A stretch of 64,000 nt of DNA, from assembly GCA_964565825.1 (NCBI GenBank), contig CAZMGK010000001.1:2052-66051 (forward strand), in the 5' to 3' direction. The translations under genes and the position numbers were made by a program. The notes below the pieces were generated by a model. It was not told where the DNA came from and did not search any database. It worked only from the letters and a program-made list of their open reading frames with translations. The DNA comes from an uncultured Candidatus Saccharibacteria bacterium. Lineage in GTDB: Bacteria > Patescibacteriota > Minisyncoccia > Phycocordibacterales > UBA9973. Shown here one piece after another: positions 1 to 64,000 of the stretch. How positions within the stretch are numbered: the stretch's first letter is position 1; each line of letters begins with the position of its first letter.

Positions 1-3000
1 GGTGGTGTCACTCGTAATATCATCAGTTGATGATGAACCACTGTCAGATCCTGCGTCCAGATTAGGCACACCCGGAGCTCCTGGTGCAGTTGTATCAACA
101 GTGACTGAGATACTCGGAGATGCGAGTGATTCATTTCCCGCGACATCGGTTGTGGTGATGGTGAGGGTATGTGCACCATCCGCGAGTGCTGATGAGGTAA
201 TACTGTAGAGGGCACCTGCACAGGTAAATGTTCCTACGTTCGTTGCTCCATCATAGAGTGTGATGAGTTCGCCTGTAGTACAAGAACCAGAGAGTGTTGG
301 TGTCGTATCCATAGTGATGTTGTCGGTCGTGATATTAGTATCAGATGCAGTATCCAAATCCGGTGCCGTTACTGGAGTACCAGGGAGTGTGGTGTCGATC
401 GTGACCGAAAGCGTGGTTCCGTCGGCACTCGCATTCCCAGCATTGTCTTCTTGATGAGCCAAGAAGACGTGGACACCATCGGCAAGCGCAGGAGATGCAG
501 TAAGTGTGACCGTACCTGCACTACAGTACCCTGTTGCATAGAGCGTGACACCCTCTTTGAGAACAACCAAATTGGTTCCCAAACACGATACCGTAAAGCT
601 CGGTGTTGTATCTTCAGTAATGTCATCAGTATTGGTTGTTCCTGTGTCTGATGCATTGGTCAGATCAGGCACACCAGGAGCTGATCCAGGAGCAGTGGTA
701 TCAATGGTGACAGAGAGTCCAGCTGATGTCGCTGAGACATTACCTGCGACATCGGTTTGACGTGCGGTCAGTGTGTACGCACCATCAGGCGTGAGTGCTG
801 TTGCGGTCAGTGTAATCGTTCCTCCACCTCCACAGACACCAGAGTCAAGCGTGATGGCACCGTTTCTGAGGTCAACGGTAGAACCAGCGACACAAGAAAT
901 CGTAAAGTCAGGGGTAGTGTCGGTGGTGATATTGTCGGTGGTTGATACTCCGGTACTGTCAGCAGTATCTGAACCTGCATCAAGATCAGGAGTAGAAGGT
1001 GCAGCATCTACTGTAGTGTCGATATCAATAACAACAAATCCAGAGAGTGGAGAGACATTTCCTGCTGGGTCTGTCTGTTTTGCAGTAATCGTGTATGTAC
1101 CATCTGGAGTGAGGGCTGTCGTAATAGTAATCGTTGAAGATGACCCAGCACAGACATCGGTGTAACCTGAAGCACTTCCATCTACCCAGAGTTCGACGGT
1201 AGATCCAGTCACACAAGAAATGGTGAAGGTTGGGGTGTCATCATTGGTTTCATTGTCGGTGGTGTTTCCTGTGTCAGAGGCGACATCAAGATCAGGAGTA
1301 CCTGGAGCAGCATCGGCTGTGGTATCGATGATGATGGCTTTGTTGGCGCCGAGGGATCCGGCAGCGCCTGGAGCTGCGAGTGTGAGTGTTGCATTGTTCG
1401 TCGCAACATCACGAATGGTTCCTCCGTTTAAGGCGAGAGAGTTTGTGGCGAAATAGTCGAGGTCACCACTTGCATCAGCTGCAACGACAGTGTAATTAAA
1501 GGTCAGTGTGTTTGTTCCAGTACCGGAACTGTAGGTTGCATCACGGTCAGTTACACCTGTTTCTAGAGTGAGGAGTGGAGAACCGGTGACGTTGACGACT
1601 TCAGAGAAGACGATTTGTATTGAAATGACCGCACCTGTGGTGTATTCCCCATTGGCAGTACTTGATGTCACACTCGTGACTGTTGGAGAGGTGGTGTCAA
1701 AGGTGTAGGTGTAGGTCGCTGAACTATCACTGTTACCTGATTGATCAGTTGCAGTGTACTCAAATGATCCAGATGAGCTGTTGTTGAACGTAACTGTACA
1801 GGTGAACTGTGTGTTACCGGTAGGAGTAAGTGCTGTACCTGAGGCGACACACGGTGATGTGTTGATGTTGCTTCCGGTGATGACAATATCGCCTGAAACC
1901 AATCCTGAGTTACTGTCGGTCACGGTGAAGACTGCCACGAGTGGGTCAGGACTATTGTAGGTACCGGTTGTTGGAGTGGGTACTCCAAGTGTTGGGTCGG
2001 TACTATCTATGTAAAAGTTTCCACTGTACTGAGTAGCACTGTTTCCAGCACGGTCGTCAACATCGACAGTCAGGGTTCCAGTAGCAGAGACGGTTCCACT
2101 ACAGAATATGGAGACTGATGCAGTGGGTAATGTTGCCACGGTTGGGAATGGATCATAACAGGTAAAGCTGTGAGTTGAGGTTCCTCCAAAGGTCACTGAG
2201 TCAATTCCATTGGCATCAGTGATAGTAAAGGTTGCATTGGTGATAGAGGCTGTTGAGAAGATGGTTGGAGTGGTTGGGGTAATGACTGGTACCACAGTTT
2301 CAATGATGTACGTTTGGGTGGCTTCTGCTCCAGGAATACTTCCTCCTGGGCCTCCACCATCTGGATCTCCTGAACCGTTGACGGTCAGTGTTCCACCAGG
2401 GGTAAGTATTCCATCATCGAGCGTACAGTCGGTGGTGGTTGGATTAGTTCCGACGGCAGGCACACAGGTAATAGCGGATGAGCCTCCTCCGTTGTAGACG
2501 GCTGTGACTGAGTCAATGTATCCAGGTGCGCCCATGAGGACATTGATCGTCGTGTCAGATATTGTTGTATTTGAAATGACCGTTGGTGCGGTGATGGTGA
2601 TGATTGGATAGAATTTGGCTGTCTGTTCACGGATGTTACCGGCTGTATCGTAGGCCCGGAGAATGACGGTATTGAGTGCAGAGGTTGATGCTCCAGTCAT
2701 CGCATACGGAGATGTTTGTGTCGCAAAGCCTCCACCGTTAACATTGAGTTCATAGTGATCAATCGCGATACCGTCGGTTGCTAAAAAGGTGATGGTTGGA
2801 TCAGTGAAATCAAGTGGTGTTGAAGTCAGAGGATCAATGGTGTAGACCGTGATGGTTGGAGCCAAACGGTCAATGATGTAGTTTGGAGAATTAAAGGTGA
2901 CTTGCTTCCCTACTTTGTCTGTTGTAGTGACAGAGATGACGTGGGTTTCTTCGGCATTGTTGGCAGTGGTGATATCGACTGTACAGGTAATAGTCGTATT

Positions 3001-6000
3001 GCCTGTGGTTGGGAGGACTGCTGGAGATGAACAATCAGGAGTCAGGACGCCGTCGATTGAGTCAGTGACTACTATGTATGTGTCAGCTTGGATACCTTGA
3101 CCGGTGGCATTGTCTGCAGTCGTGAAGGTAATAGTTTGAGGACTGGTAGTGGTTAGAAATGTTGCAGTGGTAAATGATCCTGTTGGGACTGTGTTGTCGA
3201 TGATAATAGTCAGTGCGCCACTATCTCCTGATTCATTTCCAGCGAGATCTACCTCACGGACCGTGAGGTTGTTGTGTGTCCCTTCAGACAGGGCTGATGT
3301 GGTACAAGACCAGGCACCAGCTCCGTCTGATGTTGTGGTACAGACAAGTGTTCCGTTATCGTAGACTTTGACTGTCTGTGTGGCACCGGCTCCCGTTCCA
3401 GAGAGTGTTGGTGTGGTGTCAGAAGTGAGATCATCAGTTGATGAGTATCCAGTGTCAGAACCTGCATCGAGGTTTGGGGTACCCGATGGAGCAGAAGGTG
3501 CTGTAGTATCGATGGTGACAGAAAGTGCACCGGATGCCACAGATACATTCCCGGCGACATCTGTTTGTTTCGCAGTGATACTGTAGGCAGCATCTGGAGT
3601 AAGTGCAGTTACGGTCAAGGTGACAGTACTTGCTGCACAGACACCGGTCACACCAGTAGCTACTCCACCGACGAAGAGTTCGACAGTAGATCCGGTGACA
3701 CACGAGAGATCAAAGGTTGGTGTACTATCATTGGTCACATCGTCGTTGGTGAATGTTCCATTGTCGGTTCCAGAGGTCATATCCGGTGCACCTGGAGCAG
3801 CGTCTGCTGTCGTGTCGATGATGATTGCTTTGTTGGCACCAAGAGATCCTGCAGCTCCAGGAGTTGGGAGAGTCAGGTCGGAGTCGATTGTTCCACCGTT
3901 TAAGGCCAGGGAACCTGTACCAGTGTAGTCGAGGTCGGAACTTGTCTCACCTGAGGCGACAGTGTATGTGAAGGTAAGTACTGTGGTACCAGTACCTGAA
4001 GTATAGTTGACGACTGCATCTGTTCCTCCTGTTTCCAGAGTCAGTTGTGGAGTACCGGTGACAGCGACTGGATTAGAGAAAGTAATTTGTATTGAAATGA
4101 CATCGCCTGCATTGTATGAGCCGTCGCCGGTTGATGAGGAGACGTCGGTGACGGTTGTATAGAGGAACCACCCAATAGCGGTACTACTCACGTCAATTGA
4201 GTTTGCTGGCAGAAGAGGAAGTGTGATACCAGAAGAACTATCAAGAGCAGTGTTGTCGGCGATAGAGAGATAATCTCCAGTGAAGGTTGATGCTCCAGTA
4301 AAGGTGATCGTCCGGACTGTCGGAGTATCAGCTGAGGTGATAGCAATGAGGTCATCGGCATCGAGACCATCAAGAACCAGTGAGTTAGCAATAGTGATAT
4401 TACCATTGTCAAAAACAAGTTGACTATTGGTACCATTGTTCGTTGATTCAACCTTAGAGAGTGTGTAGAAAGGAATGGTTGCTGTAGCATCGATGGTGAT
4501 TGCATTAGAGGTAATGGAGACCGTACCGTTGTTGTGTGTAAATGTACCTGCATTAGCAAATGTTGAACCAGAGACAGTGAGTGTCCCAGAGGTTGAAGTC
4601 ATTGCGCCTGAGGCACCAATTGAAAGTGATGGCGTAGACATACTCTGAGCCAATCCAGTGAATGCTCCATCGGTGACGGTCAGTGTATTTGCAACAACGA
4701 GACCACCTCCTAGTTGGAAGGTATCACTGTTACTAGCACTTGCATCATTGATGATGAGGTTGTAGTAGTCGGTGGCACCAAAGTCTTTGATGGTGTGAGT
4801 GGTGGCAGATCCGATTCCGTTACCGTAGTATTCCCAGGTTCCAGAGTTGACGTCGTTGGTGAGAGTGAGGGTGTTACTTCCTTGGAGGCGGACGGTACCG
4901 TCATTACTAAGTGTACCAGAGATAGTAGCATTAAAGCTTGAGAGATCAAGAGTTGAACCAGCATCTATGTCTACAATCGTACCGGTAATATTGAAGTCAT
5001 TGGTCACTACGGTCACCGTTGAATTATTTGTAATCGTAGGGCGGACAGTTCTTGCAACGGAACCAAAGTTCATGTCTTGGGCATCACCTCCGTTAAATGT
5101 TACGGTAAGTTCTGCAGTAAAAGTCATCGTTCCATCAATGATCGCATCTCCCCCAAAACTTGGAGAAAAATTCCCAAATGCTATCGTTCCTCCACTATTT
5201 ACTTGAAGATCTCCTGCATACGTCGATACTGCTCCAGGTGTGAAGGTAGCTCCAGTCATGACAATGAGTTCTTTTGTATCGTTGATGACCGTTGCACCAC
5301 CGGCATCTGGGTAAAGTGTGGTAAGGTCAGCATCTGCATTATTAGCTGTATTGAGTGTCGCAATAGTATGTGCACCACTTTCGAGGATCACTCTATCTTG
5401 GTAAATATCTGTAGTAATGTAGTTCGAAGAACCATTATGTCTAATGAGTGTTGCTCCATCTTCTGTTTCTCCGTCTATGTAGACAGTGACCACAGCAGAA
5501 GCAGTAGGGTTCACATATGACAGAGAGTATGCACCGGTACCACCTGAAGTGGTAGTACATGAGCTTGAGACTCCGTCAACGAGGAGACAGATGGATTTAC
5601 CGTTGGCGATTGGGGTGACTCCTTCGTCGGTGTAGACGCTTCCTGAGATGGTGGAGGCAGCAGCGTCGTAGATGGTGATGCGATGGTTACCAGATTGCGC
5701 AACAAAAAGACGACTGTTTGTAGAATCATACGCGAGATTTTTTGGAGTACTCATACGTGATTGGTTTGTAAGAGCACTAGTATTAGTGAAATTACTTTGC
5801 CCAAGGACATTGATAGCATTTTCTCCATCGGTGATAGTAGCCACATCGTACACAGTGACACGGTGGTTACCAGATTGGGCAACAAAAAGACGATTACCTG
5901 TTGAGTCATAGGCAAGACCTTGTGGACTGTTCATCCCAGCTTGAGTATCAGCCGAAGCAGAGTTTGTAAAATTAGTTTGACCAAGCACAAATGTTGCATT

Positions 6001-8055
6001 TTCTCCGTTAGTAATACCGGTGACATCATAGACTGTGACGCGATGATTGCCGTACTGCGAAACAAAGAGTCTGTTGCCTGTTGCGTCATAAGTAAGACCC
6101 TCTGGACCATTCATCCCAGATTGAGTGTTTCCGGCTCCAGTAGAAAAAAAACTTCCCTGACCAAGTACGAATGTTGCATTTTCTCCATCTGTAATAGCAG
6201 CAACGTCATATACTGTGACACGATGACTACCTGTTTGTCCGACAAAAAGACGATTACCTGTTGAGTCATAGGCAAGACCTGTTGGAGAATTCATTCCGCC
6301 TTGAGTATTAGCAGAGGCGGATGTCGTAAAGAGTGCTTGCCCAAGCACAAATGTTGCATTTTCTCCATCGGTGATAGTAGCCACATCGTACACAGTGACA
6401 CGGTGGTTACCAGATTGGGCAACAAAAAGACGATTACCTGTTGAGTCATAGGCAAGACCTTGTGGACTGTTCATCCCAGCTTGAGTATTTGCCGCTGTAT
6501 TAGACACAAAGTCAGTTTGCCCAAGAACATTATCAGGAACTCTATCAATGAGATTATCGCTCGCATCTAAGTTATACACAAATACTCGATGGTTAGCACT
6601 ATCTGAAACAAACAATCTATGATTAACACTATCTACTTCTTCGTCAACAGGAGTAGAAAAACCAAGTCTGTTCGCAGAATCATGTGACCCACTCTTTGTG
6701 TATGTTGGCACTGGCGCAGATAGATTTGTCCCATCGTACTGACCAAGTGCATCTACTGCATTTTCTCCGTCGGTGATAGTAGTCACATCATAGACAGTGA
6801 GACGACTATTACCATTACCTACTACAAAAAGACGACTATTACTGCTATCATAAGTTAGACCATATGGAGCATTCATCCCTGCTTGAGTGTTTGCCGCAGC
6901 AGTATTGGTGAAGTTACTTTGTCCAAGCACGAATGTTGCATTTTCTCCGTTAGTAATACCGGTGACATCATAGACTGTGACGCGATGATTGCCGTACTGC
7001 GAAACAAAGAGTCTGTTGCCTGTTGCGTCATAAGTAAGACCCTCTGGACCATTCATCCCAGATTGAGTGTTTCCGGCTCCAGTAGAAAAAAAACTTCCCT
7101 GACCAAGTACGAATGTTGCATTTTCTCCATCTGTAATAGCAGCAACGTCATATACTGTGACACGATGACTACCTGTTTGTCCGACAAAAAGACGATTACC
7201 TGTTGAGTCATAGGCAAGACCTGTTGGAGAATTCATTCCGCCTTGAGTATTAGCAGAGGCGGATGTCGTAAAGAGTGCTTGGCCGAGTACATTAATTGCT
7301 GGCTCTCCATCGGTAATTGCCGTGACATCATAGACGATGACGCGATTATTCAAAAAATCGGATACAAAGAGTCTATTATTTATAGAGTCATGCATAATAC
7401 CTCGTGGTGCGCTCATTCCTGATTGAGTGGTAGCAGATGCTGATGTCGTAAAGAGTGCTTGACCAAGGACGTTGATAGCCGGCTCTCCATCAGTGATAGC
7501 AGCGACATCGTAGACCGTGATACGATTGAGGTTTGCAACAAAAAGTCTATTACCTGTTGCGTCGTAAGCGAGACCATATGGAGCACTCATCCCTGCTTGA
7601 GTAACGGAACCACCATTGCTTATAAAGTCTGTTTGACCGAGCACGTTATCAGGAACTCTATCGATCAGGTTATTACTTCCATCTAAGTTATAGACGAGAA
7701 CACGGTTATTATTAACATCTGAAACAAACAATCGATGATTGACTGTATCCATAACTACTCCATACACCTGGTTGAATCCCAGTCTGTTCGGAGAGTCGTT
7801 TGACCCACTTTTTATTATATACCTTGGCACCGGCGCAGATAGATTTGTCCCATCGTACTGCCCCAACAGATCTATCGCATTCGCTCCATTGGAAATAGTT
7901 GCAAATGCAGGTGTTGGTAAAGCAAATGTAATGATGGTAAGTACAAGAATAAGATACGTTTTGTATGATTTCGTATGTGAAAAAATATTCTTTGTAAAAG
8001 ATAAAAAACTATCGACCAGTGTATTACCTTGTGTGTGTTTTGTGTATATAAACAT
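1..8055 (-). CDS. Giant secreted surface protein, partial (C-terminus lies beyond the window start). It has a Sec signal peptide, about 12 NHL-type beta-propeller repeats, then a long run of Ig-like domains (TDxAGNxS motif) and beta-helix-like repeat domains. More than 2680 aa lie in the window.
   Basis: My own reverse-complement translation from the ATG at 8053-8055 (preceded by an in-frame TAA) gives MFIYTKHTQGNTLVDSFLSFTKNIFSHTKSYKTYLILVLTIITFALPTPAFA, then repeated ...GNRLFV.Q.GNHRVTVYDV..ITDGE... (NHL) units. Translation near 3541-3660 gives VTALTPDAAYSITAKQTDVAGNVS in the same frame (low codon coordinate = 1 mod 3) as the start. None of the listed minus-strand ORFs occupies that frame, and all plus-strand ORFs in 1-8000 are short. 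The ORF track omits it because it runs off position 1. Confidence 0.8.
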   Translation of the reverse strand, partial: MFIYTKHTQGNTLVDSFLSFTKNIFSHTKSYKTYLILVLTIITFALPTPAFATISNGANAIDLLGQYDGTNLSAPVPRYIIKSGSNDSPNRLGFNQVYGVVMDTVNHRLFVSDVNNNRVLVYNLDGSNNLIDRVPDNVLGQTDFISNGGSVTQAGMSAPYGLAYDATGNRLFVANLNRITVYDVAAITDGEPAINVLGQALFTTSASATTQSGMSAPRGIMHDSINNRLFVSDFLNNRVIVYDVTAITDGEPAINVLGQALFTTSASANTQGGMNSPTGLAYDSTGNRLFVGQTGSHRVTVYDVAAITDGENATFVLGQGSFFSTGAGNTQSGMNGPEGLTYDATGNRLFVSQYGNHRVTVYDVTGITNGENATFVLGQSNFTNTAAANTQAGMNAPYGLTYDSSNSRLFVVGNGNSRLTVYDVTTITDGENAVDALGQYDGTNLSAPVPTYTKSGSHDSANRLGFSTPVDEEVDSVNHRLFVSDSANHRVFVYNLDASDNLIDRVPDNVLGQTDFVSNTAANTQAGMNSPQGLAYDSTGNRLFVAQSGNHRVTVYDVATITDGENATFVLGQALFTTSASANTQGGMNSPTGLAYDSTGNRLFVGQTGSHRVTVYDVAAITDGENATFVLGQGSFFSTGAGNTQSGMNGPEGLTYDATGNRLFVSQYGNHRVTVYDVTGITNGENATFVLGQTNFTNSASADTQAGMNSPQGLAYDSTGNRLFVAQSGNHRVTVYDVATITDGENAINVLGQSNFTNTSALTNQSRMSTPKNLAYDSTNSRLFVAQSGNHRITIYDAAASTISGSVYTDEGVTPIANGKSICLLVDGVSSSCTTTSGGTGAYSLSYVNPTASAVVTVYIDGETEDGATLIRHNGSSNYITTDIYQDRVILESGAHTIATLNTANNADADLTTLYPDAGGATVINDTKELIVMTGATFTPGAVSTYAGDLQVNSGGTIAFGNFSPSFGGDAIIDGTMTFTAELTVTFNGGDAQDMNFGSVARTVRPTITNNSTVTVVTNDFNITGTIVDIDAGSTLDLSSFNATISGTLSNDGTVRLQGSNTLTLTNDVNSGTWEYYGNGIGSATTHTIKDFGATDYYNLIINDASASNSDTFQLGGGLVVANTLTVTDGAFTGLAQSMSTPSLSIGASGAMTSTSGTLTVSGSTFANAGTFTHNNGTVSITSNAITIDATATIPFYTLSKVESTNNGTNSQLVFDNGNITIANSLVLDGLDADDLIAITSADTPTVRTITFTGASTFTGDYLSIADNTALDSSSGITLPLLPANSIDVSSTAIGWFLYTTVTDVSSSTGDGSYNAGDVISIQITFSNPVAVTGTPQLTLETGGTDAVVNYTSGTGTTVLTFTYTVASGETSSDLDYTGTGSLALNGGTIDSDLTLPTPGAAGSLGANKAIIIDTTADAAPGAPDMTSGTDNGTFTNDDVTNDSTPTFDLSCVTGSTVELFVGGVATGVTGVCAASTVTLTVTALTPDAAYSITAKQTDVAGNVSVASGALSVTIDTTAPSAPSGTPNLDAGSDTGYSSTDDLTSDTTPTLSGTGAGATQTVKVYDNGTLVCTTTSDGAGAWSCTTSALSEGTHNNLTVREVDLAGNESGDSGALTIIIDNTVPTGSFTTATFLTTTSPQTITFTTADNATGQGIQADTYIVVTDSIDGVLTPDCSSPAVLPTTGNTTITCTVDITTANNAEETHVISVTTTDKVGKQVTFNSPNYIIDRLAPTITVYTIDPLTSTPLDFTDPTITFLATDGIAIDHYELNVNGGGFATQTSPYAMTGASTSALNTVILRAYDTAGNIREQTAKFYPIITITAPTVISNTTISDTTINVLMGAPGYIDSVTAVYNGGGSSAITCVPAVGTNPTTTDCTLDDGILTPGGTLTVNGSGDPDGGGPGGSIPGAEATQTYIIETVVPVITPTTPTIFSTASITNATFTITDANGIDSVTFGGTSTHSFTCYDPFPTVATLPTASVSIFCSGTVSATGTLTVDVDDRAGNSATQYSGNFYIDSTDPTLGVPTPTTGTYNSPDPLVAVFTVTDSNSGLVSGDIVITGSNINTSPCVASGTALTPTGNTQFTCTVTFNNSSSGSFEYTATDQSGNSDSSATYTYTFDTTSPTVTSVTSSTANGEYTTGAVISIQIVFSEVVNVTGSPLLTLETGVTDRDATYSSGTGTNTLTFNYTVVAADASGDLDYFATNSLALNGGTIRDVATNNATLTLAAPGAAGSLGANKAIIIDTTADAAPGTPDLDVASDTGNTTDNETNDDTPTFTISCVTGSTVELWVDGSASGYTDVCAGSSSTITITTALTPDGTYTITAKQTDPAGNVSPLSGFVVIDIDTTVDAAPSTPDLDAGSDTADSTGVSTTDNITTDTTPDFTISCVAGSTVDLRNGAITLDSGVCGGGGTITLTATALTPDGAYTLTARQTDVAGNVSATSAGLSVTIDTTAPGSAPGVPDLTNASDTGTTNTDDITEDTTPSFTVSCLGTNLVVLKEGVTLYATGYCSAGTVTLTASPALADGVHVFLAHQEDNAGNASADGTTLSVTIDTTLPGTPVTAPDLDTASDTNITTDNITMDTTPTLSGSCTTGELITLYDGATNVGTFTCAGALYSITSSALADGAHTLTITTTDVAGNESLASPSISVTVDTTAPGAPGVPNLDAGSDSGSSSTDDITSDTT

Positions 8056-8107
8056 ACGTATATTTTATCATGGTACATGAGGTAAAATCTATTTCTGTCT
8101 AGTGTTT

Positions 8108-8138
8108 GCTGTGAAAAACTCAACGAGTTTTTCACAGC
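8108..8138. promoter_or_regulatory. Perfect inverted repeat GCTGTGAAAAACTC-aac-GAGTTTTTCACAGC, about 55-85 nt upstream of the giant-protein start; candidate operator or 5'-UTR hairpin.
   Basis: 14-nt perfect arms read from the sequence. No U-tract follows on either strand, so it is unlikely to be a terminator. Confidence 0.35.
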
Positions 8139-8705
8139 CTGTATGCTCTCTCACCTCCCTCTTGCAAAGAGGTCATTTTATCTACACTTTGGGCGTATGT
8201 AAAGCATGTAGATGTTTCTCATACCTAGACAGATAGAGGGTAAACACAGAATACACAGCTGTGTGTTACACGAATACTCATCTCCATAGGTACTCTACGG
8301 TGTATCTGTGTCCTCTGTAGCTTTGTTCTTGATATATGATATATATCAACGTATATATCATCTTGTACTTCATGATACGTCTCTTGATGAAGAGAAAAGT
8401 CAATCGAATTAAAAAATATAATCACACAACAAAAAAACACTCACTCATACATCAGAAAAATACTCTCTTGTTTCACATACCCCCTACTCTAAAAATCACC
8501 ATCATCACCGTCTCTTCACCTCTACAGCAAAAAACGCACGTTTCCACTTGTAGATTTTTTATACATCATATATACTCATACCATGTCAAATACAGATCGT
8601 GTACTTTCAGAACTTTTTGACCTCTTTTTCTGTCACTATGATGCACTGATACCGAGACTCAACGTTGAAAAAATTTTGTAAATGACTTCATGAAATAGAT
8701 TTTTA

Positions 8706-8930
8706 TTTCCAGAAACGACCTTCCAAAGCTAAGGTCCTTCCTGAAAAAAAATCGTTTAGATATTTTCCGTAAACGATTTCAGGGAGTTGAGGTCCTTCCT
8801 GATAAAAAATAAGTTGAACGACTTCCAAAAGCTGATGTTCTTCTCGAAAAAAAGACTTCAAAACATTCTCGGAAGCGACCTTCCAAAGCTAAGGTCCTTC
8901 CCGACTTAGGTGCTTCTCGAAAAATTCTAC
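8706..8930. repeat. Four degenerate tandem repeats of about 50-56 bp (consensus ...AACGACCTTCCAAAGCTAAGGTCCTTCCTGAAAAAAA...) in the 1-kb divergent intergenic region.
   Basis: CGACCTTCCAAAGCTAAGGTCCTTCC occurs at about 8717 and 8877. Diverged copies sit at about 8771 (GATTTCAGGGAGTTGAGGTCCTTCCTGATAAAAAA) and about 8822. Each unit ends in an A-run. Confidence 0.6.
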
Positions 8931-8979
8931 ATACATACACATTGTTTTTAAAAAAAGACCTGCTATACTTTATATATGG

Positions 8980-9038
8980 TTCCCGTTAGAAGTCAGCTAC
9001 TTCATATATCCACACAAGAAAAAAACAAACACGGGAAC
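8980..9038. other. Hairpin-prone element containing CCCGTTAGAAGTCAG, the reverse complement of CTGACTTCTAACGGG that recurs at 56865-56879 and within the leader modules. The stem GTTCCCG...CGGGAAC encloses about 45 nt.
   Basis: Direct string matches and complementarity read from the sequence. Confidence 0.4.
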
Positions 9039-9057
9039 TAAATAATATTTATAAGCA

Positions 9058-9100
9058 CTAATTAAGGACGGAAGTCTCAAGACTTCCTACTTCTAACGGG
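9058..9100 (+). promoter_or_regulatory. Conserved 43-nt leader module, CTAATTAAGGAC-GGAAGTC-tcaa-GACTTCC-TACTTCTAACGGG, ending exactly at the ATG.
   Basis: A near-identical module sits upstream of gatC (56763-56804, minus strand) and a diverged copy upstream of the 46297 gene. The hairpin stem shows compensatory changes: GGAAGTC/GACTTCC here versus GGAAATC/GATTTCC in the other two copies. Confidence 0.6.
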
Positions 9101-9892
9101 ATGGAAACAGAAAAAAATAATCAAGAAGTTCATCACACAAATGAACACTCACCTATTACAAGTAACGGAGAGAAAAATTCATTATCAGTAGGTTCTGCAA
9201 TTATTATTGGAGCAGTAATCATAGCGCTCGCAGTTGTCGGATCAAAGAAATTTTCTAGCTCAAGCATGCGTGATTCATCTGAATCAGTTCTTTCAACCCT
9301 CGATATTAGTGAGAAAAAATTCAAAGCTTGTTACGAAGCAAAAACACCTGAAGCAAAAATCCGCGCTCATATGGCAAGCGCAGAAAAAGCAACCAAACAT
9401 ATTCCAGAAGATCAAGGACGTGGTACACCATACAGTATTGCAATCAACCAGAAGACTGGTATGAAAATAGAAATTGCTGGAGCGTACCCGACTGAAGCAG
9501 TCACCAGTATCATAGATAGTATGTTTGCGGGTACAGCAAAAAGTCAGACTGAAATTGACATTGATCCAGTTACCGGCGAAGACCACTATTTTGGTTCAAA
9601 AGATGCAGAAATTGTAATCATAGAATACTCTGATTTGGAATGTCCATACTGTTCACGTTTTCACACAACGATGCAAGATGTAGTAGAGTCGTATGGTGGA
9701 AAAGTAGCATGGGTCTACAGACACCTCCCTCTTGAGCAACTTCACCCTAATGCATTTGATAAAGCAATCTCTTCGGAATGTATCTATGACATAGGAGGAG
9801 ATGTAAAATTCTGGGAATACATTGATTTACTCTTTAAAAAAAATGAGCCAAAGAAACCAGTGTTTGACCCGATAACAGGAGAGACGAAATAG
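9101..9892 (+). CDS. Membrane-anchored thioredoxin-fold thiol:disulfide oxidoreductase (DsbA/Thioredoxin_4-like) with a CPYC active site. It appears to lack the usual C-terminal half of DsbA-type proteins.
   Basis: N-terminal TM helix (IIIGAVIIALAVVG). Motif DLECPYCSRFH followed by VAWVYRHLPL...HPNA. The ORF stops at 9892 and a terminator hairpin follows at 9931. Confidence 0.6.
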   Translation: METEKNNQEVHHTNEHSPITSNGEKNSLSVGSAIIIGAVIIALAVVGSKKFSSSSMRDSSESVLSTLDISEKKFKACYEAKTPEAKIRAHMASAEKATKHIPEDQGRGTPYSIAINQKTGMKIEIAGAYPTEAVTSIIDSMFAGTAKSQTEIDIDPVTGEDHYFGSKDAEIVIIEYSDLECPYCSRFHTTMQDVVESYGGKVAWVYRHLPLEQLHPNAFDKAISSECIYDIGGDVKFWEYIDLLFKKNEPKKPVFDPITGETK

Positions 9893-9930
9893 CAGGTTTA
9901 AGGTGAAAGGTTACAGGGAATAGAAAATAC

Positions 9931-9974
9931 AAAAGCGGAGCGCCCGAAGGGCGCTCCGCTTTTGTATTTGTATT
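9931..9974. terminator. Bidirectional rho-independent terminator (GCGGAGCGCCC-gaag-GGCGCTCCGC + TTTTGTATTTGTATT) between the convergent DsbA-like gene and rpoD.
   Basis: 11-bp GC stem, GAAG loop, T-rich tail. The reverse complement also gives a stem plus U-tract. Confidence 0.7.
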
Positions 9975-9995
9975 CTCTATTTACTATTTACTAAC

Positions 9996-11444
9996 TTAAT
10001 CAAAATAATGTTTAAGCCTTGCAATTTTTTCATTTGCACGAAGTTTTTCATGCACCTTTGCCTCAATCTGACGAATACGCTCACGTGTGACATTGAATTC
10101 AACACCAACCTCTTCGAGAGTATGCTGTACACCATCAACGAGTCCGTATCTCATTTCTAAAATCTTTCTTTCTTTTTCTGAGAGCTCTTGTAATGCTTCA
10201 TTGATCTGATCTTTCAACATGCGATGAGAACTTTCTTGATCGGGACGAAGGATTTTGTCATCTGCAATAAATTCTCCACGAGTAGACTTTTCGTCGTCGT
10301 CACCAATTGGCTGTTCAAGAGAGAGTGTATCTTGATTGATATTTTCAATTATATGAATCTTCTCAACCTCAACACCCATTTCTGTTGCAATTTCTTCTGG
10401 TAATGGATCACGTCCCAAATCTTGAGACAGGCGTCTGTACACTTGCTTATATTTTGAAATAGTTTCCACCATGTGTACTGGAATACGAATGGTCCGAGAC
10501 TGGTCAGCAAGAGCGCGAGTTATTGATTGACGAATCCACCATGTAGCGTAGGTACTAAATTTATACCCCTTAGTCCAATCAAATTTCTCAACGGCTTTAA
10601 AGAGTCCGATGTTCCCTTCTTGTATTAAATCAAGAAGTGTCAGATCAGCACTTCGTCCAACATATTTTTTTGCAATAGAAACAACGAGACGGAGGTTCGC
10701 GCGAGCCAAGAGTGTTCGAGCCTCTGTATCTCCAGCCTCGATCCGTTTTGCCAAATCACGTTCTTCGCTTGCATGAATAAGTGCATACTGTCCAATTTCT
10801 TTTAGATACATTTGAATAGAATCATATGACGAGGCGTCTTTACCAAGTTTGAAATCTTTCTTCTTTTCCTCTGGGTCCATATCAAGCAAATTTCCACCTT
10901 CCAAGATATCAATCCCGGCAAGCTGTAATTTACTATATAATTCTTCCAAAAAGACTAGATTATTTTCAATATTTGGAAATGACTTGAGTATCTCATCGTA
11001 GGTAATAAAATGACGTTTCTTACCTTTTTCAACAAGTGCATCCATGATGTCTACTTGGTCTTCTATTTTCTTGCTGTGTTTTGTGTTTAAAACAATTTTT
11101 TTCTCAGGAGCTAGATTTTTCTTGGCTGGTATTTTTTTAGTAGGTTTTTTAGCAACCACAGAACTAGCTTTTTTCGCCACACCTGTAACTCGAGATTTTT
11201 TGACAGGAGTCGGTTTCTTTTTTAGAGGGGTCGTTTTCATAGCTGCTTTTTTTACCACAGCCGAAGCCTTGTTCGAGGTTTTGTATTGAGATTTTTTGAC
11301 AGGAGTCGGTTTCTTTTTTAGAGGGGTCGTTTTCATAACTGCTTTTTTTGCAACAGCGGAAGCGACTCTTTTAATCACAGCCTTTGGTTGGGACTTTTTG
11401 ACAGGAGTCGGTTTCTTTTTTGTTTGTGTAATATTTTTTTTCAT
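9996..11444 (-). CDS. rpoD: RNA polymerase sigma-70 factor RpoD, with a lysine-rich tandemly repeated N-terminal extension.
   Basis: Sigma70 region 2 ([40 protein letters not shown]) and region 4 are present. The N-terminus repeats ...[17 protein letters not shown]...; the DNA shows about 96-bp repeats at roughly 11196/11291/11395. Confidence 0.92.
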
Positions 11445-11455
11445 CGTATTTATTT

Positions 11456-13171
11456 TTACCTACCCTCATTACGAGTTTGGGTAATTTTTCTAGTAATTTC
11501 TGCGACCTCTTCTAATTTGGATGATGAGTCGACACCGAGTAACTCATCTGATTTTAACTCCTCTTTGAGTCTCTCTAATTTCTGTTTATAAAAATCTTTT
11601 TCAAACGCTTCGAGTAAAAATTGACTATCTTTCACCAAGCTCTCATTGTTTGTGTATGTTTTTTCTATGAGAAACATCAGTTCTTCTTTCCTTGTTTCGT
11701 ACATATCCCTGTGCGTATCATACTCGTCTTTCATGATGTCTTTTAGTTTCGTTTCGAATGTACTGGCATGTTGCATATCGCCCTTATGCTCAAAATAGAA
11801 TAATATCCCAAACAGTGTATCAGTGAGCGTTCGTGTTTGTGTTTTTTGTTCTGGAATCATCTGTTTATACTCTGTGTTCTGTGTTTTATATTTTTTAAAG
11901 TCATCGTGAAGAGTTTGTTCTTGGATGTGGATGAGTGTAGCTATTTTTGATAATACATGAGCTTGCTCAATAGAACTTTGAATATATAACACGAGTGGCC
12001 AAATCTTTTCAGAGATACTCTTGTAGAAGATTCTTTCAGATGTATTATTTTTAAGATAACTCACAAAAAAGATGATAGCCTCCTCTTTTGTGTCAATCAG
12101 CGTTTTTATTTTTTCTGGATGTTCACGTGCAATATCTGCCATATCTTTACCATCAGTAATAGAAATACAGAATACGGTAAAACCGGTTTGCAATGCTTCA
12201 AGCGTTGCTTTGTACATTGCCTTAATCCCCGCTTTGTCATTATCAAACGCCAAATAAATACTATCTGTAAAACGTTTGATAATTCCTAAGTGGGAAACAA
12301 AACCCTCTGTGTCGTAGGTGTCTCCGGAAAATGCTGTACCTGAACTTGCAACAACTGCGTGCACTCCAGATTGATGCGTCATGACAACATCCATTTGTCC
12401 TTCGACAACAATCACTCTTTTTTGCTTCCGAATCGCTTCTTTCGCTTGATATAAACCAAAGAGTACTTTACCTTTGTTGAAAAGAACTGTTTCTGGTGAA
12501 TTGATATACTTTGCTTCTTTTGGATCTGTACCGATTGTCCTCCCCGAAAATCCGATAACTCTGCCATTTGTATCCATAAATGGGAACATAATCCTATTCC
12601 TGAAGCGGTCGTACTTTTTATACTCCCCAGCTTTAATCAAACCAGCGTCTTCTATGTCTTTGTCAGAATATCCTTTCTTTTGTAAATGAGAATACAGTGA
12701 GCTCCAGCCATCTTGGGCATATCCAATACGAAATAGTTTCATCGTCTCTGATTGTACACCTCTTTTTTGGAGATAGGTTACTGCGTGAGGCGTATGGTCA
12801 AGGTTCTCCGAAAAAAAGAGTGTTGCGTCTTCTAGGATAGAATAGAGGACTTTTTTAGAATCTAACTGGTGCTCAGTTACCTTGTATTCCGTGAGTGGAA
12901 CATTTGTTTTTTCTGCCAATTGCTTGAGTGTCGTTTTGAAATCCATTCCTTCGTACTCTTGGACGAAGGAAAATATATCGCCTTTTTTACCACACCCAAA
13001 ACAATAGTAGGTATCGCGTTCAGTAGAAATATAGAACGAGGGAGATTTTTCAGAATGAAATGGGCACAGTGCCTTGTAGTTTTTGCCCGCTTTTTCAATT
13101 TTAATGTACCCCTCAATACACTCTACAATAGTGAGCCGAGATTTTATTTCTTCTACGACAGCTCGTTGCAT
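11456..13171 (-). CDS. dnaG: DNA primase DnaG
   Basis: CHC2 zinc finger ([11 protein letters not shown]...CFGCG) and a TOPRIM region ([11 protein letters not shown]). Directly upstream of rpoD, the classic dnaG-rpoD pair. Confidence 0.9.
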
Positions 13172-13179
13172 ATAGCGTA

Positions 13180-16100
13180 TTACTCTGTACGTGCATCTAC
13201 ACGCTTTTTGAATCCAGTACCGGCAGGAATAAGTCCTCCGATAATGACATTTTCTTTAAGACCTCGAAGGCGGTCAACACCGCCACGAACAGCATTGTTG
13301 ATAAGAACACGGTTTGTGTTTTGGAAAGAAGCAGCTGAAAGCCAACTTGTAGTCGTCAGTGACACATCAGTAATACCCAAGACCATGGTGTCGCCAATTG
13401 CTTTGATACCACCGTCGTCTTCGATACGTGTATTTTCTTCAATCATTTCAATGAGTTCTACGATTTCCCCACCTGAGAAATGAGAATCACCAGAAGATTT
13501 TATCTTAATACGTGAGAACATTTGCTTGATGATAATTTCAATATGTTTTCGTGAAATAGACGCACCTTGAAGTTCGTACACTTTGTTAATTTCATCAATG
13601 ATGTAGTCTTCAGTAATTTTCTTACCACCGAATTTAAACACTTGTGTAATATCAGCAGATCCATCAGTAAGGCGTTGGCCTGCGACAACAATGTCTCCTG
13701 CTTTGACGAGCGGATTACGCTTGAATGGAACTTTGTATTCTGTAGAGTTACCAGTCTTGCCGTCTATTTTATCTTCAAGAACAACAATTGTTTTTTCATT
13801 ATCTTCTTTTCGGATCTCAAGAATCACACCACTAAACTGACAGATAACAGATGGATTTTTTGGTAGACGTCGTTCAAAGATTTCTTCAACACGAGGAAGA
13901 CCTGCAGTAATATCAACATTCGCAACTCCACCAGAGTGGAATGTTCGAAGTGTGAGCTGTGTTCCTGGTTCTCCGATCGCTTGTGCAGCGACGATACCAA
14001 CAGCTTCACCAACATCAACGAGTTTGTTGCGTCCAAGGTCGAGACCGTAACACATTTGGCAAACACCATGAGTTGTTTTACATGCGAGTGGTGTTCGAAC
14101 AAGAGCACTTTCAATACCGATTTTTTCAATAGTAAGAGCATCTTCTCGAGAGATGAGCGCATTTTTCTTGTAGATAACTTTACCGTCTTTATCCTTAATA
14201 TCTTCAAGGAGGATTCGTCCACGAATATTTTTTGAAAGTGGAATTTCAACTCCCATAACGTTGTCTTTCTTTGCAATACGTCCTTCTTTTGTTTTACAAT
14301 CGGTCTCAGTAATTACCACATCTTGCGCAACGTCAACGAGACGACGTGTAAGGTATCCCGCTTTCGCTGTTGAGAGCGCTGTATCGGCAAGACCCTTACG
14401 AGAACCGTGAGTAATAATAAAGTATTCAATAGGAGAAAGTCCTTCTTTGTAAGACGGAATAACAGGGAAATCAATCGTACGTCCTTGTGTGTTGACGATC
14501 AATCCTTTCATACCAGCCATCTGTGAGATTTGTCCGACAGATCCGCGAGCTCCGGAAACGACCATGTCGTACACAGAACCAGCACTGTTGAGTGTTTCTG
14601 GAATAAGTTTTTCAATTTCTTTTTTCGCTCGTTCCCAGATTTCAATGACTTTGTGATATTTTTCATCTTTTGATAAAAGTCCATCGTTGTACTGTTCAAT
14701 AACCACTGTTTCTTCAAGACGTGAAGCAGCTACAATTGGTTTCTTTCCTGCTGGAATCTTCACGTTGTCGAATCCAAATGTTGTTCCTGAAATAGTAGAG
14801 TATTTGAAGCCGAAATCTTTTATCTTGTCGAGAATTGGTGGAGTCGCGTCGATACCAACTTGAGTGATCACTTCATCCACAAGACTCGACATTACTTTCT
14901 TGGTAATTTCTTTGTGTATGTACGGGAAATCATTCGGCAAAATACTATTGAAGAGAAGTTTTCCGACAGTAGTGTCGAAGAGTCCACCTTGAAATGCATT
15001 ATAGCGAGGTGATTCGTTTGCAAGGACTTTAATTTTTGCACGAAAACCAAGAATACCGTGTTCGTAGGCAGCAATTGCTTCGTTTGGACTTGAGTAGATT
15101 CCTCCTTCACCTTTTTCACCAGGAACGTCTTTGGTCATCCAGTAGCATCCAAGAATAATGTCGTTTGATGGGTTAACGATTGGTTCTCCTGATTGAGGTT
15201 TCAAAAGATTTTTGTTTGACGCCATGAGCTCGCGAGCTTCGGTCTGTGCTTCAACTGAGAGCGGAACATACACAGCCATTTGGTCTCCATCGAAGTCAGC
15301 GTTGAAAGCCGCACACACAAGTGGGTGAAGCTGGATAGCATTTCCTTCAATCAAAATAGGTTGAAAAGCCTGAATACCAAGACGGTGAAGCGTCGGTGCG
15401 CGGTTCAAGAGAACATGTTTTCCTTGAATTACTTCTTCGAGGATTGCCCAAACTTCTGGAATTTCTTCTTCGATGAGTTTATTTGCACCACGAATATTGT
15501 AGGTAAATTCACGGGAGATAAGTTTTGAGACCACAAAAGGTTTGAACAGTTCAAGTGCCATATGTTTTGGAAGTCCACATTGACTGAGGCGGAGTGTCGG
15601 ACCAATAACAATAACAGAACGACCAGAATAGTCTACACGCTTTCCTAAAAGATTTTGTCGGAACAATCCTTGTTTTGATTTCAAGTTATCAGCCAAAGAT
15701 TTGAGTGCTCGTTTTTGTGACTGACTCATTGCTTGAGTGTCATTTTGACTTGCAATTGAGTTGTCCAAAAGTGCATCTACTGCTTCTTGGAGAATACGTT
15801 TTTCATTACGCAAAATGACATCCGGTGCGCCGATTTCTTTCAATTTTTTCAAACGGTTGTTTCTGTTTATCACACGTCGGTACAAGTCGTTCACGTCGGA
15901 AGTCGCATGACGACCACCATCGAGCGCGACCATAGGACGAAGTGCTGGTGGAATAACAGGAAGCACAGTCAAGAACATCCACTCTGGACGCATGTCAGCA
16001 TGAATCATTGAACGAATAAGTGCGAGTCTCTTTTCTAGTTTTTCTTTTTCGGTTGCACTTGCTTTTGCGACAAGAGCTTCGGTGATATCATGCAATTTTT

Positions 16101-16797
16101 GTAAATCGATATTTTTGAAGATTGTGTAGATTGCTTCTGCACCAATAGATGCATCGAAACAAGTACTGTATTTGAGACTATAGTGATGAAATTGTATTTC
16201 ATTGAGGACTTTTCCTTCGTAGATTTCAGCGATTTCTTTCTTTGCTGTAGCAAAAAGACCTTTCAGTTTTTCTTTATCTTCTTCACCTTGGATGCTTTTA
16301 GCTTTCAATTTAAATTCGGAATCAAGGTCACTTAAGAGCTGTTCTTTTTCTTTTGCATGTACTTTCACAATGATATATCCTGCAAAATAGATAACTTTTT
16401 CCAAATCAGTTACAGGGATATTCAAAAGAATTGACATACGTGATGGAATACCACGAAGAAACCAAATATGAGCAACAGGTGAGGCCAATTCGATGTGCCC
16501 CATACGTTCACGTCGTACGACACTTCTCGTTACTTCGACTCCACATTTTTCACAGACAATATCCTTGTATCTAATACGTCGATATTTTCCACAGTAACAT
16601 TCAAAGTCTTTTTCGGGACCAAACACGCGTTCGTCAAAAAGACCACCACGTTCACTACGTCCAGTTCGATAGTTGATCGTTTCTGGTTTGGTTACTTCTC
16701 CGTATGACCAGTCTTTGATTCTCTCAGGAGATGCAAGGTTGATACTAATAGCATCAAACTTTTTTGTATTAATATTTTTATCAGTATTTGTTTGCAT
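13180..16797 (-). CDS. rpoC: DNA-directed RNA polymerase beta' subunit RpoC
   Basis: 1205 aa; NADFDGDQMAV catalytic motif and conserved beta' blocks. Confidence 0.95.
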   Translation of the reverse strand: MQTNTDKNINTKKFDAISINLASPERIKDWSYGEVTKPETINYRTGRSERGGLFDERVFGPEKDFECYCGKYRRIRYKDIVCEKCGVEVTRSVVRRERMGHIELASPVAHIWFLRGIPSRMSILLNIPVTDLEKVIYFAGYIIVKVHAKEKEQLLSDLDSEFKLKAKSIQGEEDKEKLKGLFATAKKEIAEIYEGKVLNEIQFHHYSLKYSTCFDASIGAEAIYTIFKNIDLQKLHDITEALVAKASATEKEKLEKRLALIRSMIHADMRPEWMFLTVLPVIPPALRPMVALDGGRHATSDVNDLYRRVINRNNRLKKLKEIGAPDVILRNEKRILQEAVDALLDNSIASQNDTQAMSQSQKRALKSLADNLKSKQGLFRQNLLGKRVDYSGRSVIVIGPTLRLSQCGLPKHMALELFKPFVVSKLISREFTYNIRGANKLIEEEIPEVWAILEEVIQGKHVLLNRAPTLHRLGIQAFQPILIEGNAIQLHPLVCAAFNADFDGDQMAVYVPLSVEAQTEARELMASNKNLLKPQSGEPIVNPSNDIILGCYWMTKDVPGEKGEGGIYSSPNEAIAAYEHGILGFRAKIKVLANESPRYNAFQGGLFDTTVGKLLFNSILPNDFPYIHKEITKKVMSSLVDEVITQVGIDATPPILDKIKDFGFKYSTISGTTFGFDNVKIPAGKKPIVAASRLEETVVIEQYNDGLLSKDEKYHKVIEIWERAKKEIEKLIPETLNSAGSVYDMVVSGARGSVGQISQMAGMKGLIVNTQGRTIDFPVIPSYKEGLSPIEYFIITHGSRKGLADTALSTAKAGYLTRRLVDVAQDVVITETDCKTKEGRIAKKDNVMGVEIPLSKNIRGRILLEDIKDKDGKVIYKKNALISREDALTIEKIGIESALVRTPLACKTTHGVCQMCYGLDLGRNKLVDVGEAVGIVAAQAIGEPGTQLTLRTFHSGGVANVDITAGLPRVEEIFERRLPKNPSVICQFSGVILEIRKEDNEKTIVVLEDKIDGKTGNSTEYKVPFKRNPLVKAGDIVVAGQRLTDGSADITQVFKFGGKKITEDYIIDEINKVYELQGASISRKHIEIIIKQMFSRIKIKSSGDSHFSGGEIVELIEMIEENTRIEDDGGIKAIGDTMVLGITDVSLTTTSWLSAASFQNTNRVLINNAVRGGVDRLRGLKENVIIGGLIPAGTGFKKRVDARTE

Positions 16798-16801
16798 ACT
16801 A

Positions 16802-19800
16802 TTATTCGTTATTTGCTACAGGAGCCTCATCAAAATCGACTTCATTTTGATTAATAAGATTTATATCAAGAGCTAGACCACGAAGGTAATTGAGCATAAC
16901 AGAAAATGACGCTGGAGTATTTGGTGCTCGTAATTCTTCTCCTTTGATAATAGAATCGAAGGCAGCAGTACGTCCCATAATATCATCTGACTTGATGGTG
17001 AGCATTTCTCGAAGTATGTGCGCTGCACCGTATCCTTCAAGAGCCCACACTTCCATTTCTCCGAAACGCTGTCCTCCGCCTTGAGCTTTACCTCCGAGTG
17101 GTTGTTGGGTAATAAGAGAGTACGGACCGATACTACGCATGTGAATCTTGTCTTGTACCATGTGGTGAAGTTTCAACACGTGCATAATACCAACTGCGAT
17201 ATCTTGGTCAAATTTGTCTCCGGTTCGTCCGTCGTACAGTGCGATACGTCCATTTTCAGGAATACCTGCTTTTTTTAATTCTTCACGAATTTCGTCTTCA
17301 CCTGCTCCGCAAAATGCTGGAACGATGGCTTGATATCCAAGCGTATGAGCAGCGAGACCCAAGTGCATTTCAAGAATCTGCCCCAAGTTCATACGTGATG
17401 GCACACCGAGTGGTGTCAAAATAATATCAACTGGTTTTCCATCTACGGTATATGGCATATCTTCTTCTGGGAGAATCGTTGAGATGACACCTTTGTTTCC
17501 GTGACGTCCAGCAAGTTTATCTCCCACTGAAATGTTTCGAAGCTGTGCAACTTCAATAACGATTTTTTTGATAATTCCACTTTCAAGAGAATGACCTTGT
17601 TCACGTGAAAAAACTTTGACATTAATAACGCGTCCTTTCTTTCCGTGTTCAACACGAAGTGACGTGTCTTTTACATCACGTGCTTTTTCAGCAAAAATAG
17701 AGCGAAGGAGCTTTTCTTCTGGAGTGAGTTCTGTTTCTCCTTTTGGTGTAATTTTTCCAACCAAGATATCGTTCTCTCGAACTTCAGCACCAACGCGGAT
17801 GATACCGTCTTCATCGAGATCCTTGAGTTTTCCTTCTCCGATGTTTGGAATATCACGAGTTGTTAATTCGGGACCGAGTTTTGTATCACGAACGAGACAA
17901 ATAAACTCTTCGATATACATTGATGAGAACTTACTATTTTTTACAAGGCGTTCAGATAAAATAATCGCATCTTCAAAGTTTGCACCATTCCATGGCATAA
18001 ATGCAACGAGAACGTTTTGTCCAAGCGCGATTTGTCCTTCTTGAGAAGAAGAGGTGTCTCCGATTACTTGTCCTTTGGTTACTTTTTCACCGACAGAAAC
18101 CATTGGTCGTTGGTGAAAAGAAGTGAAGTTGTTTGTTCTTTCAAAGTTAACCAGTGTTTGTGTGTATTTTTTACCTTTTTCATCTTCGACAGTAATATGT
18201 TTTGAATCTACTTCAGTCACCGTACCATTTACAGGAGAAAGAGGAAGGCGTCCAGAATCTTTTGCTGCCATCGCTTCCATACCAGTTGCCACAAGAGGAA
18301 CGTCTGGAATAATACAAGGTGTTGCTTGTTTTTGCATGTTTGATCCCATGAGTGCACGGTTTGCATCATCATGTTCCAAAAATGGAATCATCGAAGTCGC
18401 AATAGAAAATGCTTGGTTTGGAGCAACGTCAATAAAATCTACTTTATCTCTTCCGATCAAACCTGGTTCAGTGAAAATACGTGCTTCGACTTGTTCTACG
18501 AGAATATTTCCTTTACTGTCGTACGGCGTCAATGCGTGTGCAATACTGTATTGCTCTTCCTCGAGTGCGTTAAGATAGACAATCTCTCCAGTCACGCGAC
18601 CTTTTACTACTTTTGAATAGGGTGTTTCAATGATTCCGTATTCATTCACTTTTGCATAAGAAGACATGTGCAAGATAAGACCGATGTTTGGTCCTTCTGG
18701 TGTATGGATAGGACACACACGTCCATAGTGAGATGTGTGCACGTCACGAACTTCAAGTCCTGCGCGCTCACGTGTAAGTCCACCGGGACCAAGCGCTGAA
18801 AGCGTACGGAGGTTTTCAATTTCTGCCAAGATATTTTCTTGGTTCATAAATTGAGAGAGTTGGTTTGTGGTGAAAAATTCTTTCACACGAGCCTGGAGAG
18901 GACGCTGGTTAATCACGTTTATTGGCATTGTTGTCATGGTATCCATTGTAGACATACGGTCTTGCACATTTCGTTTGATCTGTGTCATACCAACACGCAT
19001 TTTTTGCTGAAGGAGTTCTCCGACAAAACGCACACGTCGTTGCCCGAGGTGGTCGATATCATCTGCTTTCATATCTGGGTGAGTATTTAAATCGTAGATA
19101 TGATTTATCACGGTTACAATATCTTCGATAGAGAGCGTACGTCGGTCAAGATCTTTTTTATCAAGTGATTGAGCAAAACGCTGATTGAAACGGAAACGAC
19201 CAATAGGTGAAAGATCGTATCGTTCAGTCGATAAAATTGCAGTAATAAAATCACGAGCATTGGCAGCGGTAGCAAGATCGCCATCTCTTAATCTTTTGTA
19301 AATCTCAATAGCGCTTTCATTGACGTCTTTTGCTGTTTCTTTTTCAATTGCGGTTTTTATCTGAGGCAAGTAAGGACTGTTTTTAAATGCTTTTTCAATA
19401 GCTTCATTGGTTGCAAGACCCATTACTCGAAGGAGCGCAATTATAGAAAATTTTCTTTTTTTATCAATACGTACATAGACGATATTATCTGCATCTGTTT
19501 CAAGTTCTATCCAGACACCACGTGCTGGGATAATTTTTGCACCAAAATATTTTTTACCTTTTATGTCTTCTTCAGTAAAGAAGATACCAAAACTACGCGC
19601 GAGCTGTGGCACCATGACACGCTCGACACCATTGATAATAAATGTTCCGTGCGCAGTCATCAATGGCAAGTCAACAAGAAAAATTTCTTGTTCTTTGGTT
19701 TCATTGATTATTTTATTTACTAATTTGATACGTGCTTTTAATTGACCATCGTATGTTAATTTATTTGCTTTCGCAAATCGTTCATCATGCTTTGGTTCAC

Positions 19801-20029
19801 CAAGCACAAAAGAGCTAAATGATAGCTCAAATTTTTTGCCAGAATAATCATTGATTGGTGAAAATTCTTTAAATACTTCTTTTAACCCTTCGCGAACGAA
19901 CCAATCGAAACTCTCGAGTTGGTTCTCGAGCAAGTTAGGAAGTGGTGCGAGCGGCGTATTGTATTTTGAAAAATACTTTTTTTCTCTTTGCGTGTGCATA
20001 TTTCTCTCTATGAAATTACCTATACCCAA
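16802..20029 (-). CDS. rpoB: DNA-directed RNA polymerase beta subunit RpoB. The ORF call uses a TTG at 20029; the likely true start is the ATG near 19999 (MHTQREKKYFSKY...).
   Basis: 1075 aa with conserved beta-subunit blocks. The N-terminus ...PNLLENQLESF matches the canonical RpoB N-terminus when started at MHTQ. Confidence 0.95.
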   Translation of the reverse strand: MGIGNFIERNMHTQREKKYFSKYNTPLAPLPNLLENQLESFDWFVREGLKEVFKEFSPINDYSGKKFELSFSSFVLGEPKHDERFAKANKLTYDGQLKARIKLVNKIINETKEQEIFLVDLPLMTAHGTFIINGVERVMVPQLARSFGIFFTEEDIKGKKYFGAKIIPARGVWIELETDADNIVYVRIDKKRKFSIIALLRVMGLATNEAIEKAFKNSPYLPQIKTAIEKETAKDVNESAIEIYKRLRDGDLATAANARDFITAILSTERYDLSPIGRFRFNQRFAQSLDKKDLDRRTLSIEDIVTVINHIYDLNTHPDMKADDIDHLGQRRVRFVGELLQQKMRVGMTQIKRNVQDRMSTMDTMTTMPINVINQRPLQARVKEFFTTNQLSQFMNQENILAEIENLRTLSALGPGGLTRERAGLEVRDVHTSHYGRVCPIHTPEGPNIGLILHMSSYAKVNEYGIIETPYSKVVKGRVTGEIVYLNALEEEQYSIAHALTPYDSKGNILVEQVEARIFTEPGLIGRDKVDFIDVAPNQAFSIATSMIPFLEHDDANRALMGSNMQKQATPCIIPDVPLVATGMEAMAAKDSGRLPLSPVNGTVTEVDSKHITVEDEKGKKYTQTLVNFERTNNFTSFHQRPMVSVGEKVTKGQVIGDTSSSQEGQIALGQNVLVAFMPWNGANFEDAIILSERLVKNSKFSSMYIEEFICLVRDTKLGPELTTRDIPNIGEGKLKDLDEDGIIRVGAEVRENDILVGKITPKGETELTPEEKLLRSIFAEKARDVKDTSLRVEHGKKGRVINVKVFSREQGHSLESGIIKKIVIEVAQLRNISVGDKLAGRHGNKGVISTILPEEDMPYTVDGKPVDIILTPLGVPSRMNLGQILEMHLGLAAHTLGYQAIVPAFCGAGEDEIREELKKAGIPENGRIALYDGRTGDKFDQDIAVGIMHVLKLHHMVQDKIHMRSIGPYSLITQQPLGGKAQGGGQRFGEMEVWALEGYGAAHILREMLTIKSDDIMGRTAAFDSIIKGEELRAPNTPASFSVMLNYLRGLALDINLINQNEVDFDEAPVANNE

Positions 20030-20199
20030 ACATAAAAAACCAAGACGTACATCTTAGTTAGTATATAAATACTTAGTTATTTTTGTTTGAGTATATCAAT
20101 ATAAAATATTGGGGGCTTATAAAACCAAAGCAAATTCCATAACTCAATCAAGGCTCTAGTACAATAAACATACAGTATTTGAGGAAAAAAGTCAACATA

Positions 20200-20520
20200 T
20201 TTTGCCTGCTTGAAAAAGCAGTCCTTTTTGGTTTTCTGTATTGTCATTCCGGACCCCGATCTGGAATCCAGTCTTTTTATAAAGACCCAATTCCTCATTA
20301 CTTTTTAACCGCCAAAAAGTAACCAAAAACGCTCTCGACCAGCACTTTTTTAATTACCCTAGGGCATCCTCTCTTGCTTCGCAATTCACCTTGACCCACG
20401 TAACTCGGACTCACTAAAAATACTAATCCCGACGTAAAGTCGGGACCCCGAACAAAGCTTCGGGGCTCGCTTCACTCAAACAGAGTATTTTTTCCTACGG
20501 AACGAAACCTCTCATTGGTT
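20200..20520. other. Hairpin-rich part of the ~600-nt region between the trmD stop and the rpoB start; candidate structured rpoB leader or unidentified small RNA.
   Basis: Local hairpins CTGCTT-gaaaaa-GCAG, ATTCCGGA-ccccga-TCTGGAAT, CCGAC-gtaaa-GTCGG and CCCCGAA-caaag-CTTCGGGG. No ORF and no convincing match to SRP, RNase P or tmRNA cores. Confidence 0.25.
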
Positions 20521-20626
20521 TGTCTAACGAAAAGAGAGAAATGTGCATGAATACAATTGTATATAAAAAATGACTACCTTTACAAGGTAGTCATATTTAT
20601 ATTTTATTAAAATTAGAAATTGGATA

Positions 20627-21331
20627 TTAGGAATTTTTTTTCCGCTCCTCTATTTTTTTATGATTTCCGGACACAAATACCTCGGGGACTTTGTATTTTT
20701 TGCCTTTATACTCGATGACTTCAGGTCTGGTGTAAAATTCATTTGAAGAAACACGTTCTTCTTCCCGAGAATCAAAATTACCGAGTACTCCTTCTACTTG
20801 CCGAGCCATACAGTCAATCATCACGAGCGCTGGTAATTCCCCACCTGTGAGCACATAGTCTCCGATCGAGACTTCTTCCGCCTTGAGTATATTTTTTACA
20901 CGCACATCTATTCCTTCGTAACGACCAGAGAGAATAACAATGTCGGTATATTTCTTGGTGGTGTTTTTTGCATACACAGTATTAAAGAGCGTACCATGTG
21001 GACCGAGTAAGATTATTTTAGTTTTTGGTTTTGTTGTTTCTTTTTTTGTTGGTTTTCTTTTCTCTATTTTTTTCAGAATCGTATCTACACAATCGAGCAC
21101 TGGTTCAGCACGGATGACCATTCCTGGTCCCCCACCATACGGCCGATCATCAACAATTTTCTGAACATTGCCATCTGGCCAGACTTTGCGATATTTTCCT
21201 TTGACATAGTCACGAGGATTATAAAAAGCCACAGAGATTTTTTTCTCTTTGATTGCCCGCGCCAAAATAGAATCCGTCAGATACGGTTCGCAGATATTTG
21301 CAAATAATGTCACTATATGAAAACGAAGCAT
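20627..21331 (-). CDS. trmD: tRNA (guanine37-N1)-methyltransferase TrmD
   Basis: N-terminus MLRFHIVTLF... and SPOUT-fold motifs (ILLGPHG, GGELPALVMID). Confidence 0.9.
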   Translation of the reverse strand: MLRFHIVTLFANICEPYLTDSILARAIKEKKISVAFYNPRDYVKGKYRKVWPDGNVQKIVDDRPYGGGPGMVIRAEPVLDCVDTILKKIEKRKPTKKETTKPKTKIILLGPHGTLFNTVYAKNTTKKYTDIVILSGRYEGIDVRVKNILKAEEVSIGDYVLTGGELPALVMIDCMARQVEGVLGNFDSREEERVSSNEFYTRPEVIEYKGKKYKVPEVFVSGNHKKIEERKKNS

Positions 21332-21374
21332 GTATTGAATGTACCTTATCTAAATAGATACGTAAAGTAGCATC

Positions 21375-22274
21375 TTACCCATCACTTGGATCATTGTCAT
21401 CAGCTCCATATGTATAACCAGAGTTGTTATGACTCGTATTACATTTGTGATGAATGACTGTACGTGTTTTATACGGAGCGCTCAAACCTTCGGAATCTGT
21501 GACTCCGTAGACAATACTGTAGGTATAAATTTTACATGAATTTGGTCCAGATTGACTCAAAAGTGTCGGTCCAGTTATAAACACAGCTGGGCTAATGTTT
21601 CCATCTTCGGCATCTAAAGCAGTATACCCTGGCTCATTGTATTTATTTGCACCAACACCATTACCAGTAAAAGGGTTGGCACTTGGTGACCAAAATGTAA
21701 ATGGATTTGCCCCATTTAACGTAATAGCCGGTGCAGTGTTTGGTGATGGTGGTGGAGGTATTGGAACTGGAGGTGGAGGAGGATCTTCTGGTGCTGGTGA
21801 TGAGTATGTTGCATTTTGACAATTAATCTGTCCTGGTAAATTTGAGGCAAGAAAACCGGTCACGATATTACTGAACCCTAGACCATCGGTACACCAGTAT
21901 TGGGCTTTTCGTAGTGGAAATACAATAGCCCATTCATTCGTAGATGCTGTACATTGATAATCTGAATTTTGAATACCAACCATGTTACCTAGATTTACCA
22001 GAGCGAGGTCAACAGGAGTTCCCTGACACACAGTTGCAAAAGAATATGGATCATGAGAGAAAAAATCATCAGTAGCACTCGAGCGTAAACTGGAAAGAAC
22101 TAATTTAACATTTGCATCATGAGCTGTGTCTCGAGCATCAACATATGTTGAAAAAACTACATTCGACAAAATTGTTACTATAGAAAGCACAATCAATAAC
22201 TCTATGAGAGTAAAGCCGGTTAATTTTCTTCTCACTCTTTGTATTATCTTTTTCATATCTACAGTATATCGCAT
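21375..22274 (-). CDS. Type IV pilin/pseudopilin with a class III signal peptide and a proline-rich linker.
   Basis: KLTG|FTLIELLIVLSIV prepilin cleavage/methylation motif; PPPPPVPIPPPPSP tract. Sits between the KH gene and trmD where rimM is usually found. Confidence 0.8.
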   Translation of the reverse strand: MRYTVDMKKIIQRVRRKLTGFTLIELLIVLSIVTILSNVVFSTYVDARDTAHDANVKLVLSSLRSSATDDFFSHDPYSFATVCQGTPVDLALVNLGNMVGIQNSDYQCTASTNEWAIVFPLRKAQYWCTDGLGFSNIVTGFLASNLPGQINCQNATYSSPAPEDPPPPPVPIPPPPSPNTAPAITLNGANPFTFWSPSANPFTGNGVGANKYNEPGYTALDAEDGNISPAVFITGPTLLSQSGPNSCKIYTYSIVYGVTDSEGLSAPYKTRTVIHHKCNTSHNNSGYTYGADDNDPSDG

Positions 22275-22354
22275 TTACAAAAGAGTACAAATCAAAAAAC
22301 GATAGCGGTGGGTGTAATTATTACATGAGTGTATAAGCTCTACATTGGCAGGTC

Positions 22355-22408
22355 TCAATCGGTAACAAAAAACTCACCATAGTGGTGAGTTTTTTGTTAC
22401 CGATTGAT
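22355..22408. terminator. Long perfect palindrome (about 23-nt arms, TAG loop) with an inner CTCACCA/TGGTGAG + T6 core; bidirectional terminator-like element between the KH gene and the pilin gene.
   Basis: TCAATCGGTAACAAAAAACTCACCA-tag-TGGTGAGTTTTTTGTTACCGATTGA read directly. Confidence 0.5.
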
Positions 22409-22437
22409 ATAGTACAGCTTCTGATACTGTAATATAT

Positions 22438-22743
22438 TTAAATGTTTTTCAAATCTTCCATCGCAGCATCAACTGAGACACTTGAGGCAGTTTTCATACC
22501 TTCAGGCTCGTTAATTTTGAGATTGATTCGCGCATTGTTTTTCATACCAATGACACGAAGGAGGGTTCGAATTGCTTTCGCAGTATTACCCATTCGGCCA
22601 ATTATCTTACCCATATCATTTGGGTTCACAGTGAGTGTAATGAGGACACCCATTTCATCAACGTTCCGTTCGATTTTTACATCATTTGGATTGTCAACGA
22701 GTGCCTTTACTACATACTCAAGGAATGCTTGATCGTTATGCAT
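22438..22743 (-). CDS. KH-domain RNA-binding protein (KhpA/YlqC-like, UPF0109 family).
   Basis: GKIIGRMGNTAKAIRTLL KH GXXG core; about 100 aa; conserved position next to rpsP and trmD. Confidence 0.8.
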   Translation of the reverse strand: MHNDQAFLEYVVKALVDNPNDVKIERNVDEMGVLITLTVNPNDMGKIIGRMGNTAKAIRTLLRVIGMKNNARINLKINEPEGMKTASSVSVDAAMEDLKNI

Positions 22744-22832
22744 TTTATTCGTTCTCTGTTAGCGCAGCTTCGACAGTTACTGCTTCTCCTAGTATAGCGA
22801 AGTTTTGAAAAGAGTCAAAGGAGGGTGGGGAT

Positions 22833-22950
22833 AAAATACGTGCTTACTATTTTAGAAAACACGAGTCAAGCTCTCATCTCAGTGTGCATATTAAAAAATA
22901 CAAATATGCACACTTCCGATAGTTTTTCTAAAATAGTAAGCACGTATTTT
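22833..22950. repeat. Nested inverted repeats: outer arms of about 28 nt (AAAATACGTGCTTACTATTTTAGAAAAC / GTTTTTCTAAAATAGTAAGCACGTATTTT) enclose an inner palindrome GTGTGCATATT...AATATGCACAC.
   Basis: Read directly. Lies in a roughly 380-bp insert between rpsP and the KH gene, which are normally adjacent. Confidence 0.5.
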
Positions 22951-23078
22951 ATCATGGTGAAAGAAAGGAAAAATTACGACAGTCTTCATAAAACCTCGTG
23001 GTGCTATTTTATTGAGAGAAGGAGTAAAGAGAAAAACACAAGTCTAGGAACTCGAGCAAATTCAACTCTTGTTTGAAC

Positions 23079-23110
23079 AAAAAAAATACCCTTGTGGGTA
23101 TTTTTTTTGT
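23079..23110. terminator. Terminator hairpin AATACCC-ttgt-GGGTATT flanked by A8/T8, downstream of rpsP.
   Basis: Stem plus T-tract on both strands. Confidence 0.6.
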
Positions 23111-23124
23111 TCGCTTCCTCTATT

Positions 23125-23430
23125 TTATTTTTTTAGTTCTTTTCGCTTAACGGTCTTTGATTTTAATGGAAGAACGTTTTTTATCTTTCCTTCAATTACT
23201 TTTTCTTTTACTAAAATGTTGTGCACAGTTTCAGAAACTTGAGCTCCTGTACTGATTGCTTTTCTAATTGCATCTCCATCAAGCACAACTGTCCCCTTTT
23301 TAGCTTCAAGAGATCCAAGCACCTGAGTAAATGAACCTGACTTTTTTACTGCTGTTTTTGAATCAGTCAATACAATACGAAAAGCTGGATCATTTTTGCG
23401 CCCTATTCTTTGTAGTCTTATCTTTAACAT
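23125..23430 (-). CDS. rpsP: 30S ribosomal protein S16
   Basis: MLKIRLQRIGRKNDPAFRIVLTDS... matches the S16 N-terminus. Confidence 0.9.
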   Translation of the reverse strand: MLKIRLQRIGRKNDPAFRIVLTDSKTAVKKSGSFTQVLGSLEAKKGTVVLDGDAIRKAISTGAQVSETVHNILVKEKVIEGKIKNVLPLKSKTVKRKELKK

Positions 23431-23468
23431 ATAAGACTATACTACCGTATTTTAAGAAAAAAATCAAA

Positions 23469-24497
23469 TTATTGCACAACAACCATCCGGTTATCAAAAC
23501 GAGACCAATACCGCACAAAATCTTCTGATAAAATACGCAATCGCCCGTACGTCGGATCATTAACCCAAAACCATGTTTCTGGGCCTATTGTATCATACCC
23601 CACGATCAGAGAGACGTGAGTTGAGGTAAATAAAACCTCCTTCCCTTCTGGGGTGAAATAGACTAAACTCGACTGAGTCATATCGTCATCCTTGTGCCAG
23701 ACAATAACCGGATTACTGGCATCAAGAGCCGTCATAATATCATCGAGGTTCGCGTGTATTTTGGAGTATGTCTCTGGTGCGTATTTTCGTACCATATTTT
23801 CTACTGGTTTCTCATTCACACCCCAGCCGGTAGCACCAAGAAGGCCTAATGGCGCAACATAAACATGTCCTGAAACATCTCCAACAAAACCAGCATCTGG
23901 ATCACCCCACACCAGCCTACCGTTATGAGTATATTTCTTTTTGGGGAGAGCATACCCAATCTGATTCATGATTTCATCTTGGCCAAGTTCTATACGTTTG
24001 TACAGAAGCGCCATTTGAATACTCGCGGCTTCGCAGGATAAACGATATTTTTGCTCAATCAGTGGTATCGGTAATAGCACTCGTTTATCAAACAACTTTG
24101 GGGTGTCAGCACTGTCAACTGGAAAAAATGTTTTTGGGTCAAATGATTCAATTGGTGTACCACACAACATGCTATTTATCAGACGGCGCGTCATAGAACC
24201 GATTGTACCACTTTCGTATATTCCTGCTTTTTTCTGGAAAAGTGAAACTGCTTGTTCTGTTGTTGGACCATACAACCCAAATGCTTGAGGAGAAAGCTTG
24301 GGTAATACACTTTCCGAAGAAAGATGTCTTTGTATTTTCTTTGTATCTTCTATAAAAAGATTTTTACGCCATAGATTATTTTTGACAGATGCATCACAAA
24401 AAACATCTTGCATTGCAAAAACAGGAGTAGGAAAAGTAATTGCACAAATAAGTATTAATAAAAATAAGCGTGAATGCATGTGCACACAGTATAGCAA
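23469..24497 (-). CDS. Secreted protein with a peptidoglycan-binding domain followed by a C39-like (papain-fold) peptidase domain.
   Basis: Signal peptide LFLLILICAITFPTPVFA; PG_binding_1-like segment (GPTTEQAVSLFQKKAGIYESGTIGSMT); YRLSCEAASIQMAL resembling the Peptidase_C39_2 Cys motif. Confidence 0.55.
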   Translation of the reverse strand: MLYCVHMHSRLFLLILICAITFPTPVFAMQDVFCDASVKNNLWRKNLFIEDTKKIQRHLSSESVLPKLSPQAFGLYGPTTEQAVSLFQKKAGIYESGTIGSMTRRLINSMLCGTPIESFDPKTFFPVDSADTPKLFDKRVLLPIPLIEQKYRLSCEAASIQMALLYKRIELGQDEIMNQIGYALPKKKYTHNGRLVWGDPDAGFVGDVSGHVYVAPLGLLGATGWGVNEKPVENMVRKYAPETYSKIHANLDDIMTALDASNPVIVWHKDDDMTQSSLVYFTPEGKEVLFTSTHVSLIVGYDTIGPETWFWVNDPTYGRLRILSEDFVRYWSRFDNRMVVVQ

Positions 24498-24527
24498 ATA
24501 TCTACAAAAGAATACGTATTGTTCTTA

Positions 24528-25418
24528 TTATTTACTCTGGCGTTGTCTTTTTTCTAACATCACGAGAAGTGGTGATGCAACAAAGATTGATGAGTACGTT
24601 CCAAAAAACATTCCGACAACCAAAACGAGTGAAAAGTTTTTTGTTGATTCTGGTCCAAAGAAAAAGAGAGCCAAGAGTGCAAGAATAACTGTCAAAGAAG
24701 TGTTTATAGATCGCCCAAAAGTCTGAGACAAACTTTTTCCAACGGTGTCTTCAAACGACCCTCCTTTTATAGAACGTAAATTCTCACGGATTCTATCAAA
24801 CACTACAATTGTGTCTGATACAGAGAGACCGAGCACGGTCAACAGTGCGACAACAAACAATGTGTCTACTTCTGCTCCGCGTACATATCCAAGAATAGCA
24901 AACACACCTGACGGTATTGCAATATCGTGGATCAAGGTCACAATAGCAATCAGCCCATATTTATATGATGCCACTGGTTTTGAAACTCCACGAAATGCAT
25001 AGGCAATAAAGAGAATAATGGCAAGTGACACAAGAAAAATAGCAACAAGAGATTTTTTGACGAGCTCTTTTCCTACTGATGGGCCAATAGAATTAAAATT
25101 TTCTACTTTTCCATCTACTCCAATAGTAGTGAGCGCAGAAACAAGCTGTTGTCTTTCTGTTTCAGACAAAGCCAATGTTTTAACACTCACATTATTTGTA
25201 CCAACTTCTTGAACCAATGCATCTTCTAAATTGAGTGTCGCGAGTACTGTTTGTATCTCTTCTGTTCCTGGACGAGTAGTGTAGCTCAGCTCTGTTTCTG
25301 ACCCTCCCTTAAAATCAATACTCAACTTTAATCCAAATACGGTTACCAGTATGATTGAAGCACCAACAAGTACTGCTGAAATGGTGAGAAATATTTTTTT
25401 GTTTTTAATTATCCACAT
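24528..25418 (-). CDS. secF: Protein translocase subunit SecF
   Basis: SecD/SecF membrane domain; immediately downstream of secD. Confidence 0.9.
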   Translation of the reverse strand: MWIIKNKKIFLTISAVLVGASIILVTVFGLKLSIDFKGGSETELSYTTRPGTEEIQTVLATLNLEDALVQEVGTNNVSVKTLALSETERQQLVSALTTIGVDGKVENFNSIGPSVGKELVKKSLVAIFLVSLAIILFIAYAFRGVSKPVASYKYGLIAIVTLIHDIAIPSGVFAILGYVRGAEVDTLFVVALLTVLGLSVSDTIVVFDRIRENLRSIKGGSFEDTVGKSLSQTFGRSINTSLTVILALLALFFFGPESTKNFSLVLVVGMFFGTYSSIFVASPLLVMLEKRQRQSK

Positions 25419-25435
25419 ATATTTTATTTATTATG

Positions 25436-26869
25436 CTATTTAGTAAATCCTGACCCAAAGAGAAATCCGATAATTTTACCAGTCTTGGTGTTTGATTTGG
25501 TAAATGGAAGTGCATATAAAAAGATACGTGTTACCACTACAGCAGAAAAGAGTGCCGTCAGTACGCCGATACCAAGAGTGAGTGCAAATCCTTTAATCAT
25601 TGCTGTTCCGAACCAGAAGAGAATGGTAGCCGTAATGAGTGTCGAGAGATTAGAATCACGAATAGAAGTCCATGCGCGGTCAAACCCATCATGCAACCCG
25701 TCTTGCAATTTTTTACCACTTCTCATTTCTTCTTTTACTCTTTCAAAGATAAGGACATTGGCATCCACCGCAATACCGAGCGAAATAATAAATCCAGCAA
25801 TACCAGATGCGGTCAATGTCACCGGAATAATCTTAAACAAGCTCAGTACAATAGTTACATAGACAGCCAAGGCAATAACCGCAATGATACCGGGTAATCT
25901 ATACCAGATAACAAAAAAGAGAGAGATGAGGATGAGTGCGAGCACACCTGCGCGAATACCAGCATCAATAGCTTTTTCGCCGAGAGTTGGACCGATTGTT
26001 TGAGTTGATAAAAGTTCAACAGGAATAGGTAGTGCGCCGGAGTTAAGTCGTCCAACAAGGGTCTTTGCTTCCTCTGGCTTGAAACTTCCGGTAATAGTTG
26101 CCTGTCCACCAGTAATCACCGCCTGAACAACAGGTGCAGAAAGAATCTGTCCATCGAGATAGATAGCGACTGTTTTCCCAATATTTGCTTTAGTCATTTC
26201 TTCAAAGAGTTTTGAACCTTCATCATTAAATTGAAGACCGATGATTGGTTGATAGGTAGTTTGGTCAAATTGAACAGTTGCTTTTTTTAAGTATCGGCCA
26301 GTAAGTGAAGAACTTACGTATTTATTTGCATACGGATCAAAAGAACCAAGTGAGATTTGGCCATCAGGACCAATTGTCGGGGTCATGGTGAGCGGCGCGT
26401 TTGGATCAAAACTTGGATTTTCTGTTTTAAATTCAAGATTTGGAGTCTCGCCAATTGTTTTAATAGCTTCATTGATGTCAGTGACGCCAGGAAGGTCCAC
26501 AGTCAGACGCTGTTCGTTATTATTTGTGAAACTTGCTTCTTGAACCTGAATCACAGGCTCAGCAACACCAAAGGCATTGATGCGTCTTTCGATAACATCC
26601 TTGAGAGAATCCATTGCTGTTCCAACTTCGCTTGATTCAATTTTTGAAACATCAGCTTTGTAGACTAAATGAACTCCTCCTTTCAAATCAAGACCGAGTT
26701 TAAATGCGTATTTTTTTATTACCTCTGGTACAGCTTTGTGGTGCACGTACGAATGATCGCTCGCATAGACGAAGTATCCGAGACCAACTCCTAAAATTAA
26801 AATAAGTAATGCTATCAATCGATTTTTCATTATATTGGAATACTCTATTAAACTAAATAATAGTCTCAT
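25436..26869 (-). CDS. secD: Protein translocase subunit SecD
   Basis: 477 aa; periplasmic domain plus the conserved 6-TM C-terminal region. Confidence 0.9.
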   Translation of the reverse strand: MRLLFSLIEYSNIMKNRLIALLILILGVGLGYFVYASDHSYVHHKAVPEVIKKYAFKLGLDLKGGVHLVYKADVSKIESSEVGTAMDSLKDVIERRINAFGVAEPVIQVQEASFTNNNEQRLTVDLPGVTDINEAIKTIGETPNLEFKTENPSFDPNAPLTMTPTIGPDGQISLGSFDPYANKYVSSSLTGRYLKKATVQFDQTTYQPIIGLQFNDEGSKLFEEMTKANIGKTVAIYLDGQILSAPVVQAVITGGQATITGSFKPEEAKTLVGRLNSGALPIPVELLSTQTIGPTLGEKAIDAGIRAGVLALILISLFFVIWYRLPGIIAVIALAVYVTIVLSLFKIIPVTLTASGIAGFIISLGIAVDANVLIFERVKEEMRSGKKLQDGLHDGFDRAWTSIRDSNLSTLITATILFWFGTAMIKGFALTLGIGVLTALFSAVVVTRIFLYALPFTKSNTKTGKIIGFLFGSGFTK

Positions 26870-26944
26870 TTTACACGTTTTGGGGTAAAAAACAAGGCGG
26901 GTTTGGCGTAGCCAAACCCGCCTTGTTAGGCAGGAATTGAGAAC

Positions 26945-27724
26945 TTACAACAAAAACAATATCACTACCCCTACGACTATCCGATACCAGGCAAAGAGAG
27001 TCAACGAATATTTGGCGATGAGTTTCAAAAAGACTCCGGCCAACAAATATGAAAATACACCCGAGATCCCGACGCCGATAATCGTCAGAATTATTTCGTG
27101 AGAAGAGAAACTGATGTTGGATTTGAGAACATCATAGACTGATGCAAGAAATACGATAGGTAAACCAATGAGAAATGAAAACTGCGCGAGACTTTTTTTC
27201 TCAACGTTTCCAAAATATCCTGCAATAAGCACAGCTCCCGAACGAGAGACACCAGGAATCACTGCAAGTGCCTGAGCAAAACCAAAGATAATTCCCTCTT
27301 TTAAGGTAATCTCTTTTTTTTCTATCGGTCGTTTGTGAAAATGTTTTTTTGCATACCAATCTGCAATCATCATAATGAGTCCCCCAATAATGAGTGCCCA
27401 TGCGATAAGTGCAAAGTTCCCAAAGAAATATCCTTTGACGAGTGTATAGAGCACAAATCCAATGACGAGTGTCGGGACACAAGACAGTGCGATGTTCTTG
27501 GCCATATCCCAGTTCAGATCAAATGTATCCCTTTTTTGCAAGATATAGAGCGCAGTACCGAGAAGTGCCCCAACTTGAATAATGATAGTAAATGATTTTA
27601 CAAAATCTGTTGGCGGGATTGAAAGAACTTTTTCTGCGAGCTGTAAATGCGCAGTCGAAGAAATCGGCAAAAACTCCGTGATGCCTTCAATAATACTTAA
27701 AATAAATACATGCAGTAGTGTCAT
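26945..27724 (-). CDS. uppP: Undecaprenyl-diphosphatase UppP/BacA
   Basis: MTLLHVFILSIIEGITEFLPISSTAHL... BacA signature. Confidence 0.85.
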   Translation of the reverse strand: MTLLHVFILSIIEGITEFLPISSTAHLQLAEKVLSIPPTDFVKSFTIIIQVGALLGTALYILQKRDTFDLNWDMAKNIALSCVPTLVIGFVLYTLVKGYFFGNFALIAWALIIGGLIMMIADWYAKKHFHKRPIEKKEITLKEGIIFGFAQALAVIPGVSRSGAVLIAGYFGNVEKKSLAQFSFLIGLPIVFLASVYDVLKSNISFSSHEIILTIIGVGISGVFSYLLAGVFLKLIAKYSLTLFAWYRIVVGVVILFLL

Positions 27725-28230
27725 AAAAATTTCTCAAAAAAAATAACTAATCCATAGGCGACGCATCCACCAAGGATAAATCCGGCTATCACATCGACAG
27801 GATAATGAACTCCATTTACTACTCGTGAGAGCATCACCAGAAGACTCAGTACCAGAGAAAGTATTCCCAAGCGGTAATCAAAATGAAACAAAAGTATTGT
27901 GAGTGCACCGTACACACTCGCATGTTCCGAGGGAAAAGAATACCCTGGTGTGGGAAACAATGGAATAATATGCGTATGAGTAACGTACGGTCGCATTACT
28001 TGGAAAATCTCCTTGCAGATGCGGGCAGTTAAAAAGCTCAAAAAACCAGATAAGAAAACAAGAGAAAACATGTACATAAAATTTTCTTTTGCCTTAAGAG
28101 AGAGTGCTATTAAAATACAGAGTGGTATGACAATAAAACTCACTGGTCCGGAAATAAACAAAGAGGTGTTTCCCAAAAGTGGGTACTTTTGACCCAGCAT
28201 GTGTAAAAATTCTAATATACTATAATTCAT
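27721..28230 (-). CDS. PAP2-family membrane phosphatase (PgpB/YbjG-like)
   Basis: Motifs KEIFQVMRP, PSEH and SRVVNGVHYPVDV (KX6RP / PSGH / SRX5HX3D). Overlaps uppP by 4 bp. Confidence 0.75.
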   Translation of the reverse strand: MNYSILEFLHMLGQKYPLLGNTSLFISGPVSFIVIPLCILIALSLKAKENFMYMFSLVFLSGFLSFLTARICKEIFQVMRPYVTHTHIIPLFPTPGYSFPSEHASVYGALTILLFHFDYRLGILSLVLSLLVMLSRVVNGVHYPVDVIAGFILGGCVAYGLVIFFEKFL

Positions 28231-29035
28231 ACGGTGTAATCAGGTTATGAAATAATGCGGTGACTGTCAAAGGGCCAATACCCCCTGGTACAGGTGTCAT
28301 ATAGAGTGCTTTTTGCATAACACTTGGTTCTACATCACCTAACACAGTACTTCCTTCTTCACTCGTCCCTGCGTCAAAAACAATCACTCCTTCTTTTACA
28401 AGATCTGACGTCAGCATATGAGCCACACCCATGCCAGAAAAAATAATATCTGCCTCTTGTACAGGATTGGGAGAAAAATTAGTTTTTGTCATTTGAACAA
28501 AAGGAATGCTGTGCATACGTAAATAATCCGCGATTGGTTTACCGACGAGTCTTCCATTTCCAAGCACACAAATTTTCTTACCAAGAAGTGAAATATCGTA
28601 CGCATCGAGCGCATAGAGCATTGCCCGAAGTACTGGTGGGTATCGTCTATTTTTATTCTCCAAAAAAGAGTGGTACGTATTTTCACTCAATATATCAATA
28701 TCCAAGCTCGGCTTGATATAGTTCACAACCGTTTTGGTATCTAAGTGCTCAGGAAGTGGTAACTGAAGGATCATACCAGATGAATCAATCTCGAGTTCTT
28801 TTATTTTTTCTTGGACAAGAGAAGCCGAACTTTCTTTTGCTAAATGGTGCACGCGTACAGAAATACCCAATCGTTCCCCAAAACGTTTTTTGGCACGGAT
28901 ATACGTTTCGATAACAGGATTATCACCAATATATAAAATATCTAATACGTACTTTTTTTGCTCAATAAGTATACGTAATGTTTCTTCTATTTCTTGTTGT
29001 ATTTTTTTACCATCTATAATCATACGTTTATTCAA
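28220..29035 (-). CDS. folD: Bifunctional methylene-THF dehydrogenase/cyclohydrolase FolD
   Basis: GKKICVLGNGRLVGKPIADYL, PVPGGIGPLTV. Confidence 0.9.
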   Translation of the reverse strand: MNKRMIIDGKKIQQEIEETLRILIEQKKYVLDILYIGDNPVIETYIRAKKRFGERLGISVRVHHLAKESSASLVQEKIKELEIDSSGMILQLPLPEHLDTKTVVNYIKPSLDIDILSENTYHSFLENKNRRYPPVLRAMLYALDAYDISLLGKKICVLGNGRLVGKPIADYLRMHSIPFVQMTKTNFSPNPVQEADIIFSGMGVAHMLTSDLVKEGVIVFDAGTSEEGSTVLGDVEPSVMQKALYMTPVPGGIGPLTVTALFHNLITPYEL

Positions 29036-30161
29036 CTCCTAAAAATTCATAATGCAAGTTATCACGATGCGTCGCCCTCCGGGTGCGATAAATAGATGAG
29101 ACAAGCCCAAGAGCGATAAATTCAGTAACTAAATGGGAACCACCGTAGCTCATAAAAGGAAGAGTGATTCCAGTAATGGGCATTATACCAATATTCATGC
29201 CGATGTTAATCAGCATGTGAGACAAGAAGAAGATAGCGATACCAACTGCTGTTAAAATCTCAAAATTTCCAGCACCATGAAGCGCTGTAGTGAGTATGCG
29301 TATAATCAAGAGAGCATACAGAACGAGCACCAGACATGCTCCAACAAAGCCCCATTCTTCTGCATAGGCAGCAAAAATAAAATCGGTTTGATATTCTGGT
29401 AGAAAATGAAGTCTGGATTGTGTCCCGTGACCAATCCCCTTGCCTAAAAATTGTCCAGATCCTACAGCAATAAGAGATTGCTTTGCATTATAGCCAGTAC
29501 CTTTTACATCAAGCGTTGGGTTAATAAAATTTTGAATTCTTTTTTTCTGATATTCTTTAAACACAAAACTCCATAGCACGACGAACAAGCTGATACCGAT
29601 AATAAAAAAGACAAAGAGGTGTTTTTTTGAGAGACCAGATACAAGAACCATACCAAACCAAATCATAAACAAAATAATAGCAGAACCGAAATCAGGTTGT
29701 AAAAAAATTAAAACAAACGGTATGATCATGTAAACCAGCGATATGAGAATATGCTTGAATCTTTTTATCTCAATATGCCTTCTTGAAAAATATTTTGCGC
29801 ACATTAAAATAACGGCAAGCTTCATCAGATCTGTTGGCTGAAAAGAAAATGCACCGAAAGAAAACCAACTCTGTGCACCTTTTACTGTATGCCCTAAAAT
29901 AAACAACACAGACAAAATCAAAACACAACATGCGTACAGATAAGAAACCGCTTGAGTCGATTTCAAAAGCTGGAAATCGATATGATGTACCGCAAAAAAA
30001 CACACAAGCGCAACTATGAGGAAAATAAGTTGTTTGTTGAAAAACAGTGCCGATTCTCCAAAAGTGTACAACGTAACGAGCGAAGAAATAGAGATGAAGA
30101 GGGCCAGACCCAATAGAGTCCAATCTACAGACGTACTATATTTTTTAAAGAAAGCAAACAT
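29028..30161 (-). CDS. SEDS-family peptidoglycan glycosyltransferase (FtsW/RodA)
   Basis: Polytopic membrane protein with FIFAAYAEEWGFVGA... and GMNIGIMPITGITLPFMSYGGSH, which are SEDS hallmarks. Confidence 0.85.
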   Translation of the reverse strand: MFAFFKKYSTSVDWTLLGLALFISISSLVTLYTFGESALFFNKQLIFLIVALVCFFAVHHIDFQLLKSTQAVSYLYACCVLILSVLFILGHTVKGAQSWFSFGAFSFQPTDLMKLAVILMCAKYFSRRHIEIKRFKHILISLVYMIIPFVLIFLQPDFGSAIILFMIWFGMVLVSGLSKKHLFVFFIIGISLFVVLWSFVFKEYQKKRIQNFINPTLDVKGTGYNAKQSLIAVGSGQFLGKGIGHGTQSRLHFLPEYQTDFIFAAYAEEWGFVGACLVLVLYALLIIRILTTALHGAGNFEILTAVGIAIFFLSHMLINIGMNIGIMPITGITLPFMSYGGSHLVTEFIALGLVSSIYRTRRATHRDNLHYEFLGVE

Positions 30162-30164
30162 AGT

Positions 30165-31013
30165 TTATTTTTTTGGATATTCTTGAGTAAAGGGATTATA
30201 TCGAGAAATAACCTCAAATCGCACAGGTGTTGTTTCAAATACTTTTTGCCAAACAATAAAGATTTGTTTTTTCTCTCTTGGGTTGAGTTTAGGAATAACG
30301 GTCTTCCCTACTTGTACCACATTTCCTTCTGCATCATACGCAAGTACATAGACGTCTATTTTGGAAATAGAAAATACTTGAGATGCATTACGAAGCATTG
30401 CAGAAAATCGAGGTTTGATATCATCGGTATTAAATAATTGTTCTGAAACTTCAATAACCATGTCATCATACCGGGTATCTGTTTTATGCCAAGACACAGC
30501 TTCTTGTAATTCAAATGTTGTATAGGTCGGGATGGTGTTGCCTACTGGAATCTGCTGCTCGAACACAACCATGCCTTTATTGGGTTCGATAAAAGTACTT
30601 CCGGATTTTTCAACAATCAGTACTCTGTTTTGATCATATAATTTAAATTTATACGCTACTTCTTTTACTCCAGCTTGAAAATTTTGATTTTCAATATATG
30701 CAACTGCATTATAAAAACCAGGAACTATTTCGTAAGACCTTTGCCATTTGATGACTGGATCTTGAGTAAACTCTTTACACTGTAAAGAACATTCTCCTCC
30801 ACAATCTACTCCGAATTCTGTGCCGTTTTTTTTAGTATCAAAACAAGTAGGTTTTTTATTTACAAGAGGAATTAAAATAACCACAAAAACACCCAACAGT
30901 ATAATTCCCATTATAGAAAGTATGTTAAATTGTCTTTGTGATGCCCAGCTCATGTAGAGTACTATACCACAAGTCAGACCAGAACTCACACAGTACTTTT
31001 TCGGAGCGCGCAT
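30165..31013 (-). CDS. Hypothetical membrane-anchored protein with a Cys-rich segment; the start is uncertain (an alternative start lies at the internal MSWASQ...).
   Basis: TM helix IMGIILLGVFVVILIPLV; no recognisable domain. Confidence 0.45.
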   Translation of the reverse strand: MRAPKKYCVSSGLTCGIVLYMSWASQRQFNILSIMGIILLGVFVVILIPLVNKKPTCFDTKKNGTEFGVDCGGECSLQCKEFTQDPVIKWQRSYEIVPGFYNAVAYIENQNFQAGVKEVAYKFKLYDQNRVLIVEKSGSTFIEPNKGMVVFEQQIPVGNTIPTYTTFELQEAVSWHKTDTRYDDMVIEVSEQLFNTDDIKPRFSAMLRNASQVFSISKIDVYVLAYDAEGNVVQVGKTVIPKLNPREKKQIFIVWQKVFETTPVRFEVISRYNPFTQEYPKK

Positions 31014-31041
31014 ATTTTTCTCAAAAAATATGCGCGCTCCG
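31002..31041. promoter_or_regulatory. Perfect 18-nt-arm palindrome CGGAGCGCGCATATTTTT-ctca-AAAAATATGCGCGCTCCG spanning the annotated start codon, in the divergent region before efp.
   Basis: Read directly; candidate operator. Confidence 0.4.
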
Positions 31042-31137
31042 AACCCCCAGCGACTTACGAACGTATCGAGAAAAGTACTTTGACAGTTCTCGCTTATCTA
31101 TTGCATTTATCTTCAAAATAAATTACTCTATACACAT

Positions 31138-31719
31138 ATGTTAGAATACAACGAAATCAGAGAAAGAAAAGTCATCATTTACGAGGATGAACCATACGAA
31201 GTTATCACAAGTCATGTCTTTCGCAAACAACAACGAAAACCAGTCAATGCAACCAAACTCAAAAATCTCCTGACCGGAAAAGTTTTGGAAATATCTTTTC
31301 ATGTCTCGGACAAAGTAGACGAAGCTGATCTCGAAAAGAGCGAAGTGAAATACCTCTACAATGCAAAAGGAGAATACTGGTTCTGTGATGCAAAAGACCC
31401 GGCGAACAGATTTGTTGTCCCAGCAGATAAGATCGGCAACCCACAAGTCAAATTTCTCAAAGAAGGCATGACAGCGACAATGAAAATTTTTGAAAATGAA
31501 AATGAAGATCGCATCATTGTCGCTGTCGAGATCCCGATCAAAATGGAATTCATCATCAAAGAAGCGGCGCCTGCGGTACGCGGAAATACAGCGACGAACG
31601 CAACCAAGTCTGTCATCCTTGAAAACGATACAGAAATATTTGTTCCAATGTTTCTCGAAGAAGGAGAGCGAATCCGCATCAATACAGAAAATGGTGAATA
31701 CGTAGAGCGGGCGAACTAG
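31138..31719 (+). CDS. efp: Elongation factor P
   Basis: 193 aa, KLKNLLTGKV...; three-domain EF-P architecture. Confidence 0.93.
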   Translation: MLEYNEIRERKVIIYEDEPYEVITSHVFRKQQRKPVNATKLKNLLTGKVLEISFHVSDKVDEADLEKSEVKYLYNAKGEYWFCDAKDPANRFVVPADKIGNPQVKFLKEGMTATMKIFENENEDRIIVAVEIPIKMEFIIKEAAPAVRGNTATNATKSVILENDTEIFVPMFLEEGERIRINTENGEYVERAN

Positions 31720-31762
31720 GTATCTAGTGAGTAGTTAATAGAAAATGCAGAGTACAAAATAC

Positions 31763-31800
31763 AGGAGCGTGCCCTTCGGGCACGCTCCTGTATTTGTATT
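31763..31800 (+). terminator. efp terminator: GGAGCGTGCCC-ttcg-GGCACGCTCC + TGTATTTGTATT.
   Basis: GC stem, UUCG loop, T-rich tail. Near-identical to the terminator at 9931-9974. Confidence 0.7.
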
Positions 31801-31845
31801 GTTCACTAAAATCTAAAATCTTAAATCTGACTGCAAAGACAAAAA

Positions 31846-31873
31846 GAAAAGCACCCTTGCGGGTGCTTTTCTC
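31846..31873 (-). terminator. Terminator for the convergent minus-strand gene: AAAAGCACCC-ttgc-GGGTGCTTTT.
   Basis: Stem flanked by A/T runs. Confidence 0.6.
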
Positions 31874-31936
31874 GGCATTTGTGCAATATTACTTTAAGGA
31901 GTACTATCTCACAAAAAGAATATAGCAGTTTGAGGT

Positions 31937-32422
31937 CTATTTGTCAAGCAGTTTTTTCAAAAGAACAGATTGTTCATCAATCTTTTTCTCTAAAACTTCT
32001 TGCTTATCGCTCACCTCGTCTACTTCTTGATATAAATCATCTATCACCTGTTCTACTTGTTCGATTGCACCCTCTTCTTCTTTCACTTCGTCTGCTGTTT
32101 TATCAACCATCTTTTTTTCTTTTTTTAATCCAGAGAGCACGAGCATATCACCAACAAATGCAGACACAAACACACCGATCAAAAGGAGAAACAACGCACT
32201 GAGAACCAGAGACACTGGCCCAGAAAAAATAAACCCGAGTAACCCACCATGCGACTCTAGCCAGTCCCCTGTATGCCAGACCCCTCGCCAAAAAAGAACG
32301 ATTAAAATACCAGCAATAATTGCATACCAAATAGGGTATTTTGAAAGTCCTCCACGCACATGGTCTTCTAATTTATCAAAAAAGAGAACTATTTTTTTAT
32401 ATGCACTCATCATAAATTCCAT
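31937..32422 (-). CDS. Hypothetical membrane protein with an acidic coiled-coil C-terminus; probable start at MEFMMSAYKK (the ORF track extends it to 32500 across hairpin DNA).
   Basis: TM segments followed by a KEEEGAIEQVEQVIDDLYQEVDEV low-complexity tail. Confidence 0.5.
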   Translation of the reverse strand: MEFMMSAYKKIVLFFDKLEDHVRGGLSKYPIWYAIIAGILIVLFWRGVWHTGDWLESHGGLLGFIFSGPVSLVLSALFLLLIGVFVSAFVGDMLVLSGLKKEKKMVDKTADEVKEEEGAIEQVEQVIDDLYQEVDEVSDKQEVLEKKIDEQSVLLKKLLDK

Positions 32423-32440
32423 ACACGTAGTATACCACAC

Positions 32441-32545
32441 ACCCGGAAGTAGATTTTGGTAAGGTGACACATACGAGTCACGCGCTATACGCATTACCAA
32501 AACTCACTTCCGGGAAATCAAAAATACCTTCTTTCAAAGGTATTT
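32441..32545. other. Two hairpins just downstream of the rnpB 3' end: an imperfect 22-nt-arm nested IR (ACCCGGAAGTAGATTTTGGTAA...TTACCAAAACTCACTTCCGGGA) and AAAAATACCTT-ctttcaa-AAGGTATTTTT.
   Basis: Complementarity read directly; plausible rnpB terminator or processing structures. Confidence 0.4.
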
Positions 32546-32990
32546 TTCATGATGTCACACGATAAGCCGAATTCTGTCCCCCGCACTCACTATACAAATT
32601 TAGAAACTAATATAGTGAGTGCGGGAGGATACACATTTATCTGGGATAGATATTACTATCTACCTCAAGCGATTCTTCCTCGATATTTCTATCTCAGACG
32701 CGATCTTGCACACAAGTACGGATTTAGCCGTTTCATTCTCTCCTTACAAAGAGATTATTCCTTACAATTACTTGTCGGGAACCCTAGCCTTTCGGCATTG
32801 GCGTCACTGTTCGCACCGCGCACTTACATACGATGGGCGTTACCCACTACTCTTGAGGGAGGCCTTGCCTCCCTCAGTGTGTTCGGACTTTCCTCCCCCA
32901 CACCTATATTTTTATTGCTGATGAATCAGCGTTTTATAGAAACAATAAAAACATGGGTGTGGGGGCGTGTATCTGTGCAACACAACCACT
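32545..32990 (-). ncRNA. rnpB: RNase P RNA (bacterial), with an unusually long AU-rich P3 closed by the CCCCCACACC/GGTGTGGGGG stem.
   Basis: Minus-strand RNA carries the P4 5' strand GGGAGGAAAGUCCGAAC (reverse complement of 32881-32897), the P8-like UGGGUAACGCCCA, and the P4 3' strand GACAGAAUUCGGCUUAUCG (reverse complement of 32559-32577), about 400 nt apart in the canonical order. P2 ACACG/CGUGU. The overlapping plus-strand ORFs 32549..33028 and 32619..32921 are spurious. Confidence 0.75.
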
Positions 32991-33059
32991 ATACTCTATT
33001 TGAGAAAATAAAAAAACCCGCATGCTAGATGCGGGTTTTGTACTTAGGATACACAGCAA

Positions 33060-33698
33060 TTAATCAGGGTTGCCACTTCCCTCTTGTTTGCTTTCTAGTG
33101 GTTCGGCAAACGCGACAATTTTTACTCCTTGTTCGAGGATAAAATAGCTTGGCACCGGCAGGTAATGAATGTGCGCGTGATTTTTCTCATCACGTCTTAC
33201 CCAAAAAGCAGACGGTGTGCCATAGATTTGATAAAGCACTAAGACCGCTTTTTTGTATGTTGCTTTTCCATCCGACACATCGATATCTTCGGCAAAAAAC
33301 TCATCAGTACTGAGAATATTTTTTACGAATTGGAGAGCTTCTCCTTGTGACATAAACGATCTTTCTGGGTACATTTTTTGTACTTCAAAAAAAATAGAAA
33401 ATAAATTCGCTTCTTTTTTAAGAAAAAAGAATTCCTGAACTGACTTGAGTCTATTCACCATAACACGGAAATAAACGAGCCACGGTACCTGATAAATTTC
33501 TTTATCGATTTTTGGTTTTTTGCGATCTCTCGATTGCTCTCTGTAGAAAATATCTTTGAAAAAATCGCTGACACTTTCAAAAGTCAATATAAAGGGTTGG
33601 GTAATCAAATGGATAATCATGGCAGGAAAGAGTTTTCTTTCCTCGAGTATGTCCGAGTAAATCGGAGAAAATTGGGTGTTTTCTGTTTGCGTTTTCAT
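33060..33698 (-). CDS. Hypothetical protein
   Basis: 212-aa ORF in a coding-like context; no recognisable motifs. Confidence 0.45.
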   Translation of the reverse strand: MKTQTENTQFSPIYSDILEERKLFPAMIIHLITQPFILTFESVSDFFKDIFYREQSRDRKKPKIDKEIYQVPWLVYFRVMVNRLKSVQEFFFLKKEANLFSIFFEVQKMYPERSFMSQGEALQFVKNILSTDEFFAEDIDVSDGKATYKKAVLVLYQIYGTPSAFWVRRDEKNHAHIHYLPVPSYFILEQGVKIVAFAEPLESKQEGSGNPD

Positions 33699-33865
33699 TT
33701 TTAAAGTTTTTTCTACTATAACCTATATAAAGATGTATGTCAAATTCCTCAGCTGAACAAGATGTTTTTGATACTACCAGTTTTTAAAATACTTGCCCCG
33801 ACATCTATGCGTATGTACCCATAAAAGGGTAATATAGCAGGACTTAAAGATACAGGTGGTAGGGC

Positions 33866-33893
33866 TTGACAAAATTTGTGTATTTGCTATAAT
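33866..33893 (+). promoter_or_regulatory. Consensus sigma-70 promoter (TTGACA-16nt-TATAAT) only 8 nt before the ATG; implies a leaderless or near-leaderless mRNA.
   Basis: TTGACA at 33866-33871, TATAAT at 33888-33893, ATG at 33902. Confidence 0.6.
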
Positions 33894-33901
33894 ACGAACA
33901 T

Positions 33902-34903
33902 ATGAAAAAGACATACTTCAAAAAACTTATTATCCTCGGAGCCTTTGTAGTTTTCTCTGTACTTGCAGGGAGTGCTTCAGCCTGTACTATCTACGATGAA
34001 GGCTGTAATCGATACGAGGACCATTTACCTCAAATATACGGAAATAATTACACAGGCCAAGGGCAAAACTATCCTGTATACCAAAATCCGCAAGGGGCGT
34101 ATTATGCTGTTTCGAACTACCAACAACCACAGTATATTCCGCAGGCACCTATCGTCATGAGTAACGATAGCTACACTGGTCAAAACTACGGAGGTACTTC
34201 ATCAACCACAAACACTGCAGGAAACACATCATCCCAAAACGAAAACTCGGATGAAAATCCAGGTCTCTTGAGTAGTATTTTTGGTAACAAATCTACTGCT
34301 GCCAAAAAAAACACCTTTTCAAATGGGTCTGAGACGATAGAAGCTGATCAAAATCTCCAAGCGCTCGTCAACAGTAAAGGACTCGCTATGGGAACAAATA
34401 ATGGACTCTGTGGGACAACACAGAAAGAAGACTACCTCATCTTGTACAAAAACATCACCGGAGTCACTGTGACAAATGTCGCTATTCGAATGAGTCTCCC
34501 AACGGGGATTACTCCAACAAATACGAGTGGTGGATCATACTCAGAAAGAGACAACACTGTTACCTTTTTTATTGGCGTACTTGCGCCAGACCAAACTGGA
34601 CAAATCCTTCTTCCTGTCAAAAAAACGGGAACCATAGAAGGAGTCGCTCGTAGCGAAATGGTCTACACACTCCCGAATCAAAATCAGAACATGGTTGTTG
34701 CGTACGCCTTTGGAAACGGTACCTGTGCACAGAGTGTCCTCGGCGCAAGTGCTATTGGAAGTGGAAACAATTTATTTGGAGGAACACTCCTCGGATGGAT
34801 ATTCCTAGCTCTTCTTGTTGGTGCATTTATTTACCTATTTAGATTTTTCTTACTCAGAAAACAAGCTCATCATGGAGGTGATGGACATGGTCACGGACAC
34901 TAA
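33902..34903 (+). CDS. Secreted/cell-surface protein with a Q/N/Y-rich low-complexity region, a DUF11/CARDB-like beta domain, a C-terminal TM anchor and a His-rich tail.
   Basis: Signal peptide; YPVYQNPQGAYYAVSNYQQPQY; C-terminal LLGWIFLALLVGAFIYLF + HHGGDGHGHGH. Confidence 0.6.
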   Translation: MKKTYFKKLIILGAFVVFSVLAGSASACTIYDEGCNRYEDHLPQIYGNNYTGQGQNYPVYQNPQGAYYAVSNYQQPQYIPQAPIVMSNDSYTGQNYGGTSSTTNTAGNTSSQNENSDENPGLLSSIFGNKSTAAKKNTFSNGSETIEADQNLQALVNSKGLAMGTNNGLCGTTQKEDYLILYKNITGVTVTNVAIRMSLPTGITPTNTSGGSYSERDNTVTFFIGVLAPDQTGQILLPVKKTGTIEGVARSEMVYTLPNQNQNMVVAYAFGNGTCAQSVLGASAIGSGNNLFGGTLLGWIFLALLVGAFIYLFRFFLLRKQAHHGGDGHGHGH

Positions 34904-34914
34904 TTGATCTCTCT

Positions 34915-34956
34915 GAAAAAAGCGGGGCAAACCAAAGGTTTGCCCCGCTTTTTTAC
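34915..34956. terminator. Bidirectional terminator AAGCGGGGCAAACC-aaa-GGTTTGCCCCGCTT + T6.
   Basis: 14-bp stem flanked by A/T tracts; between convergent genes. Confidence 0.75.
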
Positions 34957-37943
34957 ACACTCAGTATTTTCTGTATACGCGCACATGACTCACAAGGAGA
35001 TTGTGAACCATATGACTTTGCATTGCATGGACGTTCTGTCCATTTTCCAGAAAGAAGCAACTCTTGATAATCATGAATATCTTTCACAAGTAACTCTACG
35101 GTGTCTCGTTCTACGCGTGTCTGATAGAGCGCATGTTTAGCGTCTCCTTCTTCAAGAAAAAGAAGTCGCGATTCACTCACCCACGCACCTTCAACACCTT
35201 CTATTAAATACGAATACATCGCCAGCTGACGCATCAAACTCGACAGTCGGCCATCTTCTGTCATTTTTTCTACGACTCCTGCCGTCTTACTCTTTCCTGT
35301 TTTGAAATCAGTCACCACAATCGTTCCATCTGGGTATCTTTCTGTGAGGTCAATTTTTCCATGCATGATCAGATTTGGAAACCGTTTGTCTCTATACGAG
35401 ATATTTCTTTCAGAGACATGGTCAGTTGCGAGTGCCTGATAGTACGTATCTATCCAATACACAATCGCCGTGCGTGCCTCTACAAGTAATCGTGCAACAT
35501 CTTTTTTGTTGGTAATTCTTTCTTTTTCTAATTCATACACAATATGACTATCAATGGACGTGATCTGTGGACGTGTCTCTTGTTTCAAGATATATTCAAT
35601 CGTCCCATGAACGACAGACCCAAGCGCAAGTGATACACTTTTTGTTTCTGGAAGTTTTAAGAAATTTCTAAAATACCATTTCCATGGGCAATCAAAAAAG
35701 TTATTGAGCATCGACACAGAAATTTTTGTTTCGGTGAATCGTTCTCTCACAAAACGCTGTATATCGGGGATCAGTTTCTGGTCTACACACACGAGCGGTT
35801 TCAGTGCGTAATTTTTTGGATTTTCAGAAAGTATGTATGCTTCATTGTCCCCTGCACTCACTCTGTCAAAATGATCTACAGTGAGATCTGAAATACTGTG
35901 CACAAGTTCGAGCTCTCCCCCGTCGTCTTTGTGGAGAGAGTAGCTCAAAGTACAGAAACGTTTACTACGGGTAATAGCAACATAGAGTTCTCTTTTTGTG
36001 GACATTTCAGTACGGACACTTACTTTTTCTTTTATTTTCTCTGGTAAGGTAAATGCTGTCGTTTTTTCACTCATGAGTATTTCTTCATTGACATGAGCAA
36101 TCCACACATACTCATATTCAAGTCCTTTTGATTTATGAAACGTATTTATGGAAATACCCTCTTTTGCGCCAAGGTGTGCAATGGAAACTTGATTGCCATA
36201 CAATTTGAGACGTGTAAAATATTCAAGAAAATCTCTTAATTTCTTTGTCTGTTGTTTTTCCTCAAACAGAGTGGCGCTGTGGATATAGGTTCTGACAATT
36301 TCAATTGCCAACAATAAACGATCGTGAGTTTGAGCTTCTTCTATCAACAGTTCATTCCCAATGATACTCACGACATGTGTTAGTGGCTCGTGAGTTAGTG
36401 TTTCTATCCAGGTTTTTAGTTTCTTTCCAAATAATGCGATAGGATTTTCTTCACCAAAAAGCCCATCATGGTCTCCTGCGTGTGCAATCATATCGACAGT
36501 GAGCTCAGTCCCTTTTTTGAGATTTTTTAAAAACGTATGTGCTGTGATTGGTGGGATCAAACTTGTTTCATCGAGCATCAGTTCACACAAAAGCACATGG
36601 TCGGTTGGATCGACTATGCACTGAAGTACGCGCATCATACTCTCTGCTTGAGGCGTATTCAACAGTGATACATGTTGTTCGGACACAACAGGAAGCCCCA
36701 TGCTCCGAAACAAGGTTGTGGCATTTTTGACATGCTTGTTTTTAGGCAAGAGTAGTGCACACTGTTTTGGGTCTACACCACTTGCAATTACTTTTTTGAA
36801 GTAGAGACCCGCACCGATGAGTTCGTCACGAGTATACTCAAATTCAGACAAGGTGATTTTATCAAGCCCAAGAGTATTGCTGGAAAGCGATTCAGTTGCG
36901 AGGCTACTTTTTAAGATATCATCGGCTAAAGCTAAAATCGGTTTGGTCGAACGGTAATTTTCAGAGAGGACAATTTTTTTTGCATCCCCAAAACTTGTTT
37001 GAAAATCAGTAAAATAATCTATATTTGCCCCAGAAAATCCGTAAATAAGTTGCCGGTCATCACCGACAACAAAAATGTTTGGCTGTTCGACTGGGTTCTC
37101 TCTATCTGCCCAGACAGCTTTGAGAAAACTATTTTGAATATTATTTGAATCCTGATGTTCATCAACCAGTACGTACAGATAACTTTCTTGAACCAAAGAC
37201 CGTACGTCTTCGTAGTCAGAGACCAATGTGACGGCGTACTCCAATACGTCATTGTAGTCCATAAAATTATTTTCTTTCTTGAGTTTTTCATATTCTGTAT
37301 AAAAGGTGACAATCTCAGCCGTACGGTTAAGACTATCGATTCTTTTTTCTATCTCTTTTTTCAATTGGCCCTTGGTTGGTCCACGAGAAGAAATATTTTC
37401 TGGATCAGCTCGAAGTTCTGCTATTTCAGATTCAATTTCTAATTTGAAATCAATCGGCGTAATGAGCTCACGTTTCAAAAAAGAAATAAGATTGGTCAAA
37501 TCAGAAAAATATTTTGTCTTGTCGATCCTTGGTGTGAGGTATTCCCATGTGTGAGTCTCGAGTAATTCATCAATCAAAAAAACTGCTTCTCTTTCATCAA
37601 GAAGTTTTGGTGGGTGGGTAAAATCGAGTAGTTCATAATTTTTTTCTACAAGATCAATCGCAAAACTATGAAATGTCGTAATACGTACATCTCGCGCCGT
37701 ACTCCCAATATATTTTTCAAGTCGTTCCTGCATTGCTGAAACACCAGAGCGAGTAAACGTCAGACACAGTATTCCAGACGCCTCGGAGAGGTTTTCATTC
37801 AAAATATGCGCAATGCGAAGCGTCAGTACTTGAGTTTTTCCAGTACCAGGTCCGGCAATAACCATGACTGGACCTTCGGTCGATTCAACAGCTTGTTTTT
37901 GTTGTGTGTTGAGTTTTTGTAGTGCTTCTTCAAAATCTTTCAT
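34953..37943 (-). CDS. UvrD/PcrA-family ATP-dependent DNA helicase fused to a C-terminal RecB-family PD-(D/E)XK nuclease with a Cys cluster (AddA/AdnB-like architecture).
   Basis: Walker A (VIAGPGTGKTQ), motif II (VDEHQD). The C-terminus has GKIDLTERY...VTDFKTGKS plus CPWKWYF...CNAKSYGSQSPCESC. Confidence 0.8.
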   Translation of the reverse strand: MKDFEEALQKLNTQQKQAVESTEGPVMVIAGPGTGKTQVLTLRIAHILNENLSEASGILCLTFTRSGVSAMQERLEKYIGSTARDVRITTFHSFAIDLVEKNYELLDFTHPPKLLDEREAVFLIDELLETHTWEYLTPRIDKTKYFSDLTNLISFLKRELITPIDFKLEIESEIAELRADPENISSRGPTKGQLKKEIEKRIDSLNRTAEIVTFYTEYEKLKKENNFMDYNDVLEYAVTLVSDYEDVRSLVQESYLYVLVDEHQDSNNIQNSFLKAVWADRENPVEQPNIFVVGDDRQLIYGFSGANIDYFTDFQTSFGDAKKIVLSENYRSTKPILALADDILKSSLATESLSSNTLGLDKITLSEFEYTRDELIGAGLYFKKVIASGVDPKQCALLLPKNKHVKNATTLFRSMGLPVVSEQHVSLLNTPQAESMMRVLQCIVDPTDHVLLCELMLDETSLIPPITAHTFLKNLKKGTELTVDMIAHAGDHDGLFGEENPIALFGKKLKTWIETLTHEPLTHVVSIIGNELLIEEAQTHDRLLLAIEIVRTYIHSATLFEEKQQTKKLRDFLEYFTRLKLYGNQVSIAHLGAKEGISINTFHKSKGLEYEYVWIAHVNEEILMSEKTTAFTLPEKIKEKVSVRTEMSTKRELYVAITRSKRFCTLSYSLHKDDGGELELVHSISDLTVDHFDRVSAGDNEAYILSENPKNYALKPLVCVDQKLIPDIQRFVRERFTETKISVSMLNNFFDCPWKWYFRNFLKLPETKSVSLALGSVVHGTIEYILKQETRPQITSIDSHIVYELEKERITNKKDVARLLVEARTAIVYWIDTYYQALATDHVSERNISYRDKRFPNLIMHGKIDLTERYPDGTIVVTDFKTGKSKTAGVVEKMTEDGRLSSLMRQLAMYSYLIEGVEGAWVSESRLLFLEEGDAKHALYQTRVERDTVELLVKDIHDYQELLLSGKWTERPCNAKSYGSQSPCESCARIQKILSV

Positions 37944-37950
37944 GTTTTTA

Positions 37951-40580
<2,630 letters not shown>

Positions 40581-40582
40581 AA

Positions 40583-41413
40583 TTAAAAATCAAAATATAA
40601 TACCGATTTTACAGTCGCCGTGTATTCTGGAGTACATCCTTGGAAACACACGCTAGACTCAACTTCAACTGCATACCGATACGGCACATCCGTCACATCC
40701 GTGAATGATAGAAATCGAAAATATTCTGATGGTGCTGTTGTTCCTGAATAGAGCGAAGCGTCAAACGCAATCAAACCGTTCTCATTATACAACATTGGGT
40801 CCGTAGCATACGCAGCATATCCGATGGTTCCAGAACCAGAAAAAGGGTTGAAATAATAATCGCACTGATTCCCTGATCCGCACGCTGTATCAATAAGAGC
40901 CAGAAAATCACTTGCACTATCACCGTCGGCGACTGCTTCTTTTTGAACAAATTTTACAAACTCAACTCCCTCTTCGGCGAGATACTGGGCTGTTAACTTT
41001 CTTTTAGTCAGATGAATATCTTGCATAGAGCTCGTACTGACCTGTGACAAGGCGGTAAACGCAATCAAGAAAATAAACAATGCAACGAGTGTTTCGATGA
41101 GGGTAAACCCCGACACCAATTTCAGGTGATTGTTCGCACAAGTAGGTGTATATTTATTCTGAGAAAAATTAAGAAAACCAAAAACGTGTTTCTTACTAAT
41201 TGGTGTGGGGGTAAACCCCGACACCAATTTCAGGTGATTGTTCGCACAAGTAGGTGTATATTTATTCTGAGAAAAATTAAGAAAACCAAAAACGTGTTTC
41301 TTACTAATTGGTGTGGGGGTAAACCCGCCTACAAATCTCACTTTATTTTTAGTTTCCACGTGCATGTTACTTTTTTGTATATTTTTTTGTAGAAAACGAA
41401 TAAATGTATTCAT
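40583..41413 (-). CDS. Type IV pilin whose 5' end carries tandem 108-bp (36-aa) modules, each recreating the prepilin cleavage site (…LKLVSG|FTPTPISKKHVFGFLNFSQNKYTPTCANNH…) before the authentic VSG|FTLIETLVALF.
   Basis: Prepilin motif SGFTLIETLVALFIFLIAF. The upstream in-frame repeats come from the DNA repeats at 41096-41330. The true translation start is uncertain. Confidence 0.75.
   Translation of the reverse strand: MNTFIRFLQKNIQKSNMHVETKNKVRFVGGFTPTPISKKHVFGFLNFSQNKYTPTCANNHLKLVSGFTPTPISKKHVFGFLNFSQNKYTPTCANNHLKLVSGFTLIETLVALFIFLIAFTALSQVSTSSMQDIHLTKRKLTAQYLAEEGVEFVKFVQKEAVADGDSASDFLALIDTACGSGNQCDYYFNPFSGSGTIGYAAYATDPMLYNENGLIAFDASLYSGTTAPSEYFRFLSFTDVTDVPYRYAVEVESSVCFQGCTPEYTATVKSVLYFDF
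41096..41330 (-). repeat. 2.1 tandem copies of a 108-bp unit, each beginning with the palindrome GGTGTGGGGG-taaa-CCCCGACACC.
   Basis: GGGTAAACCCCGACACCAAT occurs at 41101 and 41209, with a partial copy at 41317. The units are identical. Confidence 0.85.
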
Positions 41414-41414
41414 A

Positions 41415-42125
41415 TTAATCTTTTGGGGTTCTTTGCATTACTGCTGTTTGAATACTAAAAGGTATTGTGGTGTCCTCAAATGCAATAGTCCCAGCAAGGC
41501 GTATGGTGACCAAGGGTGGTTCTCGATCGGCTGACTCTGCATAGATAACAGAAAATCCTGAATTTGCTGGAATAATTGTTATGGGGCTTGGAGTTAAGCG
41601 ATTGTAATTAGCAACACTTAGAGTTGTAATATCAGGTCCAAGTGTTTTAAAGACTGACCATACACTTGTATCTGGATCTTCTGCAATCACATAGCCAACT
41701 TGGTCATCCGTGACCCCATCTTGACCCGCAACCCCCTCGAATGCCAGAGAAAGACTTGCCTGCACATCTGTCCCCGTAGTACCATCAACACAAGACTTTG
41801 GCTCTTCGATGATTGAGTTTGAATAATCACCACCTACATCACATCTAATATGTCTTCCGACACGGATATTCCTAACCATATCTTCCATAATAGCACTGAG
41901 TGTATCAAACTGTTCTTTTTGAAATTGAGTTATTTTGTATGCTCGATGCATCATCAACAGAGATGATATACCCAAAGATACAATGATCAAAAAAATAGAA
42001 CTTGAAACAAGGAGTTCTATTAAGGTAAACCCTTTTTGAGATTGTCTTTTTTTGTAATAAGAATATGGTGTCATCATGTGAAGTATGTATATAGTATAGG
42101 GTACTTTTTCTCTTTTTACTAACAA
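41415..42125 (-). CDS. Type IV pilin/pseudopilin
   Basis: KG|FTLIELLVSSSIFLIIV prepilin motif. Confidence 0.75.
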   Translation of the reverse strand: MLVKREKVPYTIYILHMMTPYSYYKKRQSQKGFTLIELLVSSSIFLIIVSLGISSLLMMHRAYKITQFQKEQFDTLSAIMEDMVRNIRVGRHIRCDVGGDYSNSIIEEPKSCVDGTTGTDVQASLSLAFEGVAGQDGVTDDQVGYVIAEDPDTSVWSVFKTLGPDITTLSVANYNRLTPSPITIIPANSGFSVIYAESADREPPLVTIRLAGTIAFEDTTIPFSIQTAVMQRTPKD

Positions 42126-42131
42126 AAGAGC

Positions 42132-42866
42132 CTACTGAGATTTCTTGATACTTAAAATACCGACCGGATTGATATTGATAGTATTTTTACCGGGTGAACC
42201 TGGTAAAATAAAAACAAGATCTACGTTACTGGTGACAGGTAAAATAGTATTTGGATTAATAGCATTTACAGACCATTCTGGATCATAGTCTTGGCGCATG
42301 CGTGCGTCCGGGTATGGACGCTTGAAAACAGTAGAGAAAGTTTCTAGATCAGCAGTGTTACATGAATCGTTCGATGGCTCATATCCTCCTTCACATATTT
42401 TATGGAGACGAATATCCTCAAAAAACATTTCTTGCATACATTCGTAGTAGTATGAATTACCACAATCAAGAACTATCCCCCCGGGGTTAATAGCAATCAG
42501 GTCATCATTAAAATTATCATAAAAAATACTCATTTTCTCAGGTGTATTTACATCGAAATATATTCCGTAGGCGGGTTTCCATGCTGGAAGTGGGTATTCT
42601 TTTAACCCTGGATCAATATCGGGTAATTTTCCCGCCAACGCATTGTGCTGTTGTTCTTTGATAAGAAGTGCGACCTCCTGGACTGCAACAGTAAAATCAG
42701 TATTGTTTTTAAATGCGTCAAAGTTAAAAAGCACAATACCAGCCATCATACTAAAAATAGATATCACCACAATCATTTCCATTACCGTAAAACCAGCTTG
42801 CTGTGTAGGTGCAATCACAACATGTTCTCGTGACTTTGACCTATTTTTTTTAAAAAATGCAAACAT
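42132..42866 (-). CDS. Type IV pilin-like protein (minor pilin/pseudopilin)
   Basis: AG|FTVMEMIVVISIF N-terminal methylation-type segment. Confidence 0.65.
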   Translation of the reverse strand: MFAFFKKNRSKSREHVVIAPTQQAGFTVMEMIVVISIFSMMAGIVLFNFDAFKNNTDFTVAVQEVALLIKEQQHNALAGKLPDIDPGLKEYPLPAWKPAYGIYFDVNTPEKMSIFYDNFNDDLIAINPGGIVLDCGNSYYYECMQEMFFEDIRLHKICEGGYEPSNDSCNTADLETFSTVFKRPYPDARMRQDYDPEWSVNAINPNTILPVTSNVDLVFILPGSPGKNTININPVGILSIKKSQ

Positions 42867-42869
42867 ATA

Positions 42870-43679
42870 TTAAAAATGAGTTGTTAGTATTTGAGTAATA
42901 GTGATGGAGAACAGAAATACAAAAAATATCGCGGTACACATGAACGGTCCAAATGGAACATGGCTTTTAAGCGTCGTCTTTTTGCGCAACAGTAACATAC
43001 CAATACCCCAAAGACCACCGATCCAAAAAGACACGAGAACTGCTGCGAAACCACCCGTGATACCAAGCAACCACCCCATTCCAAGAGCAAGCTTTACATC
43101 ACCAAAACCCATCGCTTTTCCACCGGTGACCCACCACAAGAAAAAGAAAGGCAGTGCAATAAGTGGTCCAGCAAGTACTGACCACAAAGATGGGAGGTGG
43201 ATAGCATAGCTCATACCCGTAAATATGAAAAGAGAAAGAAAAGCCAAAATATTAAACAGCCAAACAAATGTGTCTGGAATAATATTGTGATGATAATCGT
43301 ACACAGAAATAACAATCAAGATACAAAAAATGTAGGTAAAAAATATAAGCGGGAAAAAAGACATCCAACTAAAAGAGTACATAAGGGTGGTATCTGGGAG
43401 AAATTTAATAAAGAGAGAAACAAATACAAAACCAGTGATTGCTTCAACAAGTGGATACTGCCACGAAATTTTTGAAGCACAGCCTTTGCACTTACCCCTC
43501 TGACTCAAGAAGCTCGCAATCGGTACGAGCTCGTGCCAAGAAAGTGTCCGACGGCAGGTAAAACAAAAAGAACGTCCGCCAAGACCACGCCCTGTATTGA
43601 ATCTATAAATGACCACATTCAAAAATGAACCGATGACTGTCCCGAGTAAAAAAACAAAAATTCCGTAGATTTCAAACAT
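42870..43679 (-). CDS. pilD: Prepilin peptidase (A24 family, PilD/TadV-like)
   Basis: Polytopic membrane protein with an N-terminal CxxC...CxxC zinc motif (CFTCRRTLS...CKGCASKIS) and conserved A24 blocks. Confidence 0.85.
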   Translation of the reverse strand: MFEIYGIFVFLLGTVIGSFLNVVIYRFNTGRGLGGRSFCFTCRRTLSWHELVPIASFLSQRGKCKGCASKISWQYPLVEAITGFVFVSLFIKFLPDTTLMYSFSWMSFFPLIFFTYIFCILIVISVYDYHHNIIPDTFVWLFNILAFLSLFIFTGMSYAIHLPSLWSVLAGPLIALPFFFLWWVTGGKAMGFGDVKLALGMGWLLGITGGFAAVLVSFWIGGLWGIGMLLLRKKTTLKSHVPFGPFMCTAIFFVFLFSITITQILTTHF

Positions 43680-43751
43680 GCTTTTAGTATACCTAGAAAT
43701 AGGTAAAGGGTAAAGGATTTGACTGTGTATACAAACACAGACACACTCTTT

Positions 43752-44432
43752 TTAAGGATTACATTCTGTTTCTTGTTGTTGCAGATGATACGTTGTGCTT
43801 TGCCCAGAAAAACCAGTCGAATCGATACAAAAAGCAATATTAAAGTCTGTTTTTAATGGAGAAGAAACACCCCAGAGCGTTCCCGTAGGATGATTGTCAT
43901 GGCACACGGATAAAAGTCGATACCCAGCTGTTTCATAATCTGTTGAATACCATGGAAATGGATTATTGGAAAGTCTCGCTGCTTCTGCCAAAAAAGCTTC
44001 AACTTCAACACTATCGCACATATAGCTGTAGCTATTATTTTCTTGGTAATAAATATATGATTGTTTTTTAATTCCATCAAGAGCGGCTTTGATGGCTGCG
44101 TCACGTGCCCTATCTCGAGCATTCGTTAAACGAGGAATAATAATACCTGCAAGAATACCAATAATTGCAATCACAATGAGGAGCTCGATGAGGGTAAACC
44201 CCGACACCAATCGCAACAGACGCTGACGCCCTTTTTTGGTATGATGAGTCATCAGACGAGTAAGAAAACCGAATGGGTTATTTTTTAGGATTGGTGTGGG
44301 GGTAAACCCCGACATCAATCGCAACAGACGCTGACGCCCTTTTTTGGTATGATGAGTCATCAGACGAGTAAGAAAACCGAATGGGTTATTTTTTAGGATT
44401 GGTGTGGGGGTAAACCCCGACACCAATTTCAT
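43752..44432 (-). CDS. Type IV pilin with tandem 36-aa N-terminal modules (MKLVSG|FTPTPILKNNPFGFLTRLMTHHTKKGRQRLLRL x2) before the authentic VSG|FTLIELLIVIAIIG. The ORF track extends it to 44639; the ATG at 44432 (MKLVSG) is the more likely start.
   Basis: Prepilin motif SGFTLIELLIVIAIIGILAG. The modules are homologous to those of 40583..41413 and have the same 108-bp period. Confidence 0.75.
   Translation of the reverse strand: MKLVSGFTPTPILKNNPFGFLTRLMTHHTKKGRQRLLRLMSGFTPTPILKNNPFGFLTRLMTHHTKKGRQRLLRLVSGFTLIELLIVIAIIGILAGIIIPRLTNARDRARDAAIKAALDGIKKQSYIYYQENNSYSYMCDSVEVEAFLAEAARLSNNPFPWYSTDYETAGYRLLSVCHDNHPTGTLWGVSSPLKTDFNIAFCIDSTGFSGQSTTYHLQQQETECNP
44187..44432 (-). repeat. Three copies, at a 108-bp period, of GGGTAAACCCCGACACCAAT... 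carrying the GGTGTGGGGG-taaa-CCCCGACACC palindrome.
   Basis: Copies begin at 44192, 44300 and 44408. Units are near-identical (one has ACATC for ACACC). Confidence 0.85.
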
Positions 44433-44576
44433 ATACTTTTTTTTAAGGAGAGCACTTTTTTGTTTCAAAAAATGTTTTTTTGTACTAAAAACTTTTTGTT
44501 TTTTCTTTTTTAATCTTTTAACAATACTTCTATCTTTGTTAAAAATTTTGGTGTTTGAATTTGTATGTGGGGTTTT

Positions 44577-44611
44577 TGTTGGGGGAGGCCTACGGCCTCC
44601 GCCAACAAACA
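44577..44611. promoter_or_regulatory. Imperfect 16-nt-arm palindrome TTTGTTGGGGGAGGCC-tac-GGCCTCCGCCAACAAA in the divergent pilin/RNase II-R region; candidate operator.
   Basis: Single C/G mismatch in the G/C run, the same kind of mismatch as in the GGTGTGGGGG/CCCCGACACC palindrome. Confidence 0.35.
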
Positions 44612-44722
44612 CCCCCAAAAACACTACCGAAAAACACATACCAAGAGCACCCTCTTTATGCTACACTATAGTCGTGATTAAACCTCAAAAAACAGAAGCC
44701 GAAATACTCGAACGTCGAGAAT

Positions 44723-46224
44723 ACAAAAAAGAAATGCGCATGATTGCCAGAAATCCTGACCTAATTACCTTCCCTGCACATATCAAAGAAGAGCTCGCGA
44801 ATATTCCTGAAACAATTACAGGTGCTGAAATAAAAAATCGCCGTGATTTTCGACATATTGCAACATGTACTATTGACCCAGATGACGCAAAAGATTTTGA
44901 CGATGCGATTTCGTTTCTTGTGCTTCCAGATGGAACAAAAGAAATTGGTATCCACATCGCGGATGTTGGACACTACGTACAGGAAAAAACAAAACTTGAT
45001 AAAGAAGCTTACAAACGTGGGACGTCTATCTACCTCACCAACACGGTTGTGCCGATGTTGCCAGAAAAAATATCAAACGACGTTTGTAGTCTCAAGGAAA
45101 AAGTCGACAGACTTACGTTCTCTGTCGTGGTTATATTCGACAAGAAAGATACCATCATCCACACATGGTGCGGAAAAGGTATTATTCATTCAAATAAACG
45201 ATTCACTTATAGCGGGGCACAAAAGGTAATAGACGACAAAGCTGGAATCTATGCCGAGGAACTTTTAGAACTCAAACGTATTTCAGGTACTCTTATGAAA
45301 AAACGTGAACGAGACGGAGCGCTCTTCCTCGAAGACACAGAAATTCGATTTACCTATGACCAGGACGGCAACCCAATTGGGGTACAACAAAAAGTCCGCC
45401 TCGATACGATGAAACTCGTCGAAGAATTTATGCTTTTAGCAAACAGGACAGTTGCAGAACAATTTACCAAAGATGAGCCATTTGTCTATCGTATCCACGA
45501 CAACCCTGACCGAGAAAAACTCAATGCACTCCATGACCACGGACGAGAATACGGTATCGAGATTCCAAAAAAACTCGACAACCATACACTCAATCACTTG
45601 ATACAGAGTATAGAGAATGAAGACTTGCGTTCACATTTCTCAAAAATAATTATGCGCAGTATGGCGAAAGCAGTCTATTCAAGTAACAACATCGGACACT
45701 ATGGATTGGCGTTCGATCAGTATACACATTTCACTTCCCCTATCAGACGGTATCCAGACCTCATTGCACACAGACTGCTTTTAGATAAACTCCAACATAA
45801 ACAAAAACCTATTGATGTACGTGAATTTGAAAAAAAGCTCATCTACCTGTCGACCTGTGAAAGAAAAGCTCAAGACATCGAACGTGCAAGCACCAAAGAC
45901 ATGCAGATAAAATACATGGGAAATTTTCTAGGTATGGAACGTACTGGTGTTGTCACCGGCCTCACTGAAATCGGTATATACGTTTCTGACAAAGAATCAC
46001 TCTCGGAAGGTTTCATCCACCAAAGAACTCTCGGCCGAGACTGGAAATGGAATGACAAACAACTCTTCTGGAAAAACGAAAAAATTGGTAAAATAAAAAT
46101 GGGAGATCATATTACATTCAAAGTTGAGAAAGTAAATTTTGACAAAGGTTTTATCGATTATAGTTTATGCAATCCCGTTAGAGATACACAAACTACTATC
46201 TCAATGAGACACAGTAAAAAATAG
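44723..46224 (+). CDS. rnr: RNase II/R-family 3'-5' exoribonuclease (RNB domain + C-terminal S1). The ORF track starts it at 44404, but the first 100 codons overlap pilin repeat DNA; the likely start is the ATG at 44723 or the GTG at 44673.
   Basis: RNB motifs (IDPDDAKDFDDAISF, HFTSPIRRYPDLIAHR) plus an S1-like C-terminus. Confidence 0.8.
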
Positions 46225-46253
46225 ACAAAAATGTATGAAATATTATCAAGACA

Positions 46254-46296
46254 TTAATAATAAAACGGAAATCTTTGATTTCCTGTCGTAAGCGGG
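46254..46296 (+). promoter_or_regulatory. Third, diverged copy of the conserved leader module (…ACGGAAATC-tttg-GATTTCC-TGTCGTAAGCGGG-ATG).
   Basis: The 19-nt CGGAAATCTTTGATTTCCT is identical to the gatC copy, and the ATG spacing is the same. Confidence 0.55.
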
Positions 46297-48657
46297 ATGC
46301 AAGAAAAATTAGAACTTTTTAAAATACATTGGAATGATTTTCGTGCTTTTTTAGCAGAACATCGCAGAAGCATGATACTATGGATATTTGCATGTGTCTG
46401 TCTTTTTGTCATTGCTCCCTTCGTCTATTCATATATTTCTTTTAATCAAAAATTTGGTGATAGAAACACATCGCAATCAGAGCACATAGAAACACCGACT
46501 CATACACTCGAACAGATTCAAGAAATTATCGAACCAGAACGTATTGTATTTGAAAAAATTGCAGAAGAGTCTTTTCTTCCTCCACAAAAAGGAAAAATGA
46601 TTCGTGTCAATTTGTACACCATGACACTCAAGCAATACGAAAATGGGACGCTTGTTGGTTCAAAAAAGATACTCAGTAAAGCAGTTAAAGGAAGCCTCTG
46701 GGAAATCCCGAGTGGAAGTTATCCTATTTCTAACTCTAACGAAGACTACTACTCGACAAATGTTGGAGCGTGGATGCCGTATGCTATTAACTTATTCGGA
46801 AATTATTTTATTCACGGAGAGCCACACGACGCCAAAGGACGAACACTTCCCCTCTCTTTCAAAAATGGAGGTATCAGACTCAACACAACAGATGCACGAG
46901 CGTTGTTTGATTGGACAGACCCAGATACGCGTATCTCGGTCTATAGTGACAGCACCCTTGTACCTGCTCCTATTTCAGCAGAATCAGTCTATGTATCTGC
47001 CGATGGAACCATTAAACCTAAAGTCAGTGCAGAAGCATACATTGTTGCGGACATAGATACAGGTGAAATTATTCTCCAAAAAGACAAAGACGTACCGTAC
47101 GCTATTGCATCTACGACAAAACTCATGACTGCTGTGGTATCAGTAGAAAATCAAAATCAATTTGATTATGCAACAGTATCAAAAAAGGCAATCGACACGT
47201 ATGGTTTCTCTGGATATGTGCCAGGAGAAAAAATAGAACTTTCAAATTTACTCAATCCGCTTCTACTTCCCTCTTCAAATGACGCAGCAGAAATTATTGC
47301 CGAGCATTTTAACCGGACCCAGTTTCTTGCAAAAATGAATGGAAAAGCAACAGAGCTTGGTATGGATAACACAACGTTTGAAGATGCAAGCGGACTTTCA
47401 GCGAATAATAAAGCATCAGCCCACGATCTCTTCAGACTCGCGCAATATATTACTCATGAAAAACCATTTATTTGGGATATTACAAAAAGACGTGTGTACA
47501 GTGCTCAAGGTCACACTGCAAAAAATATCAGTCAATTTTTAAATGATAAAAATCTCATTGGATCAAAACCTGGCTTTACGTATGAAGCAAAACAATCAAA
47601 CGTCGGAGTCTGGGAATTACAACTCTCTGAGATCACCAAACGAAAAATTGCAATCATCATCCTGCGGTCAAATGACCGGTATCGTGACACACAAAATATA
47701 CTCTCCTATCTTAAAAAACAAGTTATCTACGGCCGTGATGGAAGGTTTGTTATTTCTGGGCCAAAAAACAAAGACAAAGAACTGAGTATGCGTTTTACCG
47801 GTGACATTATGCTTGATCGCGGTGTGCGATATTCTGTCAATAAAAATTTTAATGGTGACTACACAAAACTTTTCACCAATCTTGATTCGTACAAAGATGC
47901 TGATATTTTCTTTGCTAATTTAGAAGGACCAGTGTCTGATAAAGGAAAGGATTCAAAAAACATGTACTCATTTCGTATGGAACCACGCATACTGCCAATG
48001 CTTCAAGATGTAGGTCTCGATATTGTCTCATTTGCAAATAACCATGTTGGAGACTGGGGCCTCGAAGCATTTTCTGATTCACTCTCTCAATTAGAACAAG
48101 CAAACATTGCGTATACGGGGGCTGGGATGAAGTTTGAAGATGCGCGTGAACCAACAATTATTGAACGTAAAAATATGAAGATCGGATTTCTTGGTTTTTC
48201 AGATGTTGGGCCGTCATGGTTACACAACACAGAAACAGAAGGCTACGGTATCAACAAACTAGACACAGACACCTTTAATGAACTTGTCTCCAGCGCAACA
48301 AAAAAAGTCGACGTTCTTATCGTGTCAGTCCATTGGGGTGCAGAATATTCCACCACTACTGAAAGGCAACGAGAATTTGCACATCGAGCAATAGATAGTG
48401 GTGCAAAAATTGTCGTCGGTCACCATCCTCATGTCGTCCAACCACTAGAAGTCTACAAAGGAGGTCTTATCGCGTATAGCCTAGGGAATTTTATTTTCGA
48501 TCAAGGATTCTCAAAAGATGTCATGCGTGGGCTGACCCTTGAAGTTCTGATTGATACAGATGAAAAGTACATTAAACAATACAACACCTATATCACAGAA
48601 CAGAACGCGTACTTTGTCCCAGGTGCCCCTTTTAAAGAAAGAGTACTCGAGGAATAA
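46297..48657 (+). CDS. Tri-domain cell-envelope fusion protein: a YkuD (L,D-transpeptidase)-like domain whose catalytic Cys appears replaced (…KNGGIRL…), a serine-type D-Ala-D-Ala carboxypeptidase (S11/DacA-like, SxxK = ASTTKLMT), and a CapA/PgsA-like metallophosphatase domain.
   Basis: N-terminal TM. HG...NGGIRL in place of the usual SHGC(I/V)R. AYIVADIDTGEIILQKDKDVPYAIASTTKLMT. CapA motifs DIFFANLEGP, FANNHVGDWG, VHWGAEY, VVGHHPHVVQP. Confidence 0.8.
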   Translation: MQEKLELFKIHWNDFRAFLAEHRRSMILWIFACVCLFVIAPFVYSYISFNQKFGDRNTSQSEHIETPTHTLEQIQEIIEPERIVFEKIAEESFLPPQKGKMIRVNLYTMTLKQYENGTLVGSKKILSKAVKGSLWEIPSGSYPISNSNEDYYSTNVGAWMPYAINLFGNYFIHGEPHDAKGRTLPLSFKNGGIRLNTTDARALFDWTDPDTRISVYSDSTLVPAPISAESVYVSADGTIKPKVSAEAYIVADIDTGEIILQKDKDVPYAIASTTKLMTAVVSVENQNQFDYATVSKKAIDTYGFSGYVPGEKIELSNLLNPLLLPSSNDAAEIIAEHFNRTQFLAKMNGKATELGMDNTTFEDASGLSANNKASAHDLFRLAQYITHEKPFIWDITKRRVYSAQGHTAKNISQFLNDKNLIGSKPGFTYEAKQSNVGVWELQLSEITKRKIAIIILRSNDRYRDTQNILSYLKKQVIYGRDGRFVISGPKNKDKELSMRFTGDIMLDRGVRYSVNKNFNGDYTKLFTNLDSYKDADIFFANLEGPVSDKGKDSKNMYSFRMEPRILPMLQDVGLDIVSFANNHVGDWGLEAFSDSLSQLEQANIAYTGAGMKFEDAREPTIIERKNMKIGFLGFSDVGPSWLHNTETEGYGINKLDTDTFNELVSSATKKVDVLIVSVHWGAEYSTTTERQREFAHRAIDSGAKIVVGHHPHVVQPLEVYKGGLIAYSLGNFIFDQGFSKDVMRGLTLEVLIDTDEKYIKQYNTYITEQNAYFVPGAPFKERVLEE

Positions 48658-48756
48658 GACCTAGTATAGTATGGTCTCGCTGTACATTCTGAAACCCTGG
48701 ACAACACGATACGAGCGTGGGTAAGAGGCGTGATGCAAGTTACAGAAAACAGAAAA

Positions 48757-48795
48757 AGAGCGGAACAACTACGTTGTTCCGCTCTTTTGATTTGT
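48757..48795 (+). terminator. Terminator AGAGCGGAACAA-ctac-GTTGTTCCGCTCT + TTTGATTTG.
   Basis: 13-bp stem plus T-rich tail after the 46297 gene. Confidence 0.7.
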
Positions 48796-49008
48796 TTTTA
48801 TAGTAAAATTATCTGTTGCACCCTTATATCTAGCCTTGTCGAGCGTTTCTTTTTGGGTTCTTTTTATTGATACGAAATAGCTTTCCGCGTCTTTTGACCA
48901 TAAATTCCCCTTTTTGGAGGTCTACTCGTTTTAATGATGTCTTTATCTTCATACACTATATATACCATATCTCGTATTTTTTTTCAATACCCATTGAGGT
49001 ACGTACTT

Positions 49009-49506
49009 TTACCAGAAAATGCGAGCACCTTTATAGACTACGGTACCACTAGCGATCTGCATAAGTTCTAAACGAATACTCCCCTCACCTACGGTGAGAT
49101 GGAGCGCATATCGTATCGGTGTAGTACTCACACTCTTTTGATTTGTGTAGACAAATACATCATGATGTGTGGATATATCATCTACCGTAGCAAGAAACTG
49201 TGTCAAAAAAACAACGGCCTTACTAGCTGTAACTTTAAAGGGAGTTACTCCGTCTTCATCACTCATAGAGTGCTCAATAAAATCTCGAACGATATCAACG
49301 TGTTTTTGAACTTTCGTGACTTCCATAAGAAGTTTTGGCATATATACGGCATGAGATTCTTGACTCTCTCTATCTAGGAGATTTTCAATGGAGGTCGTCG
49401 TAATATCTAGTTTTTTCAAATTTGGTGCACACAATGCAACTTTTTCAAACTTGCGTAACAAAATATGTGTAACAGGTACTTTTTTTTTAAAGAAATACTG
49501 GGCCAT
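49009..49506 (-). CDS. Hypothetical protein
   Basis: 165-aa ORF; no recognisable motifs. Confidence 0.45.
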   Translation of the reverse strand: MAQYFFKKKVPVTHILLRKFEKVALCAPNLKKLDITTTSIENLLDRESQESHAVYMPKLLMEVTKVQKHVDIVRDFIEHSMSDEDGVTPFKVTASKAVVFLTQFLATVDDISTHHDVFVYTNQKSVSTTPIRYALHLTVGEGSIRLELMQIASGTVVYKGARIFW

Positions 49507-49584
49507 AGGTATATAATTTTATTTTTTATACTATACCACAAGAAATAAAATAATGCTAGGCCTGTTTCGATACGTACAGAGCCG

Positions 49585-49640
49585 TACAAAAAAGCGTAAA
49601 CACCACACAGTATCTGTGTGGTGTTTACGCTTTTTTGTAC
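49585..49640. terminator. Long perfect inverted repeat (about 26-nt arms, GTACAAAAAAGCGTAAACACCACACAG-tatc-CTGTGTGGTGTTTACGCTTTTTTGTAC) downstream of smc.
   Basis: Read directly; A6/T6 runs within the arms give terminator potential on either strand. Confidence 0.55.
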
Positions 49641-49660
49641 GCTATTTTTTATTTGTTTTT

Positions 49661-51928
49661 TTATTTGGCGTATTCTTCTGCCTCTGTAAACTTAATAGAG
49701 AGTAGTTTTGATGCGCCATCGGCTGACACAGTCACTCCATAGAGTATTCCCGCACGTGACATGGTTTCTCTGTTGTGAGTCACCACAACCAGTTGCGATA
49801 CTTTGGAGAGATTTTCAATCATATCTCCATAGCGTCTTGAATTAGCTTCATCGAGAGCTGCGTCTGTTTCATCAAGTACCAAAAATGGTGGTGGGTTAAC
49901 CTGAGACATAGCAAACAACAGTGCGATAGACGTAAGTGATCGTTCTCCACCTGAGAGCATGCCGAGTTCTTTTACTTTCTTCTGAGGGAGAGATACATGA
50001 ATATCAATACCACGTTCAAATTCCATTTCGGTTTCATTATCTTGGGGTATGGCGATATCTTCACTCTCTTCTTCGTCTTTTCTTTTTCTTCTGTGTTCTG
50101 TAGACAAAGACAATGAGGCGGTTCCACCACCAAACATCAAAGAAAAGAACTGGGCAAAAGAATCATTGATTTTCAAAATACCTGTCTTAAATTCAGAATC
50201 AAGTCTCAGTTTCAAGTCAGCAATCAATGCTCGTAATTCTGAAATAGATCTCTCGAGGTCAGACAATTCTGTTGCCAAAAATACATCTCGTTCTTGTGTT
50301 GCCTCGTATTCTTTCATTGTATCACTACCGCCAAGTCCACCTGACTCTTCTAATTTTATTTTTACTCGTTCAATTTTTCGGCGTATTTCATCTTGACGCG
50401 TCGCATCTATTTCTTGTACTGGGTGTTCTTTGGGCGTATACGTTGGCATATCAGAGCCCAATAGAGCTAATCCTTCACGGAGTTCGTTTTCAAAAAATTC
50501 TTCTTTACTGTGAATACGTGATTCCTCGCTCGTCAAATTTTGTAAATGAATGTGTAGTGCTTCTTTTTTACTCAAAACTTCGTAATACTCTTTGTCTGCA
50601 TATACACGCTGTGTACGCTCTTCGGACATTTTTTGCTCAATTTCTGCGCGCTCTGATACAAGTGTACTTGTTTCAAATTCAAGTACTTTAATTTTTTCCT
50701 CAATAACATTAATATCTTGATCTATTTTTTGTATATGCTCTGTATTATCTATTGCTTCTGGTGTAACCTCAGTGTCTTCTAGATATTCACTATTTTGAAC
50801 AATATGAAGCTGTGCATCACGAGCAGTGTTATGTATAAAAGAAATATCTGTAGATTGGACAATAGATACGAGTCTCGTTGTGATTTCATTAAATGTTTTT
50901 TTGACCAGACTGTGCGGAATAAATTTTTCTCGATACTCTACCGGTTTTGGTTTTTCTAATAGCGCTTCTTTTGTTCCTTCTAGTCTCCCTAACGAACGCT
51001 CGAGTTCATTCTTGAGGCGATTATGCTCGTGTATTGAATGCAACACAGCATCATAGTGCGATTGAAAGAGAGATGTCGTAACTGCTGTTCTGTTTTGCTC
51101 AAGCGTATGCAACAGATCAGTTACAGTATTGTATGATATGTGCATCTCTTGCTTCTTATGTAAAAAAGTTTCTTTCAAATCAGTTATATGCTGATACTCA
51201 TGTTGAATATACTCAGTGTACAAATCCATTAATTCAAAACGGAGGTTTGCTGCTTTTTCTATTTTCTCAACTTGTTTTTTGAGATACAAGAGATGTGGTG
51301 CGAGCTCGCGTTTGAGTGCTTGTATCTCTTTTATATTCGTCTCTGTTCTGTCAAGACGTCGTTCTGTTTCTTTTATTCTAAATTGGTATATCTTGAGACC
51401 GAGAGCGTCTTCTATCATAACGCGTCTATCGCGAGAATTTGCAGAAAGTATTCTATCGGCTTCACCTTGTGAAATAATATGATGACCAGATGCACCAATA
51501 TTCACAGAAGAAAGAAGCTCGATAATATCTTTGAGTCGTACTTCGGTGTCATTTATTTTATACGTATTTGCACCATCAGAAAAGACTTCACGACTAATGC
51601 GGACTTCGTCATATGACAGTAATTTTGTTTTTGTATCACTCGTATCACCAAAAGTGAATAGCTTTTTCCGATTATCAAATGTAATGGTTACTGATGCTCG
51701 AGATAGCGGAGGAAGTTGTTTGGAACCTTTAAAGATGAGGTCACTCCCCCCTTTACCGCGGAGAGATTTAATAGATTGTTCACCGAGCACAAAACGAATT
51801 GCTTCAACCACGTTTGATTTACCTGAACCGTTGGGACCAACAATACCTGCCACAGGAGAGTCAAAAACCAAAACAGTCTTTTTTGCAAAAGACTTAAAAC
51901 CTGCTAATTCTATACTCTTCAAAACCAT
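49661..51928 (-). CDS. smc: SMC-family chromosome-segregation ATPase (short form, 755 aa)
   Basis: N-terminal Walker A (GPNGSGKSN), long coiled coil, C-terminal signature LSGGERSLTSIALLFA and Walker B FLVLDETDAALD. Conserved rnc-smc adjacency. Confidence 0.8.
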   Translation of the reverse strand: MVLKSIELAGFKSFAKKTVLVFDSPVAGIVGPNGSGKSNVVEAIRFVLGEQSIKSLRGKGGSDLIFKGSKQLPPLSRASVTITFDNRKKLFTFGDTSDTKTKLLSYDEVRISREVFSDGANTYKINDTEVRLKDIIELLSSVNIGASGHHIISQGEADRILSANSRDRRVMIEDALGLKIYQFRIKETERRLDRTETNIKEIQALKRELAPHLLYLKKQVEKIEKAANLRFELMDLYTEYIQHEYQHITDLKETFLHKKQEMHISYNTVTDLLHTLEQNRTAVTTSLFQSHYDAVLHSIHEHNRLKNELERSLGRLEGTKEALLEKPKPVEYREKFIPHSLVKKTFNEITTRLVSIVQSTDISFIHNTARDAQLHIVQNSEYLEDTEVTPEAIDNTEHIQKIDQDINVIEEKIKVLEFETSTLVSERAEIEQKMSEERTQRVYADKEYYEVLSKKEALHIHLQNLTSEESRIHSKEEFFENELREGLALLGSDMPTYTPKEHPVQEIDATRQDEIRRKIERVKIKLEESGGLGGSDTMKEYEATQERDVFLATELSDLERSISELRALIADLKLRLDSEFKTGILKINDSFAQFFSLMFGGGTASLSLSTEHRRKRKDEEESEDIAIPQDNETEMEFERGIDIHVSLPQKKVKELGMLSGGERSLTSIALLFAMSQVNPPPFLVLDETDAALDEANSRRYGDMIENLSKVSQLVVVTHNRETMSRAGILYGVTVSADGASKLLSIKFTEAEEYAK

Positions 51929-52008
51929 ATAAACAGTATATCATACTGTAGCGTATAGGTAATAGCCTGCCTGCCGGCAAAGGCAGGGTTTTAGGGAGCA
52001 GAGACATA

Positions 52009-52060
52009 CAAGAGAGGCACATCCTTTGGATGTGCCTCTCTTGTATGTGAATTTGTATTT
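52009..52060. terminator. Hairpin CAAGAGAGGCACATCC-tttg-GATGTGCCTCTCTTG + TATGTGAATTTGTATTTT between smc and rnc.
   Basis: Member of the TTGTAT-tail hairpin family. Confidence 0.5.
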
Positions 52061-52095
52061 TCTATTCCCTACAATCTGTGATCTATTCCCTATTA

Positions 52096-52794
52096 TTAGT
52101 CCATCCACTTTTTTTGTTCAATCGCCAACTGTGCTGCATTTTGTTCAGCCTCTTGTTTAGATTTACCTTTACCAGAAGCGATAAGGTCAGACCCAAAGAA
52201 AATTCCGACACTAAACTTTTTATCATGATCTGGTCCTGATTCGTTGAGAACTTTATATGATGGAGTGACGTGATAGACCTCTTGAGCTTTTTCTTGCACT
52301 AGAGATTTTGCATCGCGCCAGAGCTTGTGTTTGATGATCTGTTCGATCTTAGGAAAGAGATATTTTTCAATAAAAAGCTTGCATGGTTCGTAGCCTTGAT
52401 CGAGGTACAATGCACCGATAAATGATTCAAACGTATTTGCGAGGATGTGCATTCGGGCTTTACCGATATCTTTACTTTCACCTTTTGAGAGAAGGAGATA
52501 TTCGTTCATACCGAGATCTTGTGCAACACCACCGATCACTTGTGTATTCACCAGTGATGACCGAAATGCCGTCAATTCACCTTCTGGAGAATTTGGAAAA
52601 TTCATGTATAAGTGAGTGGTAACAATGAGTTCAAGAACTGCATCACCCAAAAATTCGAGTCGTTCATTGTGTCCATGTTTGAGATTACTATTCTCATTCA
52701 AGTAAGAACGATGTACAAATGCTTGGGTCAGTAAGTTTTTATCTTTAAAATGGATATTCAGTTTTTCTTCAAATGGGGTGAAATTAGCTTGCAT
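52096..52794 (-). CDS. rnc: Ribonuclease III
   Basis: NERLEFLGDAVLELIV catalytic signature plus a C-terminal dsRBD. Confidence 0.92.
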   Translation of the reverse strand: MQANFTPFEEKLNIHFKDKNLLTQAFVHRSYLNENSNLKHGHNERLEFLGDAVLELIVTTHLYMNFPNSPEGELTAFRSSLVNTQVIGGVAQDLGMNEYLLLSKGESKDIGKARMHILANTFESFIGALYLDQGYEPCKLFIEKYLFPKIEQIIKHKLWRDAKSLVQEKAQEVYHVTPSYKVLNESGPDHDKKFSVGIFFGSDLIASGKGKSKQEAEQNAAQLAIEQKKWMD

Positions 52795-53701
52795 GATATT
52801 TGTCTACGAGGAGTGTTATTGCTTTAGTAATAATGTCAGAAATATTGTCATATATTTTTAATTTTGAAACTTGGTCGAGGGTAAACCATTTTGCATCGTC
52901 GAGTCCACCTTCTGAAGTCAGTGTCATAGGAGTGTACTCACTCTTCCCGAGAAAGTACACAATTTGCCTGAGGCATTTACCATTAATTGGGTGATTTGCG
53001 ACATAGTCGATAGAACCAATTTCTTCTTCTATCTCAATATCAAGATTCATTTCTCCTTTGATAGCACGTGTGGCTGCACCTTCAGGATTTTCTCCTTCTT
53101 TTACACCACTACGTGATAATGTCCAGTATCCAAACACATCGTGAACAAGTCCAAGATGAATTTGGCCATCGACAAATGAATACACAACGGCACCGGCTTT
53201 TACTTCTCTCGGCAACGTCGCAGGATCGACAGGGGCTTCGTCACGCACTGGTTTCTTTTTTGAAATTTGATCTTTACCTGGTTCGCCCATTTCTCGGTAC
53301 ACGGCACCGAGTACACCGTTGACGAATTTACTTGAACTTTCCCCACCAAAAGATTTGGCGAGTTCAATAGCTTCATTGATTACAACTTTTGGAGGAACTT
53401 CTTCGTGATTACCGAACAGAAGCTCAGCAAGACCGAGACGGAGGATATTTCGATCGACAACATTGATCTTATCTATTGGCCATTCAGGAGCAGCCTTTTG
53501 GATGATTTCATCGATGATTTCTTTCTTACGAGTGATATTCTCGACAATCATTTCCATAAAAGGAACGTCATCAAGACCGGGTGCAAATTCGGCAATATTA
53601 CGCAAAAGAATATCCCCGATTTCTTGTTCTGGGTTACCTTTAAAATCCCACTCAAAAAGTGATTGAATAACTACAGATCTAGATAAGTGACGATTTGCCA
53701 T
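52784..53701 (-). CDS. nusB: Fusion of transcription antitermination factor NusB (N-terminus) with a Nudix-type hydrolase domain (C-terminus).
   Basis: N-terminus RSVVIQSLFEWDF...LLFG is NusB-like. C-terminus GAVVYSFVDGQIHLGLVH...SGVKEGENPEGAATRAIKGEMNLDIEIEEEIG is a Nudix-box-like segment. Confidence 0.7.
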   Translation of the reverse strand: MANRHLSRSVVIQSLFEWDFKGNPEQEIGDILLRNIAEFAPGLDDVPFMEMIVENITRKKEIIDEIIQKAAPEWPIDKINVVDRNILRLGLAELLFGNHEEVPPKVVINEAIELAKSFGGESSSKFVNGVLGAVYREMGEPGKDQISKKKPVRDEAPVDPATLPREVKAGAVVYSFVDGQIHLGLVHDVFGYWTLSRSGVKEGENPEGAATRAIKGEMNLDIEIEEEIGSIDYVANHPINGKCLRQIVYFLGKSEYTPMTLTSEGGLDDAKWFTLDQVSKLKIYDNISDIITKAITLLVDKYHAS

Positions 53702-53762
53702 ATTCTTATTTTAGTAAAAGAACTAACTTATAATAAATAAATACACCCAAGAATTGGTGTAT

Positions 53763-53969
53763 TTACTTTGCTTTACTTTGACGTTTTTCAACTTTCTTCA
53801 CAACATCAAGCACTTTTTTGCCACGATACAGACCTGTTTTAAGGTCAGCGTGATGACGCAAGTGAGTTGCTCCAGTTTTCGCATCAGTGGTTACGTTTAT
53901 AGCCGTAAGTGCGTGATGTGAACGTCTATTTGCGGTGTGTGACCGCGTATGTCTCATTCGGATTACCAT
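53763..53969 (-). CDS. rpmF: 50S ribosomal protein L32
   Basis: RHTRSHTANRRSHHALTA...THLRHH...YRGKKV matches the L32 consensus (RSRRDMRRSHDALT...HLRHH...YRGRKV). Confidence 0.85.
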   Translation of the reverse strand: MVIRMRHTRSHTANRRSHHALTAINVTTDAKTGATHLRHHADLKTGLYRGKKVLDVVKKVEKRQSKAK

Positions 53970-54025
53970 AGAATATATATACCATATCTAGTTTAAATTT
54001 TCAAGTTTTTAGTGGATAGTGAATA

Positions 54026-54066
54026 CAAGGAGCGGATGCCGTAGGCACTCGCTCCTTGTATTATTG
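54026..54066 (-). terminator. Hairpin GGAGCG-gatgccgtaggcact-CGCTCC + TTGTATTATTG after the 54106 gene.
   Basis: TTGTAT-tail family member. Confidence 0.45.
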
Positions 54067-54105
54067 CATTTCTCTATAATCTGAAATCTGTCAACTGTAA
54101 TCTGC

Positions 54106-55056
54106 CTAAATATATTTAAACTCATTAAACGCAGCTTCGTACATTCGAATTGCTTGATTTATCTCTCGCGGAGTAAATTGAATATTTGGTTCGTGGGCAA
54201 TCTGGTTTCGTACCCAGTGTGCCTTTCGAGCAAAGTCGACGTTCTTAAAAAATCCTGGATCAGCATTTTTAAGACGCTCACCAAGTGTGTTACCTTCAAA
54301 TCCTTGAATATACGTCATCATGTCCAAAATCACATCTGCTTCTATAATTGCAAGCCTCCAGTCGGATGGGTTGCTTGATGTTGCCAGTCGAAGTACTGAT
54401 TGCCATTGAAAATGACCTGGGTGATCTTCACCTATTTGGACACCACGGACTCCTGACTCACCAGGCAGTCTCTCTTTGAAAATGTGTGGTGGAGGTGGTG
54501 CAGTTTTTACATACGCATCAGTATTTCCTTCTTGGATGCTTTGTTTTTGCATTGTTTCAACACCAGGCATGTGATGATTGGCTTGTACATTTGGGGTTGC
54601 CTCCATATGCTGAGTGTCCACATGATGCGCTTCTGGCATCGCATCATAAACCTCATCTGCTTCTCTCTCTGTGGGCGCTACAGGTTTTTGAGGTTTTGGG
54701 GTGTGCTCTGTCTTGTGCTCCTGTACATGTACTGTATGATGCTCGCTCTCATGAGTGTGATCAGTATGGTGATACACATGATTTTCGTGTTCTTTTTCCA
54801 TTTCGAGAAGTTTGAAAAACAACCATGTTGCGAAGCCTGTCAACGCAACGGTGATAATTCCTGCTACAAAACGTAATTGCAAAAAAAGAGATGACTCAAA
54901 GATACCTAAAAATGAATCATTGAGAGCGAGAAAAAAATTAGTTGTTGCCCGAGGAAGTGCTAATACAACAAGCAACAATGCACCTACAATACAGGCAACG
55001 ACAACCCATATAACAGGGCCGATACCAGCATCTTCATCGTGTGCATCATGTGACAT
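54106..55056 (-). CDS. Hypothetical membrane protein with a His/Glu-rich middle region and a C-terminal domain containing an R-x4-H (HEPN-like) motif.
   Basis: Two or three TM helices; HENHVYHHTDHTHESEHHTVHVQEHKTEH; C-terminal ...KAHWVRNQIAHEPN... Confidence 0.5.
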   Translation of the reverse strand: MSHDAHDEDAGIGPVIWVVVACIVGALLLVVLALPRATTNFFLALNDSFLGIFESSLFLQLRFVAGIITVALTGFATWLFFKLLEMEKEHENHVYHHTDHTHESEHHTVHVQEHKTEHTPKPQKPVAPTEREADEVYDAMPEAHHVDTQHMEATPNVQANHHMPGVETMQKQSIQEGNTDAYVKTAPPPPHIFKERLPGESGVRGVQIGEDHPGHFQWQSVLRLATSSNPSDWRLAIIEADVILDMMTYIQGFEGNTLGERLKNADPGFFKNVDFARKAHWVRNQIAHEPNIQFTPREINQAIRMYEAAFNEFKYI

Positions 55057-55060
55057 ATAT

Positions 55061-56482
55061 CTATTTTAAAACATTTTCAATATCTTTACCAATAGTAAAA
55101 AGATTTTCTTCGTTAAAAGCTGGGCCGATCAACTGAATTCCAAACGGAAGTCCTTTCGTATCCATACCAAGGGGAATAGAAATAGCAGGATCTCCAGTAA
55201 TATCTGCGGGCACAACAAAAATATCTTCCAAATACATAGACACAGGGTCGCCTGATTTTTCACCAAAGGTAAATGCAGTACCTGCAGTTGTCGGTGTCAC
55301 GATAGCATCGACAGTTTCATATACTGCGTTGAGTTCTTTTTTGATTTGTTCTTTCATAAGAAGCGCCTTACCGTAGTAAGCATCATAGTATCCGTGAGAG
55401 AGTACATAGGTTCCAAGGAGAATTCTTCGGCGAACTTCTTTTCCAAAACCAGTACCACGAGTTTTACTATATACATCAAGGAGTGATGGGTGTTCTTCAC
55501 TGTATCCATAGCGAATACCATCAAAACGAGCGAGGTTGGATGATGCTTCTGCTGGTTGGATAATATAGTACACAGGAAGCGAATAAGAAATGTAATCAAG
55601 ATTAATCGGTACAATTTCATATCCTTCATTTTTAAGCATTTCTATTGTTTGTTTAAATTTCTCCAATACTTCAGCCTGTACTCCCCCACTTTCAAAAAAG
55701 TGATACGGTACACCGATTTTTTTCTTGAGATCTTTTTTGTAGGTTGTACGCATATCAATAGGAACAGAAGTACTATCGTGTGTGTCGTATGTCGCGAGAA
55801 GATTGAAAGCAATTTCTGCATCAGTCACAGTCTTGGTCATTGGACCGATCTGATCAAGTGAACTCGCAAGCGCAACAAGTCCAAAACGAGACATGGTCCC
55901 ATATGTTGGTTTGAGCCCAACAAGATTACAATATGATGCTGGCTGACGAATAGATCCACCAGTGTCAGAACCAAGCGACAGAAGTGCTCCATCCATTGCC
56001 ATAGCTGCTGCTGGCCCACCTGATGAACCCCCAGGAACACGAGTAACGTCGTATGGGTTTTTTGTGTTGCCAAAATAGCTCGTTTCAGTCGAAGATCCCA
56101 TAGCAAATTCATCCATGTTCGTACGGCCAATAATCACTGCACCTTGTTTTTTGAGATCTGATACAAGCGTACTATCGTATGTACCAACATAATTTTCGAG
56201 TATCTTTGACCCACACGCTGACACGTGTCCAGTGTAGAGCATATTGTCTTTGATCGCTGTAGGTATTCCAGTAAGAGGTGTTGCAATACCATCATCTATC
56301 ATTTTTTGCGCAGTCGCGATTTGCGCATCGAGGTCTGAAAATATCTCCACATATGCGTTAATCTCACTATTTCGTGCACGAGCTTGAGTCACATACATAT
56401 CAACAAGTGCGCGGACCGTGAGCTCTTTATTGACGAGGAGTGCGTGAGCACTCTCTATTGTTAGATCTTTCAGATTAATCAT
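55061..56482 (-). CDS. gatA: Glutamyl-tRNA(Gln) amidotransferase subunit A
   Basis: Amidase signature GGSSGGPAAAMA...; 473 aa. Confidence 0.95.
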   Translation of the reverse strand: MINLKDLTIESAHALLVNKELTVRALVDMYVTQARARNSEINAYVEIFSDLDAQIATAQKMIDDGIATPLTGIPTAIKDNMLYTGHVSACGSKILENYVGTYDSTLVSDLKKQGAVIIGRTNMDEFAMGSSTETSYFGNTKNPYDVTRVPGGSSGGPAAAMAMDGALLSLGSDTGGSIRQPASYCNLVGLKPTYGTMSRFGLVALASSLDQIGPMTKTVTDAEIAFNLLATYDTHDSTSVPIDMRTTYKKDLKKKIGVPYHFFESGGVQAEVLEKFKQTIEMLKNEGYEIVPINLDYISYSLPVYYIIQPAEASSNLARFDGIRYGYSEEHPSLLDVYSKTRGTGFGKEVRRRILLGTYVLSHGYYDAYYGKALLMKEQIKKELNAVYETVDAIVTPTTAGTAFTFGEKSGDPVSMYLEDIFVVPADITGDPAISIPLGMDTKGLPFGIQLIGPAFNEENLFTIGKDIENVLK

Positions 56483-56762
56483 TGTTGATAATTTTATTTA
56501 CTTCTAAATAGCCATTTTTTTCTTTCGGGAAATTTGCTTTGATGCGAGATTGCGTATCAAAATTACTATCATGTGCAACATCTTCTCGGGTAACATTTTG
56601 CACAACAGGTGTTACTTTTTCACCAGTTTCAATGTGCGCATTTTCTATTTGTTTAATATAGCCCAAAATAGTATTCATATCATTGGACAATGCCCCTGCT
56701 TCTTCGTCTGTGACAGAAAGCCGTGCAAGCCCTGCGAGTTTTTGTATGTCTTCGGTGGTCAT
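56475..56762 (-). CDS. gatC: Glutamyl-tRNA(Gln) amidotransferase subunit C
   Basis: 95 aa, ...LAGLARLSVTDEEA...; overlaps the gatA start. Confidence 0.85.
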   Translation of the reverse strand: MTTEDIQKLAGLARLSVTDEEAGALSNDMNTILGYIKQIENAHIETGEKVTPVVQNVTREDVAHDSNFDTQSRIKANFPKEKNGYLEVNKIINND

Positions 56763-56804
56763 CCCGTTAGAAGTAGGAAATCAAAGATTTCCGTCCTTAA
56801 TTAG
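56763..56804 (-). promoter_or_regulatory. Conserved leader module (minus strand: CTAATTAAGGAC-GGAAATC-tttg-GATTTCC-TACTTCTAACGGG-ATG) directly upstream of gatC.
   Basis: 41/43 identity with 9058-9100. The two differences in the stem are compensatory (G->A paired with C->T). Confidence 0.6.
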
Positions 56805-56840
56805 CTGGTAATAAAATAATAAACTTTTGTGCATGATGTA

Positions 56841-56879
56841 CCCGTTATATACTAGTAACCTATCTGACTTCTAACGGGA
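56841..56879 (+). other. Hairpin CCCGTTA-(24 nt)-TAACGGG containing CTGACTTCTAACGGG; related to 8980-8996 and to the leader modules.
   Basis: Direct sequence matches. Confidence 0.4.
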
Positions 56880-56914
56880 GTCATATCAATAATCTACCAC
56901 AAAATAGACAATAT

Positions 56915-56945
56915 AAAAAACCGCTTATGAGGCGGTTTGATATTT
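56915..56945 (-). terminator. plsC terminator AACCGCTTATGAGGCGGTT flanked by A6 and T-rich sequence; it overlaps the stop codon.
   Basis: Stem plus U-tract on the minus strand. Confidence 0.6.
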
Positions 56946-57980
56946 CATTAATTCAGTTTCTATTGATTCCCTCACTTCATCCATGAGTGTATCCGGAGTT
57001 TTAAAATTTCCATCAGTGTCTTTAACAGAAATCTTAGGCTGGTACACTATGGTAATTTTTGTCGGCGAAATCCACCATTTTAATTCGTACCATTTTTTCT
57101 GTTCTGGGTGACCTTTAATCGGTTCTTTATATATATCCGATCCATCAATTGCAACAGGAACAATATCTCGATTATTTCGAATAGCCATAAAAAAAGCACC
57201 TACTGGGGTTTGTTCTTTGGGAACGAGTAATGACTCAACCCATGGACGCTTGCGTGTTCCTTCAAAAAAAATGACAATAGAATATCCTTTTTTAATAAAC
57301 TCCCCTGCCTTCATAACCACTTTATTCAATGGCATTAAAACAAAAAAACTCTTTAAATACGTATACACAGTGTTGAGAAATTTATTTTTTAATGGTTTCT
57401 CTCTTTCAATAAAAATACATGAAATTCGAGCAAATAAGCTGATTGGGAAAAACTTAATAAGATTATCTCCGGCAACCACTTGCCACAATGTAGTACGCGC
57501 AAATAAATTTGCTAATAGATAATCAAATGAGCCTCTGTGATTCGGGGCAAAGATACATGGTTCTTTCGGCCTTTCTCCTTTCTCGATAATTTGGGCTCCA
57601 AGTAAAAAACACGAAGTTATAGAGAAAAATCTTAAAATCCTGAAGGCAAATTTTCTTGTATAGCTGAACCTATTGAGGATAAACATAACAGGTAAAGTAA
57701 TGCATGAATTTACTAATACAAACAAGACGAAATTAAAAGCAATAATGATAGTCAAAATTTTATTAACCATGATATCAAGTTCTTCGTCAAGAAATGTGAC
57801 ACGGATTTTTAATGAGGCAAGAAAACCAATACAGAGTATGACCAGACACGTATGAAAACGCCACGTGATACTGTCCGTATAGAAGATGTAGAAAAAGCAG
57901 AATACAGGTATACAGACGAGGATAACTGAAGTCAGTAAAAGAAAAAACTCTTTTACTCTATTTCTTAAGAATTTTTTCAT
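56925..57980 (-). CDS. plsC: 1-acyl-sn-glycerol-3-phosphate acyltransferase (PlsC family) with an N-terminal multi-TM extension.
   Basis: HX4D motif (APNHRGSFDYLL) and FFEGTR motif. Confidence 0.8.
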   Translation of the reverse strand: MKKFLRNRVKEFFLLLTSVILVCIPVFCFFYIFYTDSITWRFHTCLVILCIGFLASLKIRVTFLDEELDIMVNKILTIIIAFNFVLFVLVNSCITLPVMFILNRFSYTRKFAFRILRFFSITSCFLLGAQIIEKGERPKEPCIFAPNHRGSFDYLLANLFARTTLWQVVAGDNLIKFFPISLFARISCIFIEREKPLKNKFLNTVYTYLKSFFVLMPLNKVVMKAGEFIKKGYSIVIFFEGTRKRPWVESLLVPKEQTPVGAFFMAIRNNRDIVPVAIDGSDIYKEPIKGHPEQKKWYELKWWISPTKITIVYQPKISVKDTDGNFKTPDTLMDEVRESIETELMKYQTAS

Positions 57981-58040
57981 TTGTAAAATAATTTTGTTTG
58001 TACTTACTGTACACTAAAATGGGAAAAAGTCCAGACATAC

Positions 58041-58127
58041 AAAGAGGCGCACCCTTCGGGTGCGCCTCTTTGTATATCCTCCCTCTCCTGGACAGGAGAG
58101 GGTTGGGGTGAGGTTGTTTATTTTTTT
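58041..58127 (-). terminator. Two tandem hairpins after the 58118 gene: AGAGGCGCACCC-ttcg-GGTGCGCCTCT + TTGTATAT, and CCCTCTCCTG-gac-AGGAGAGGG + TTGGGGTGAGGTTGTTTATTTTTTT.
   Basis: The first belongs to the UUCG/TTGTAT family. The second shares about 45 nt with an insertion inside murD (63437-63480). Confidence 0.6.
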
Positions 58128-58798
58128 AATTTCTTTACAACCTTCTTAACAACCTTTGTTGCGGCTTTCTTTGCAACTTTGATATCTTTAACGATTTCTT
58201 TTTTTGCAACGACAGCTTTTTTAGTAACTGCTTTTTGTATTTTTTGTACGTCTTTCTTGATTTCTTTTGCAACAACAGGAGCACCTGCGACAGCAACGTT
58301 TCGAACAGCATTTTTCAATTCTGAAAAATCTCGCATTATTGTATCAAACTTAACATTGAGGGCATCCATTTGTTTCTTGAGAACTTCAGAACCATCGGCC
58401 TTTGGAGCAGATGAAAAAGCTGGTCTATCATCTCTTCTTTGGGCTCCGCGGTCATTTCTAGGTGAGAATGATCCTCGGTCACCTCCACGATCTCCGTCAC
58501 GTCCACCAAATGATGGTCGGTTATCGAAATCACGGTTTTTTGCAAAACAGTCATTACAGTACACAGGTTTGCCTGTTGTTGGGCGAAATGGTACTTCACA
58601 AGATTTGTGACATGAATCACAGACAGCTTTAAAACTCTCTGTACTTCGTTCTTCGCGACGTCCACCGTCTCGTCCACCAAAAGATGGTCGTCCTCCACGG
58701 TCGCCACCACCAAAACTTTTACCTCCTCGTGATCCACCAAAAGATGGCTTCCCTCCAAAACTTTTTCCACTACTTCTTCCTTTGTCAAAATTTCCCAT
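58118..58798 (-). CDS. Putative nucleic-acid-binding protein: RGG/GR-rich N-terminus, a zf-trcl-like CxxC...CxxC zinc ribbon, and a Lys-rich histone-like C-terminus.
   Basis: SFGG(R/K)DGG repeats; CDSCHKSCEVPFRPTTGKPVYCNDCF; C-terminus KKAVVAKKEIVKDIKVAKKAATKVVKKVVKKLKK. Confidence 0.6.
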   Translation of the reverse strand: MGNFDKGRSSGKSFGGKPSFGGSRGGKSFGGGDRGGRPSFGGRDGGRREERSTESFKAVCDSCHKSCEVPFRPTTGKPVYCNDCFAKNRDFDNRPSFGGRDGDRGGDRGSFSPRNDRGAQRRDDRPAFSSAPKADGSEVLKKQMDALNVKFDTIMRDFSELKNAVRNVAVAGAPVVAKEIKKDVQKIQKAVTKKAVVAKKEIVKDIKVAKKAATKVVKKVVKKLKK

Positions 58799-58867
58799 AT
58801 ATTAGTTATTTATTATTATTTATTAATCTTGACTTACTATACCTTTTTATTGCATAAATAGCAAGCC

Positions 58868-59416
58868 CTAATTTTTCAAAAAATCTTCATCAAAATCAAA
58901 CTCATGTATTGAGCTATTTTGAATCACTTCATAAACTTCATTGTTAATAACATTGTGAAGCAAACGAATAATCCCTCCCGAAGTAATCACTAAAATTTTC
59001 TCATTTGGTTTCTCTCTACATATCTCTTTAATAAAAGAAAAAACCCTTACTTTTACATCGTCAACACTTTCACCGTCGTACGGTCGATAATCGTACGTTT
59101 GAAGTTTGTCTTTTTCTCTTATCATTGGGTCGAGGTCAAGTATTAGTGTACCTTCAAGTGAACCAAAATTTCTTTCACGCAATCGAGTATCGTAACAGAT
59201 TGACAAGTTGAGTTTCTTGTTTAAAATTTCTGTTGTTTGTTTATAGCGAACAAGGTCTGCTGAATATATATACGTAAAATCAGATTGTATTTCTAGCGCC
59301 AGCTTTTGGGTATAAACGACACCCTCCTCTGAAAGAGGAGTATTGGCCCAACCAGTAGCACGCCCAGCTTTATTATATTCAGTTTGCCCATGTCGTATAA
59401 AAGCTATTTTCATCAA
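58868..59416 (-). CDS. Histidine phosphatase family protein (phosphoglycerate mutase-like)
   Basis: N-terminal IAFIRHGQTEYN (RHG motif). Confidence 0.8.
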   Translation of the reverse strand: MMKIAFIRHGQTEYNKAGRATGWANTPLSEEGVVYTQKLALEIQSDFTYIYSADLVRYKQTTEILNKKLNLSICYDTRLRERNFGSLEGTLILDLDPMIREKDKLQTYDYRPYDGESVDDVKVRVFSFIKEICREKPNEKILVITSGGIIRLLHNVINNEVYEVIQNSSIHEFDFDEDFLKN

Positions 59417-59502
59417 TGACTCAAGTATACTTAATATTTCTATAATTCCAAATAAAAAATGGCCTCGTGTTTGAGACCATTTTATTTTTAATTACTTTTC
59501 AT

Positions 59503-60603
59503 TTATGACTTTAGTCCAACATGGAAATTTACTGATTCTGAATTTCCATGAACTGGAACTTCAACAGAAGAAGTGACGGTTAATTCTCCAAGTTTAGTAC
59601 CAACAAAGTGAGCAGCCAAACGAACATGTTGGTCTTTACCTTCAAGTAAAAACTTTTTTTGATTTACATATTTTTGGTAAATTACATTTTCATCGGGCGC
59701 GTTACCGTTAAAGAATACCCCTTTTGCTCCAGACGACAATACTTTTTTGACAACAAACCTTTCAGACGTGGGTTTTATTATATATGTCGGCGGAATATAC
59801 ATTTGAAGCAAGCATATATCCTCATCACTTAAAAAAGCGCGGAGGACTTTTAGCATCATAGGCTCGTACAAAAACGACAGTACGGCTTTATTTCCCATCC
59901 AATGTTTTGGTGGAATCAAAAACCGCTTAGGAGTACTCATAAAAGTATCAACCAGCATTTGATTTAACTCGCGACCATCAACGGAAGGGCAGTCCATAAA
60001 ACAACATGAGGTATTTTCTACGCGTTTTATTATTTCAGATTCTTCTGTTTCAGTGAGGACTGAAACCAATTTACCAGTATACTCGCTTAACTTTTCAGCA
60101 AAATACTCCTGCTCTTTTTGAAAGAACTCGTCTTTTCTTGAAATGAGAACAACCAATTCTTGGTAGTCGTTCAGTTGTTCAGCAAATAACGTGAGAATTT
60201 TCTGACTTTCACCATGACCATTTTCATTCCTGCATAAAAGAGCAAATCCTAAACCATGTTTATTCATTGGATCTATCTCAGCAATTTTCAATTCACCAGT
60301 GTTGTCTATCATAAAGTCAACGCGGGTAATTAAAGAATTTCTTTGCGGGTGAATCGCTATGATTTTTTTATGCTCAGCATCTAACCCTCTTAAGAAGATA
60401 TCTCGAACCAAATCAAATGGTTTGACTAGCTTAAGGTGAGTATTCATGGCAGTATGTAGTATTGCTTGCATTGCACGCATTAGCCTGTTAACTGATTGTC
60501 CAATCGTACTCACTTTTTGCACATCACCTAATTCAAGTAAAAATAACTCTTCACTCAAATTAAAATGCTGATCATTCGGTACTATGAAATTTAATTTTTT
60601 CAT
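59503..60603 (-). CDS. Hypothetical protein
   Basis: 366-aa ORF; no confident domain assignment. Confidence 0.45.
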   Translation of the reverse strand: MKKLNFIVPNDQHFNLSEELFLLELGDVQKVSTIGQSVNRLMRAMQAILHTAMNTHLKLVKPFDLVRDIFLRGLDAEHKKIIAIHPQRNSLITRVDFMIDNTGELKIAEIDPMNKHGLGFALLCRNENGHGESQKILTLFAEQLNDYQELVVLISRKDEFFQKEQEYFAEKLSEYTGKLVSVLTETEESEIIKRVENTSCCFMDCPSVDGRELNQMLVDTFMSTPKRFLIPPKHWMGNKAVLSFLYEPMMLKVLRAFLSDEDICLLQMYIPPTYIIKPTSERFVVKKVLSSGAKGVFFNGNAPDENVIYQKYVNQKKFLLEGKDQHVRLAAHFVGTKLGELTVTSSVEVPVHGNSESVNFHVGLKS

Positions 60604-60937
60604 TTTGTCATTTTGCCACCTACTTTACTCAGTGGTCTTTTTTAGTTTTATTAAATTGTTAAAGAAAAAACGACTTACAATAATTTGTAAGTCGGGTGTT
60701 TGATTCAAGTTTGAGAGTTGTGTCTTAGGAAATCTGGAGAAAATTAAGGGATGAAGCGCCAGAAGCATACTCAAATGAAATACTCGGCTTACAAAGTCTC
60801 GTACTCCACCAACCTCTTGATATTTGATTGAATTGAATATACATCTGTTTCATATGTACTAGTGTACTAGTACAGTGAATATTTTACAAGTACCGTGCAT
60901 ATACATCTGTGGAAAACTATTTCTGGGTATTACTTTA
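60604..60937. promoter_or_regulatory. A 330-bp non-coding region with the hairpin CGACTTACAA-taat-TTGTAAGTCG, the palindromic direct repeat GTACTAGTGTACTAGTAC, and the direct repeat ATATACATCTGT on either side of that palindrome.
   Basis: Read directly. Located upstream of the 59503..60603 gene and downstream of the trpR-like gene. Confidence 0.4.
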
Positions 60938-61231
60938 TTAAGATTTGCTCATCCTTTTAAGAATTTGCTTAAAGCCTCCTTTTGGATCCTTGAGCTCGAG
61001 TGACCCGCGGTTAACAGTTGCTACACCAATACCGAGCTTTACCGCGATATCACGATGCTTCATCCCCTTTTCGAGCAGTTCGATTATTTGAAGACGAGTG
61101 TGGACTTCTTTGTATTCAGTTGGTGTAAATAAATCGATGATGAATTCATCAAACAATGCTCGATCTTTAATAGCGATACGCAAGGCTTTATACAAACTGT
61201 CTTTGTCATTTTGTGATACGTATTTTCTCAT
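60938..61231 (-). CDS. TrpR-family (YerC/YecD-like) small HTH DNA-binding protein
   Basis: 97 aa; HTH segment ...RDIAVKLGIGVATVNRGSLELK.... Confidence 0.7.
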   Translation of the reverse strand: MRKYVSQNDKDSLYKALRIAIKDRALFDEFIIDLFTPTEYKEVHTRLQIIELLEKGMKHRDIAVKLGIGVATVNRGSLELKDPKGGFKQILKRMSKS

Positions 61232-61234
61232 ATA

Positions 61235-62539
61235 TTATTTCAAAACCTCATCCCCTATTTCATAGGCTTCACCTGCACCCATAGTAATAATGACATCCTT
61301 ATCGGTCAGTGTTTCTTTTTTGTTTTTCAAATATGTTTTTGCTTCATCAAATGACAATGCTTGAATATTTTCTTGTTGGATGGCTTTTGCGAGAATTTCA
61401 GAACTGATTGATCCATCATCTACTTCGCGTGCTCTAAATATCGGCAAAAGGATCAGCTCATCTGCATCAGCAAAACAAGTCGTAAATTCAGTAAAGAGGG
61501 CTTTTGTTCGAGAAAATAAATGCGGTTGGAAAAAGACGTGGAGTTTGTACTCACCTTTTGGAAATTTCTCTCGAAATGCTTGGAGACTGGCTCTGACTTC
61601 AGTCGGATGATGCGCATAGTCGTCATACACAAGCGTACCAGTGGTAGTCTTCCCTTTATACTCAAACCGACGCCATGTTCCAGGAAAGGTCGCGAGTGCT
61701 GTATCAACAGCCTCTTTTTCGTAGCCGAGCAAGTGCCCGACACAGTATGCGAGGGTTGCATCAACTTGGTTATGTCTTCCAGGAATCGTCAGTACACGCT
61801 CAAAGAGATACTCTTTGTAATCCACAACAGTACAGACGACATTTTTTATAATATCCTGCACATCTGTATTTGCAGGATCACAGACAACGTATCCATCTTG
61901 CGGAACTTTTTCAACGAGAGTTTTGTATGCACTTTTTATATCATCGAGATCTTTGTAATAGTCGACATGGTCGAGGTCGATATTGGTAATAAGGACGATA
62001 TTTGGATGAAGGTTGAGAAATGCACGATGGTATTCATCGGCTTCTACGACAAAGTACTTACTCTTACCTTGAATAAAATTTGACTGTGTTCCTTGTAAGA
62101 AACTTCCGATGACGACGGTTGGATCGGCACCGAGTCCCATCAACATGTGAGCAACCATACCAGTTGTTGTTGTTTTCCCATGTGAACCAGAAACAGCAAT
62201 CGTATACATATCTTTTGAAACGAGTCCGAGCATTTCTGGATAGACAAGAGATGGGGTAGTGAGAGCTTTGATAGCTTTCAAAAATTCTGGTTCGAGGACT
62301 TCAATAGCCCGAGAGTAGACGATCAGGTCAGTGTCAGCGGGTATTGCGTCAATGCTCTGCCCAATAGTTACCACGGCGCCGAGCTCGCGCAAATGTGCGA
62401 TATTCTCACTATCTTTTGTATCCTGACCAACAACCACTTTCCCCGCTTCTATCATCATCCGCGCAATCGCCGAAATACCGATACCACCAATACCGTAAAA
62501 AAAGACTTTTTTAAGTTGTGAGACTTCTCTATTTTCCAT
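61235..62539 (-). CDS. murC: UDP-N-acetylmuramate--L-alanine ligase MurC
   Basis: N-terminal Rossmann FYGIGGIGISAIA; ATP-binding GSHGKTTTTGM. Confidence 0.9.
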   Translation of the reverse strand: MENREVSQLKKVFFYGIGGIGISAIARMMIEAGKVVVGQDTKDSENIAHLRELGAVVTIGQSIDAIPADTDLIVYSRAIEVLEPEFLKAIKALTTPSLVYPEMLGLVSKDMYTIAVSGSHGKTTTTGMVAHMLMGLGADPTVVIGSFLQGTQSNFIQGKSKYFVVEADEYHRAFLNLHPNIVLITNIDLDHVDYYKDLDDIKSAYKTLVEKVPQDGYVVCDPANTDVQDIIKNVVCTVVDYKEYLFERVLTIPGRHNQVDATLAYCVGHLLGYEKEAVDTALATFPGTWRRFEYKGKTTTGTLVYDDYAHHPTEVRASLQAFREKFPKGEYKLHVFFQPHLFSRTKALFTEFTTCFADADELILLPIFRAREVDDGSISSEILAKAIQQENIQALSFDEAKTYLKNKKETLTDKDVIITMGAGEAYEIGDEVLK

Positions 62540-62540
62540 A

Positions 62541-63903
62541 CTATTTTAATTCCTTAATAATCTTTTCAAATTGATCACCGCGGTCGTATTCATTTTTAAA
62601 CATACCAAAAGACGTAAAGCCTGGAGAAAATAAAACAATACTTCCTTTTGTTGCACGAGTGAGGGCTTGCTTAACTGCATCTTTGAGTGTCTTTGAGTTG
62701 GTATAGGTACCTTGTTGTAATACAGAAGTGAGTTCATTAGTTCCTGTACCAGGAAGCATTACTACTTCACCTGCGTATTTGGAAATAAGTTTTGGTAAGT
62801 TTCCAAGTGGAATATGTTTAGTTGTACCACCAGAAATCAGTACGATATGTTTGTCAGGGAAAGACTGTAATGCAACAGAGAGTGCAGATGGTGTTGTTGA
62901 GCACGTGTCATTATAGATAGAAATACCTTTATAATTCCGAACAAATGAAAGCCGTCCTTCAACTCCTTTGAAACTCTCAAATCCTTTTTTGATATCAACA
63001 CCCTTTAATCCATATGCACGGAGTGCTTCATACGCACACGCAGCGTTTTCTCTGTTATGTTCACCTGGAATAAGGAGATGCCAATTTTTTGGGATATTAT
63101 TCACCTCAGCTTTAACAAGAGTTCCTCTTGGTTTGAGTTTTTTTATTTTTGTATACACAGAGTCACCAGCAACACAGACGTCACCTTTTTTCTGATAGCT
63201 GACGATATGAGACTTGTCGAGGAAATATGCATCCATTGAACCTTTGTAATAATTCAAGTGATCCTCCATGAAATTTGTAAATACAGATATAGTCGGAGAA
63301 ATTTTTGCATCACCAAATCCTTGCAACTGCCAAGATGAAAGCTCGAGCACGAGCGTGTCGCCACTTTTAATAGTTTTCAAAAGTGGAAGCACTGCAGTCC
63401 CTTTGATATTACCACCGAGGAACACACGGTGTTTCTCCCTCTCCTGCCGAGGTGTGGGTTGGGGTGAGGTAGTGTATTTCTTAAGTGTGTGATAGATGAG
63501 CATCGTCGTTGTTGTCTTTCCACGTGTTCCGGTCACACCAATAACTGTGACGTCTTTCGGCGCAAGCTTCAAAAAAAGTGATTCATCCATTTCTACTGGA
63601 ATACCTTTTTTTTGTGCGTGTGCAATATACACGGAGTCGAGTGGAGTACCCTGTCCTTTTAAAACAAAGTCACAATCCTCGAAATCAGCTAGATCATGCC
63701 CACCTAGATGATAGGTGATGTTTTTATAGTTTTTAAGTTGAGCTAACGCTTCTGCCAATTCTTTTTTGGTTTTGAGATCAGTCACGAGTACCTGCGCACC
63801 ACAATCAGAAAAAAACTTGATACATTCAATACGCTTCCCTAAAAGTCCGAGCCCAAGGACGGTTATTTTCTTACCTTCAAAATAGTCTGCGTATCCTTTC
63901 ATG
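62541..63903 (-). CDS. murD: UDP-N-acetylmuramoylalanine--D-glutamate ligase MurD, with a 12-aa insertion after the P-loop. The ORF track extends it to 63995, but the likely start is MKGYADYFEGKKITVLGLG at 63903.
   Basis: KKITVLGLGLLGKR N-terminus; GVTGTRGKTTTT P-loop; insertion TTSPQPTPRQERE encoded by a repeat element. Confidence 0.85.
63437..63480. repeat. 45-nt element CCCTCTCCTG...GTTGGGGTGAGGT.GT.TATTT shared with the intergenic hairpin at 58081-58125; here it is inserted in-frame in murD.
   Basis: CCCTCTCCTG and GTTGGGGTGAGGT are identical in both places. Confidence 0.45.
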
Positions 63904-63913
63904 CACAGAGTAT

Positions 63914-63989
63914 ACCCCGACACCCATATTTTTACAATTTGTTTAAAGTAGTAGGATATTTGTAATAAAAACATATAGGTGTGGGGGTA
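63914..63989. repeat. GC-clamp hairpin element CCCCGACACC-CATATTTTTA...AATAAAAACAT-GGTGTGGGGG upstream of murD; paralogous to the rnpB P3 hairpin and to the pilin-associated palindrome.
   Basis: Shared termini CACC(C/T)ATATTTTTA and AATAAAAACAT..GGTGTGGGGG with 32895-32965. Confidence 0.5.
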
Positions 63990-64000
63990 TATCATAAAAA

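Follow-up and report, generated by a model that had tools for sequence, protein, structure and literature searches.

The first 8,055 positions of the window, the 64,000-nucleotide stretch of DNA analysed here, probably carry the gene of a Sec-exported giant surface protein of a Patescibacteria bacterium, which is built like a fibrillar adhesin, has propeller blades with tracts copied by gene conversion, and is encoded at a variable chromosomal site. The large surface proteins of CPR/Patescibacteria, bacteria that rely on other cells, are the foremost candidates for recognising a host; to our knowledge, almost none of these proteins has been characterised. This gene offers a clearly bounded architecture (propeller head, beta-helix, and Ig-like stalk with predicted disulfide locks), clear DNA-level evidence that the putative binding head is under concerted evolution, and a site in the chromosome at which unrelated giant secreted proteins replace one another between related genomes. 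The identical blade copies are real, yet they are ordinary for such proteins and hold nothing unexpected to a specialist. The gene serves as an illustration, and it urges care when genes of this type are annotated and assembled.

The gene and its domain architecture

Six-frame translation of positions 1-8300 gives a single stretch of 2688 codons without a stop, and the remaining frames hold at most 165 open codons. The first start codon in the frame is the ATG at 8055, and the visible protein comprises the first 2685 residues, with its C-terminus beyond window base 1. Because the ORF exceeds the window end, it is missing from the automatic ORF list; the earlier note had nevertheless proposed an ORF of more than 8 kb here, and its 2685 codons translate with no stop and an intact frame down to window base 1. 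The gene lies on the minus strand.

Inspection supports the proposed signal peptide, as the N-terminus has a basic n-region, one hydrophobic stretch (aa 34-54) and AFA|T. This stretch is the only hydrophobic segment in the 2685 residues, and the ortholog described below has the same N-terminal layout. The protein is rich in Thr (17%), with 9.3% D+E and 2.5% K+R. It has 22 cysteines in 11 pairs, spaced 10-21 residues apart, with one pair per beta-sandwich/Ig-like domain and none outside these domains; each pair probably forms one disulfide that locks its domain. A protein of this kind would be exported by Sec. Five shorter homologs (P0024, P0074, P0075, P0090 and P0097) share the 12-blade N-terminal module and end in a C-terminal TM helix with a basic tail, and by analogy we infer that the C-terminus beyond the window probably holds the protein on the cell. 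The propellers would therefore be shown at the tip, toward a host cell or surface. If the signal sequence were uncleaved, they would lie near the membrane rather than at the tip.

The earlier count of about 12 NHL blades in two propellers agrees with all three of our approaches. The Pfam NHL model (PF01436) matches with an E-value of 6.1e-39 (130.6 bits, against a cut-off of 20). A blade motif scan finds 12 blades with a 60-aa period, arranged 6+6, and a distinct blade 1 opens each set. The AlphaFold model of aa 55-805 (pLDDT 82) has 12 blades of four strands each and a low-confidence linker at aa 441-461. Among solved NHL propellers, phmmer matches SOQ1 (6.5e-16) and also NHLRC2 and TRIM71, and PDB 2ymu is among the fold matches of the region. 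More than 100 homologs have the same 6+6 blade count. Lying directly after the signal peptide, the tandem propellers would be the head of the protein and are probably its ligand-binding part, for which they are our candidate.

A secreted enzyme, a lactonase/arylesterase-type propeller, would explain the Pfam whole-protein scores for Arylesterase (E 5e-26) and SdiA-regulated, as well as the names 'lactonase' and 'YncE' that some homologs carry in their sources. However, neither Pfam family has a single individually significant stretch, so we set both aside as summed weak blade similarity. The blades are moreover homogenised and can stand in for one another, none of them being set apart as catalytic, and the NCBIfam matches of the protein are all far under their cut-offs. 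We consider an enzyme highly improbable.

A small beta-sandwich, a pertactin/Hap-like beta-helix and no fewer than 13 Ig-like domains would make up the stalk; six of the Ig-like domains are Big_13/SiiE-like. Pfam Big_13 (PF19077) matches in six tandem stretches (E 8.6e-86), with unit boundaries and Cys pairs, and aa 2251-2685 is similar to the BIg domains of SiiE (PDB 2yn3, E 6e-12). At least 13 Ig-like or beta-sandwich domains lie over aa 1296-2685, and the beta-helix is right-handed and modelled with medium confidence (mean pLDDT 66), in agreement with the Ig-like domains and beta-helix-like repeats described from the bare sequence. Regions aa 796-1425 and 1621-2250 have no significant Pfam, NCBIfam or PDB sequence match except an OmpL47-type domain, which is just over its cut-off, and no significant family or PDB match was found for the aa 1296-1424 domain.

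For the middle region, a word-index homolog search gave 13 matches, was insensitive and missed the ortholog, and an exhaustive profile search was used instead. The beta-sandwich/beta-helix module, which has no Pfam model, is very widespread among giant proteins (7325 cluster representatives). The best homolog matches of the protein are from Peribacteria, Altimarinota, Andersenbacteria and Parcubacteria, and the BapA-family proteins P0113 and P0114 are also among the matches. The only full-length ortholog, P0001 (contig L001), is 65% identical and comes from an independent assembly; apart from two fragments (P0028 and P0131), it is the only other protein found with the architecture of 12 NHL blades, beta-helix and Big_13. 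Contig L002 encodes an unrelated Bacteroidia Ig-repeat protein.

Table 1. Coordinates of the giant gene, its parts and the adjoining features, in window positions
Feature	Position	Strand	Basis and remarks
Giant ORF	1..8055	minus	ATG 8053-8055, 2685 codons, 3' end beyond window; six-frame translation and Pfam
Signal peptide region, aa 1-54	7894..8055	minus	Basic n-region, hydrophobic aa 34-51, AFA|T
NHL propeller A, blades A1-A6, aa 55-435	6751..7893	minus	Pfam, blade motif scan, AlphaFold model
R1 copy in propeller A, blades A4-A5	6932..7281	minus	Identical to 5990-6339
NHL propeller B, blades B1-B6, aa 436-800	5656..6750	minus	Pfam, blade motif scan, AlphaFold model
R2 copy in blade B2	6356..6488	minus	Identical to 5816-5948
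R1 copy in propeller B, blades B3-B4	5990..6339	minus	Identical to 6932-7281
R2 copy in blade B5	5816..5948	minus	Identical to 6356-6488
Small beta-sandwich, aa ~801-920	5296..5655	minus	'ISGSVYTDEG..' motif, Cys pair 823/833; without Pfam match; low-confidence model
Right-handed parallel beta-helix, aa ~921-1295	4171..5295	minus	Model; without Pfam match
Ig-like-type domain, aa 1296-1424	3784..4170	minus	Beta-rich, second copy at aa 2125-2250; weak Big_8/Big_12 hints
Big_13 Ig-like domains 1-2, aa 1425-1620	3196..3783	minus	Pfam; Cys pair in each
About five beta-sandwich domains, aa 1621-2124	1684..3195	minus	Four with Cys pair; OmpL47-type at aa 1754-1813
Second copy of the aa 1296-1424 domain type, aa 2125-2250	1306..1683	minus	Internal repeat
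Big_13 domains 3-6 and start of a seventh, aa 2251-2685	1..1305	minus	Pfam; cut at window edge
Non-coding spacer, 1045 bp	8056..9100		Between giant gene and divergent DsbA-like gene
DsbA/thioredoxin-like gene, membrane-anchored	9101..9892	plus	Conserved boundary of variable locus

Identical tracts among the blades

The stretches of identical DNA that the earlier note saw in the NHL region are real, although their positions were off by 25-75 bp. As exact maximal repeats, R1 is 350 bp with 0 mismatches (offset 942) and R2 is 133 bp (offset 540). In the identity profile their edges are sharp, with flanks that fall at once to 57-83%. The remaining blade pairs of the gene reach at most about 78% DNA identity, at which the chance of 350 identical bases is ~0.78^350, or roughly 1e-38. 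The R1 offset equals 1122 - 180, so that the repeat is shifted by one blade relative to the older propeller duplication; with the sharp edges, this fits intragenic gene conversion. Recent duplication or conversion had both been suggested: conversion is reasonable, but the tracts are not what a tandem duplication would leave behind, R1 being out of register.

Third codon positions reveal concerted evolution of the blades in this gene and in its ortholog. Orthologous blades of the window gene and L001 share 35-56% identity at these positions. Paralogous blades within L001 share 51-96% (mostly 70-96%), and the converted blade pairs of the window gene 91-100%. Likeness is confined to a few pairs in the window gene (three at 89-100%, the others at 22-84%), whereas in the ortholog it is global (76-89%).

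We propose that non-reciprocal recombination between blades of the same gene gave rise to the recent identical tracts. The copying between A4-A5 and B3-B4 would have involved a two-blade tract, and that between B2 and B5 a shorter one. Such copies would keep the reading frame and the 6+6 count because the blades share a 180-bp period, and the present tracts may be one snapshot of a continuing concerted evolution.

Near-identical blades, even in their nucleotides, are documented in many propeller lineages (PMC9218822), where continuous amplification from single blades is the model. Fresh amplification from one or two blades could thus replace conversion as the explanation here, and the interior blades of L001, mostly 81-92% identical in DNA, agree with it. 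However, the identical copies in the window gene are not in tandem, since distances of 942 and 540 bp, occupied by diverged blades, separate them, and the edges of the tracts do not match a whole-propeller unit. Insertion by duplication would also require exactly compensating deletions to keep the 6+6 arrangement shared with the homologs. The pattern of blade identity fits conversion better, and we regard amplification as quite improbable. A DGR TR/VR pair is rejected, since the repeats are 100% identical and both coding, with no RT among the window ORFs scanned. A DGR is present elsewhere in one relative (L005).

The earlier note also raised assembly collapse. The source is a 132.5-kb contig of a metagenome-assembled genome (MAG), the 350-bp exact repeats are longer than short-read k-mers, and copies that in truth differ slightly could have been brought to 100% identity by the assembler or by polishing. 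Collapse, polishing to a consensus or mis-threading of similar repeats could hide blades that are really diverged, or that differ in number or order. Pereira & Lupas warn that nucleotide-identical blades leave assemblies uncertain (PMC9218822). The ortholog contig L001 stops within the Big_13 repeats and has a 1-nt frameshift, so errors do occur in such genes. On the other side, neither the reading frame nor the 180-bp blade period nor the conserved 6+6 architecture is disturbed, and threading the two interleaved repeats in the sole other way would give 9+3 blades, against the family-wide 6+6. L001, an independent JGI assembly, is homogenised at the DNA level too, with at least 25 exact repeats, 38-113 bp long and variously offset; its copies are non-identical and therefore cannot be collapsed ones. 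Of the 120 homologs, which come from many sources, 26 have exact internal repeats of at least 30 aa, and in two of these the repeats are longer than 100 aa. We infer that gene conversion is the origin of the identical tracts and consider an artefact less likely, though conceivable.

Base composition, host and chromosomal site

The gene looked GC-richer than its surroundings by eye, and so it is (43-50%, with 36-42% elsewhere in the window). The excess sits at codon position 2, where GC is 0.53 against 0.355 +/- 0.04 in the neighbours (+4 SD), and is therefore due to a Thr/Gly/Ala/Ser-rich amino-acid composition, not to foreign origin. GC3 is 0.373, within about 1.2 SD of the neighbours (0.325 +/- 0.039), and that of the NHL part (0.309) equals the genome value, so the codon usage is native; the ortholog has the same pattern. 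The GC difference might otherwise have suggested a recently acquired gene on a genomic island, all the more as three relatives lack the gene at the corresponding locus and the ortholog lies in another neighbourhood with an integrase about 9 kb off. However, GC3 of the ortholog follows that of its own host, and the window revealed no mobility gene, no tRNA and no direct-repeat boundary, which makes recent foreign acquisition rather unlikely to our minds.

RpoC, at 72-73% identity to named Paceibacteria and Nomurabacteria proteins, marks the host as a Paceibacteria-like Patescibacteria/CPR bacterium. This agrees with the suggestion that the protein belongs to the cell-surface toolkit of episymbionts; the adhesin role and the episymbiotic lifestyle in that suggestion are putative.

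The giant gene lies next to rpoB-rpoC-dnaG-rpoD-dsbA-like, and synteny with relatives stops at the DsbA-like gene. At the corresponding locus, two relatives (L006 and L008) have SpvB/FG-GAP/RHS giants of 2284 and 2537 aa. Because relatives hold either unrelated SpvB/RHS giants or no giant gene here, the site is variable among the genomes compared. No sequence similarity was found between the window protein and the RHS giants of L006/L008, so we reject cassette exchange with a shared N-terminus.

In the spacer upstream of the gene lie a perfect 14-3-14 palindrome (8108-8138) and, at 8705-8904, four degenerate direct repeats of 40 nt. It has no match in Rfam and no similarity to the ~1.1-kb region upstream of the ortholog, and promoter-like sites occur at least as often in shuffled sequence. 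Rfam, the ortholog comparison and the promoter scan thus gave no sign of a regulatory RNA or a conserved leader.

One may go further and see the blade array as a built-in variation device, beside a site dedicated to the exchange of host-interaction giants (an NHL adhesin, an SpvB/RHS toxin, or empty). We think this doubtful. If true, frequent recombination among 12 interchangeable blades would reshuffle the loops of the binding face, and an episymbiont population could alter or widen the surface ligand that it recognises. This would be combinatorial conversion inside one gene (compare pilin or VlsE cassette systems).

Function and comparison with known systems

[quoted passage not shown] 2021, PMC8286594). 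The domains over aa 1296-2685 constitute such a stalk, and the architecture as a whole suggests an adhesin function. However, an effector domain may be present at the C-terminus, beyond the window edge; the visible part would then be a scaffold that delivers a polymorphic toxin or contact-dependent effector, with the toxin or enzyme domain in the part beyond. Seven homologs (P0052, P0053, P0067, P0078, P0083, P0086 and P0112) have the 12-blade NHL module fused to RHS cores, the same-position giants of the relatives are of the SpvB/FG-GAP/RHS type, and the beta-helix is like those of secreted adhesin/toxin passengers. Against this, neither the 2685 visible residues nor the ortholog contain a toxin, RHS or enzyme domain, the dissimilarity to the giants of L006/L008 applies here too, and shorter homologs with NHL and Big_13 domains have a simple TM anchor at the C-terminus. 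An effector scaffold is therefore unlikely in our view, and we prefer the adhesin reading.

Among fibrillar adhesins, Salmonella SiiE and the BapA/LapF family (PMC8286594) resemble the window protein in being long surface proteins with a tandem Ig-like stalk and a very acidic, Thr-rich composition. SiiE and BapA are type-1-secreted proteins of diderms without an N-terminal Sec signal, whereas the window protein has a Sec-type signal, a tandem NHL head with a beta-helix, and a CPR host; its adhesion is putative. No T1SS genes were found within 56 kb on the one visible side which, with the N-terminal Sec-type signal, places the protein, as far as it is visible, outside the class of T1SS giant adhesins (SiiE/BapA/LapF/RTX).

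The beta-helix resembles those of Hap, pertactin, Vag8, UpaB, EtpA, HMW1 and tapirins at the level of the fold only (9-16% sequence identity). It differs from autotransporter and two-partner passengers in being an internal module, with no beta-barrel translocator. Type V secretion was also set aside: the N-terminus has no TPS domain, and the propellers come directly after the signal peptide. As a CPR bacterium, the host presumably lacks an outer membrane.

The NHL propellers of SOQ1, NHLRC2 and TRIM71/Brat/Thin share with the window protein the NHL match and six four-stranded blades per propeller. These known examples are single propellers, intracellular or lumenal, that bind RNA, proteins or unknown ligands, whereas the window protein has two tandem propellers in an extracellular giant, with blades homogenised by recombination. 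The PknD sensor domain is also a six-bladed NHL propeller. The NHL family does not figure among the recognised, curated adhesive domains.

Large extracellular cysteine-rich proteins are known from Peribacteria, which are CPR bacteria (PMC4736985), and the window protein is like them in its signal peptide, its paired cysteines, a disulfide-bond protein encoded nearby and a small genome. Giant genes have also been described in predatory or episymbiotic bacteria (bioRxiv 10.1101/2023.11.21.568195). The window protein, though longer than 2685 aa, is far under the 'giant gene' scale of that study.

The closest parallel for the blades themselves is with highly repetitive beta-propellers (PMC9218822; PDB 2ymu), which also have identical or near-identical blades, even in their nucleotides, and whose relatives are homogenised independently. 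In the model of Pereira & Lupas (2022), whole propellers arise by tandem amplification from one blade (PMC9218822). The window gene differs from this model in being a mosaic, with a two-blade tract shared between its propellers out of register and the 6+6 arrangement unchanged.

The giant gene and its domains

Six-frame translation of bases 1-8300 reveals one minus-strand frame that runs 2688 codons without a stop; its earliest start codon is an ATG at 8055. Window base 1 is reached with the frame still open, so the product exceeds 2685 aa and its C-terminus lies outside the window. The earlier note was therefore right about an ORF of more than 8 kb missed by the ORF track: it is absent from that listing solely because it runs off the window edge, and no stop interrupts it between the ATG and base 1. 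The signal peptide, the roughly 12 NHL blades in two propellers and the downstream Ig-like and beta-helix regions, also read from the sequence in that note, are likewise present (see the table). The N-terminal hydrophobic segment is the only one in the visible protein, and the same N-terminal layout occurs in P0001, the one full-length ortholog (65% identity), which is encoded on a JGI metagenome contig, L001.

Coordinates of features in the window and at the corresponding site in related genomes
Feature	Position	Strand	Remark
Sec-type signal	aa 1-54		basic stretch, hydrophobic aa 34-51, AFA/T site; by inspection
NHL blades (12)	aa 55-800		60 residues each, two sets of six
Beta-sandwich	aa ~801-920		poorly modelled
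Beta-sandwich domains (at least 13)	aa 1296-2685
R1, exact maximal repeat	5990-6339 = 6932-7281	minus	350 bp, offset 942
R2, exact maximal repeat	5816-5948 = 6356-6488	minus	133 bp, offset 540
Upstream spacer	8056-9100		1045 bp, non-coding
108-bp tandem duplications	41101-41326, 44208-44422	minus	pilin genes
L003, site past DsbA-like gene	17631-18932		GT2 glycosyltransferase, then EF-Ts, S2
L004, same site	11368-12573		GT2 glycosyltransferase, then EF-Ts, S2
L005, same site	17617-18888		GT2 glycosyltransferase, then EF-Ts, S2
L006 (L006/L007), same site	17655-23621		giant with SpvB, FG-GAP, RHS
L008 (L008/L009), same site	17605-23615		giant with SpvB, FG-GAP, RHS

Pfam searches recover Big_13 (E 8.6e-86, six stretches) and NHL (E 6e-39). 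Arylesterase and SdiA-regulated scores were rejected, as they have no individually significant stretch and reflect summed blade similarity only. An AlphaFold model of the propeller region, built on 11 sequences (pLDDT 82), contains 12 blades, each of four strands, as well as a disordered linker (aa 441-461), and both blade sets begin with a distinctive first blade. Its top Foldseek matches are tandem-propeller proteins, and the nearest solved proteins by sequence are the NHL propellers of SOQ1, NHLRC2 and TRIM71.

No Pfam model covers the beta-sandwich that follows the propellers, and neither Pfam nor NCBIfam has a model for the module it forms with the internal right-handed beta-helix (aa 796-1310; 4126-5670). 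A profile of this module matches 7325 cluster representatives (1591 at E <= 1e-30); proteins of 2000-7700 aa often contain 10-40 matches each. Among giant proteins the module is a common but uncurated component. Beyond the helix lie six Big_13 units (a seventh begins at the window edge), two copies of one unassigned domain type and about five further unassigned beta-sandwich domains, one of which scores barely above the NCBIfam threshold for OmpL47-type domains. SiiE, a giant adhesin of Salmonella, has BIg domains similar to the Big_13 units (PDB 2yn3, E 6e-12).

All 22 cysteines fall into 11 pairs, 10-21 residues apart. Each beta-sandwich domain has one such pair, and the propellers and the helix have none. 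Thr makes up 17% of the protein, which is also strongly acidic, and the divergent neighbouring gene (9101-9892) encodes a membrane-anchored DsbA-like thioredoxin. Signal, cysteine pairs and composition fit an extracellular, presumably exported protein, and the neighbour is compatible with this.

As the earlier note judged by eye, the gene is GC-richer than the rest of the window (43-50% vs 36-42%). Compared with neighbouring genes, the excess lies at codon position 2 (0.53 vs 0.355 +/- 0.041); GC3 is 0.373 vs 0.325 +/- 0.039, and 0.309 in the NHL part. Thr, Gly, Ala, Ser and Pro codons account for the excess, so recent import was rejected as its source. The ortholog has the same codon-position pattern within its own genome.

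Identical tracts and other repeats

The identical stretches reported for the NHL region exist as two exact repeats, R1 and R2, although the coordinates first given were 25-75 bp off. At the protein level, blades A4-A5 of the first propeller are identical to B3-B4 of the second, and B2 largely equals B5. An older duplication of the whole propeller has an offset of ~1122 and a DNA identity of only 69-78%; relative to that duplication, R1 is hence shifted by one blade (180 bp), and directly outside R1 identity per 30-bp window drops from 30/30 to 17-25/30. Recent tandem duplication does not fit, and gene conversion between 180-bp-periodic repeats is most likely: copy-and-paste keeps frame, period and the 6+6 blade number, as expected of conversion.

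Beta-propellers are known to contain blades identical at the nucleotide level; this is usually ascribed to amplification, and the same authors raise an assembly caveat (PMC9218822). We consider it unlikely that the tracts are an assembly artefact, including one of over-polishing near-identical copies. The repeat copies are interleaved (R2a-u1-R1a-u2-R2b-u3-R1b, where u1-u3 are the intervening stretches), and the sole alternative path swaps u1 and u3, which would split the blades 9+3. Since 6+6 is the arrangement in the ortholog and in more than 100 homologs, the assembled order is sensible. Exact internal repeats of at least 30 aa in 26/120 homologs from many sources also argue against an artefact (longest 137 and 188 aa in two homologs; 124 aa in the window gene), as does P0001, which shows the same homogenisation with copies that are not perfectly collapsed.

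The P0001 gene on L001 contains dozens of exact repeats (38-113 bp, many offsets). Third codon positions of orthologous blades in the window gene and L001 are 35-56% identical, essentially saturated, whereas those of paralogous interior blades within L001 are 51-96% identical (mostly 70-96%, with B3 a low outlier) and those of its two first blades 96%. By this measure, converted blade pairs in the window gene share 91-100% and the remaining pairs 24-62%. The blade DNA has therefore been homogenised separately in the two lineages, i.e., by concerted evolution.

P0001 itself "ends" through a 1-nt deletion in a C run at L001 ~18030-18061 (..CCAGGGAACCAGACC..), beyond which Big_13 repeats go on in another frame up to the contig end. 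The length of 2686 aa thus reflects either an artefact or a frameshift that makes the gene a pseudogene, and L001 breaks inside the repeats.

Elsewhere in the window, an exact 108-bp tandem duplication precedes each of two type IV pilin genes (40583-41413 and 43752-44639, minus strand). The unit opens with a G+C hairpin, GGTGTCGGGGTTTACCCCCACACC (3 matches in the window vs 0 expected), and overlaps the prepilin cleavage motif; the pilin gene 5' end and upstream region thus appear tandemly duplicated. The copies encode "..LVSGFTPTPI..", and the final one "..LVSGFTLIE..", the true pilin start. An exact 96-bp tandem repeat (11192-11337) also lies in the N-terminal, non-conserved part of rpoD (9996-11444), whose sigma factor has 482 aa vs 420-455 aa in relatives.

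Host and variable locus

The remaining window is housekeeping (rpoB, rpoC, dnaG, rpoD, secDF, mur ligases, ftsW, ligA, smc) plus the type IV pilin cluster. RpoC is 72-73% identical to Paceibacteria, Nomurabacteria or Patescibacteria proteins and up to 86% to MAG proteins, which indicates a Paceibacteria-like CPR host.

The order rpoB-rpoC-dnaG-rpoD, then the divergent DsbA-like gene, is kept in five related genomes, and nucleotide homology with them ends at 9101-9282. The next site holds the NHL giant in the window, a glycosyltransferase in three relatives and giants of 2537 and 2284 aa in the other two (L006/L007 and L008/L009); no similarity was found between these RHS giants and the NHL protein. 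The site is thus a variable position tending to hold large secreted proteins. The P0001 gene has yet another neighbourhood.

The spacer upstream of the giant gene contains no noteworthy ORF and no Rfam match. That of the ortholog is similarly long (~1.1 kb), with no sequence conservation between the two. The spacer in the window includes a perfect 14-3-14 palindrome (8108-8138) that sits ~55 nt before the ATG, as well as four degenerate direct repeats of 40 nt (8705-8904). Across the entire 64-kb window no tRNA gene was found, nor did any Rfam family reach its gathering threshold. In L005 (GCA_964665975.1), a diversity-generating-retroelement pair, bAvd and an RVT_1 reverse transcriptase, lies between trmD and rpoB (5089-6510); it is missing at the corresponding place in the window.

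Proposed function and known systems

A fibrillar adhesin is a surface protein whose tandem-domain stalk projects a binding domain; the visible architecture, with a tandem-domain stalk and the propellers as candidate binding domains, fits this definition (PMC8286594), from which we infer the function. Shorter homologs that combine the same 12-blade module at the N-terminus with Ig-like repeats have a transmembrane helix and a basic tail at their C-terminus, so in the simplest model the giant protein would be anchored C-terminally and carry the propellers at its far tip. There the propellers would bind a ligand on some other cell or surface; reach and stiffness would come from the helix and the probably disulfide-locked Ig-like domains, and blade recombination would go on remodelling the head. 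We think it unlikely that such shuffling has been selected as a means of varying host recognition. Alternatively, the protein could carry a C-terminal effector domain, as several homologs have NHL modules joined to RHS toxins, or an uncleaved signal sequence could serve as an N-terminal anchor, reversing the orientation.

Among other homologs, some have a C-terminal transmembrane helix with a KRK tail. The ~1900-aa proteins P0002-P0023 (P0016 is from Candidatus Peribacteria) share a C-terminal motif, ...GGGD-x-FHFFGF or FYFFGF, which could be an unrecognised sorting or anchoring signal; most have the 12-blade module from about residue 700-800 onward.

The visible part of the giant protein lacks the defining secretion features of T1SS (SiiE/BapA-type) and type V adhesins, so it was placed in neither class, and a DGR target was rejected for its gene. 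The components are of known kinds: NHL propellers, Big_13/SiiE-like stalks, adhesin-type beta-helices and repetitive propeller blades. Their precise combination is rare: among 5.8 billion clusters it occurs in a single full ortholog and in two fragments. Large cysteine-paired extracellular proteins are already known from CPR bacteria (PMC4736985), and the giant protein is like them.

Follow-up and report, generated by a model that had tools for sequence, protein, structure and literature searches.

A hairpin module on three start codons is the end of a probable MITE that resides on and regenerates start codons in Patescibacteria

Introduction

Why should three unrelated genes of one bacterium carry the same 43-nt hairpin module directly on their start codons? 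The module lies in a 64,000-nt stretch of DNA from an uncultured Candidatus Saccharibacteria bacterium, hereafter the window. The original prediction, made from the sequence alone, read it as a shared cis-regulatory element, such as a translational operator, a protein-binding site or a novel translation-initiation signal. We found that this "leader" forms the right-hand (3′) third of a non-coding element of 118 to 125 nt. We consider it probable, at roughly 85%, that this element belongs to a non-coding MITE family that occurs across Patescibacteria (CPR), resides on start codons and regenerates them.

Results

Structure of the three window copies

The module at 9058–9100 has the predicted composition, CTAATTAAGGAC-GGAAGTC-TCAA-GACTTCC-T-ACTTCTAACGGG, and is followed by the ATG at 9101. 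A near-identical module was confirmed on the minus strand at 56803–56763, with the gatC ATG at 56762–56760, and a diverged third module does stand ahead of the plus-strand gene at 46297. According to Pfam, the three genes encode a DsbA/thioredoxin-like protein, GatC and an L,D-transpeptidase/D-Ala-D-Ala carboxypeptidase/PGA_cap fusion, respectively. The exchange between the stems GGAAGTC/GACTTCC and GGAAATC/GATTTCC is a genuine two-sided change. The 4-nt loop that had been assigned to all copies is wrong for copies 2 (gatC) and 3 (fusion gene), in which the loop is TTT (3 nt) and the module is one base shorter.

Further inspection revealed three features that the first reading had missed. An inverted arm lies about 100 nt upstream of every module (8982–8993, 56878–56867 and 46174–46185), a second ATG stands just ahead of each of these left arms, and short direct repeats bracket each whole unit. 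The upstream arm, (T)CCCGTTAGAAGT, is the exact reverse complement of ACTTCTAACGGG(A). The resulting terminal inverted repeats match at 13 of 13 bp in copies 1 and 2; those of copy 3 have diverged and still pair. Only four exact matches to the 12-mer ACTTCTAACGGG exist in the window, and they make up two inverted pairs. The direct repeats are 4–5 bp long, namely TGGT and TGGA for copy 1, TGAC and TGAC for copy 2, and TGCAA and TGCAA for copy 3. With slashes marking the junctions, the boundaries read ATGGT/T...A/TGGA, ATGAC/T...A/TGAC and ATGCAA/T...A/TGCAA, respectively.

The units thus measured 118–125 nt, and every reading frame opened by the upstream start codon (ATG1) ends inside the element. 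The peptides of these upstream ORFs (uORFs) are not conserved past the arm-encoded PVRS. The resemblance among the copies goes well past what chance would give: a covariance model of the element placed the three copies in the 64 kb on both strands and, leaving aside these three loci when read from the other strand (31.5 and 29.2 bits), detected nothing else there above 12.3 bits. The coordinates of all features are collected in Table 1.

Table 1. Features at the three element copies in the window. ATG1, start codon upstream of the element; ATG2, start codon at its right end. The covariance model was trained on 21 family members that include the three window copies, so the bit scores given here partly reflect training.
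Feature	Position	Strand	Comment
-10-like box TATACT, dsbA-like gene	8964–8969	+	6 nt before ATG1; part of the ancestral promoter, of the leaderless type
ATG1, ancestral start of dsbA-like gene	8976–8978	+	from empty-site comparison with L200, L202 and L203
21-codon uORF MVPVRSQ..., copy 1	ATG 8976; stop TAA 9039–9041	+	reads into the element; translated by hand
5′ target-site duplication TGGT, copy 1	8977–8980	+	one mismatch to TGGA
Element copy 1, 121 nt	8981–9101	+	covariance model 105.8 bits; not present in sister genomes
Left inverted repeat T+CCCGTTAGAAGT, copy 1	8981–8993	+	followed by a variable A-rich centre
Conserved CTAATTAAGGAC, copy 1	9058–9069	+	
Inner hairpin, copy 1	9070–9087	+	
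Right inverted repeat ACTTCTAACGGG+A, copy 1	9089–9101	+	
3′ target-site duplication TGGA, copy 1	9102–9105	+	forms ATG2 with the terminal A (9101)
dsbA-like gene, working start ATG2	9101–9892	+	
-10-like box TAGATT, gatC	56891–56896	-	6 nt before ATG1; box and spacer identical in L205
ATG1 of gatC	56884–56882	-	opens 10-codon uORF MTPVRSQIGY
5′ duplication TGAC, copy 2	56883–56880	-	
Element copy 2, 118 nt	56762–56879	-	95.6 bits; site empty in L205 and L207
Parts of copy 2: left repeat; inner hairpin; right repeat	56879–56867; 56792–56776; 56774–56762	-	
3′ duplication TGAC, copy 2	56758–56761	-	forms the gatC start codon with the terminal A (56762)
ATG1 of fusion gene	46167–46169	+	inside the 3′ end of rnr
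5′ duplication TGCAA (5 bp), copy 3	46168–46172	+	within the 3′ end of rnr
Extension of the rnr frame through the left arm of copy 3	stop 46222–46224	+	
Element copy 3, 125 nt, diverged arms	46173–46297	+	66.4 bits
Parts of copy 3: left repeat; inner hairpin; right repeat	46173–46185; 46267–46283; 46285–46297	+	
3′ duplication TGCAA, copy 3	46298–46302	+	forms the fusion gene start with the terminal A (46297)
L,D-transpeptidase/D-Ala-D-Ala carboxypeptidase/PGA_cap fusion gene	46297–48657	+	

The 9 kb upstream of copy 1 had seemed free of ORFs, which turned out to be an artefact of the ORF lister; this region holds a minus-strand gene of at least 2688 codons that leaves the window.

Empty sites in syntenic relatives

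All three window sites proved to be empty in syntenic sister genomes. The closest homologues of the dsbA-like gene (70, 68 and 55% identity) share its dsbA–rpoD–dnaG neighbourhood. In these relatives (L200, L202 and L203), a TATAAT or TATACT box is followed after 6–8 nt by ATGGAA(A/C)A, with no element, at the site where the window reads cTATACTttatatATGG[TT CCCG...CGGG ATGG]AAACAG. Homologues of the fusion protein (79, 76 and 74% identity) led us to 22-kb syntenic stretches with the gene order rnr – fusion gene ... rnc – nusB – rpmF – x – gatA – gatC. In one of these, L205, the gatC site is ggTAGATTattgatATGAATACC, or with more context ...ggTAGATTattgatATGAATACCGAAGAC, and the corresponding site in the window is ...ggTAGATTattgatATGAC[T...A TGAC]CACCGAAGAC. 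The roughly 70 nt upstream of gatC in L205 are nearly identical to the window, and the clean empty site of gatC in a syntenic sister reads ...TAGATTattgatATGAATACC....

At the fusion gene, the empty site in L205 is ...agtctATGCAAGAAAAAC, and the occupied site in the window is ...agtttATGCAA[T...A TGCAA]GAAAAAT. In L205 to L207, the end of rnr overlaps the ATG of the fusion gene by 16 nt or lies 3–5 nt before it, and the relatives therefore have no space for an element at this gene. A search of 81 kb of sister DNA with the covariance model gave no element copy, its top hit scoring 18.7 bits at E = 0.16. The stretches L090 and L205 belong to one assembly. In L090 an element of a different subfamily sits at another gene, so the family is polymorphic within this Saccharibacteria-labelled clade. 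Judged from the empty sites, the upstream ATG1 is the ancestral start, of the leaderless type, and ATG2 consists of the element's last base joined to the duplicated TG.

These comparisons bear directly on the idea of a shared cis-regulatory element or operator, since the three window copies are insertions that are missing from the same sites in syntenic sisters. A covariance model and a search of relatives had been proposed as a check on that idea. A scan for the paired arms, described below, did find copies on start codons elsewhere, and the model found none in the sister stretches. Copies in other genomes thus kept both their seat on start codons and their covariation, and the regulatory reading fails on the insertion evidence instead.

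The family in other genomes

We scanned one genome per species for CCCGTTAGAAG followed by 78–108 nt and CTTCTAACGGG, a pattern that includes neither an ATG nor the hairpin and that demands two exact 11-nt arms. The scan yielded at least 118 stretches with at least 124 elements, whose end pair in search form is YCCCGTTAGAAG ... CTTCTAACGGGR. Among the matches listed, Patescibacteria (CPR) labels were attached to 98 of the 118 stretches, all on MAG-derived contigs of which some may be mis-binned; they include Saccharibacteria, Kaiser-, Nealson-, Nomura-, Jorgensen-, Zambryski- and Staskawiczbacteria, Paceibacterota and others. The remaining stretches comprise 15 labelled "bacterium" and five short contigs with other labels.

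The consensus architecture is Y-CCCGTTAGAAG(Y) ... (R)CTTCTAACGGG-R, with inverted repeats of 12–13 bp, a subterminal hairpin at the right end and a variable centre. Several subfamilies have these arms in common and differ in their interiors. Among the matches listed, the terminal Y/R pair is Watson–Crick in 121 of 124 elements, and 81 of 124 are flanked by a perfect 4-bp repeat (9.2 expected and a maximum of 19 with shuffled partners), a signal confined to the 6-nt register. The repeat sequences in this set are varied (TGAA/TTCA in 34 cases and TGGA/TCCA in ten, in addition to TTTA, TCAA, TATG, TATA and others) and are therefore not imposed by the requirements of a gene start. Elements ending in C...G typically read ATGAAC/CCCG...CGGG/GTGAAA; because a GTG accompanies these ends, the purine must be the element's own, with only TG-N-A being duplicated.

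Several MAGs among the matches listed contained two to five copies on the fetched stretches. Within about 0.9 Mb of flanking DNA at the 118 listed loci, each covered over up to 8 kb, we found no pair of arms 0.14–8 kb apart that enclosed a transposase gene, and solo arms with at most one mismatch were about as frequent as chance (roughly 15 by our own estimate). Taken together, the inverted repeats, the duplications, the empty sites and the multiple copies form the defining signature of a MITE, and we therefore assign the family to this class.

Residence on start codons

The link to start codons, predicted from three genes, proved to be general. Any ATG, GTG or TTG with 50 or more open codons behind it was counted as a start codon, with no further requirement. 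Among the matches listed, which had been found without reference to an ATG, 86 of 124 elements (69%) had a start codon directly after the right arm and 94 of 124 (76%) had one within 0–6 nt; the eight further elements have their start 2–6 nt onward, as with TATG duplications. An upstream start codon was present 5, 6 or 7 nt before the left arm in 73 of the 86 listed cases, spacings that correspond to duplications of 3, 4 and 5 bp, respectively. This upstream copy stays ATG even where the downstream start is GTG. Conservation of ATG1 does not exceed that of the adjoining duplicated bases, and two elements (L012 and L031) have no ATG1.

Many insertions away from start codons duplicate TTGAC-like or TATA-like promoter boxes, behind which the remainder of a promoter follows (for instance in L086, L101, L106 and L072). 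A TAnnnT box of the -10 type lies 4–9 nt before ATG1 in 31 of 73 listed cases, compared with 15 of 86 in a shifted control, and its distance to ATG1 peaks at 6 nt. Shine-Dalgarno sequences are nearly absent from the window genome, and a TATAAT-like box stands 6–8 nt before the ATG of several of its genes. The three insertion sites belong to this leaderless class (TATACT+6, TAGATT+6 and GATTAT+5). The missing Shine-Dalgarno sequence ahead of the three genes, which the original prediction had pointed out, is real but is a trait of the whole genome and not of the module. Start-codon residence of about 70–76% is much more than a T-N-N-A target combined with simple survival would lead one to expect, and it may reflect targeting or selection.

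Folding, covariation and orientation

Each window unit folds into a 13-bp closing helix with an inner hairpin, with z scores against shuffled sequences of -5.3, -2.9 and -4.2 for copies 1, 2 and 3, respectively. The window-type hairpin sits one nucleotide from the right arm. Across 21 family members its pairing is kept by two-sided changes, with eight sequences departing from the commonest pair on both sides at each of two positions, and a few G–U pairs are present. In another subfamily, the closing helix extends by 7 bp beyond a 4-nt bulge, and GATCGCG/CGCGATC alternates there with GACCGCG/CGCGGTC.

Covariation in the stem had been taken to argue for selection on an RNA or DNA hairpin. It is real across genomes but is no proof of a function as RNA, since the two strands do not differ significantly in folding stability (Wilcoxon p = 0.14), and in all three window copies it is the antisense strand that is the more stable. 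Equal folding of both strands is what palindromic transposon ends would give. The excess of G–U pairs over A–C mismatches in the stems is small (about 10 to 3 in a hand count) and only suggestive of selection at the RNA level.

The interior has an orientation relative to the gene: among the matches listed, the interior motifs lie beside the gene-proximal arm in 47 cases and beside the distal arm in one. This bias may come from oriented insertion or from selection. The hairpin and its T-rich tract resemble a terminator when reversed, as with copy 3, which may partly explain the bias.

Genes behind the elements

The downstream genes are unrelated housekeeping genes, including ssb, topA, tig, parB, alaS, pgk, tpiA, a pyrophosphatase, pilB, pilC and others, and the element must allow good expression. 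Whether the target genes form a regulon, as the regulatory reading supposed, was examined through their Pfam families. The 86 downstream proteins among the matches listed fall into 91 families with no more than three proteins in any of them (SSB and DUF167 are the commonest, with three each), and hence there is no regulon.

Searches for known RNAs were negative. Rfam gave no match at gathering score in the window, and over the element at E ≤ 10 the best hit had E = 0.26 and 19.8 bits against a gathering score of 81.9, so that nothing credible was found; tRNA-like genes were also looked for, and none were found. We rejected a conserved gatC leader, as paired arms were present upstream of gatC in 0 of 80 GatA-related metagenome loci (up to 57% identity). 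A Shine-Dalgarno sequence supplied by the element was likewise discarded: AAGGA or AAGGAG occurs about 31–35 nt before ATG2 in several subfamilies, which is too distant, copy 3 lacks it, and such sequences go unused in the window genome.

Discussion

Insertion and the competing readings

Insertion of the proposed MITE would require a transposase acting in trans, which would make a staggered cut at T-N-N-A and duplicate 3–5 bp, mostly 4 bp. By far most surviving copies sit where the duplication took in TG-N-A from a start codon. ATG1, the original start, is left upstream together with its promoter, and the terminal purine of the element combines with the duplicated TG to give ATG2, an ATG or GTG that stands in frame at the head of the gene, so that the protein is unchanged.

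A shared cis-regulatory RNA leader, be it a translational operator, a protein-binding hairpin or a riboregulator, that makes one regulon of gatC, the dsbA-like gene and the cell-wall fusion gene would explain why the copies sit exactly on start codons, why the hairpin shows two-sided changes and why orientation to the gene is nearly fixed; moreover, a mobile element could have been co-opted later as a regulator. We nevertheless consider such a leader very unlikely, given that the three sites are empty in sister genomes, that target-site duplications are present, that none of the 80 GatA-related loci has the element before gatC, that the downstream proteins listed are spread over so many Pfam families, that the sense strand has no folding advantage, and that no Rfam family matches the element. 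Of the initial proposals, the novel translation-initiation signal survives only as the question of how the regenerated AUG is used. A slimmer chance still attaches to neutralisation of the element at the RNA level, in which about 120 nt would be removed as from an intron, or the initiating ribosome would bypass from AUG1 to AUG2 over the base of the helix, much as in T4 gene 60 hopping or the caulimovirus shunt, and the leaderless start would in effect be restored. This would suit the matching repeats with start codons on both sides, the helix whose base joins AUG1 and AUG2, the upstream copy that keeps ATG where the downstream one is GTG, and the tolerance of essential genes for the insertion, and it is compatible with a MITE at the DNA level. 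It is opposed by the lack of any ribozyme or intron family match in Rfam, by an interior too variable for a conserved catalytic fold, by second codons that often differ between the two sides (AAT versus AAA) and by the elements that have no AUG1.

Least probable of all, in our judgement, is a site of DNA rearrangement, whether an inverton, an integron attC-like site or a RAYT-mobilised REPIN, even though inverted repeats of 12–13 bp lie about 100 bp apart, GTTAGAA and TTCTAAC faintly recall attC core sites, and the size and the palindromic doublet recall REPINs. An inverton would be expected in both states, against an orientation of 47:1 among the matches listed. The copies are scattered on both strands without a cassette array, and the GTT and AAC parts lie on the outer side of the arms, which is the opposite of attC. 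Flanking 4-bp duplications are present, and to our knowledge such duplications are not produced by RAYT/IS200-type transposition, by inversion or by attC recombination.

Expression behind the closing helix

The MITE reading leaves the host gene behind a strong structure. The first two bases of ATG2 are paired with the left arm in a closing helix of 13–14 bp, with no Shine-Dalgarno sequence and no AU-rich context, and a GC-rich helix of 13 bp over ATG2 ought to block the translation of essential genes. Our favoured guess is that this helix is removed or opened. RNase III, whose gene rnc lies in the window at 52096–52794, might cut the roughly 20-bp helix that the arms form when stacked with the hairpin or the extension, and this would yield a short-leader or leaderless mRNA. 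Alternatively, ribosomes that start at ATG1, or that are finishing the upstream gene, might read through the left arm and thereby unmask ATG2. The frame from ATG1 crosses the left arm as M-x-P-V-R-S, 58 of 58 uORFs among the matches listed stop before ATG2, and in copy 3 the rnr frame itself reads through the left arm. Simple versions of these routes are opposed by uORF frames with no significant skew towards a stop beside ATG2, by an ATG1 conserved no further than its neighbours, by the two elements lacking ATG1 and by the absence of a clear internal promoter.

Two variants were tried and set aside. Termination–reinitiation next to ATG2 found no support in the uORF frames, which are distributed 27/17/14 among the matches listed and do not differ significantly; the uORFs in the window end 60–93 nt before ATG2. 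An outward promoter inside the element was also considered. However, -10-like hexamers are frequent in the AT-rich interior whichever way it is read, with no orientation-specific peak, and a crude consensus scan of the three window copies detected no sigma-70-like internal promoter in the sense direction. One subfamily has a conserved TTGAAA...TATAAA near its 3′ end, and an internal promoter is possible for some subfamilies.

A bolder proposal, which we offer tentatively and regard as rather unlikely, is that the element is a "self-neutralising" parasite of translation starts in bacteria that depend on leaderless and Shine-Dalgarno-less initiation. Its insertion would be directed to promoter-proximal DNA, from the -35 box to +5, at or close to where transcription and translation begin, and its conserved helix of about 20 bp would at the same time signal processing or shunting. 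The element would be cut out of the mRNA by RNase III or a different nuclease, which would give a 5′-terminal AUG or GUG again, or else the initiating 70S ribosome would pass from AUG1 to AUG2 across the base of the helix. In either case a mobile element spread through the CPR would bring with it the bacterial equivalent of mitochondrial tRNA punctuation, of the caulimovirus shunt or of T4 gene 60 hopping.

Relation to known elements

Correia elements (CREE/NEMIS) of Neisseria are alike in being non-coding and about 100–160 bp long, in having terminal inverted repeats and a short duplication, in occurring as dispersed copies by genes, and in being co-transcribed with the neighbouring gene, whereby their repeats pair into a long hairpin in the RNA. 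In Neisseria, RNase III cleaves this hairpin, and the Correia elements can carry promoter elements; their inverted repeats are about 26 bp long and the duplication is TA. The family described here differs in its unrelated sequence, its arms of 12–13 bp (CCCGTTAGAAGT) and its duplication of 3–5 bp at T-N-N-A. About three quarters of its listed members sit at start codons, which the terminal purine rebuilds, and it spans many Patescibacteria phyla, whereas Correia elements belong to one genus.

Rickettsia palindromic elements (RPEs) are also small, palindromic and selfish, and they persist in or at essential genes, where their insertion is harmless. RPEs keep the reading frame of the host gene and end up within its protein product. 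By contrast, the element here stays outside the protein: all ATG1 frames stop before ATG2, and the N-terminus is restored by the duplication. The gap in T4 gene 60 and the mitochondrial "byp" elements of Magnusiomyces, which are mobile, resemble our units as insertions between matching short sequences with a hairpin after the "take-off" site. Here the matching sequences are a transposon duplication of 3–5 bp that includes the start codon and not a matched pair of sense codons, a normal start lies downstream, and the likeness is confined to the matched UG-N-A repeats around a hairpin. REPINs, the RAYT-mobilised REP doublets, are hairpin-forming palindromic doublets of about 100 nt with many dispersed copies. 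They have no target-site duplication and occupy mostly extragenic 3′ regions, whereas the elements here have duplications and sit at gene starts. A possible parent is the IS1380 family, listed in ISfinder with ends that begin with CC and direct repeats of 4–5 bp, a description that the (Y)CCCG... ends and the 3–5-bp duplications would fit.

In the full-text literature we found no description of the arm sequences, of MITEs from Patescibacteria or Saccharibacteria, or of transposable elements at leaderless starts. MITEs themselves are well known. What is apparently new and undescribed is a CPR-wide family of them that is resident on start codons and rebuilds the start with its terminal purine.

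The elements split promoters, often of the leaderless type, from the essential genes they serve, among them gatCAB, ssb, topA, alaS, tig and pgk. The reduced genomes studied here probably carry active or recently active mobile DNA. For translation in CPR bacteria, the question arises of how an AUG half buried in a 13-bp helix is used efficiently without a Shine-Dalgarno sequence; processing to a leaderless mRNA or ribosome transfer, if true, would constitute a new way in which a transposon is tolerated. On the practical side, the elements leave decoy ATGs and short uORFs behind, and gene callers and motif hunters will mistake them for conserved 5′ leaders. Assemblies are also broken by them: a Logan contig of the same organism begins 26 nt upstream of gatC, within element copy 2.

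Element contributions to coding sequence and to start sites

In the window, rnr (RNase R/II) now takes its final 17 codons from the left portion of element copy 3 (46174-46224), the copy at the L,D-transpeptidase fusion gene, and the resulting element-encoded protein end reads ...CNPVRDTQTTISMRHSKK*. In L205, a syntenic sister genome with an empty site, the rnr protein ends in ...LCKKN*, and the gene overlaps the ATG of the next gene.

Outside the window, one start codon appears to have been struck twice. In the L070:6614-6650 region, we found a degenerate, older right arm (TTCTCTAACGGG) immediately 5' of ATG1, the ancestral start, of an intact element. Two elements from different phyla had no upstream ATG; L012:1040-1064 and L031:4788-4812 carried a near-identical 5' flank, consisting of TATAATATAGA, a few nucleotides and then ACTTGT. 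This type may be a longer element variant with its own promoter.

Among the matches listed in the scan with two exact 11-nt arms, TTGAAATTAGC...TATATAAAGACAG was conserved in one subfamily (L005, L023, L035, L048, L053, L063 and L113), where it lay immediately interior to the right arm, in the 3' 45 nt of the elements. This motif looks like a -35/-10 pair directed toward the downstream gene.

The same arms were present, among the matches listed, on contigs labelled Syntrophobacter, Planctomycetota, deltaproteobacterium, Bdellovibrionales and Gammaproteobacteria (L019, L028, L066, L084 and L106). These contigs were mostly short, several of their elements had GC-rich interiors, and none of the elements on the five contigs directly abutted a start codon. 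The labels reflect either mis-binned contigs or a family reaching beyond Patescibacteria.

Genomic setting of the window

Shine-Dalgarno sequences were nearly absent upstream of the 43 gene starts examined in the window, and TATAAT, TATACT or TATAGT lay 6-8 nt 5' of the start codon in several genes. This placement suggests that leaderless mRNAs are widespread in this Saccharibacteria-like organism.

Features of the window and of one outside stretch
Feature	Stretch	Position	Strand
ORF (2688 codons or more), running past the left window edge	window	1-8064	minus
AT-rich stretch (~900 nt) without a long ORF, from giant gene to dsbA-like ATG1	window	8065-8975	
rnr (RNase R/II)	window	44404-46224	
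Gene starts preceded by TATAAT-like boxes	window	33902, 34953, 42870, 49661, 58868 and others	
Intact element	L070	6504-6613	minus

The giant frame is missing from the ORF listing because it exceeds the window edge, and this omission makes the first 9 kb of the window appear non-coding. Its GC content was 47%, versus 39% in the rest of the window, and it contained tandem repeats of 180/360 nt (5789-6529). At its position, the sister genome L203 had a 2537-aa SpvB/FG-GAP/RHS gene and other sister genomes had a glycosyltransferase. The adjoining AT-rich stretch held a 23-nt tandem repeat (8422-8465).

Finally, a Logan contig from the same organism (L001) started inside the element at gatC, 26 nt 5' of the gene (L001:1-26), consistent with a repeat breaking the assembly graph.

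Follow-up and report, generated by a model that had tools for sequence, protein, structure and literature searches.

Enterobacteria and pseudomonads have REP and BIME elements, extragenic palindromes in 3' UTRs whose stem base carries a short conserved motif and which can affect termination and mRNA stability. Copies of REPs number from tens to hundreds; their palindromes are imperfect, their stems are highly conserved, and they are linked to RAYT transposases. As far as its title goes, a 2026 bioRxiv preprint reportedly presents REPs as 3'UTR regulators. In Neisseria and Haemophilus, inverted pairs of DNA uptake sequences form terminators; the uptake words, 9-12 nt in length, are over-represented hundreds-fold and frequently lie within genes. 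Orthologous terminators in B. cereus evolve through compensated AU-GC switches (PMC5381666). On both sides of its GC-rich stem, the hut terminator has sites for the protein HutP, which recognises A and G in XAG motifs set at 7-nt intervals (U498/U505/U512; PMC2425495). TAACTGA heptamer repeats of Beggiatoaceae, cyanobacteria and Bacteroidetes have a fixed unit and are located mostly just upstream of start codons (PMC4679880). Our literature search retrieved no paper on intrinsic terminators in the uncultivated CPR lineage considered here.

The window, meaning the whole stretch of 64 kb that was analysed, comes from one Paceibacteria (CPR) genome; rpoC is unsplit and the related loci are from Paceibacteria, which led us to reject the cyanobacterial origin that the heptamer repeats had first suggested. 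It contains at least six hairpins with ATACAA...TTGTAT arms, labelled H1-H6 and starting at 9925, 31757, 49583, 52004, 54024 and 58034. These hairpins are probably ordinary intrinsic terminators that use a local sequence dialect and were inherited in place, with at most a few exchanges, rather than mobile or recently propagated elements. H1 (9925..9969; no strand is assigned to any of the six) is a 21-bp perfect palindrome, AAATACAAAAGCGGAGCGCCC-GAA-GGGCGCTCCGCTTTTGTATTT (dG -46.3 and -43.7), between a convergent trx-like gene (9101-9892, +) and rpoD (9996-11444, -). On the rpoD-sense strand its loop reads C(UUCG)G. H2 (31757..31795), an 18-bp perfect palindrome, AAATACAGGAGCGTGCCC-TTC-GGGCACGCTCCTGTATTT (dG -38.6), lies 38 nt past the efp stop, and one bulge lengthens the palindrome to 31751-31801. 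H3 (49583..49641), a 28-bp perfect palindrome, CGTACAAAAAAGCGTAAACACCACACAG-TAT-CTGTGTGGTGTTTACGCTTTTTTGTACG (dG -46.9), is found 20 nt past the smc stop and has the frame GTACAAAAAA/TTTTTTGTAC around an unrelated core, without a heptamer array. H4 (52004..52048), a 21-bp perfect palindrome, ACATACAAGAGAGGCACATCC-TTT-GGATGTGCCTCTCTTGTATGT (dG -37.6), is located between rnc (52096-52794, -) and smc. The palindrome of H5 (54024..54060), TACAAGGAGCGGATGCC-GTA-GGCACTCGCTCCTTGTA (dG -27.8), has two non-Watson-Crick positions, reads C(UACG)G on the sense strand and separates a 316-aa ORF (54106-55056, -) from rpmF. H6 (58034..58078), GACATACAAAGAGGCGCACCC-TTC-GGGTGCGCCTCTTTGTATATC (dG -48.8), follows a zf_Tbcl_2 gene (58118-58798, -) and also has no heptamer array. 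The rpmF terminator (53739..53764, -), AAATACACC-AATTCTTG-GGTGTATTT, is a possible small seventh member; its stem is weak and overlaps the rpmF stop codon, and it was left out of the statistics. An earlier sequence-only reading had named five hairpins, all of which are present where it placed them and fold far better than shuffles. Its list lacked H3, the possible seventh member and the arrays adjoining four of the hairpins.

All six hairpins are intergenic, 20-80 nt past stop codons, and stand at operon ends, including those of rpoB-rpoC-dnaG-rpoD, efp, smc, rnc and nusB. No hairpin of this type was found inside the tightly packed operons (rpoB-rpoC-dnaG-rpoD; 37951-43679). H1 has a convergent setting, as does H2 jointly with a second hairpin at 31845, and the genes on either side of H3, H4, H5 and H6 are co-oriented. 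A -10-like TATAnT is usually found 3' of the hairpin, 6-8 nt ahead of the next ATG. The independent assemblies L001, L088 and L089 match the window and reproduce the hairpins. Contigs of this organism in Logan are broken at other repeats of the window. Proteins from the ends of the window led only to short Logan contigs identical to it, or to nothing.

Predicted folding energies range from -27.8 to -48.8 kcal/mol (z -6.8 to -11.7 against shuffles), with 9-12 GC pairs per stem and uninterrupted Watson-Crick pairing over 18-28 bp in palindromes of the form (A)ATACAA...TTGTAT(T). Judged from sequence, anatomy and position support well the proposal that the hairpins are terminators. TTGTAT, previously described as a tail, does not stand free but pairs with ATACAA; the two are the 3' and 5' arms of a longer perfect palindrome. 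A search for TACAAR-N14-44-YTTGTA returned 9 matches against 1.29 expected, and six of the nine are the family hairpins. The palindromes include the A/T arms, so that an A-tract mirrors the U-tract and either strand yields a hairpin with a U-tract after it. Perfect DNA palindromes with an A-rich mirror arm could therefore act in both directions. Reading the printed sequences, U occupies 5-8 of the 10 nt 3' of each GC core. H1 and H3 have good U-tracts, and those of H2, H4, H5 and H6 are broken by G or A (UGUAUUUG, UCUUGUAUGU); such interrupted tracts would be weak by E. coli standards. GTATTTGTATT is matched exactly at two positions, 9964 and 31790, and at 52049 with a single mismatch. At the third site (58034-78), said to have the tail doubled, TTTGTATAT is followed by CCTCC without a doubled TGTATT. 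The shared stem was recovered, as GGAGCGYGCCCTTCGGG with up to 3 mismatches matches only 9943-9959, 31764-31788 and 58044-58060 (0.02 expected), with cores that are loosely alike. The stems are 97.5% Watson-Crick in a hairpin search that tolerated at most one mismatch, and B. cereus terminators reach ~96% (PMC5381666). That search tolerance and the B. cereus figure temper perfect palindromy as proof of a process at the DNA level. Rfam gave no match at gathering level, and a permissive pass returned weak terminator-like matches only, at the hairpins.

Degenerate (NAG-N4)n arrays fill the spacer from stop codon to hairpin at H1, H2, H4 and H5. Upstream of H1 in the trx sense (9893..9934, +), the units are CAGGTTT AAGGTGA AAGGTTA CAGGGAA TAGAAAA TACAAAA (lag-7 self-match 0.62). 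In the rpoD sense (9958..9993, -) they are TAGTAAA TAGTAAA TAGAGAA TACAAA TACAAAA, with TRF period 7 at 9977-9993; read on the + strand, this array is what had been taken as the tail TTTTGTATTTGTATT. The array running from the efp stop codon into H2 (31717..31765, +) reads TAGGTATC TAGTGAG TAGTTAA TAGAAAA TGCAGAG TACAAAA TACAGG (lag-7 0.57). An inverted array on the other side of H2 (31787..31829, -) reads CAGATTT AAGATTT TAGATTT TAGTGAA and then CAATACAAATACAGG, with period 7 at 31806-31828. From the rnc stop codon to H4 (52049..52098, -), the order is TAATAA TAGGGAA TAGATCA CAGATTG TAGGGAA TAGAAAA TACAAAT TCAC. The sense array 5' of H5 (54054..54104, -) consists of CAGATTA CAGTTGA CAGATTT CAGATTA TAGAGAA ATGCAAT AATACAAGG, and its inverted counterpart on the other side (53989..54030, +) of TAGTTTA AATTTTC AAGTTTT TAGTGGA TAGTGAA TACAAGG (lag-7 0.52). 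The latter overlaps the rpmF promoter region on the opposite strand.

Self-match at lag 7 rises to 0.48-0.62 adjoining H1, H2, H4 and H5 only, over a background of 0.30. Four successive AG-N5 units occur 8 times against 1.17 expected, with seven of the eight at family hairpins, and three YAG-N4 units followed by TAS occur 5 times against 0.03. In five of the seven arrays TACAA is in register with the units. The stems of these four hairpins are adjoined by 4-6 NAG units at period 7, in which A and G are conserved; N4 differs between arrays, and the units within a single array are nearly identical. Similar arrays are found across Paceibacteria, where TAG repeated four times at period 7 has 53 matches in 3.0 Mb of sequence (both strands) versus 0-2 at the other periods among 4-12. 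Some arrays in Paceibacteria have no hairpin, and some lie immediately 5' of a start codon. Many have a CTAG core, which places TAG on both strands. Distant genomes, L076 among them, also have TAGGGAA-TAG units in their arrays.

The ATACA/TGTAT frame was compared across 80 related loci. It is carried by 5 of 17 strong hairpins in this genome versus 4 of 172 in the related loci (p = 3e-4), an enrichment given as 17-fold, and by none of six in the near relative L002. The usual intergenic hairpin in the related loci is a long perfect A-tract/T-tract palindrome. A T-run is followed by GT in 84 of 312 tails from other genomes and in 12 of 26 from the window, with a background for GTA and GTT together of 5-7%. 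Other genomes favor GTT over GTA (57 vs 8), and the window has 4 vs 8. The TnGTA frame is a local variant of the clade-wide TnGT(T) terminator tail.

Orthologous spacers in relatives give insights into the age of individual sites, although these conservation tests rest on few sequences per site. The rpoD-trx spacer of L091 contains AAATACAAAAAGCGGAGCGCCC-ATG-GGCGCTCCGCTTTTT, with a core 100% identical to that of H1 in flanking DNA that is 75.5% identical, and with TACAAAA on the rpoD side only. At the rnc terminator of L084-86, GAATACAAAAC...GTTTTGTATTC retains the ATACAAA frame around an unrelated core. H1 and the rnc terminator are thus old orthologues rather than recent copies, because the H1 core with one TACAAAA arm predates the L091 split and the rnc frame predates the L084 split. 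The core of H6 differs from the one common to L084 and L087 at the orthologous site and is therefore derived in the lineage of the window. The efp terminators of L002 and L003 have cores unrelated to that of H2, and the neighboring hairpin at 31845 is kept in both with a compensated G-C to A-T change. The efp terminators of L004 and L005 are one compensated pair apart. In L083, the nearest relative for the rnc-nusB locus, the spacers corresponding to H4 and H5 are short and contain no hairpin. The whole spacer is missing there and a clean empty site was not seen. We read this absence as a deletion, and an insertion in the lineage of the window could also fit.

The sequence-only reading had proposed a propagated terminator element, and a cassette of this kind is possible but doubtful. 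It would consist of the array, ATACAA, a GC palindrome and TTGTAT, propagated or kept in concert between intergenic sites, so that the members would be paralogues. The cassette could be copied by gene conversion, by template switching between existing terminators or by REP/MITE-like insertion. What survives of the proposal is the frame enrichment together with two local similarities. An exact 19-mer, AGGGAATAGAAAATACAAA, is shared by the flanks of H1 (+; 9915-9933) and H4 (-; 52052-52070, in the rnc array), with 0.05 expected even when 3 mismatches are allowed. It is part of a 46-nt stretch of 74% similarity that begins at each stop codon, but it may partly be common array vocabulary, given the TAGGGAA-TAG units of distant genomes. 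By hand alignment the arms of H4 and H6 are identical at 19 of 22 positions, with two compensated transitions; their arm score is 16, and none of 3,096 cross-genome comparisons reaches 15. H2 and H5 have in common the flank word ATAGA(G)AAATGCA and a GGAGCG stem. The derived core of H6 and the hairpin-free spacers of L083 also fit copying. Arm comparisons that include the frame are partly circular, as the family was defined through the frame, and the inner 13 nt of the cores were compared instead. Core scores do not exceed 8 of 13, a value reached by two pairs, H2/H5 and H4/H6 (null fraction 0.01 each), and the core of H3 is unrelated to the others. Calling the members near-identical was hence an overstatement, as they share the frame and the inner 13 nt stand out for these two pairs only. 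The 13-bp GC stem of the H1 core was found without the frame in four unrelated metagenome contexts; the metagenome scan returned no further Paceibacteria copies of it. Core resemblance is weak evidence of copying because the same stem occurs in unrelated contigs and can arise independently. The ages of H1 and of the rnc frame also speak against propagation, as do the terminators held by orthologous spacers of relatives. No flanking direct repeats or target-site duplications are visible at the hairpins, there are no separate terminal inverted repeats, and a Pfam scan of 29 window ORFs detected neither a transposase nor a RAYT domain. The hairpins resemble REP/BIME elements as 3' UTR palindromes with a short conserved motif at the stem foot. 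They are unlike them in having six copies in 64 kb, divergent cores and individual sites that are orthologous across species.

Two further explanations assign the modules other roles. The arrays might be binding sites of an oligomeric RNA-binding protein that modulates read-through at operon boundaries, following the logic of HutP and TRAP and with the ATACAA/TTGTAT arms as part of the switch. We consider such regulated terminators improbable. The analogy draws on the period-7 NAG triplets directly 5' of GC-rich stems, on the conserved A and G beside a variable N4, and on the dominance of period 7 for TAG in the clade. The hut terminator, though, belongs to a 5' leader, and its RNA carries another XAG site beyond the stem on the 3' side. 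The modules here come after genes, lack a second same-strand NAG site 3' of the stem and have there an inverted array that reads CTN. Domains of HutP and TRAP (TrpBP) were not found among the window ORFs scanned, H3 and H6 lack an array, and the arrays without hairpins or just ahead of start codons also count against such a switch. Near-identical units within an array are also as expected from simple slippage. The second explanation, a DNA-level element unrelated to transcription, be it a cruciform or recombination site, an uptake-signal pair or an assembly or chance artefact, is highly improbable. Perfect palindromes of 18-28 bp exceed what an RNA terminator needs, and the contig breaks at other window repeats would suit an artefact, yet the degree of Watson-Crick pairing is comparable to that in B. 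cereus. The hairpins are placed strictly past stop codons at operon ends, and independent assemblies reproduce them. As with uptake sequences, a genome-specific short word is inverted and flanks or forms terminator stems. The word AATACAAA has 20 matches in the window against 6.6 expected, only a 3-fold excess, and unlike uptake signals 15 of the 20 are away from family hairpins and arrays, most of these in what looks like ordinary coding sequence.

The favored explanation is that ordinary terminators were each inherited in place. The hairpins would be Rho-independent terminators of a Paceibacteria chromosome, with a GC-rich stem, a stable tri- or tetraloop and a U-rich tract. Their shared dialect may have three layers, the first being the clade-wide habit of ending the T-tract in G-T (TnGT, mirrored as ACAn), and the second the local variant TnGTA/TACAn. 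Four of the six members have TACAAA(A) as the last, in-register unit of the (NAG-N4)n array. A third layer could then arise as this last unit is mirrored onto the other arm during palindrome extension, presumably by template switching. The GC core would turn over through compensated substitutions or replacement while the site itself stays, and a few members at most may have exchanged sequence with one another. Some exchange between terminators is plausible because the frame is enriched, the 19-mer is common to H1 and H4, and the H4/H6 arms agree so closely. Independent evolution does not explain the 19-mer, and the H4/H6 likeness and the 17-fold enrichment are likewise left unexplained. For H3-H6, which are between co-oriented genes, the need for a symmetric terminator is not obvious. 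The hairpins match intrinsic terminators of the bidirectional type in the GC stem, the UNCG-type or triloop cap, the U-rich 3' tract with its A-rich 5' mirror, and the placement just past stop codons and at operon ends. The compensated pair changes at orthologous sites are also like those of B. cereus. They depart from intrinsic terminators in their unusually long, perfect stems (A/U arms included), in the G that systematically breaks the U-tract (TnGT clade-wide, TnGTA here), in the symmetric palindromes also between co-oriented genes, and in the growth of four members from heptamer arrays.

As terminators the hairpins are ordinary, and their value is practical, as a first picture of operon ends in an uncultivated CPR lineage. 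Long perfect palindromes, the TnGT-type tail and adjoining arrays could help to predict operons and terminators more accurately in Patescibacteria MAGs. The hairpins also provide a small, clean example of how a terminator "family" may form without a mobile element, as sites stay stable, cores turn over, and palindromes grow via mirroring, with copying perhaps an occasional addition. Follow-up would be most worthwhile for the clade-wide (TAG-N4)n arrays. Like TAACTGA repeats, they are short (2-6 or more units), intergenic and often near gene boundaries, with a 7-nt stop-triplet unit giving stops in three frames. Unlike TAACTGA repeats, only (N)AG is fixed, N4 varies, CTAG cores are frequent and several arrays adjoin terminators. 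A three-frame stop wall was rejected as the sole reason for the window arrays, since many units are CAG, AAG or TAC and frame-2 positions of the H4 array are not stops; it is possible for TAG-pure arrays in other genomes. A more speculative and rather unlikely proposal is that Paceibacteria punctuate gene boundaries with a composite signal, in which arrays of 7-nt units with a (C/T)TAG or NAG core, often on both strands, are in many cases joined, in register, to the palindrome of a symmetric terminator. Such a signal would function as a six-frame stop wall or as a track for an oligomeric RNA-binding protein, with the TTGTAT family as a local, degenerate form. As a stop wall, arrays could compel ribosomes to terminate and reinitiate, in a clade where many genes are apparently leaderless and poor in Shine-Dalgarno sequences. 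As a binding track, they could let an oligomeric protein tune read-through of the adjacent terminator in a HutP-like manner. A composite of array and terminator may not have been described before.

The TTGTAT arm was also considered as a general -35 box of downstream promoters and rejected, as promoters in the window use TTGACA or TTGAAA and the TTGTAT of the hairpins is found ~26 nt further upstream. In L083 and L084, a TTGTAT stands at the -35 position for rpmF.

All five hairpins picked out by the sequence-only reading are present in the window, and we recognize six family members (H1, 9925-9969; H2, 31757-31795; H3, 49583-49641; H4, 52004-52048; H5, 54024-54060; H6, 58034-58078), all sharing a frame of (A)ATACAA (5') and TTGTAT(T) (3'). 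The TTGTAT sequence described as a free tail exists, but as the 3' arm of a longer perfect palindrome. The pattern TACAAR-N14-44-YTTGTA matches nine times in the window against 1.29 expected, and six matches are strong hairpins. Folding energies of H1-H6 lie between -28 and -49 kcal/mol and beat shuffled sequences by 7-12 standard deviations. The small rpmF terminator at 53739-53764, AAATACACC...GGTGTATTT, is a possible seventh member. A census of gene 3' ends in the window recovered 13 strong hairpins, located in spacers 20-80 nt past stop codons and never within tightly packed operons. They serve ~16 gene ends because three sit between convergent genes and serve both. Six of the 13 belong to the family, and the rest are of the AACAAAA.../...TTTTGTT or plain A/T-tract type. 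H1 lies between a convergent trx-like gene and rpoD, H2 lies downstream of efp and faces a second hairpin (31845-31872) serving the convergent gene, and H3, H4, H5 and H6 are placed between co-oriented genes. Intrinsic terminators at operon ends are well supported by this anatomy and context, from which we infer termination activity itself.

The common frame holds up and is over-represented in this genome: 5 of 17 strong hairpins of the 64-kb window have it, versus 4 of 172 from 80 further Paceibacteria loci (Fisher p = 3e-4) and none of six in L002, a relative's locus. The observation of a near-identical family was nevertheless overstated, as the cores are only loosely alike. The proposed stem motif, allowing up to 3 mismatches, matches H1, H2 and H6 only in the window (0.02 expected); GTATTTGTATT occurs as an exact copy at H1 and H2, and the doubled tail reported for H6 is absent. 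Arms of H4 and H6, frame included, align with a score of 16, while none of 3,096 cross-genome comparisons reached 15, a contrast that is partly circular because the family is defined by its frame. Aligned by hand, these arms are identical at 19 of 22 positions; the differences include two transitions, each matched by a compensating change in the opposite arm. Switches of this kind are the most frequent in terminators (PMC5381666). When the comparison is confined to the inner 13 nt, H2/H5 and H4/H6 are the only pairs to rise above the rest (score 8 and null fraction 0.01 for each; two such pairs against 0.145 expected) and the H3 core is unrelated to the others, so the family is loose.

Aligning members from stop codon through tail revealed a degenerate tandem heptamer array 5' of H1 and H2 (both sides each), H4, and H5 (both sides), with none at H3 and H6. 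The arrays read TAGGGAA TAGATCA CAGATTG TAGGGAA TAGAAAA TACAAAT at H4, CAGATTA CAGTTGA CAGATTT CAGATTA TAGAGAA at H5, TAGTAAA TAGTAAA TAGAGAA TACAAA TACAAAA on the rpoD side of H1, and TAGTGAG TAGTTAA TAGAAAA TGCAGAG TACAAAA TACAGG at H2. Their lag-7 self-match is 0.48-0.62 versus 0.30 elsewhere. AG-N5 repeated four times matches eight times (1.17 expected), seven of them at these hairpins, and three YAG-N4 units followed by TAS match five times (0.03 expected). TACAAA(A) forms the final unit and is in register in five of seven arrays. The TTTTGTATTTGTATT noted earlier at H1 is there, but simply corresponds, reverse-complemented, to the final two units of the array on the opposite side.

The window is a bacterial chromosome segment of 39% GC with core genes (rpoB, unsplit rpoC, dnaG, rpoD, efp, ftsW, a UvrD/PD-(D/E)XK helicase, ligA, short smc, rnc, a nusB-NUDIX fusion, gatCA and mur genes). 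An ORF of at least 2,688 aa (1-8064, minus strand) runs off the left end; its repetitive sequence has 50% GC, against 39% elsewhere, and strong GC skew, and it probably encodes a giant surface protein. A full-length match to bacterial RNase P RNA class A (32547-32938, minus strand; model positions 1-367) is sub-threshold at 54 bits versus a gathering score of 100 (E = 6e-14). It probably represents a divergent rnpB in this CPR genome, in which case the overlapping ORF 32549-33028 (plus strand) would not be a gene. The nearest genomes are uncultivated Patescibacteria of Paceibacteria/Nomurabacteria type. They provided the loci L002 and L090 (one contig, CAZVHB010000001.1, assembly GCA_964626965.1; EF-P 97%, RpoD 92%), L091 (GCA_013558375.1; RpoD 90%), L083 (NusB 86%), L003 and L084-86 (contigs CAZEPT0100000xx, assembly GCA_964514225.1; EF-P 90%, NusB 79%), and L087 and L092 (one JGI contig; NusB 77%). 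DNA identity of these relatives to the window is only about 73-78%.

Judged from few sequences per orthologous site, the sites are stable, their cores change, frames are kept or lengthened, and deletion sometimes removes a hairpin. Mobile elements do not leave such a pattern, and the proposed propagated element is mostly unsupported. In the rpoD-trx spacer of L091, the H1 site reads AAATACAAAAAGCGGAGCGCCC-ATG-GGCGCTCCGCTTTTT, with core and A/T tracts identical to H1 in flanking DNA of 75.5% identity. There, TACAAAA stands on the rpoD side only, opposite CCGCTTTTTAGTCTC; relative to L091, the window is ~8 bases longer on the trx side (GAAAATAC), which makes the 21-bp palindrome complete. H1 is thus old and inherited, and its second TACAAA/TTGTAT arm probably a later mirror extension. 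The hairpin at this site is decayed in L090, and L092 has a different one. At the H4 site, L084-86 have, downstream of rnc, a similar TAG/TAA-rich array and then AAGAATACAAAACAGGACTGC-CTTC-GCAGTCCTGTTTTGTATTCTT, with the same frame as H4 but an unrelated core; L087 has a AACAAAAAAC frame. The H5 site holds a plain AAAAAGCGGGGG hairpin in L084. L083, the closest relative available at the rnc-nusB locus, has no hairpin at the H4 site (32-nt spacer) or the H5 site; its spacers at 2286-2326 and 4203-4236 are 32-40 nt long and contain a promoter only. Either these terminators are dispensable, or rnc-smc and the upstream gene with rpmF are co-transcribed there. At the H6 site, L084 and L087 have in common a CCGCTCA core and ACATA...TATGT outer bases, and H6 keeps the outer bases around a different core resembling that of H4. 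Hairpins framed by AAGAAAAA with unrelated cores occupy the H2 site in L002 and L003, both of which retain the hairpin at 31845 with one compensated change.

Tails with a T-run ending in G-T are common across the clade (84 of 312 in other genomes, 12 of 26 in the window; background for GTA+GTT 5-7%). The following base gives 57 GTT versus 8 GTA in other genomes, and 8 GTA versus 4 GTT in the window, which makes TTGTA a local dialect of the TnGT tail. TACAAAA would then be an array unit (TAN-NNNN) overlapping the mirror of that tail (ACAAAA). In 3.0 Mb of Paceibacteria sequence, counted on both strands, TAG repeated four times matches 53 times at period 7 versus 0-2 at each other period from 4 to 12; TAA (21 matches) and AAT (89 matches) repeated four times also peak at period 7. 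TAG-rich arrays with at least four units number 32 (for example L036 7964-8040, L060 3124-3260, L044 1753, L053 1433-1530, L076 10126 and L078 176-330), many with a CTAG core and hence TAG on both strands. Two arrays, in L036 and L060, open with the stop codon of the gene itself and lead into an A-tract hairpin; L060 has inverted arrays on either side of it, exactly the arrangement of H1. Still other arrays are found immediately 5' of start codons or lack a hairpin. A literature search found no paper on period-7 TAG arrays of Paceibacteria. The nearest precedents are intergenic heptamer repeats of TAACTGA (PMC4679880) and the recognition of XAG by HutP at a 7-nt period beside a terminator stem (PMC2425495). 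These arrays at gene boundaries, often fused to terminators, most merit further work.

A HutP-like switch at the hairpins would fit the 5' NAG arrays. However, the same strand has no NAG site 3' of the stem, the window ORFs scanned include no HutP or TRAP gene, and arrays occur without hairpins too. Occasional gene conversion or template switching between terminators is plausible but rather unlikely. An exact 19-mer, AGGGAATAGAAAATACAAA, is common to the flanks of H1 (plus strand) and H4 (minus strand), sits in a 46-nt stretch of 74% similarity beginning at each stop codon, and is absent from the 87 loci compared; H2 and H5 have a flank word and the GGAGCG stem in common, and the H4/H6 arm similarity stands, with the H6 core derived. 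Yet TAGGGAA-TAG units also appear in arrays of distant genomes (L076). In a metagenome scan, the 13-bp H1 stem turned up in four contigs, all of them lacking the TACAA frame and any rpoD or trx neighbour. Three seem to come from unrelated organisms, and the fourth, L093 (55% GC), bears a NAG-N4 array of its own; identical GC stems therefore arise independently. In L093 (1640-1726) the stem stands in unrelated context, preceded by TAGTTTT CAGTTTG TAGTTTC TAGTAGT.

Perfect palindromes might also stem purely from DNA-level quasipalindrome template switching (PMC7202029), an attractive mechanism for the arm mirroring at H1. We put this no more strongly because the stems are 97.5% Watson-Crick, close to the ~96% of ordinary terminators. 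Besides the HutP-like switch and such a DNA-level origin, the ALTERNATIVES weighed included REP/RAYT or MITE elements, uptake-signal pairs and a promoter -35 box. Conserved cores, target duplications and a transposase domain (29 ORFs scanned) are missing for the first. AATACAAA is only 3-fold enriched, with 15 of 20 matches away from family hairpins and arrays, and TTGTAT occupies the rpmF -35 position in L083 and L084, not in the window. The feature belongs to an ordinary class and shows a local sequence dialect, in a clade that has received little study.

After the hairpins and at many window genes, a TATAnT box usually lies 6-8 nt before the next ATG (for example 33862-33904, 51928-51950, 53970-53995, 43679-43700), some with TTGACA or TTGAAA 17 nt further upstream. 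Many genes therefore look leaderless, and this spacing suggests widespread leaderless mRNAs. A conserved leader element ending at start codons, the small hairpin GGAAATCTTTGATTTCC followed by (T)ACTTCTAACGGG-ATG, precedes the trx-like gene, a PBP gene and gatC (9064-9103 and 46265-46299, plus strand; 56751-56794, minus strand; also 8961-8999 / 56861-56899). It may serve non-leaderless genes as a common 5'-UTR or translation-initiation element.

Several other repeats occur in the window. A GC-rich near-palindrome, CCCTGCCTTTGCCGGCAGGCAGG, lies at 51962-51986 between H4 and the smc promoter. The 20-bp perfect palindrome TTCGGAGCGCGCATATTTTT-CTCA-AAAAATATGCGCGCTCCGAA (31000-31043) overlaps the start codon of ORF 30165-31013 (minus strand) in the divergent region facing efp. 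It has a GGAGCGCGC stem like that of the family, without the ATACAA frame, and a Logan contig begins inside it. Tandem 108-nt units, two per locus, occur at 41098-41313 and 44189-44404 (3 kb apart), with a partial copy at 63910-63946. Identity is 98-100% inside a locus and about 60% from one locus to the other. Each unit contains the hairpin ATTGGTGTGGGGGTAAACCCCGACACCAAT, and the repeats are placed in or close to the 5' ends of called ORFs; a Logan contig from this organism stops inside one of them. The GC-rich element CCTCACCCC(A/C)(A/G)ACCC(C)TCTCC..GGAGAGGG adjoins H6 (58079-58126) and recurs inside the murD ORF (63435-63482) with 83% identity. Related copies in L091 (15703-15729, 16092-16120) flank a DUF559 (Vsr-like) gene in inverted orientation, an arrangement suggestive of a small mobile cassette. 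The intergenic region between a KhpA-like gene and rpsP contains a perfect inverted repeat of 30 nt, its copies separated by a 64-nt spacer (22830-22859 / 22924-22953).

Follow-up and report, generated by a model that had tools for sequence, protein, structure and literature searches.

The palindrome-rich spacer between rpsP and the gene for a KH-domain protein in an uncultured CPR bacterium is best explained, though by a modest balance of probability, as a combination of a hotspot for accessory genes, two ordinary terminators and one resident long inverted repeat, which template switching would have shaped and which would at most serve as an insulator. The original prediction was that small MITE-like palindromic insertions had remodelled a conserved ribosomal operon. 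The remodelling stands, as the spacer is 381 nt long (about 380 bp had been given) where about 106 nt is usual, and a pilin gene lies between the KH gene and trmD; the MITE mechanism is not supported.

The sample is a 64-kb window, the whole stretch of DNA that was analysed, in which rpsP, the KH gene, a pilin-like gene and trmD are all on the minus strand (Table 1). With the KH protein as query, 80 genome loci and 80 metagenome loci were recovered, their source being Candidatus Nomurabacteria/Paceibacteria, Patescibacteria (CPR), and by this affinity the window organism is a member of the Nomurabacteria/Paceibacteria group of Patescibacteria. The comparison set comprised some 170 related loci (171 in the count of the leader motif) with 716 kb of relatives' sequence; a KH-based scan of JGI metagenomes revealed no close relatives, the best match being 84%. 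The KH protein is 100% identical in the sister species represented by loci L001 and L004. Gene order rpsP-KH-trmD is kept throughout the related loci and rpoB is usually next. The spacer between rpsP and the KH gene occupies 22744-23124 in the window, and in relatives its median length is 106 nt (range 72-203; n = 153 with short gaps), while that between the KH gene and trmD has a median of 66 nt (n = 118 loci). Assembly errors can yield perfect long inverted repeats, and so a chimeric fold-back has to be considered as the origin of the palindromes. Two independent Logan assemblies from different runs, L002 and L003, reproduce the whole window arrangement at 99.99-100% identity, and a diverged homologue of the longest palindrome is present in another species; the palindromes are thus not an assembly artefact, the chance of which is negligible.

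Table 1. Positions, strands and basis of assignment of the features of the rpsP-KH-trmD region of the window
Feature	Position	Strand	Basis
rpsP (ribosomal protein S16, 101 aa)	23125..23430	-	Pfam PF00886; orthologue precedes KH in almost every related locus
rpsP intrinsic terminator, 17-bp perfect stem	arms 23075-23091 / 23096-23112	-	palindrome search, folding
Orphan non-coding stretch, rpsP terminator to I1	22954..23074		four relatives carry a pilin gene there
Long hairpin I1, 30-bp perfect outer stem, 64-nt interior, 124 bp	22830..22953, arms 22830-22859 / 22924-22953		palindrome search, folding
C-rich linker CCCCACCCTCC (gene strand) between hairpin and -35 hexamer	22819..22829	-	near-relative alignment
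KH promoter TTGACT, 16 nt, TATACT	22791..22818	-	promoter scan; alignment of relatives
KH 5' leader motif GCAGU-N-GUCG-N-GCUGC	22764..22783	-	conserved in relatives; invariant in near-relative alignment
KhpA-type KH-domain RNA-binding protein, 101 aa	22438..22743	-	Pfam PF13083, 74 bits
KH intrinsic terminator, 25-nt perfect arms, 3-nt loop	22355-22379 / 22383-22407	-	palindrome search, folding
Novel spacer, KH terminator to pilin promoter	22280..22354		replaces 17 nt of L001; no match elsewhere
18-nt island = L001 trmD promoter region	22262..22279	-	18/18 identity to L001 6397-6414, E 8e-4
Type IV pilin-like gene, 293 aa from Met7	21375..22256	-	Pfam N_methyl, PF16403
trmD	20627..21331	-	Pfam PF01746
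trmD terminator, 11-bp stem + T-tract	20570..20594	-	terminator scan, folding

The palindromes at 23075-23112 and 22355-22407 are, from their form and alignment, ordinary intrinsic terminators inherited from an ancestor common to the sister species. Shortly after a stop codon, each forms a stable stem-loop that contains G+C and runs into a U-tract. A terminator belonging to rpsP itself had been anticipated at 23079-23110, and it is present with slightly wider limits and 17-nt arms; the palindrome downstream of the KH gene, for which 23-nt arms at 22355-22408 had been given, is also present but with 25-nt arms that end at 22407. The proposal that small insertions gave rise to these two palindromes is not borne out, as both are inherited terminators whose cores align with those of sister species. 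The rpsP terminator, built of an A-tract, an ATACCC core and a T-tract, is bidirectional in form (-22.5 kcal/mol, z -8), and in alignment its core, ATACCC..GGGTAT, is homologous to the terminator of L001 and L007. A terminator-like hairpin follows rpsP in 10 of the 11 loci whose KH protein is at least 90% identical, a set in which the window strain and the L001 species are both represented by repeat assemblies. The KH terminator has an ancestral 14-bp stem (22366-22379 / 22383-22396) with its core, AAAAAACTCACC..GGTGAGTTTTTT, conserved in L001, L004, L005, L006 and L008, and an 11-bp extension, with the new arm at 22355-22365, that is strain-specific; the folding energy is -39.2 kcal/mol in the window versus -22 in L001. 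About ten further perfect A/T-tract palindromes, making about a dozen in all, are scattered over the window, with 3-4-nt loops, a G+C core between A-tract and T-tract, and arms of up to 28 nt. Shuffled sequences are expected to yield 0 arm matches for the palindromes, and folding z-scores range from -8 to -12.5. Location just after stop codons, a G+C core between an A-tract and a T-tract, preservation of the cores in sister species and resemblance to the ten or so other palindromes of the window are all as in bidirectional Rho-independent terminators. The stems differ from these in being unusually long and perfect (17 and 25 bp) and, in the KH case, in having an 11-bp extension beyond the A/T tracts. 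A conserved long hairpin, of about 85 nt, is found right after the KH stop codon in five species (L025 1360-1443, L031 4330-4409, L059 4339-4420, L068 4319-4405 and L085 918-1001); its arms are AAAAAAGAGCGAATACAAAA, its inner stem covaries (CAAGCA/TGCTTG, GAGCAA/TTGCTC, TAAGCA/TGCTTA) and it has no Rfam match.

The promoter and leader of the KH gene are also older than the hairpin that now lies upstream of them. TTGAC and GCTAT.C are invariant in an alignment of eight near relatives. The family form of the leader motif, GCAGY-N-GUCG-N-RCUGC, occurs in 127 of the 171 related loci, and in those from L007 to L175 it is situated about 100 nt upstream of the KH gene; its stem is invariant, and the family-wide alignment is gappy with no covariation visible there. 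The motif is possibly an autoregulatory or processing site. Between hairpin and -35 hexamer, the C-rich linker takes the place of the T-rich upstream element of other relatives. The same linker is present in locus L089, the one that has a homologue of the hairpin, while L171 has it as a remnant without a hairpin. As the terminator after rpsP and the promoter and leader of the KH gene are conserved in relatives, they predate the insert, and so the idea that the rpsP terminator is a new feature of this locus does not hold.

The operon rpsP-(ylqC/khpA)-rimM-trmD-rplS is known from E. coli and Firmicutes, and the present cluster resembles it in that rpsP, a KhpA-type KH gene and trmD are neighbors and keep their order. 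It is unlike it in that rimM is missing, rpoB follows trmD, a -10-like hexamer and leader motif precede the KH gene of relatives (138 of 171 loci for the hexamer) and a terminator-like hairpin follows it (98 of 118). With such hexamers before and hairpins after the KH gene, the genes of the cluster look like separate transcription units. The absence of rimM from the window, as had been reported, is borne out by Pfam scans: the RimM domain (PF01782) was not found among the scanned ORFs of the window, the small and medium ones being compared to Pfam at E<=0.001 and the larger ones at E<=1e-5, with 7 of those scanned lacking any Pfam match. The accompanying notion, that the pilin gene occupies the slot of rimM, is a different matter. 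None of the approximately 170 related loci has rimM between rpsP/KH and trmD, and rimM is nearly absent from CPR (PMC12641178, PMC6744442), so that there is no rimM slot at this locus. The rpsP-khpA-trmD cluster of this CPR family never contained rimM. Comparison with relatives thus upholds a remodelled locus, but not one that lost rimM or acquired its terminators and KH promoter with the insert, for rimM is absent from this position in all the related loci and the other elements are already in relatives.

The third palindrome, I1, is of a different kind. The nested palindromes noticed earlier in the spacer exist, with the arms being 30 nt at 22830-22953 instead of 28 nt at 22833-22950. I1 folds with -59.5 kcal/mol (z -11.6), and its interior contains a perfect 12-bp hairpin (22881-22892 / 22903-22914) that is specific to the window and not present in L089. 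There is no U-tract, the sequence that follows being CCCCACCC, and under the usual rules I1 would not be expected to terminate transcription. L089, on a contig (GCA_040384425.1) reached through a search with the pilin, has a pilin-KH spacer that aligns with window positions 22972-22367 at 79% identity. Its counterpart of I1, at 1146-1264, is syntenic and ends at the shared C-rich linker 11 nt before the shared -35 hexamer. In the stem, 7 of the 30 pairs are changed on both sides and still paired, and one GC has become GU. No pair is broken among the inner 21, while four outer pairs are unpaired in L089, the outer part of whose stem has a small internal loop. Both-side changes at 7 of 30 pairs were reached by at most 2 of 500 shuffles and slid controls gave 0-2, the comparison being of two sequences only. 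The interior has a conserved block, AGAAAAACUAUCGGAAG; a 17-nt interior block (AGAAAAACTATCGGAAG) is 100% identical in the window and L089, whereas the arms are about 70% identical. Since a second species has the homologue at the same place, I1 is older than the window strain. Among about 16 near relatives, 2 have it, one in each of two species clusters (the window, L001, L004 and L174; L008, L089, L170 and L171), and some 14 others lack the hairpin; such a distribution requires several losses or lateral exchange. The right arm has a suggestive but not significant similarity to hairpin-less relatives. As far as comparison of these genomes goes, I1 is a long inverted repeat that is resident and non-coding, is present once and has a counterpart in one related species.

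Could I1, and perhaps the extended KH palindrome too, be a MITE-like or foldback element whose insertion split the operon? MITEs and REP-type intergenic palindromic repeats include Correia, ERIC, RUP and REP/BIME. I1 resembles them in being small (124 bp) and non-coding, in having long terminal inverted repeats (30 bp, perfect) and in lying in an intergenic region beside a promoter, and its presence among near relatives is sporadic. Two related members of a subfamily inserted at one target could also mimic the covariation of the arms. Unlike such elements, I1 is single-copy wherever searched. There is no other copy of the 30-nt arms in the 64-kb window or in the 716 kb of related loci, a 20-mer from an arm has no match in three public collections of genome, metagenome and viral contigs, and a covariance model of I1 matches only the window and L089 in the 716 kb. 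When the insert and spacers were compared by short-word blastn to the window and all fetched loci, only chance 11-18-mers were found, and blastn with the 260-nt novel stretch gave nothing in phages or plasmids. A further homologue of the hairpin is absent from contigs P0005, P0006, P0008, P0133, P0138 and L088, the last reached through the pilin homologue P0004. No target-site duplication is evident, the flanks on the gene strand, ..TTTCACCAT before and CCCCACCCT after I1 (ending in CACCAT and beginning with CCCCAC, respectively), having no direct repeat. Relatives do not show a clean empty site; their whole spacer differs, and L171 keeps only the remnant of the linker. Nor is a partner transposase apparent, with no transposase domain in the 44 ORFs scanned against Pfam (42 of these 44 being from the 50-ORF gene set of the window). 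The sole homologue occupies the very same site between homologous flanks and has compensated arm changes, and the terminators and promoter are older than the insert. On the grounds for refutation that came with the original prediction, the MITE reading fails within the sequence searched, and insertion of a MITE-like element is accordingly unlikely.

The window does have two copies of one small element bounded by terminal inverted repeats, which is a point in favor of the MITE reading. These copies, of about 120 nt, are at 8981-9101 on the plus strand and 56762-56879 on the minus strand, each directly upstream of a gene and in equal relative orientation, the genes being for a DsbA-like thioredoxin (9101..9892) and gatC (56762..56475). 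The element looks like a 5' leader instead: a 13-bp closing helix, UCCCGUUAGAAGU/ACUUCUAACGGGA, has its 3' strand abutting the AUG, and the 3' domain is conserved with one compensatory pair. It is a candidate leader RNA that would sequester the start codon. It has no Rfam match and is absent from all fetched loci. Separately, the window has a G+C-rich palindromic motif, CTCCCTCTCC..GGAGAGGGTTGGGGTGAGG, at both 58079-58126 and 63435-63482, and similar sequences are found in other species, in L032 (5119-5234) and L066 (949-1039); it is possibly a REP-like dispersed repeat of the group.

Several other identities for I1 were considered. For a protein-coding insert, the plus strand has an 83-aa ORF without a Pfam match, but on hand translation its L089 counterpart stops after 24 codons, and a 32-aa ORF on the gene strand sits in DNA missing from L089. 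An attC, dif or retron identity was rejected on reading the sequence, which has neither R'/R'' core sites nor a 28-bp dif-like core, nor an RT gene. Rfam 15 has no match at the gathering threshold in the whole window, and at E<=10 the region 20300-23500 yields only sub-threshold generic hairpins; a scan for tRNA and tmRNA found none. An invertible segment, with the inverted repeats flanking a phase-variable switch for neighboring genes, has some appeal as a 30-bp inverted repeat surrounds a short segment with a TTGACT hexamer, and pilin loci are often phase-variable in other bacteria. An interior of 64 bp is very short for site-specific inversion, Pfam scans reveal no recombinase gene nearby, the hexamer has no usable -10 at the correct spacing and the orientation of the interior is the same in the window, L002, L003 and L089, which makes inversion highly improbable.

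All three palindromes are perfect in the window strain and shorter or imperfect in relatives. The downstream arm of the KH terminator has gained 11 nt that exactly complement conserved upstream sequence, and the gain begins exactly at the end of the homology to L001 and L008, a place at which 11 complementary bases would be met by chance with a probability of about 4^-11. The inner hairpin of I1 has a right half that can be aligned to L089 and a left half that is new and is the exact reverse complement of the right. Perfect stems and multibase compensatory changes can both result from template switching in the absence of selection (PMC8794818), and quasi-palindrome mutations arising in this way are the subject of the Ripley model (PMC8794818, PMC7202029). 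The similarity to these mutations is in the conversion of the short or imperfect palindromes of relatives to longer and perfect ones, in the new sequence being the exact reverse complement of the opposite arm, and in the multibase 'compensatory' differences between the window species and L089, with the caveat that the likeness is here drawn from comparison of few genomes. We infer that the symmetry of I1, and the strain-specific lengthening of the KH terminator and inner hairpin stems, fit switching of template during replication. Intrastrand switching would both make the pairing perfect and keep it so, amounting to quasi-palindrome correction, and the same process would account for the 11 bp added to the KH terminator as well as for the 12-bp hairpin newly formed inside I1.

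This origin bears on whether I1 is a selected functional element, either a structured RNA (an insulator processed by RNase III, a stabilizer of 3' ends or an sRNA) or an inverted repeat acting as DNA on the KH promoter. The seven compensatory pairs, together with a GC to GU change that leaves pairing only on the gene strand, speak for such an element. As compensatory changes can come from template switching without selection (PMC8794818), the seven pairs alone are no proof of function, and with just two hairpin sequences, selection on structure and mutational homogenization are inseparable. The full conservation of the 17-nt block next to arms that are about 70% identical favors selection, as does the fixed place 11 nt upstream of the -35 hexamer in both species, with the common linker. 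A gene for RNase III is present in the window (52096-52794, from Pfam), and L087, L025, L031, L059, L068 and L085 are further cases of a long hairpin located between a terminator and the promoter that follows. Against this, presence in only 2 of about 16 near relatives makes the element dispensable, its location after a terminator and upstream of a conserved promoter makes its transcription uncertain, neither a promoter of its own nor its inner hairpin is conserved, and there is no Rfam family. A selected function is on balance rather unlikely. For the preferred reading, a resident repeat shaped by template switching, the most that might be proposed is that I1, as a second barrier, insulates the KH promoter from transcription of the upstream gene, perhaps by blocking read-through or by being cut by RNase III. 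The palindrome of L087 (1400-1580; AACCATTGGTACAACTT..AAGTTGTACCAATGGTT) lies between a pilin terminator and the trmD promoter and is followed by a tandem TATTTAC repeat.

The remaining component of the explanation is the propensity of the locus to acquire genes. Accessory genes, in tracts of 0.4-3.5 kb, are present at the junction of the KH gene and trmD in about 20 of 78 genome loci, and genes lie between rpsP and KH in 4 of 77. The inserted ORFs that were read at related loci encode unrelated accessory proteins. Both junctions are, on this comparison, recurrent landing sites for accessory genes. The presence of a type IV pilin gene between KH and trmD, as originally described, is confirmed by an N_methyl domain (PF07963, 25.8 bits versus a cut-off of 21.2) and a class III prepilin motif, KLTGFTLIELLIV; its ORF is 22274..21375 but the likely true start is at 22256. 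The protein has the prepilin signal KLTG/FTLIELLIV (the slash marks the cleavage position), a Pro-rich linker and a C-terminal Ig-like domain (PF16403, 28 bits). It is like the type IV pilins of CPR and Gram-positive bacteria (PMC6744442) in its G/FTLIE prepilin signal and N-terminal hydrophobic helix, and a prepilin peptidase (PF06750 + PF01478; 42870..43679) and three N_methyl proteins are encoded 20 kb away. It is unlike them in its Pro-rich linker with Ig-like surface domain, and in belonging to a very small family that is tied to the rpsP-KH-trmD locus and not to the pilus cluster. That cluster is at 40583-43679.

Only four homologues of the pilin are in the databases, all at the rpsP-KH-trmD locus, and the pilin is a member of a rare, fast-evolving family found almost only there. 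Homologues lie between rpsP and KH in L008, L009, L088 and L089 and directly upstream of trmD in L087. Identity is 75% within species clusters and about 50-57% between them. As these identities follow the trmD/KH clusters but the slot does not, the pilin gene has been relocated or exchanged between variants of the locus; what appears as relocation could instead be recombination between locus variants. In the window strain the pilin gene sits downstream of the KH module, directly behind the former -10 element of trmD, and about 120 nt of orphan DNA is present where four relatives carry the pilin. The 18-nt island has its -10, TATACT, at 22263-22268, 6 nt before the pilin ATG, and the same 6 nt separate TATACT from trmD in relatives. 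The orphan stretch has no similarity in the window, related loci, phages or plasmids, homology to L089 beginning only at 22972, and tblastn with three pilins for a former pilin in it gave noise only. A 303-aa gene upstream of rpsP in L176 (P0131) was considered as a further pilin and is not one. A terminator scan of the 43-nt gap between pilin gene and trmD (21332-21374) found none, so trmD is probably co-transcribed with the pilin gene, the two forming a single transcript that is probably leaderless.

Beyond the cluster, a divergent gene for an RNB-domain RNase is immediately upstream of rpsP in all near relatives, with a PGA_cap/S11 gene beyond it wherever the contig reaches. Within 23469-48657 of the window these two genes are at 44404-48657, 21 kb from rpsP, and between them and rpsP are housekeeping genes (secDF, bacA, folD, ftsW, efp, ligA and an addA-like gene) and pilus genes. 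Judged from gene order, this is a larger rearrangement, broken immediately upstream of rpsP. A 108-nt repeat with a GGTGTGGGGGTAAACCCCGACACC hairpin occurs as two tandem pairs, at 41098-41313 and 44189-44404; one pair is upstream of a pilin-like gene, and the second borders directly on the beginning of the RNB gene, where the rearrangement has its boundary. In the near relative L170, a diversity-generating retroelement (bAvd and reverse transcriptase) lies between trmD and rpoB (6419-7840). At the other end of the window, 1-8055 is a giant ORF of more than 2685 aa that runs off the end; at 5650-7650 its coding sequence contains about ten tandem repeats of 180 nt.

The main value of the analysis is in the correction of a tempting misreading. 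This CPR cluster has no rimM, has its own terminators and promoters, and has hotspots for accessory genes, and so the pilin gene there is not a replacement of rimM. From the perspective of mutational mechanism, the locus is of modest positive value as a clean case from nature in which the palindromes of a single strain are perfect and exceed those of relatives in length, their breakpoints being consistent with template switching; it also offers an orphan hairpin close to a promoter, with compensated changes, as a testable candidate for an insulator. More speculatively, and at rather low probability, I1 may be a structural element under selection in a few Nomurabacteria, an insulator cleaved by RNase III or a regulator of the khpA promoter, and template switching may be at work in this CPR lineage in the production of long, perfect hairpins. 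If so, terminators and promoter-proximal structures would here have been caught in the act of forming.
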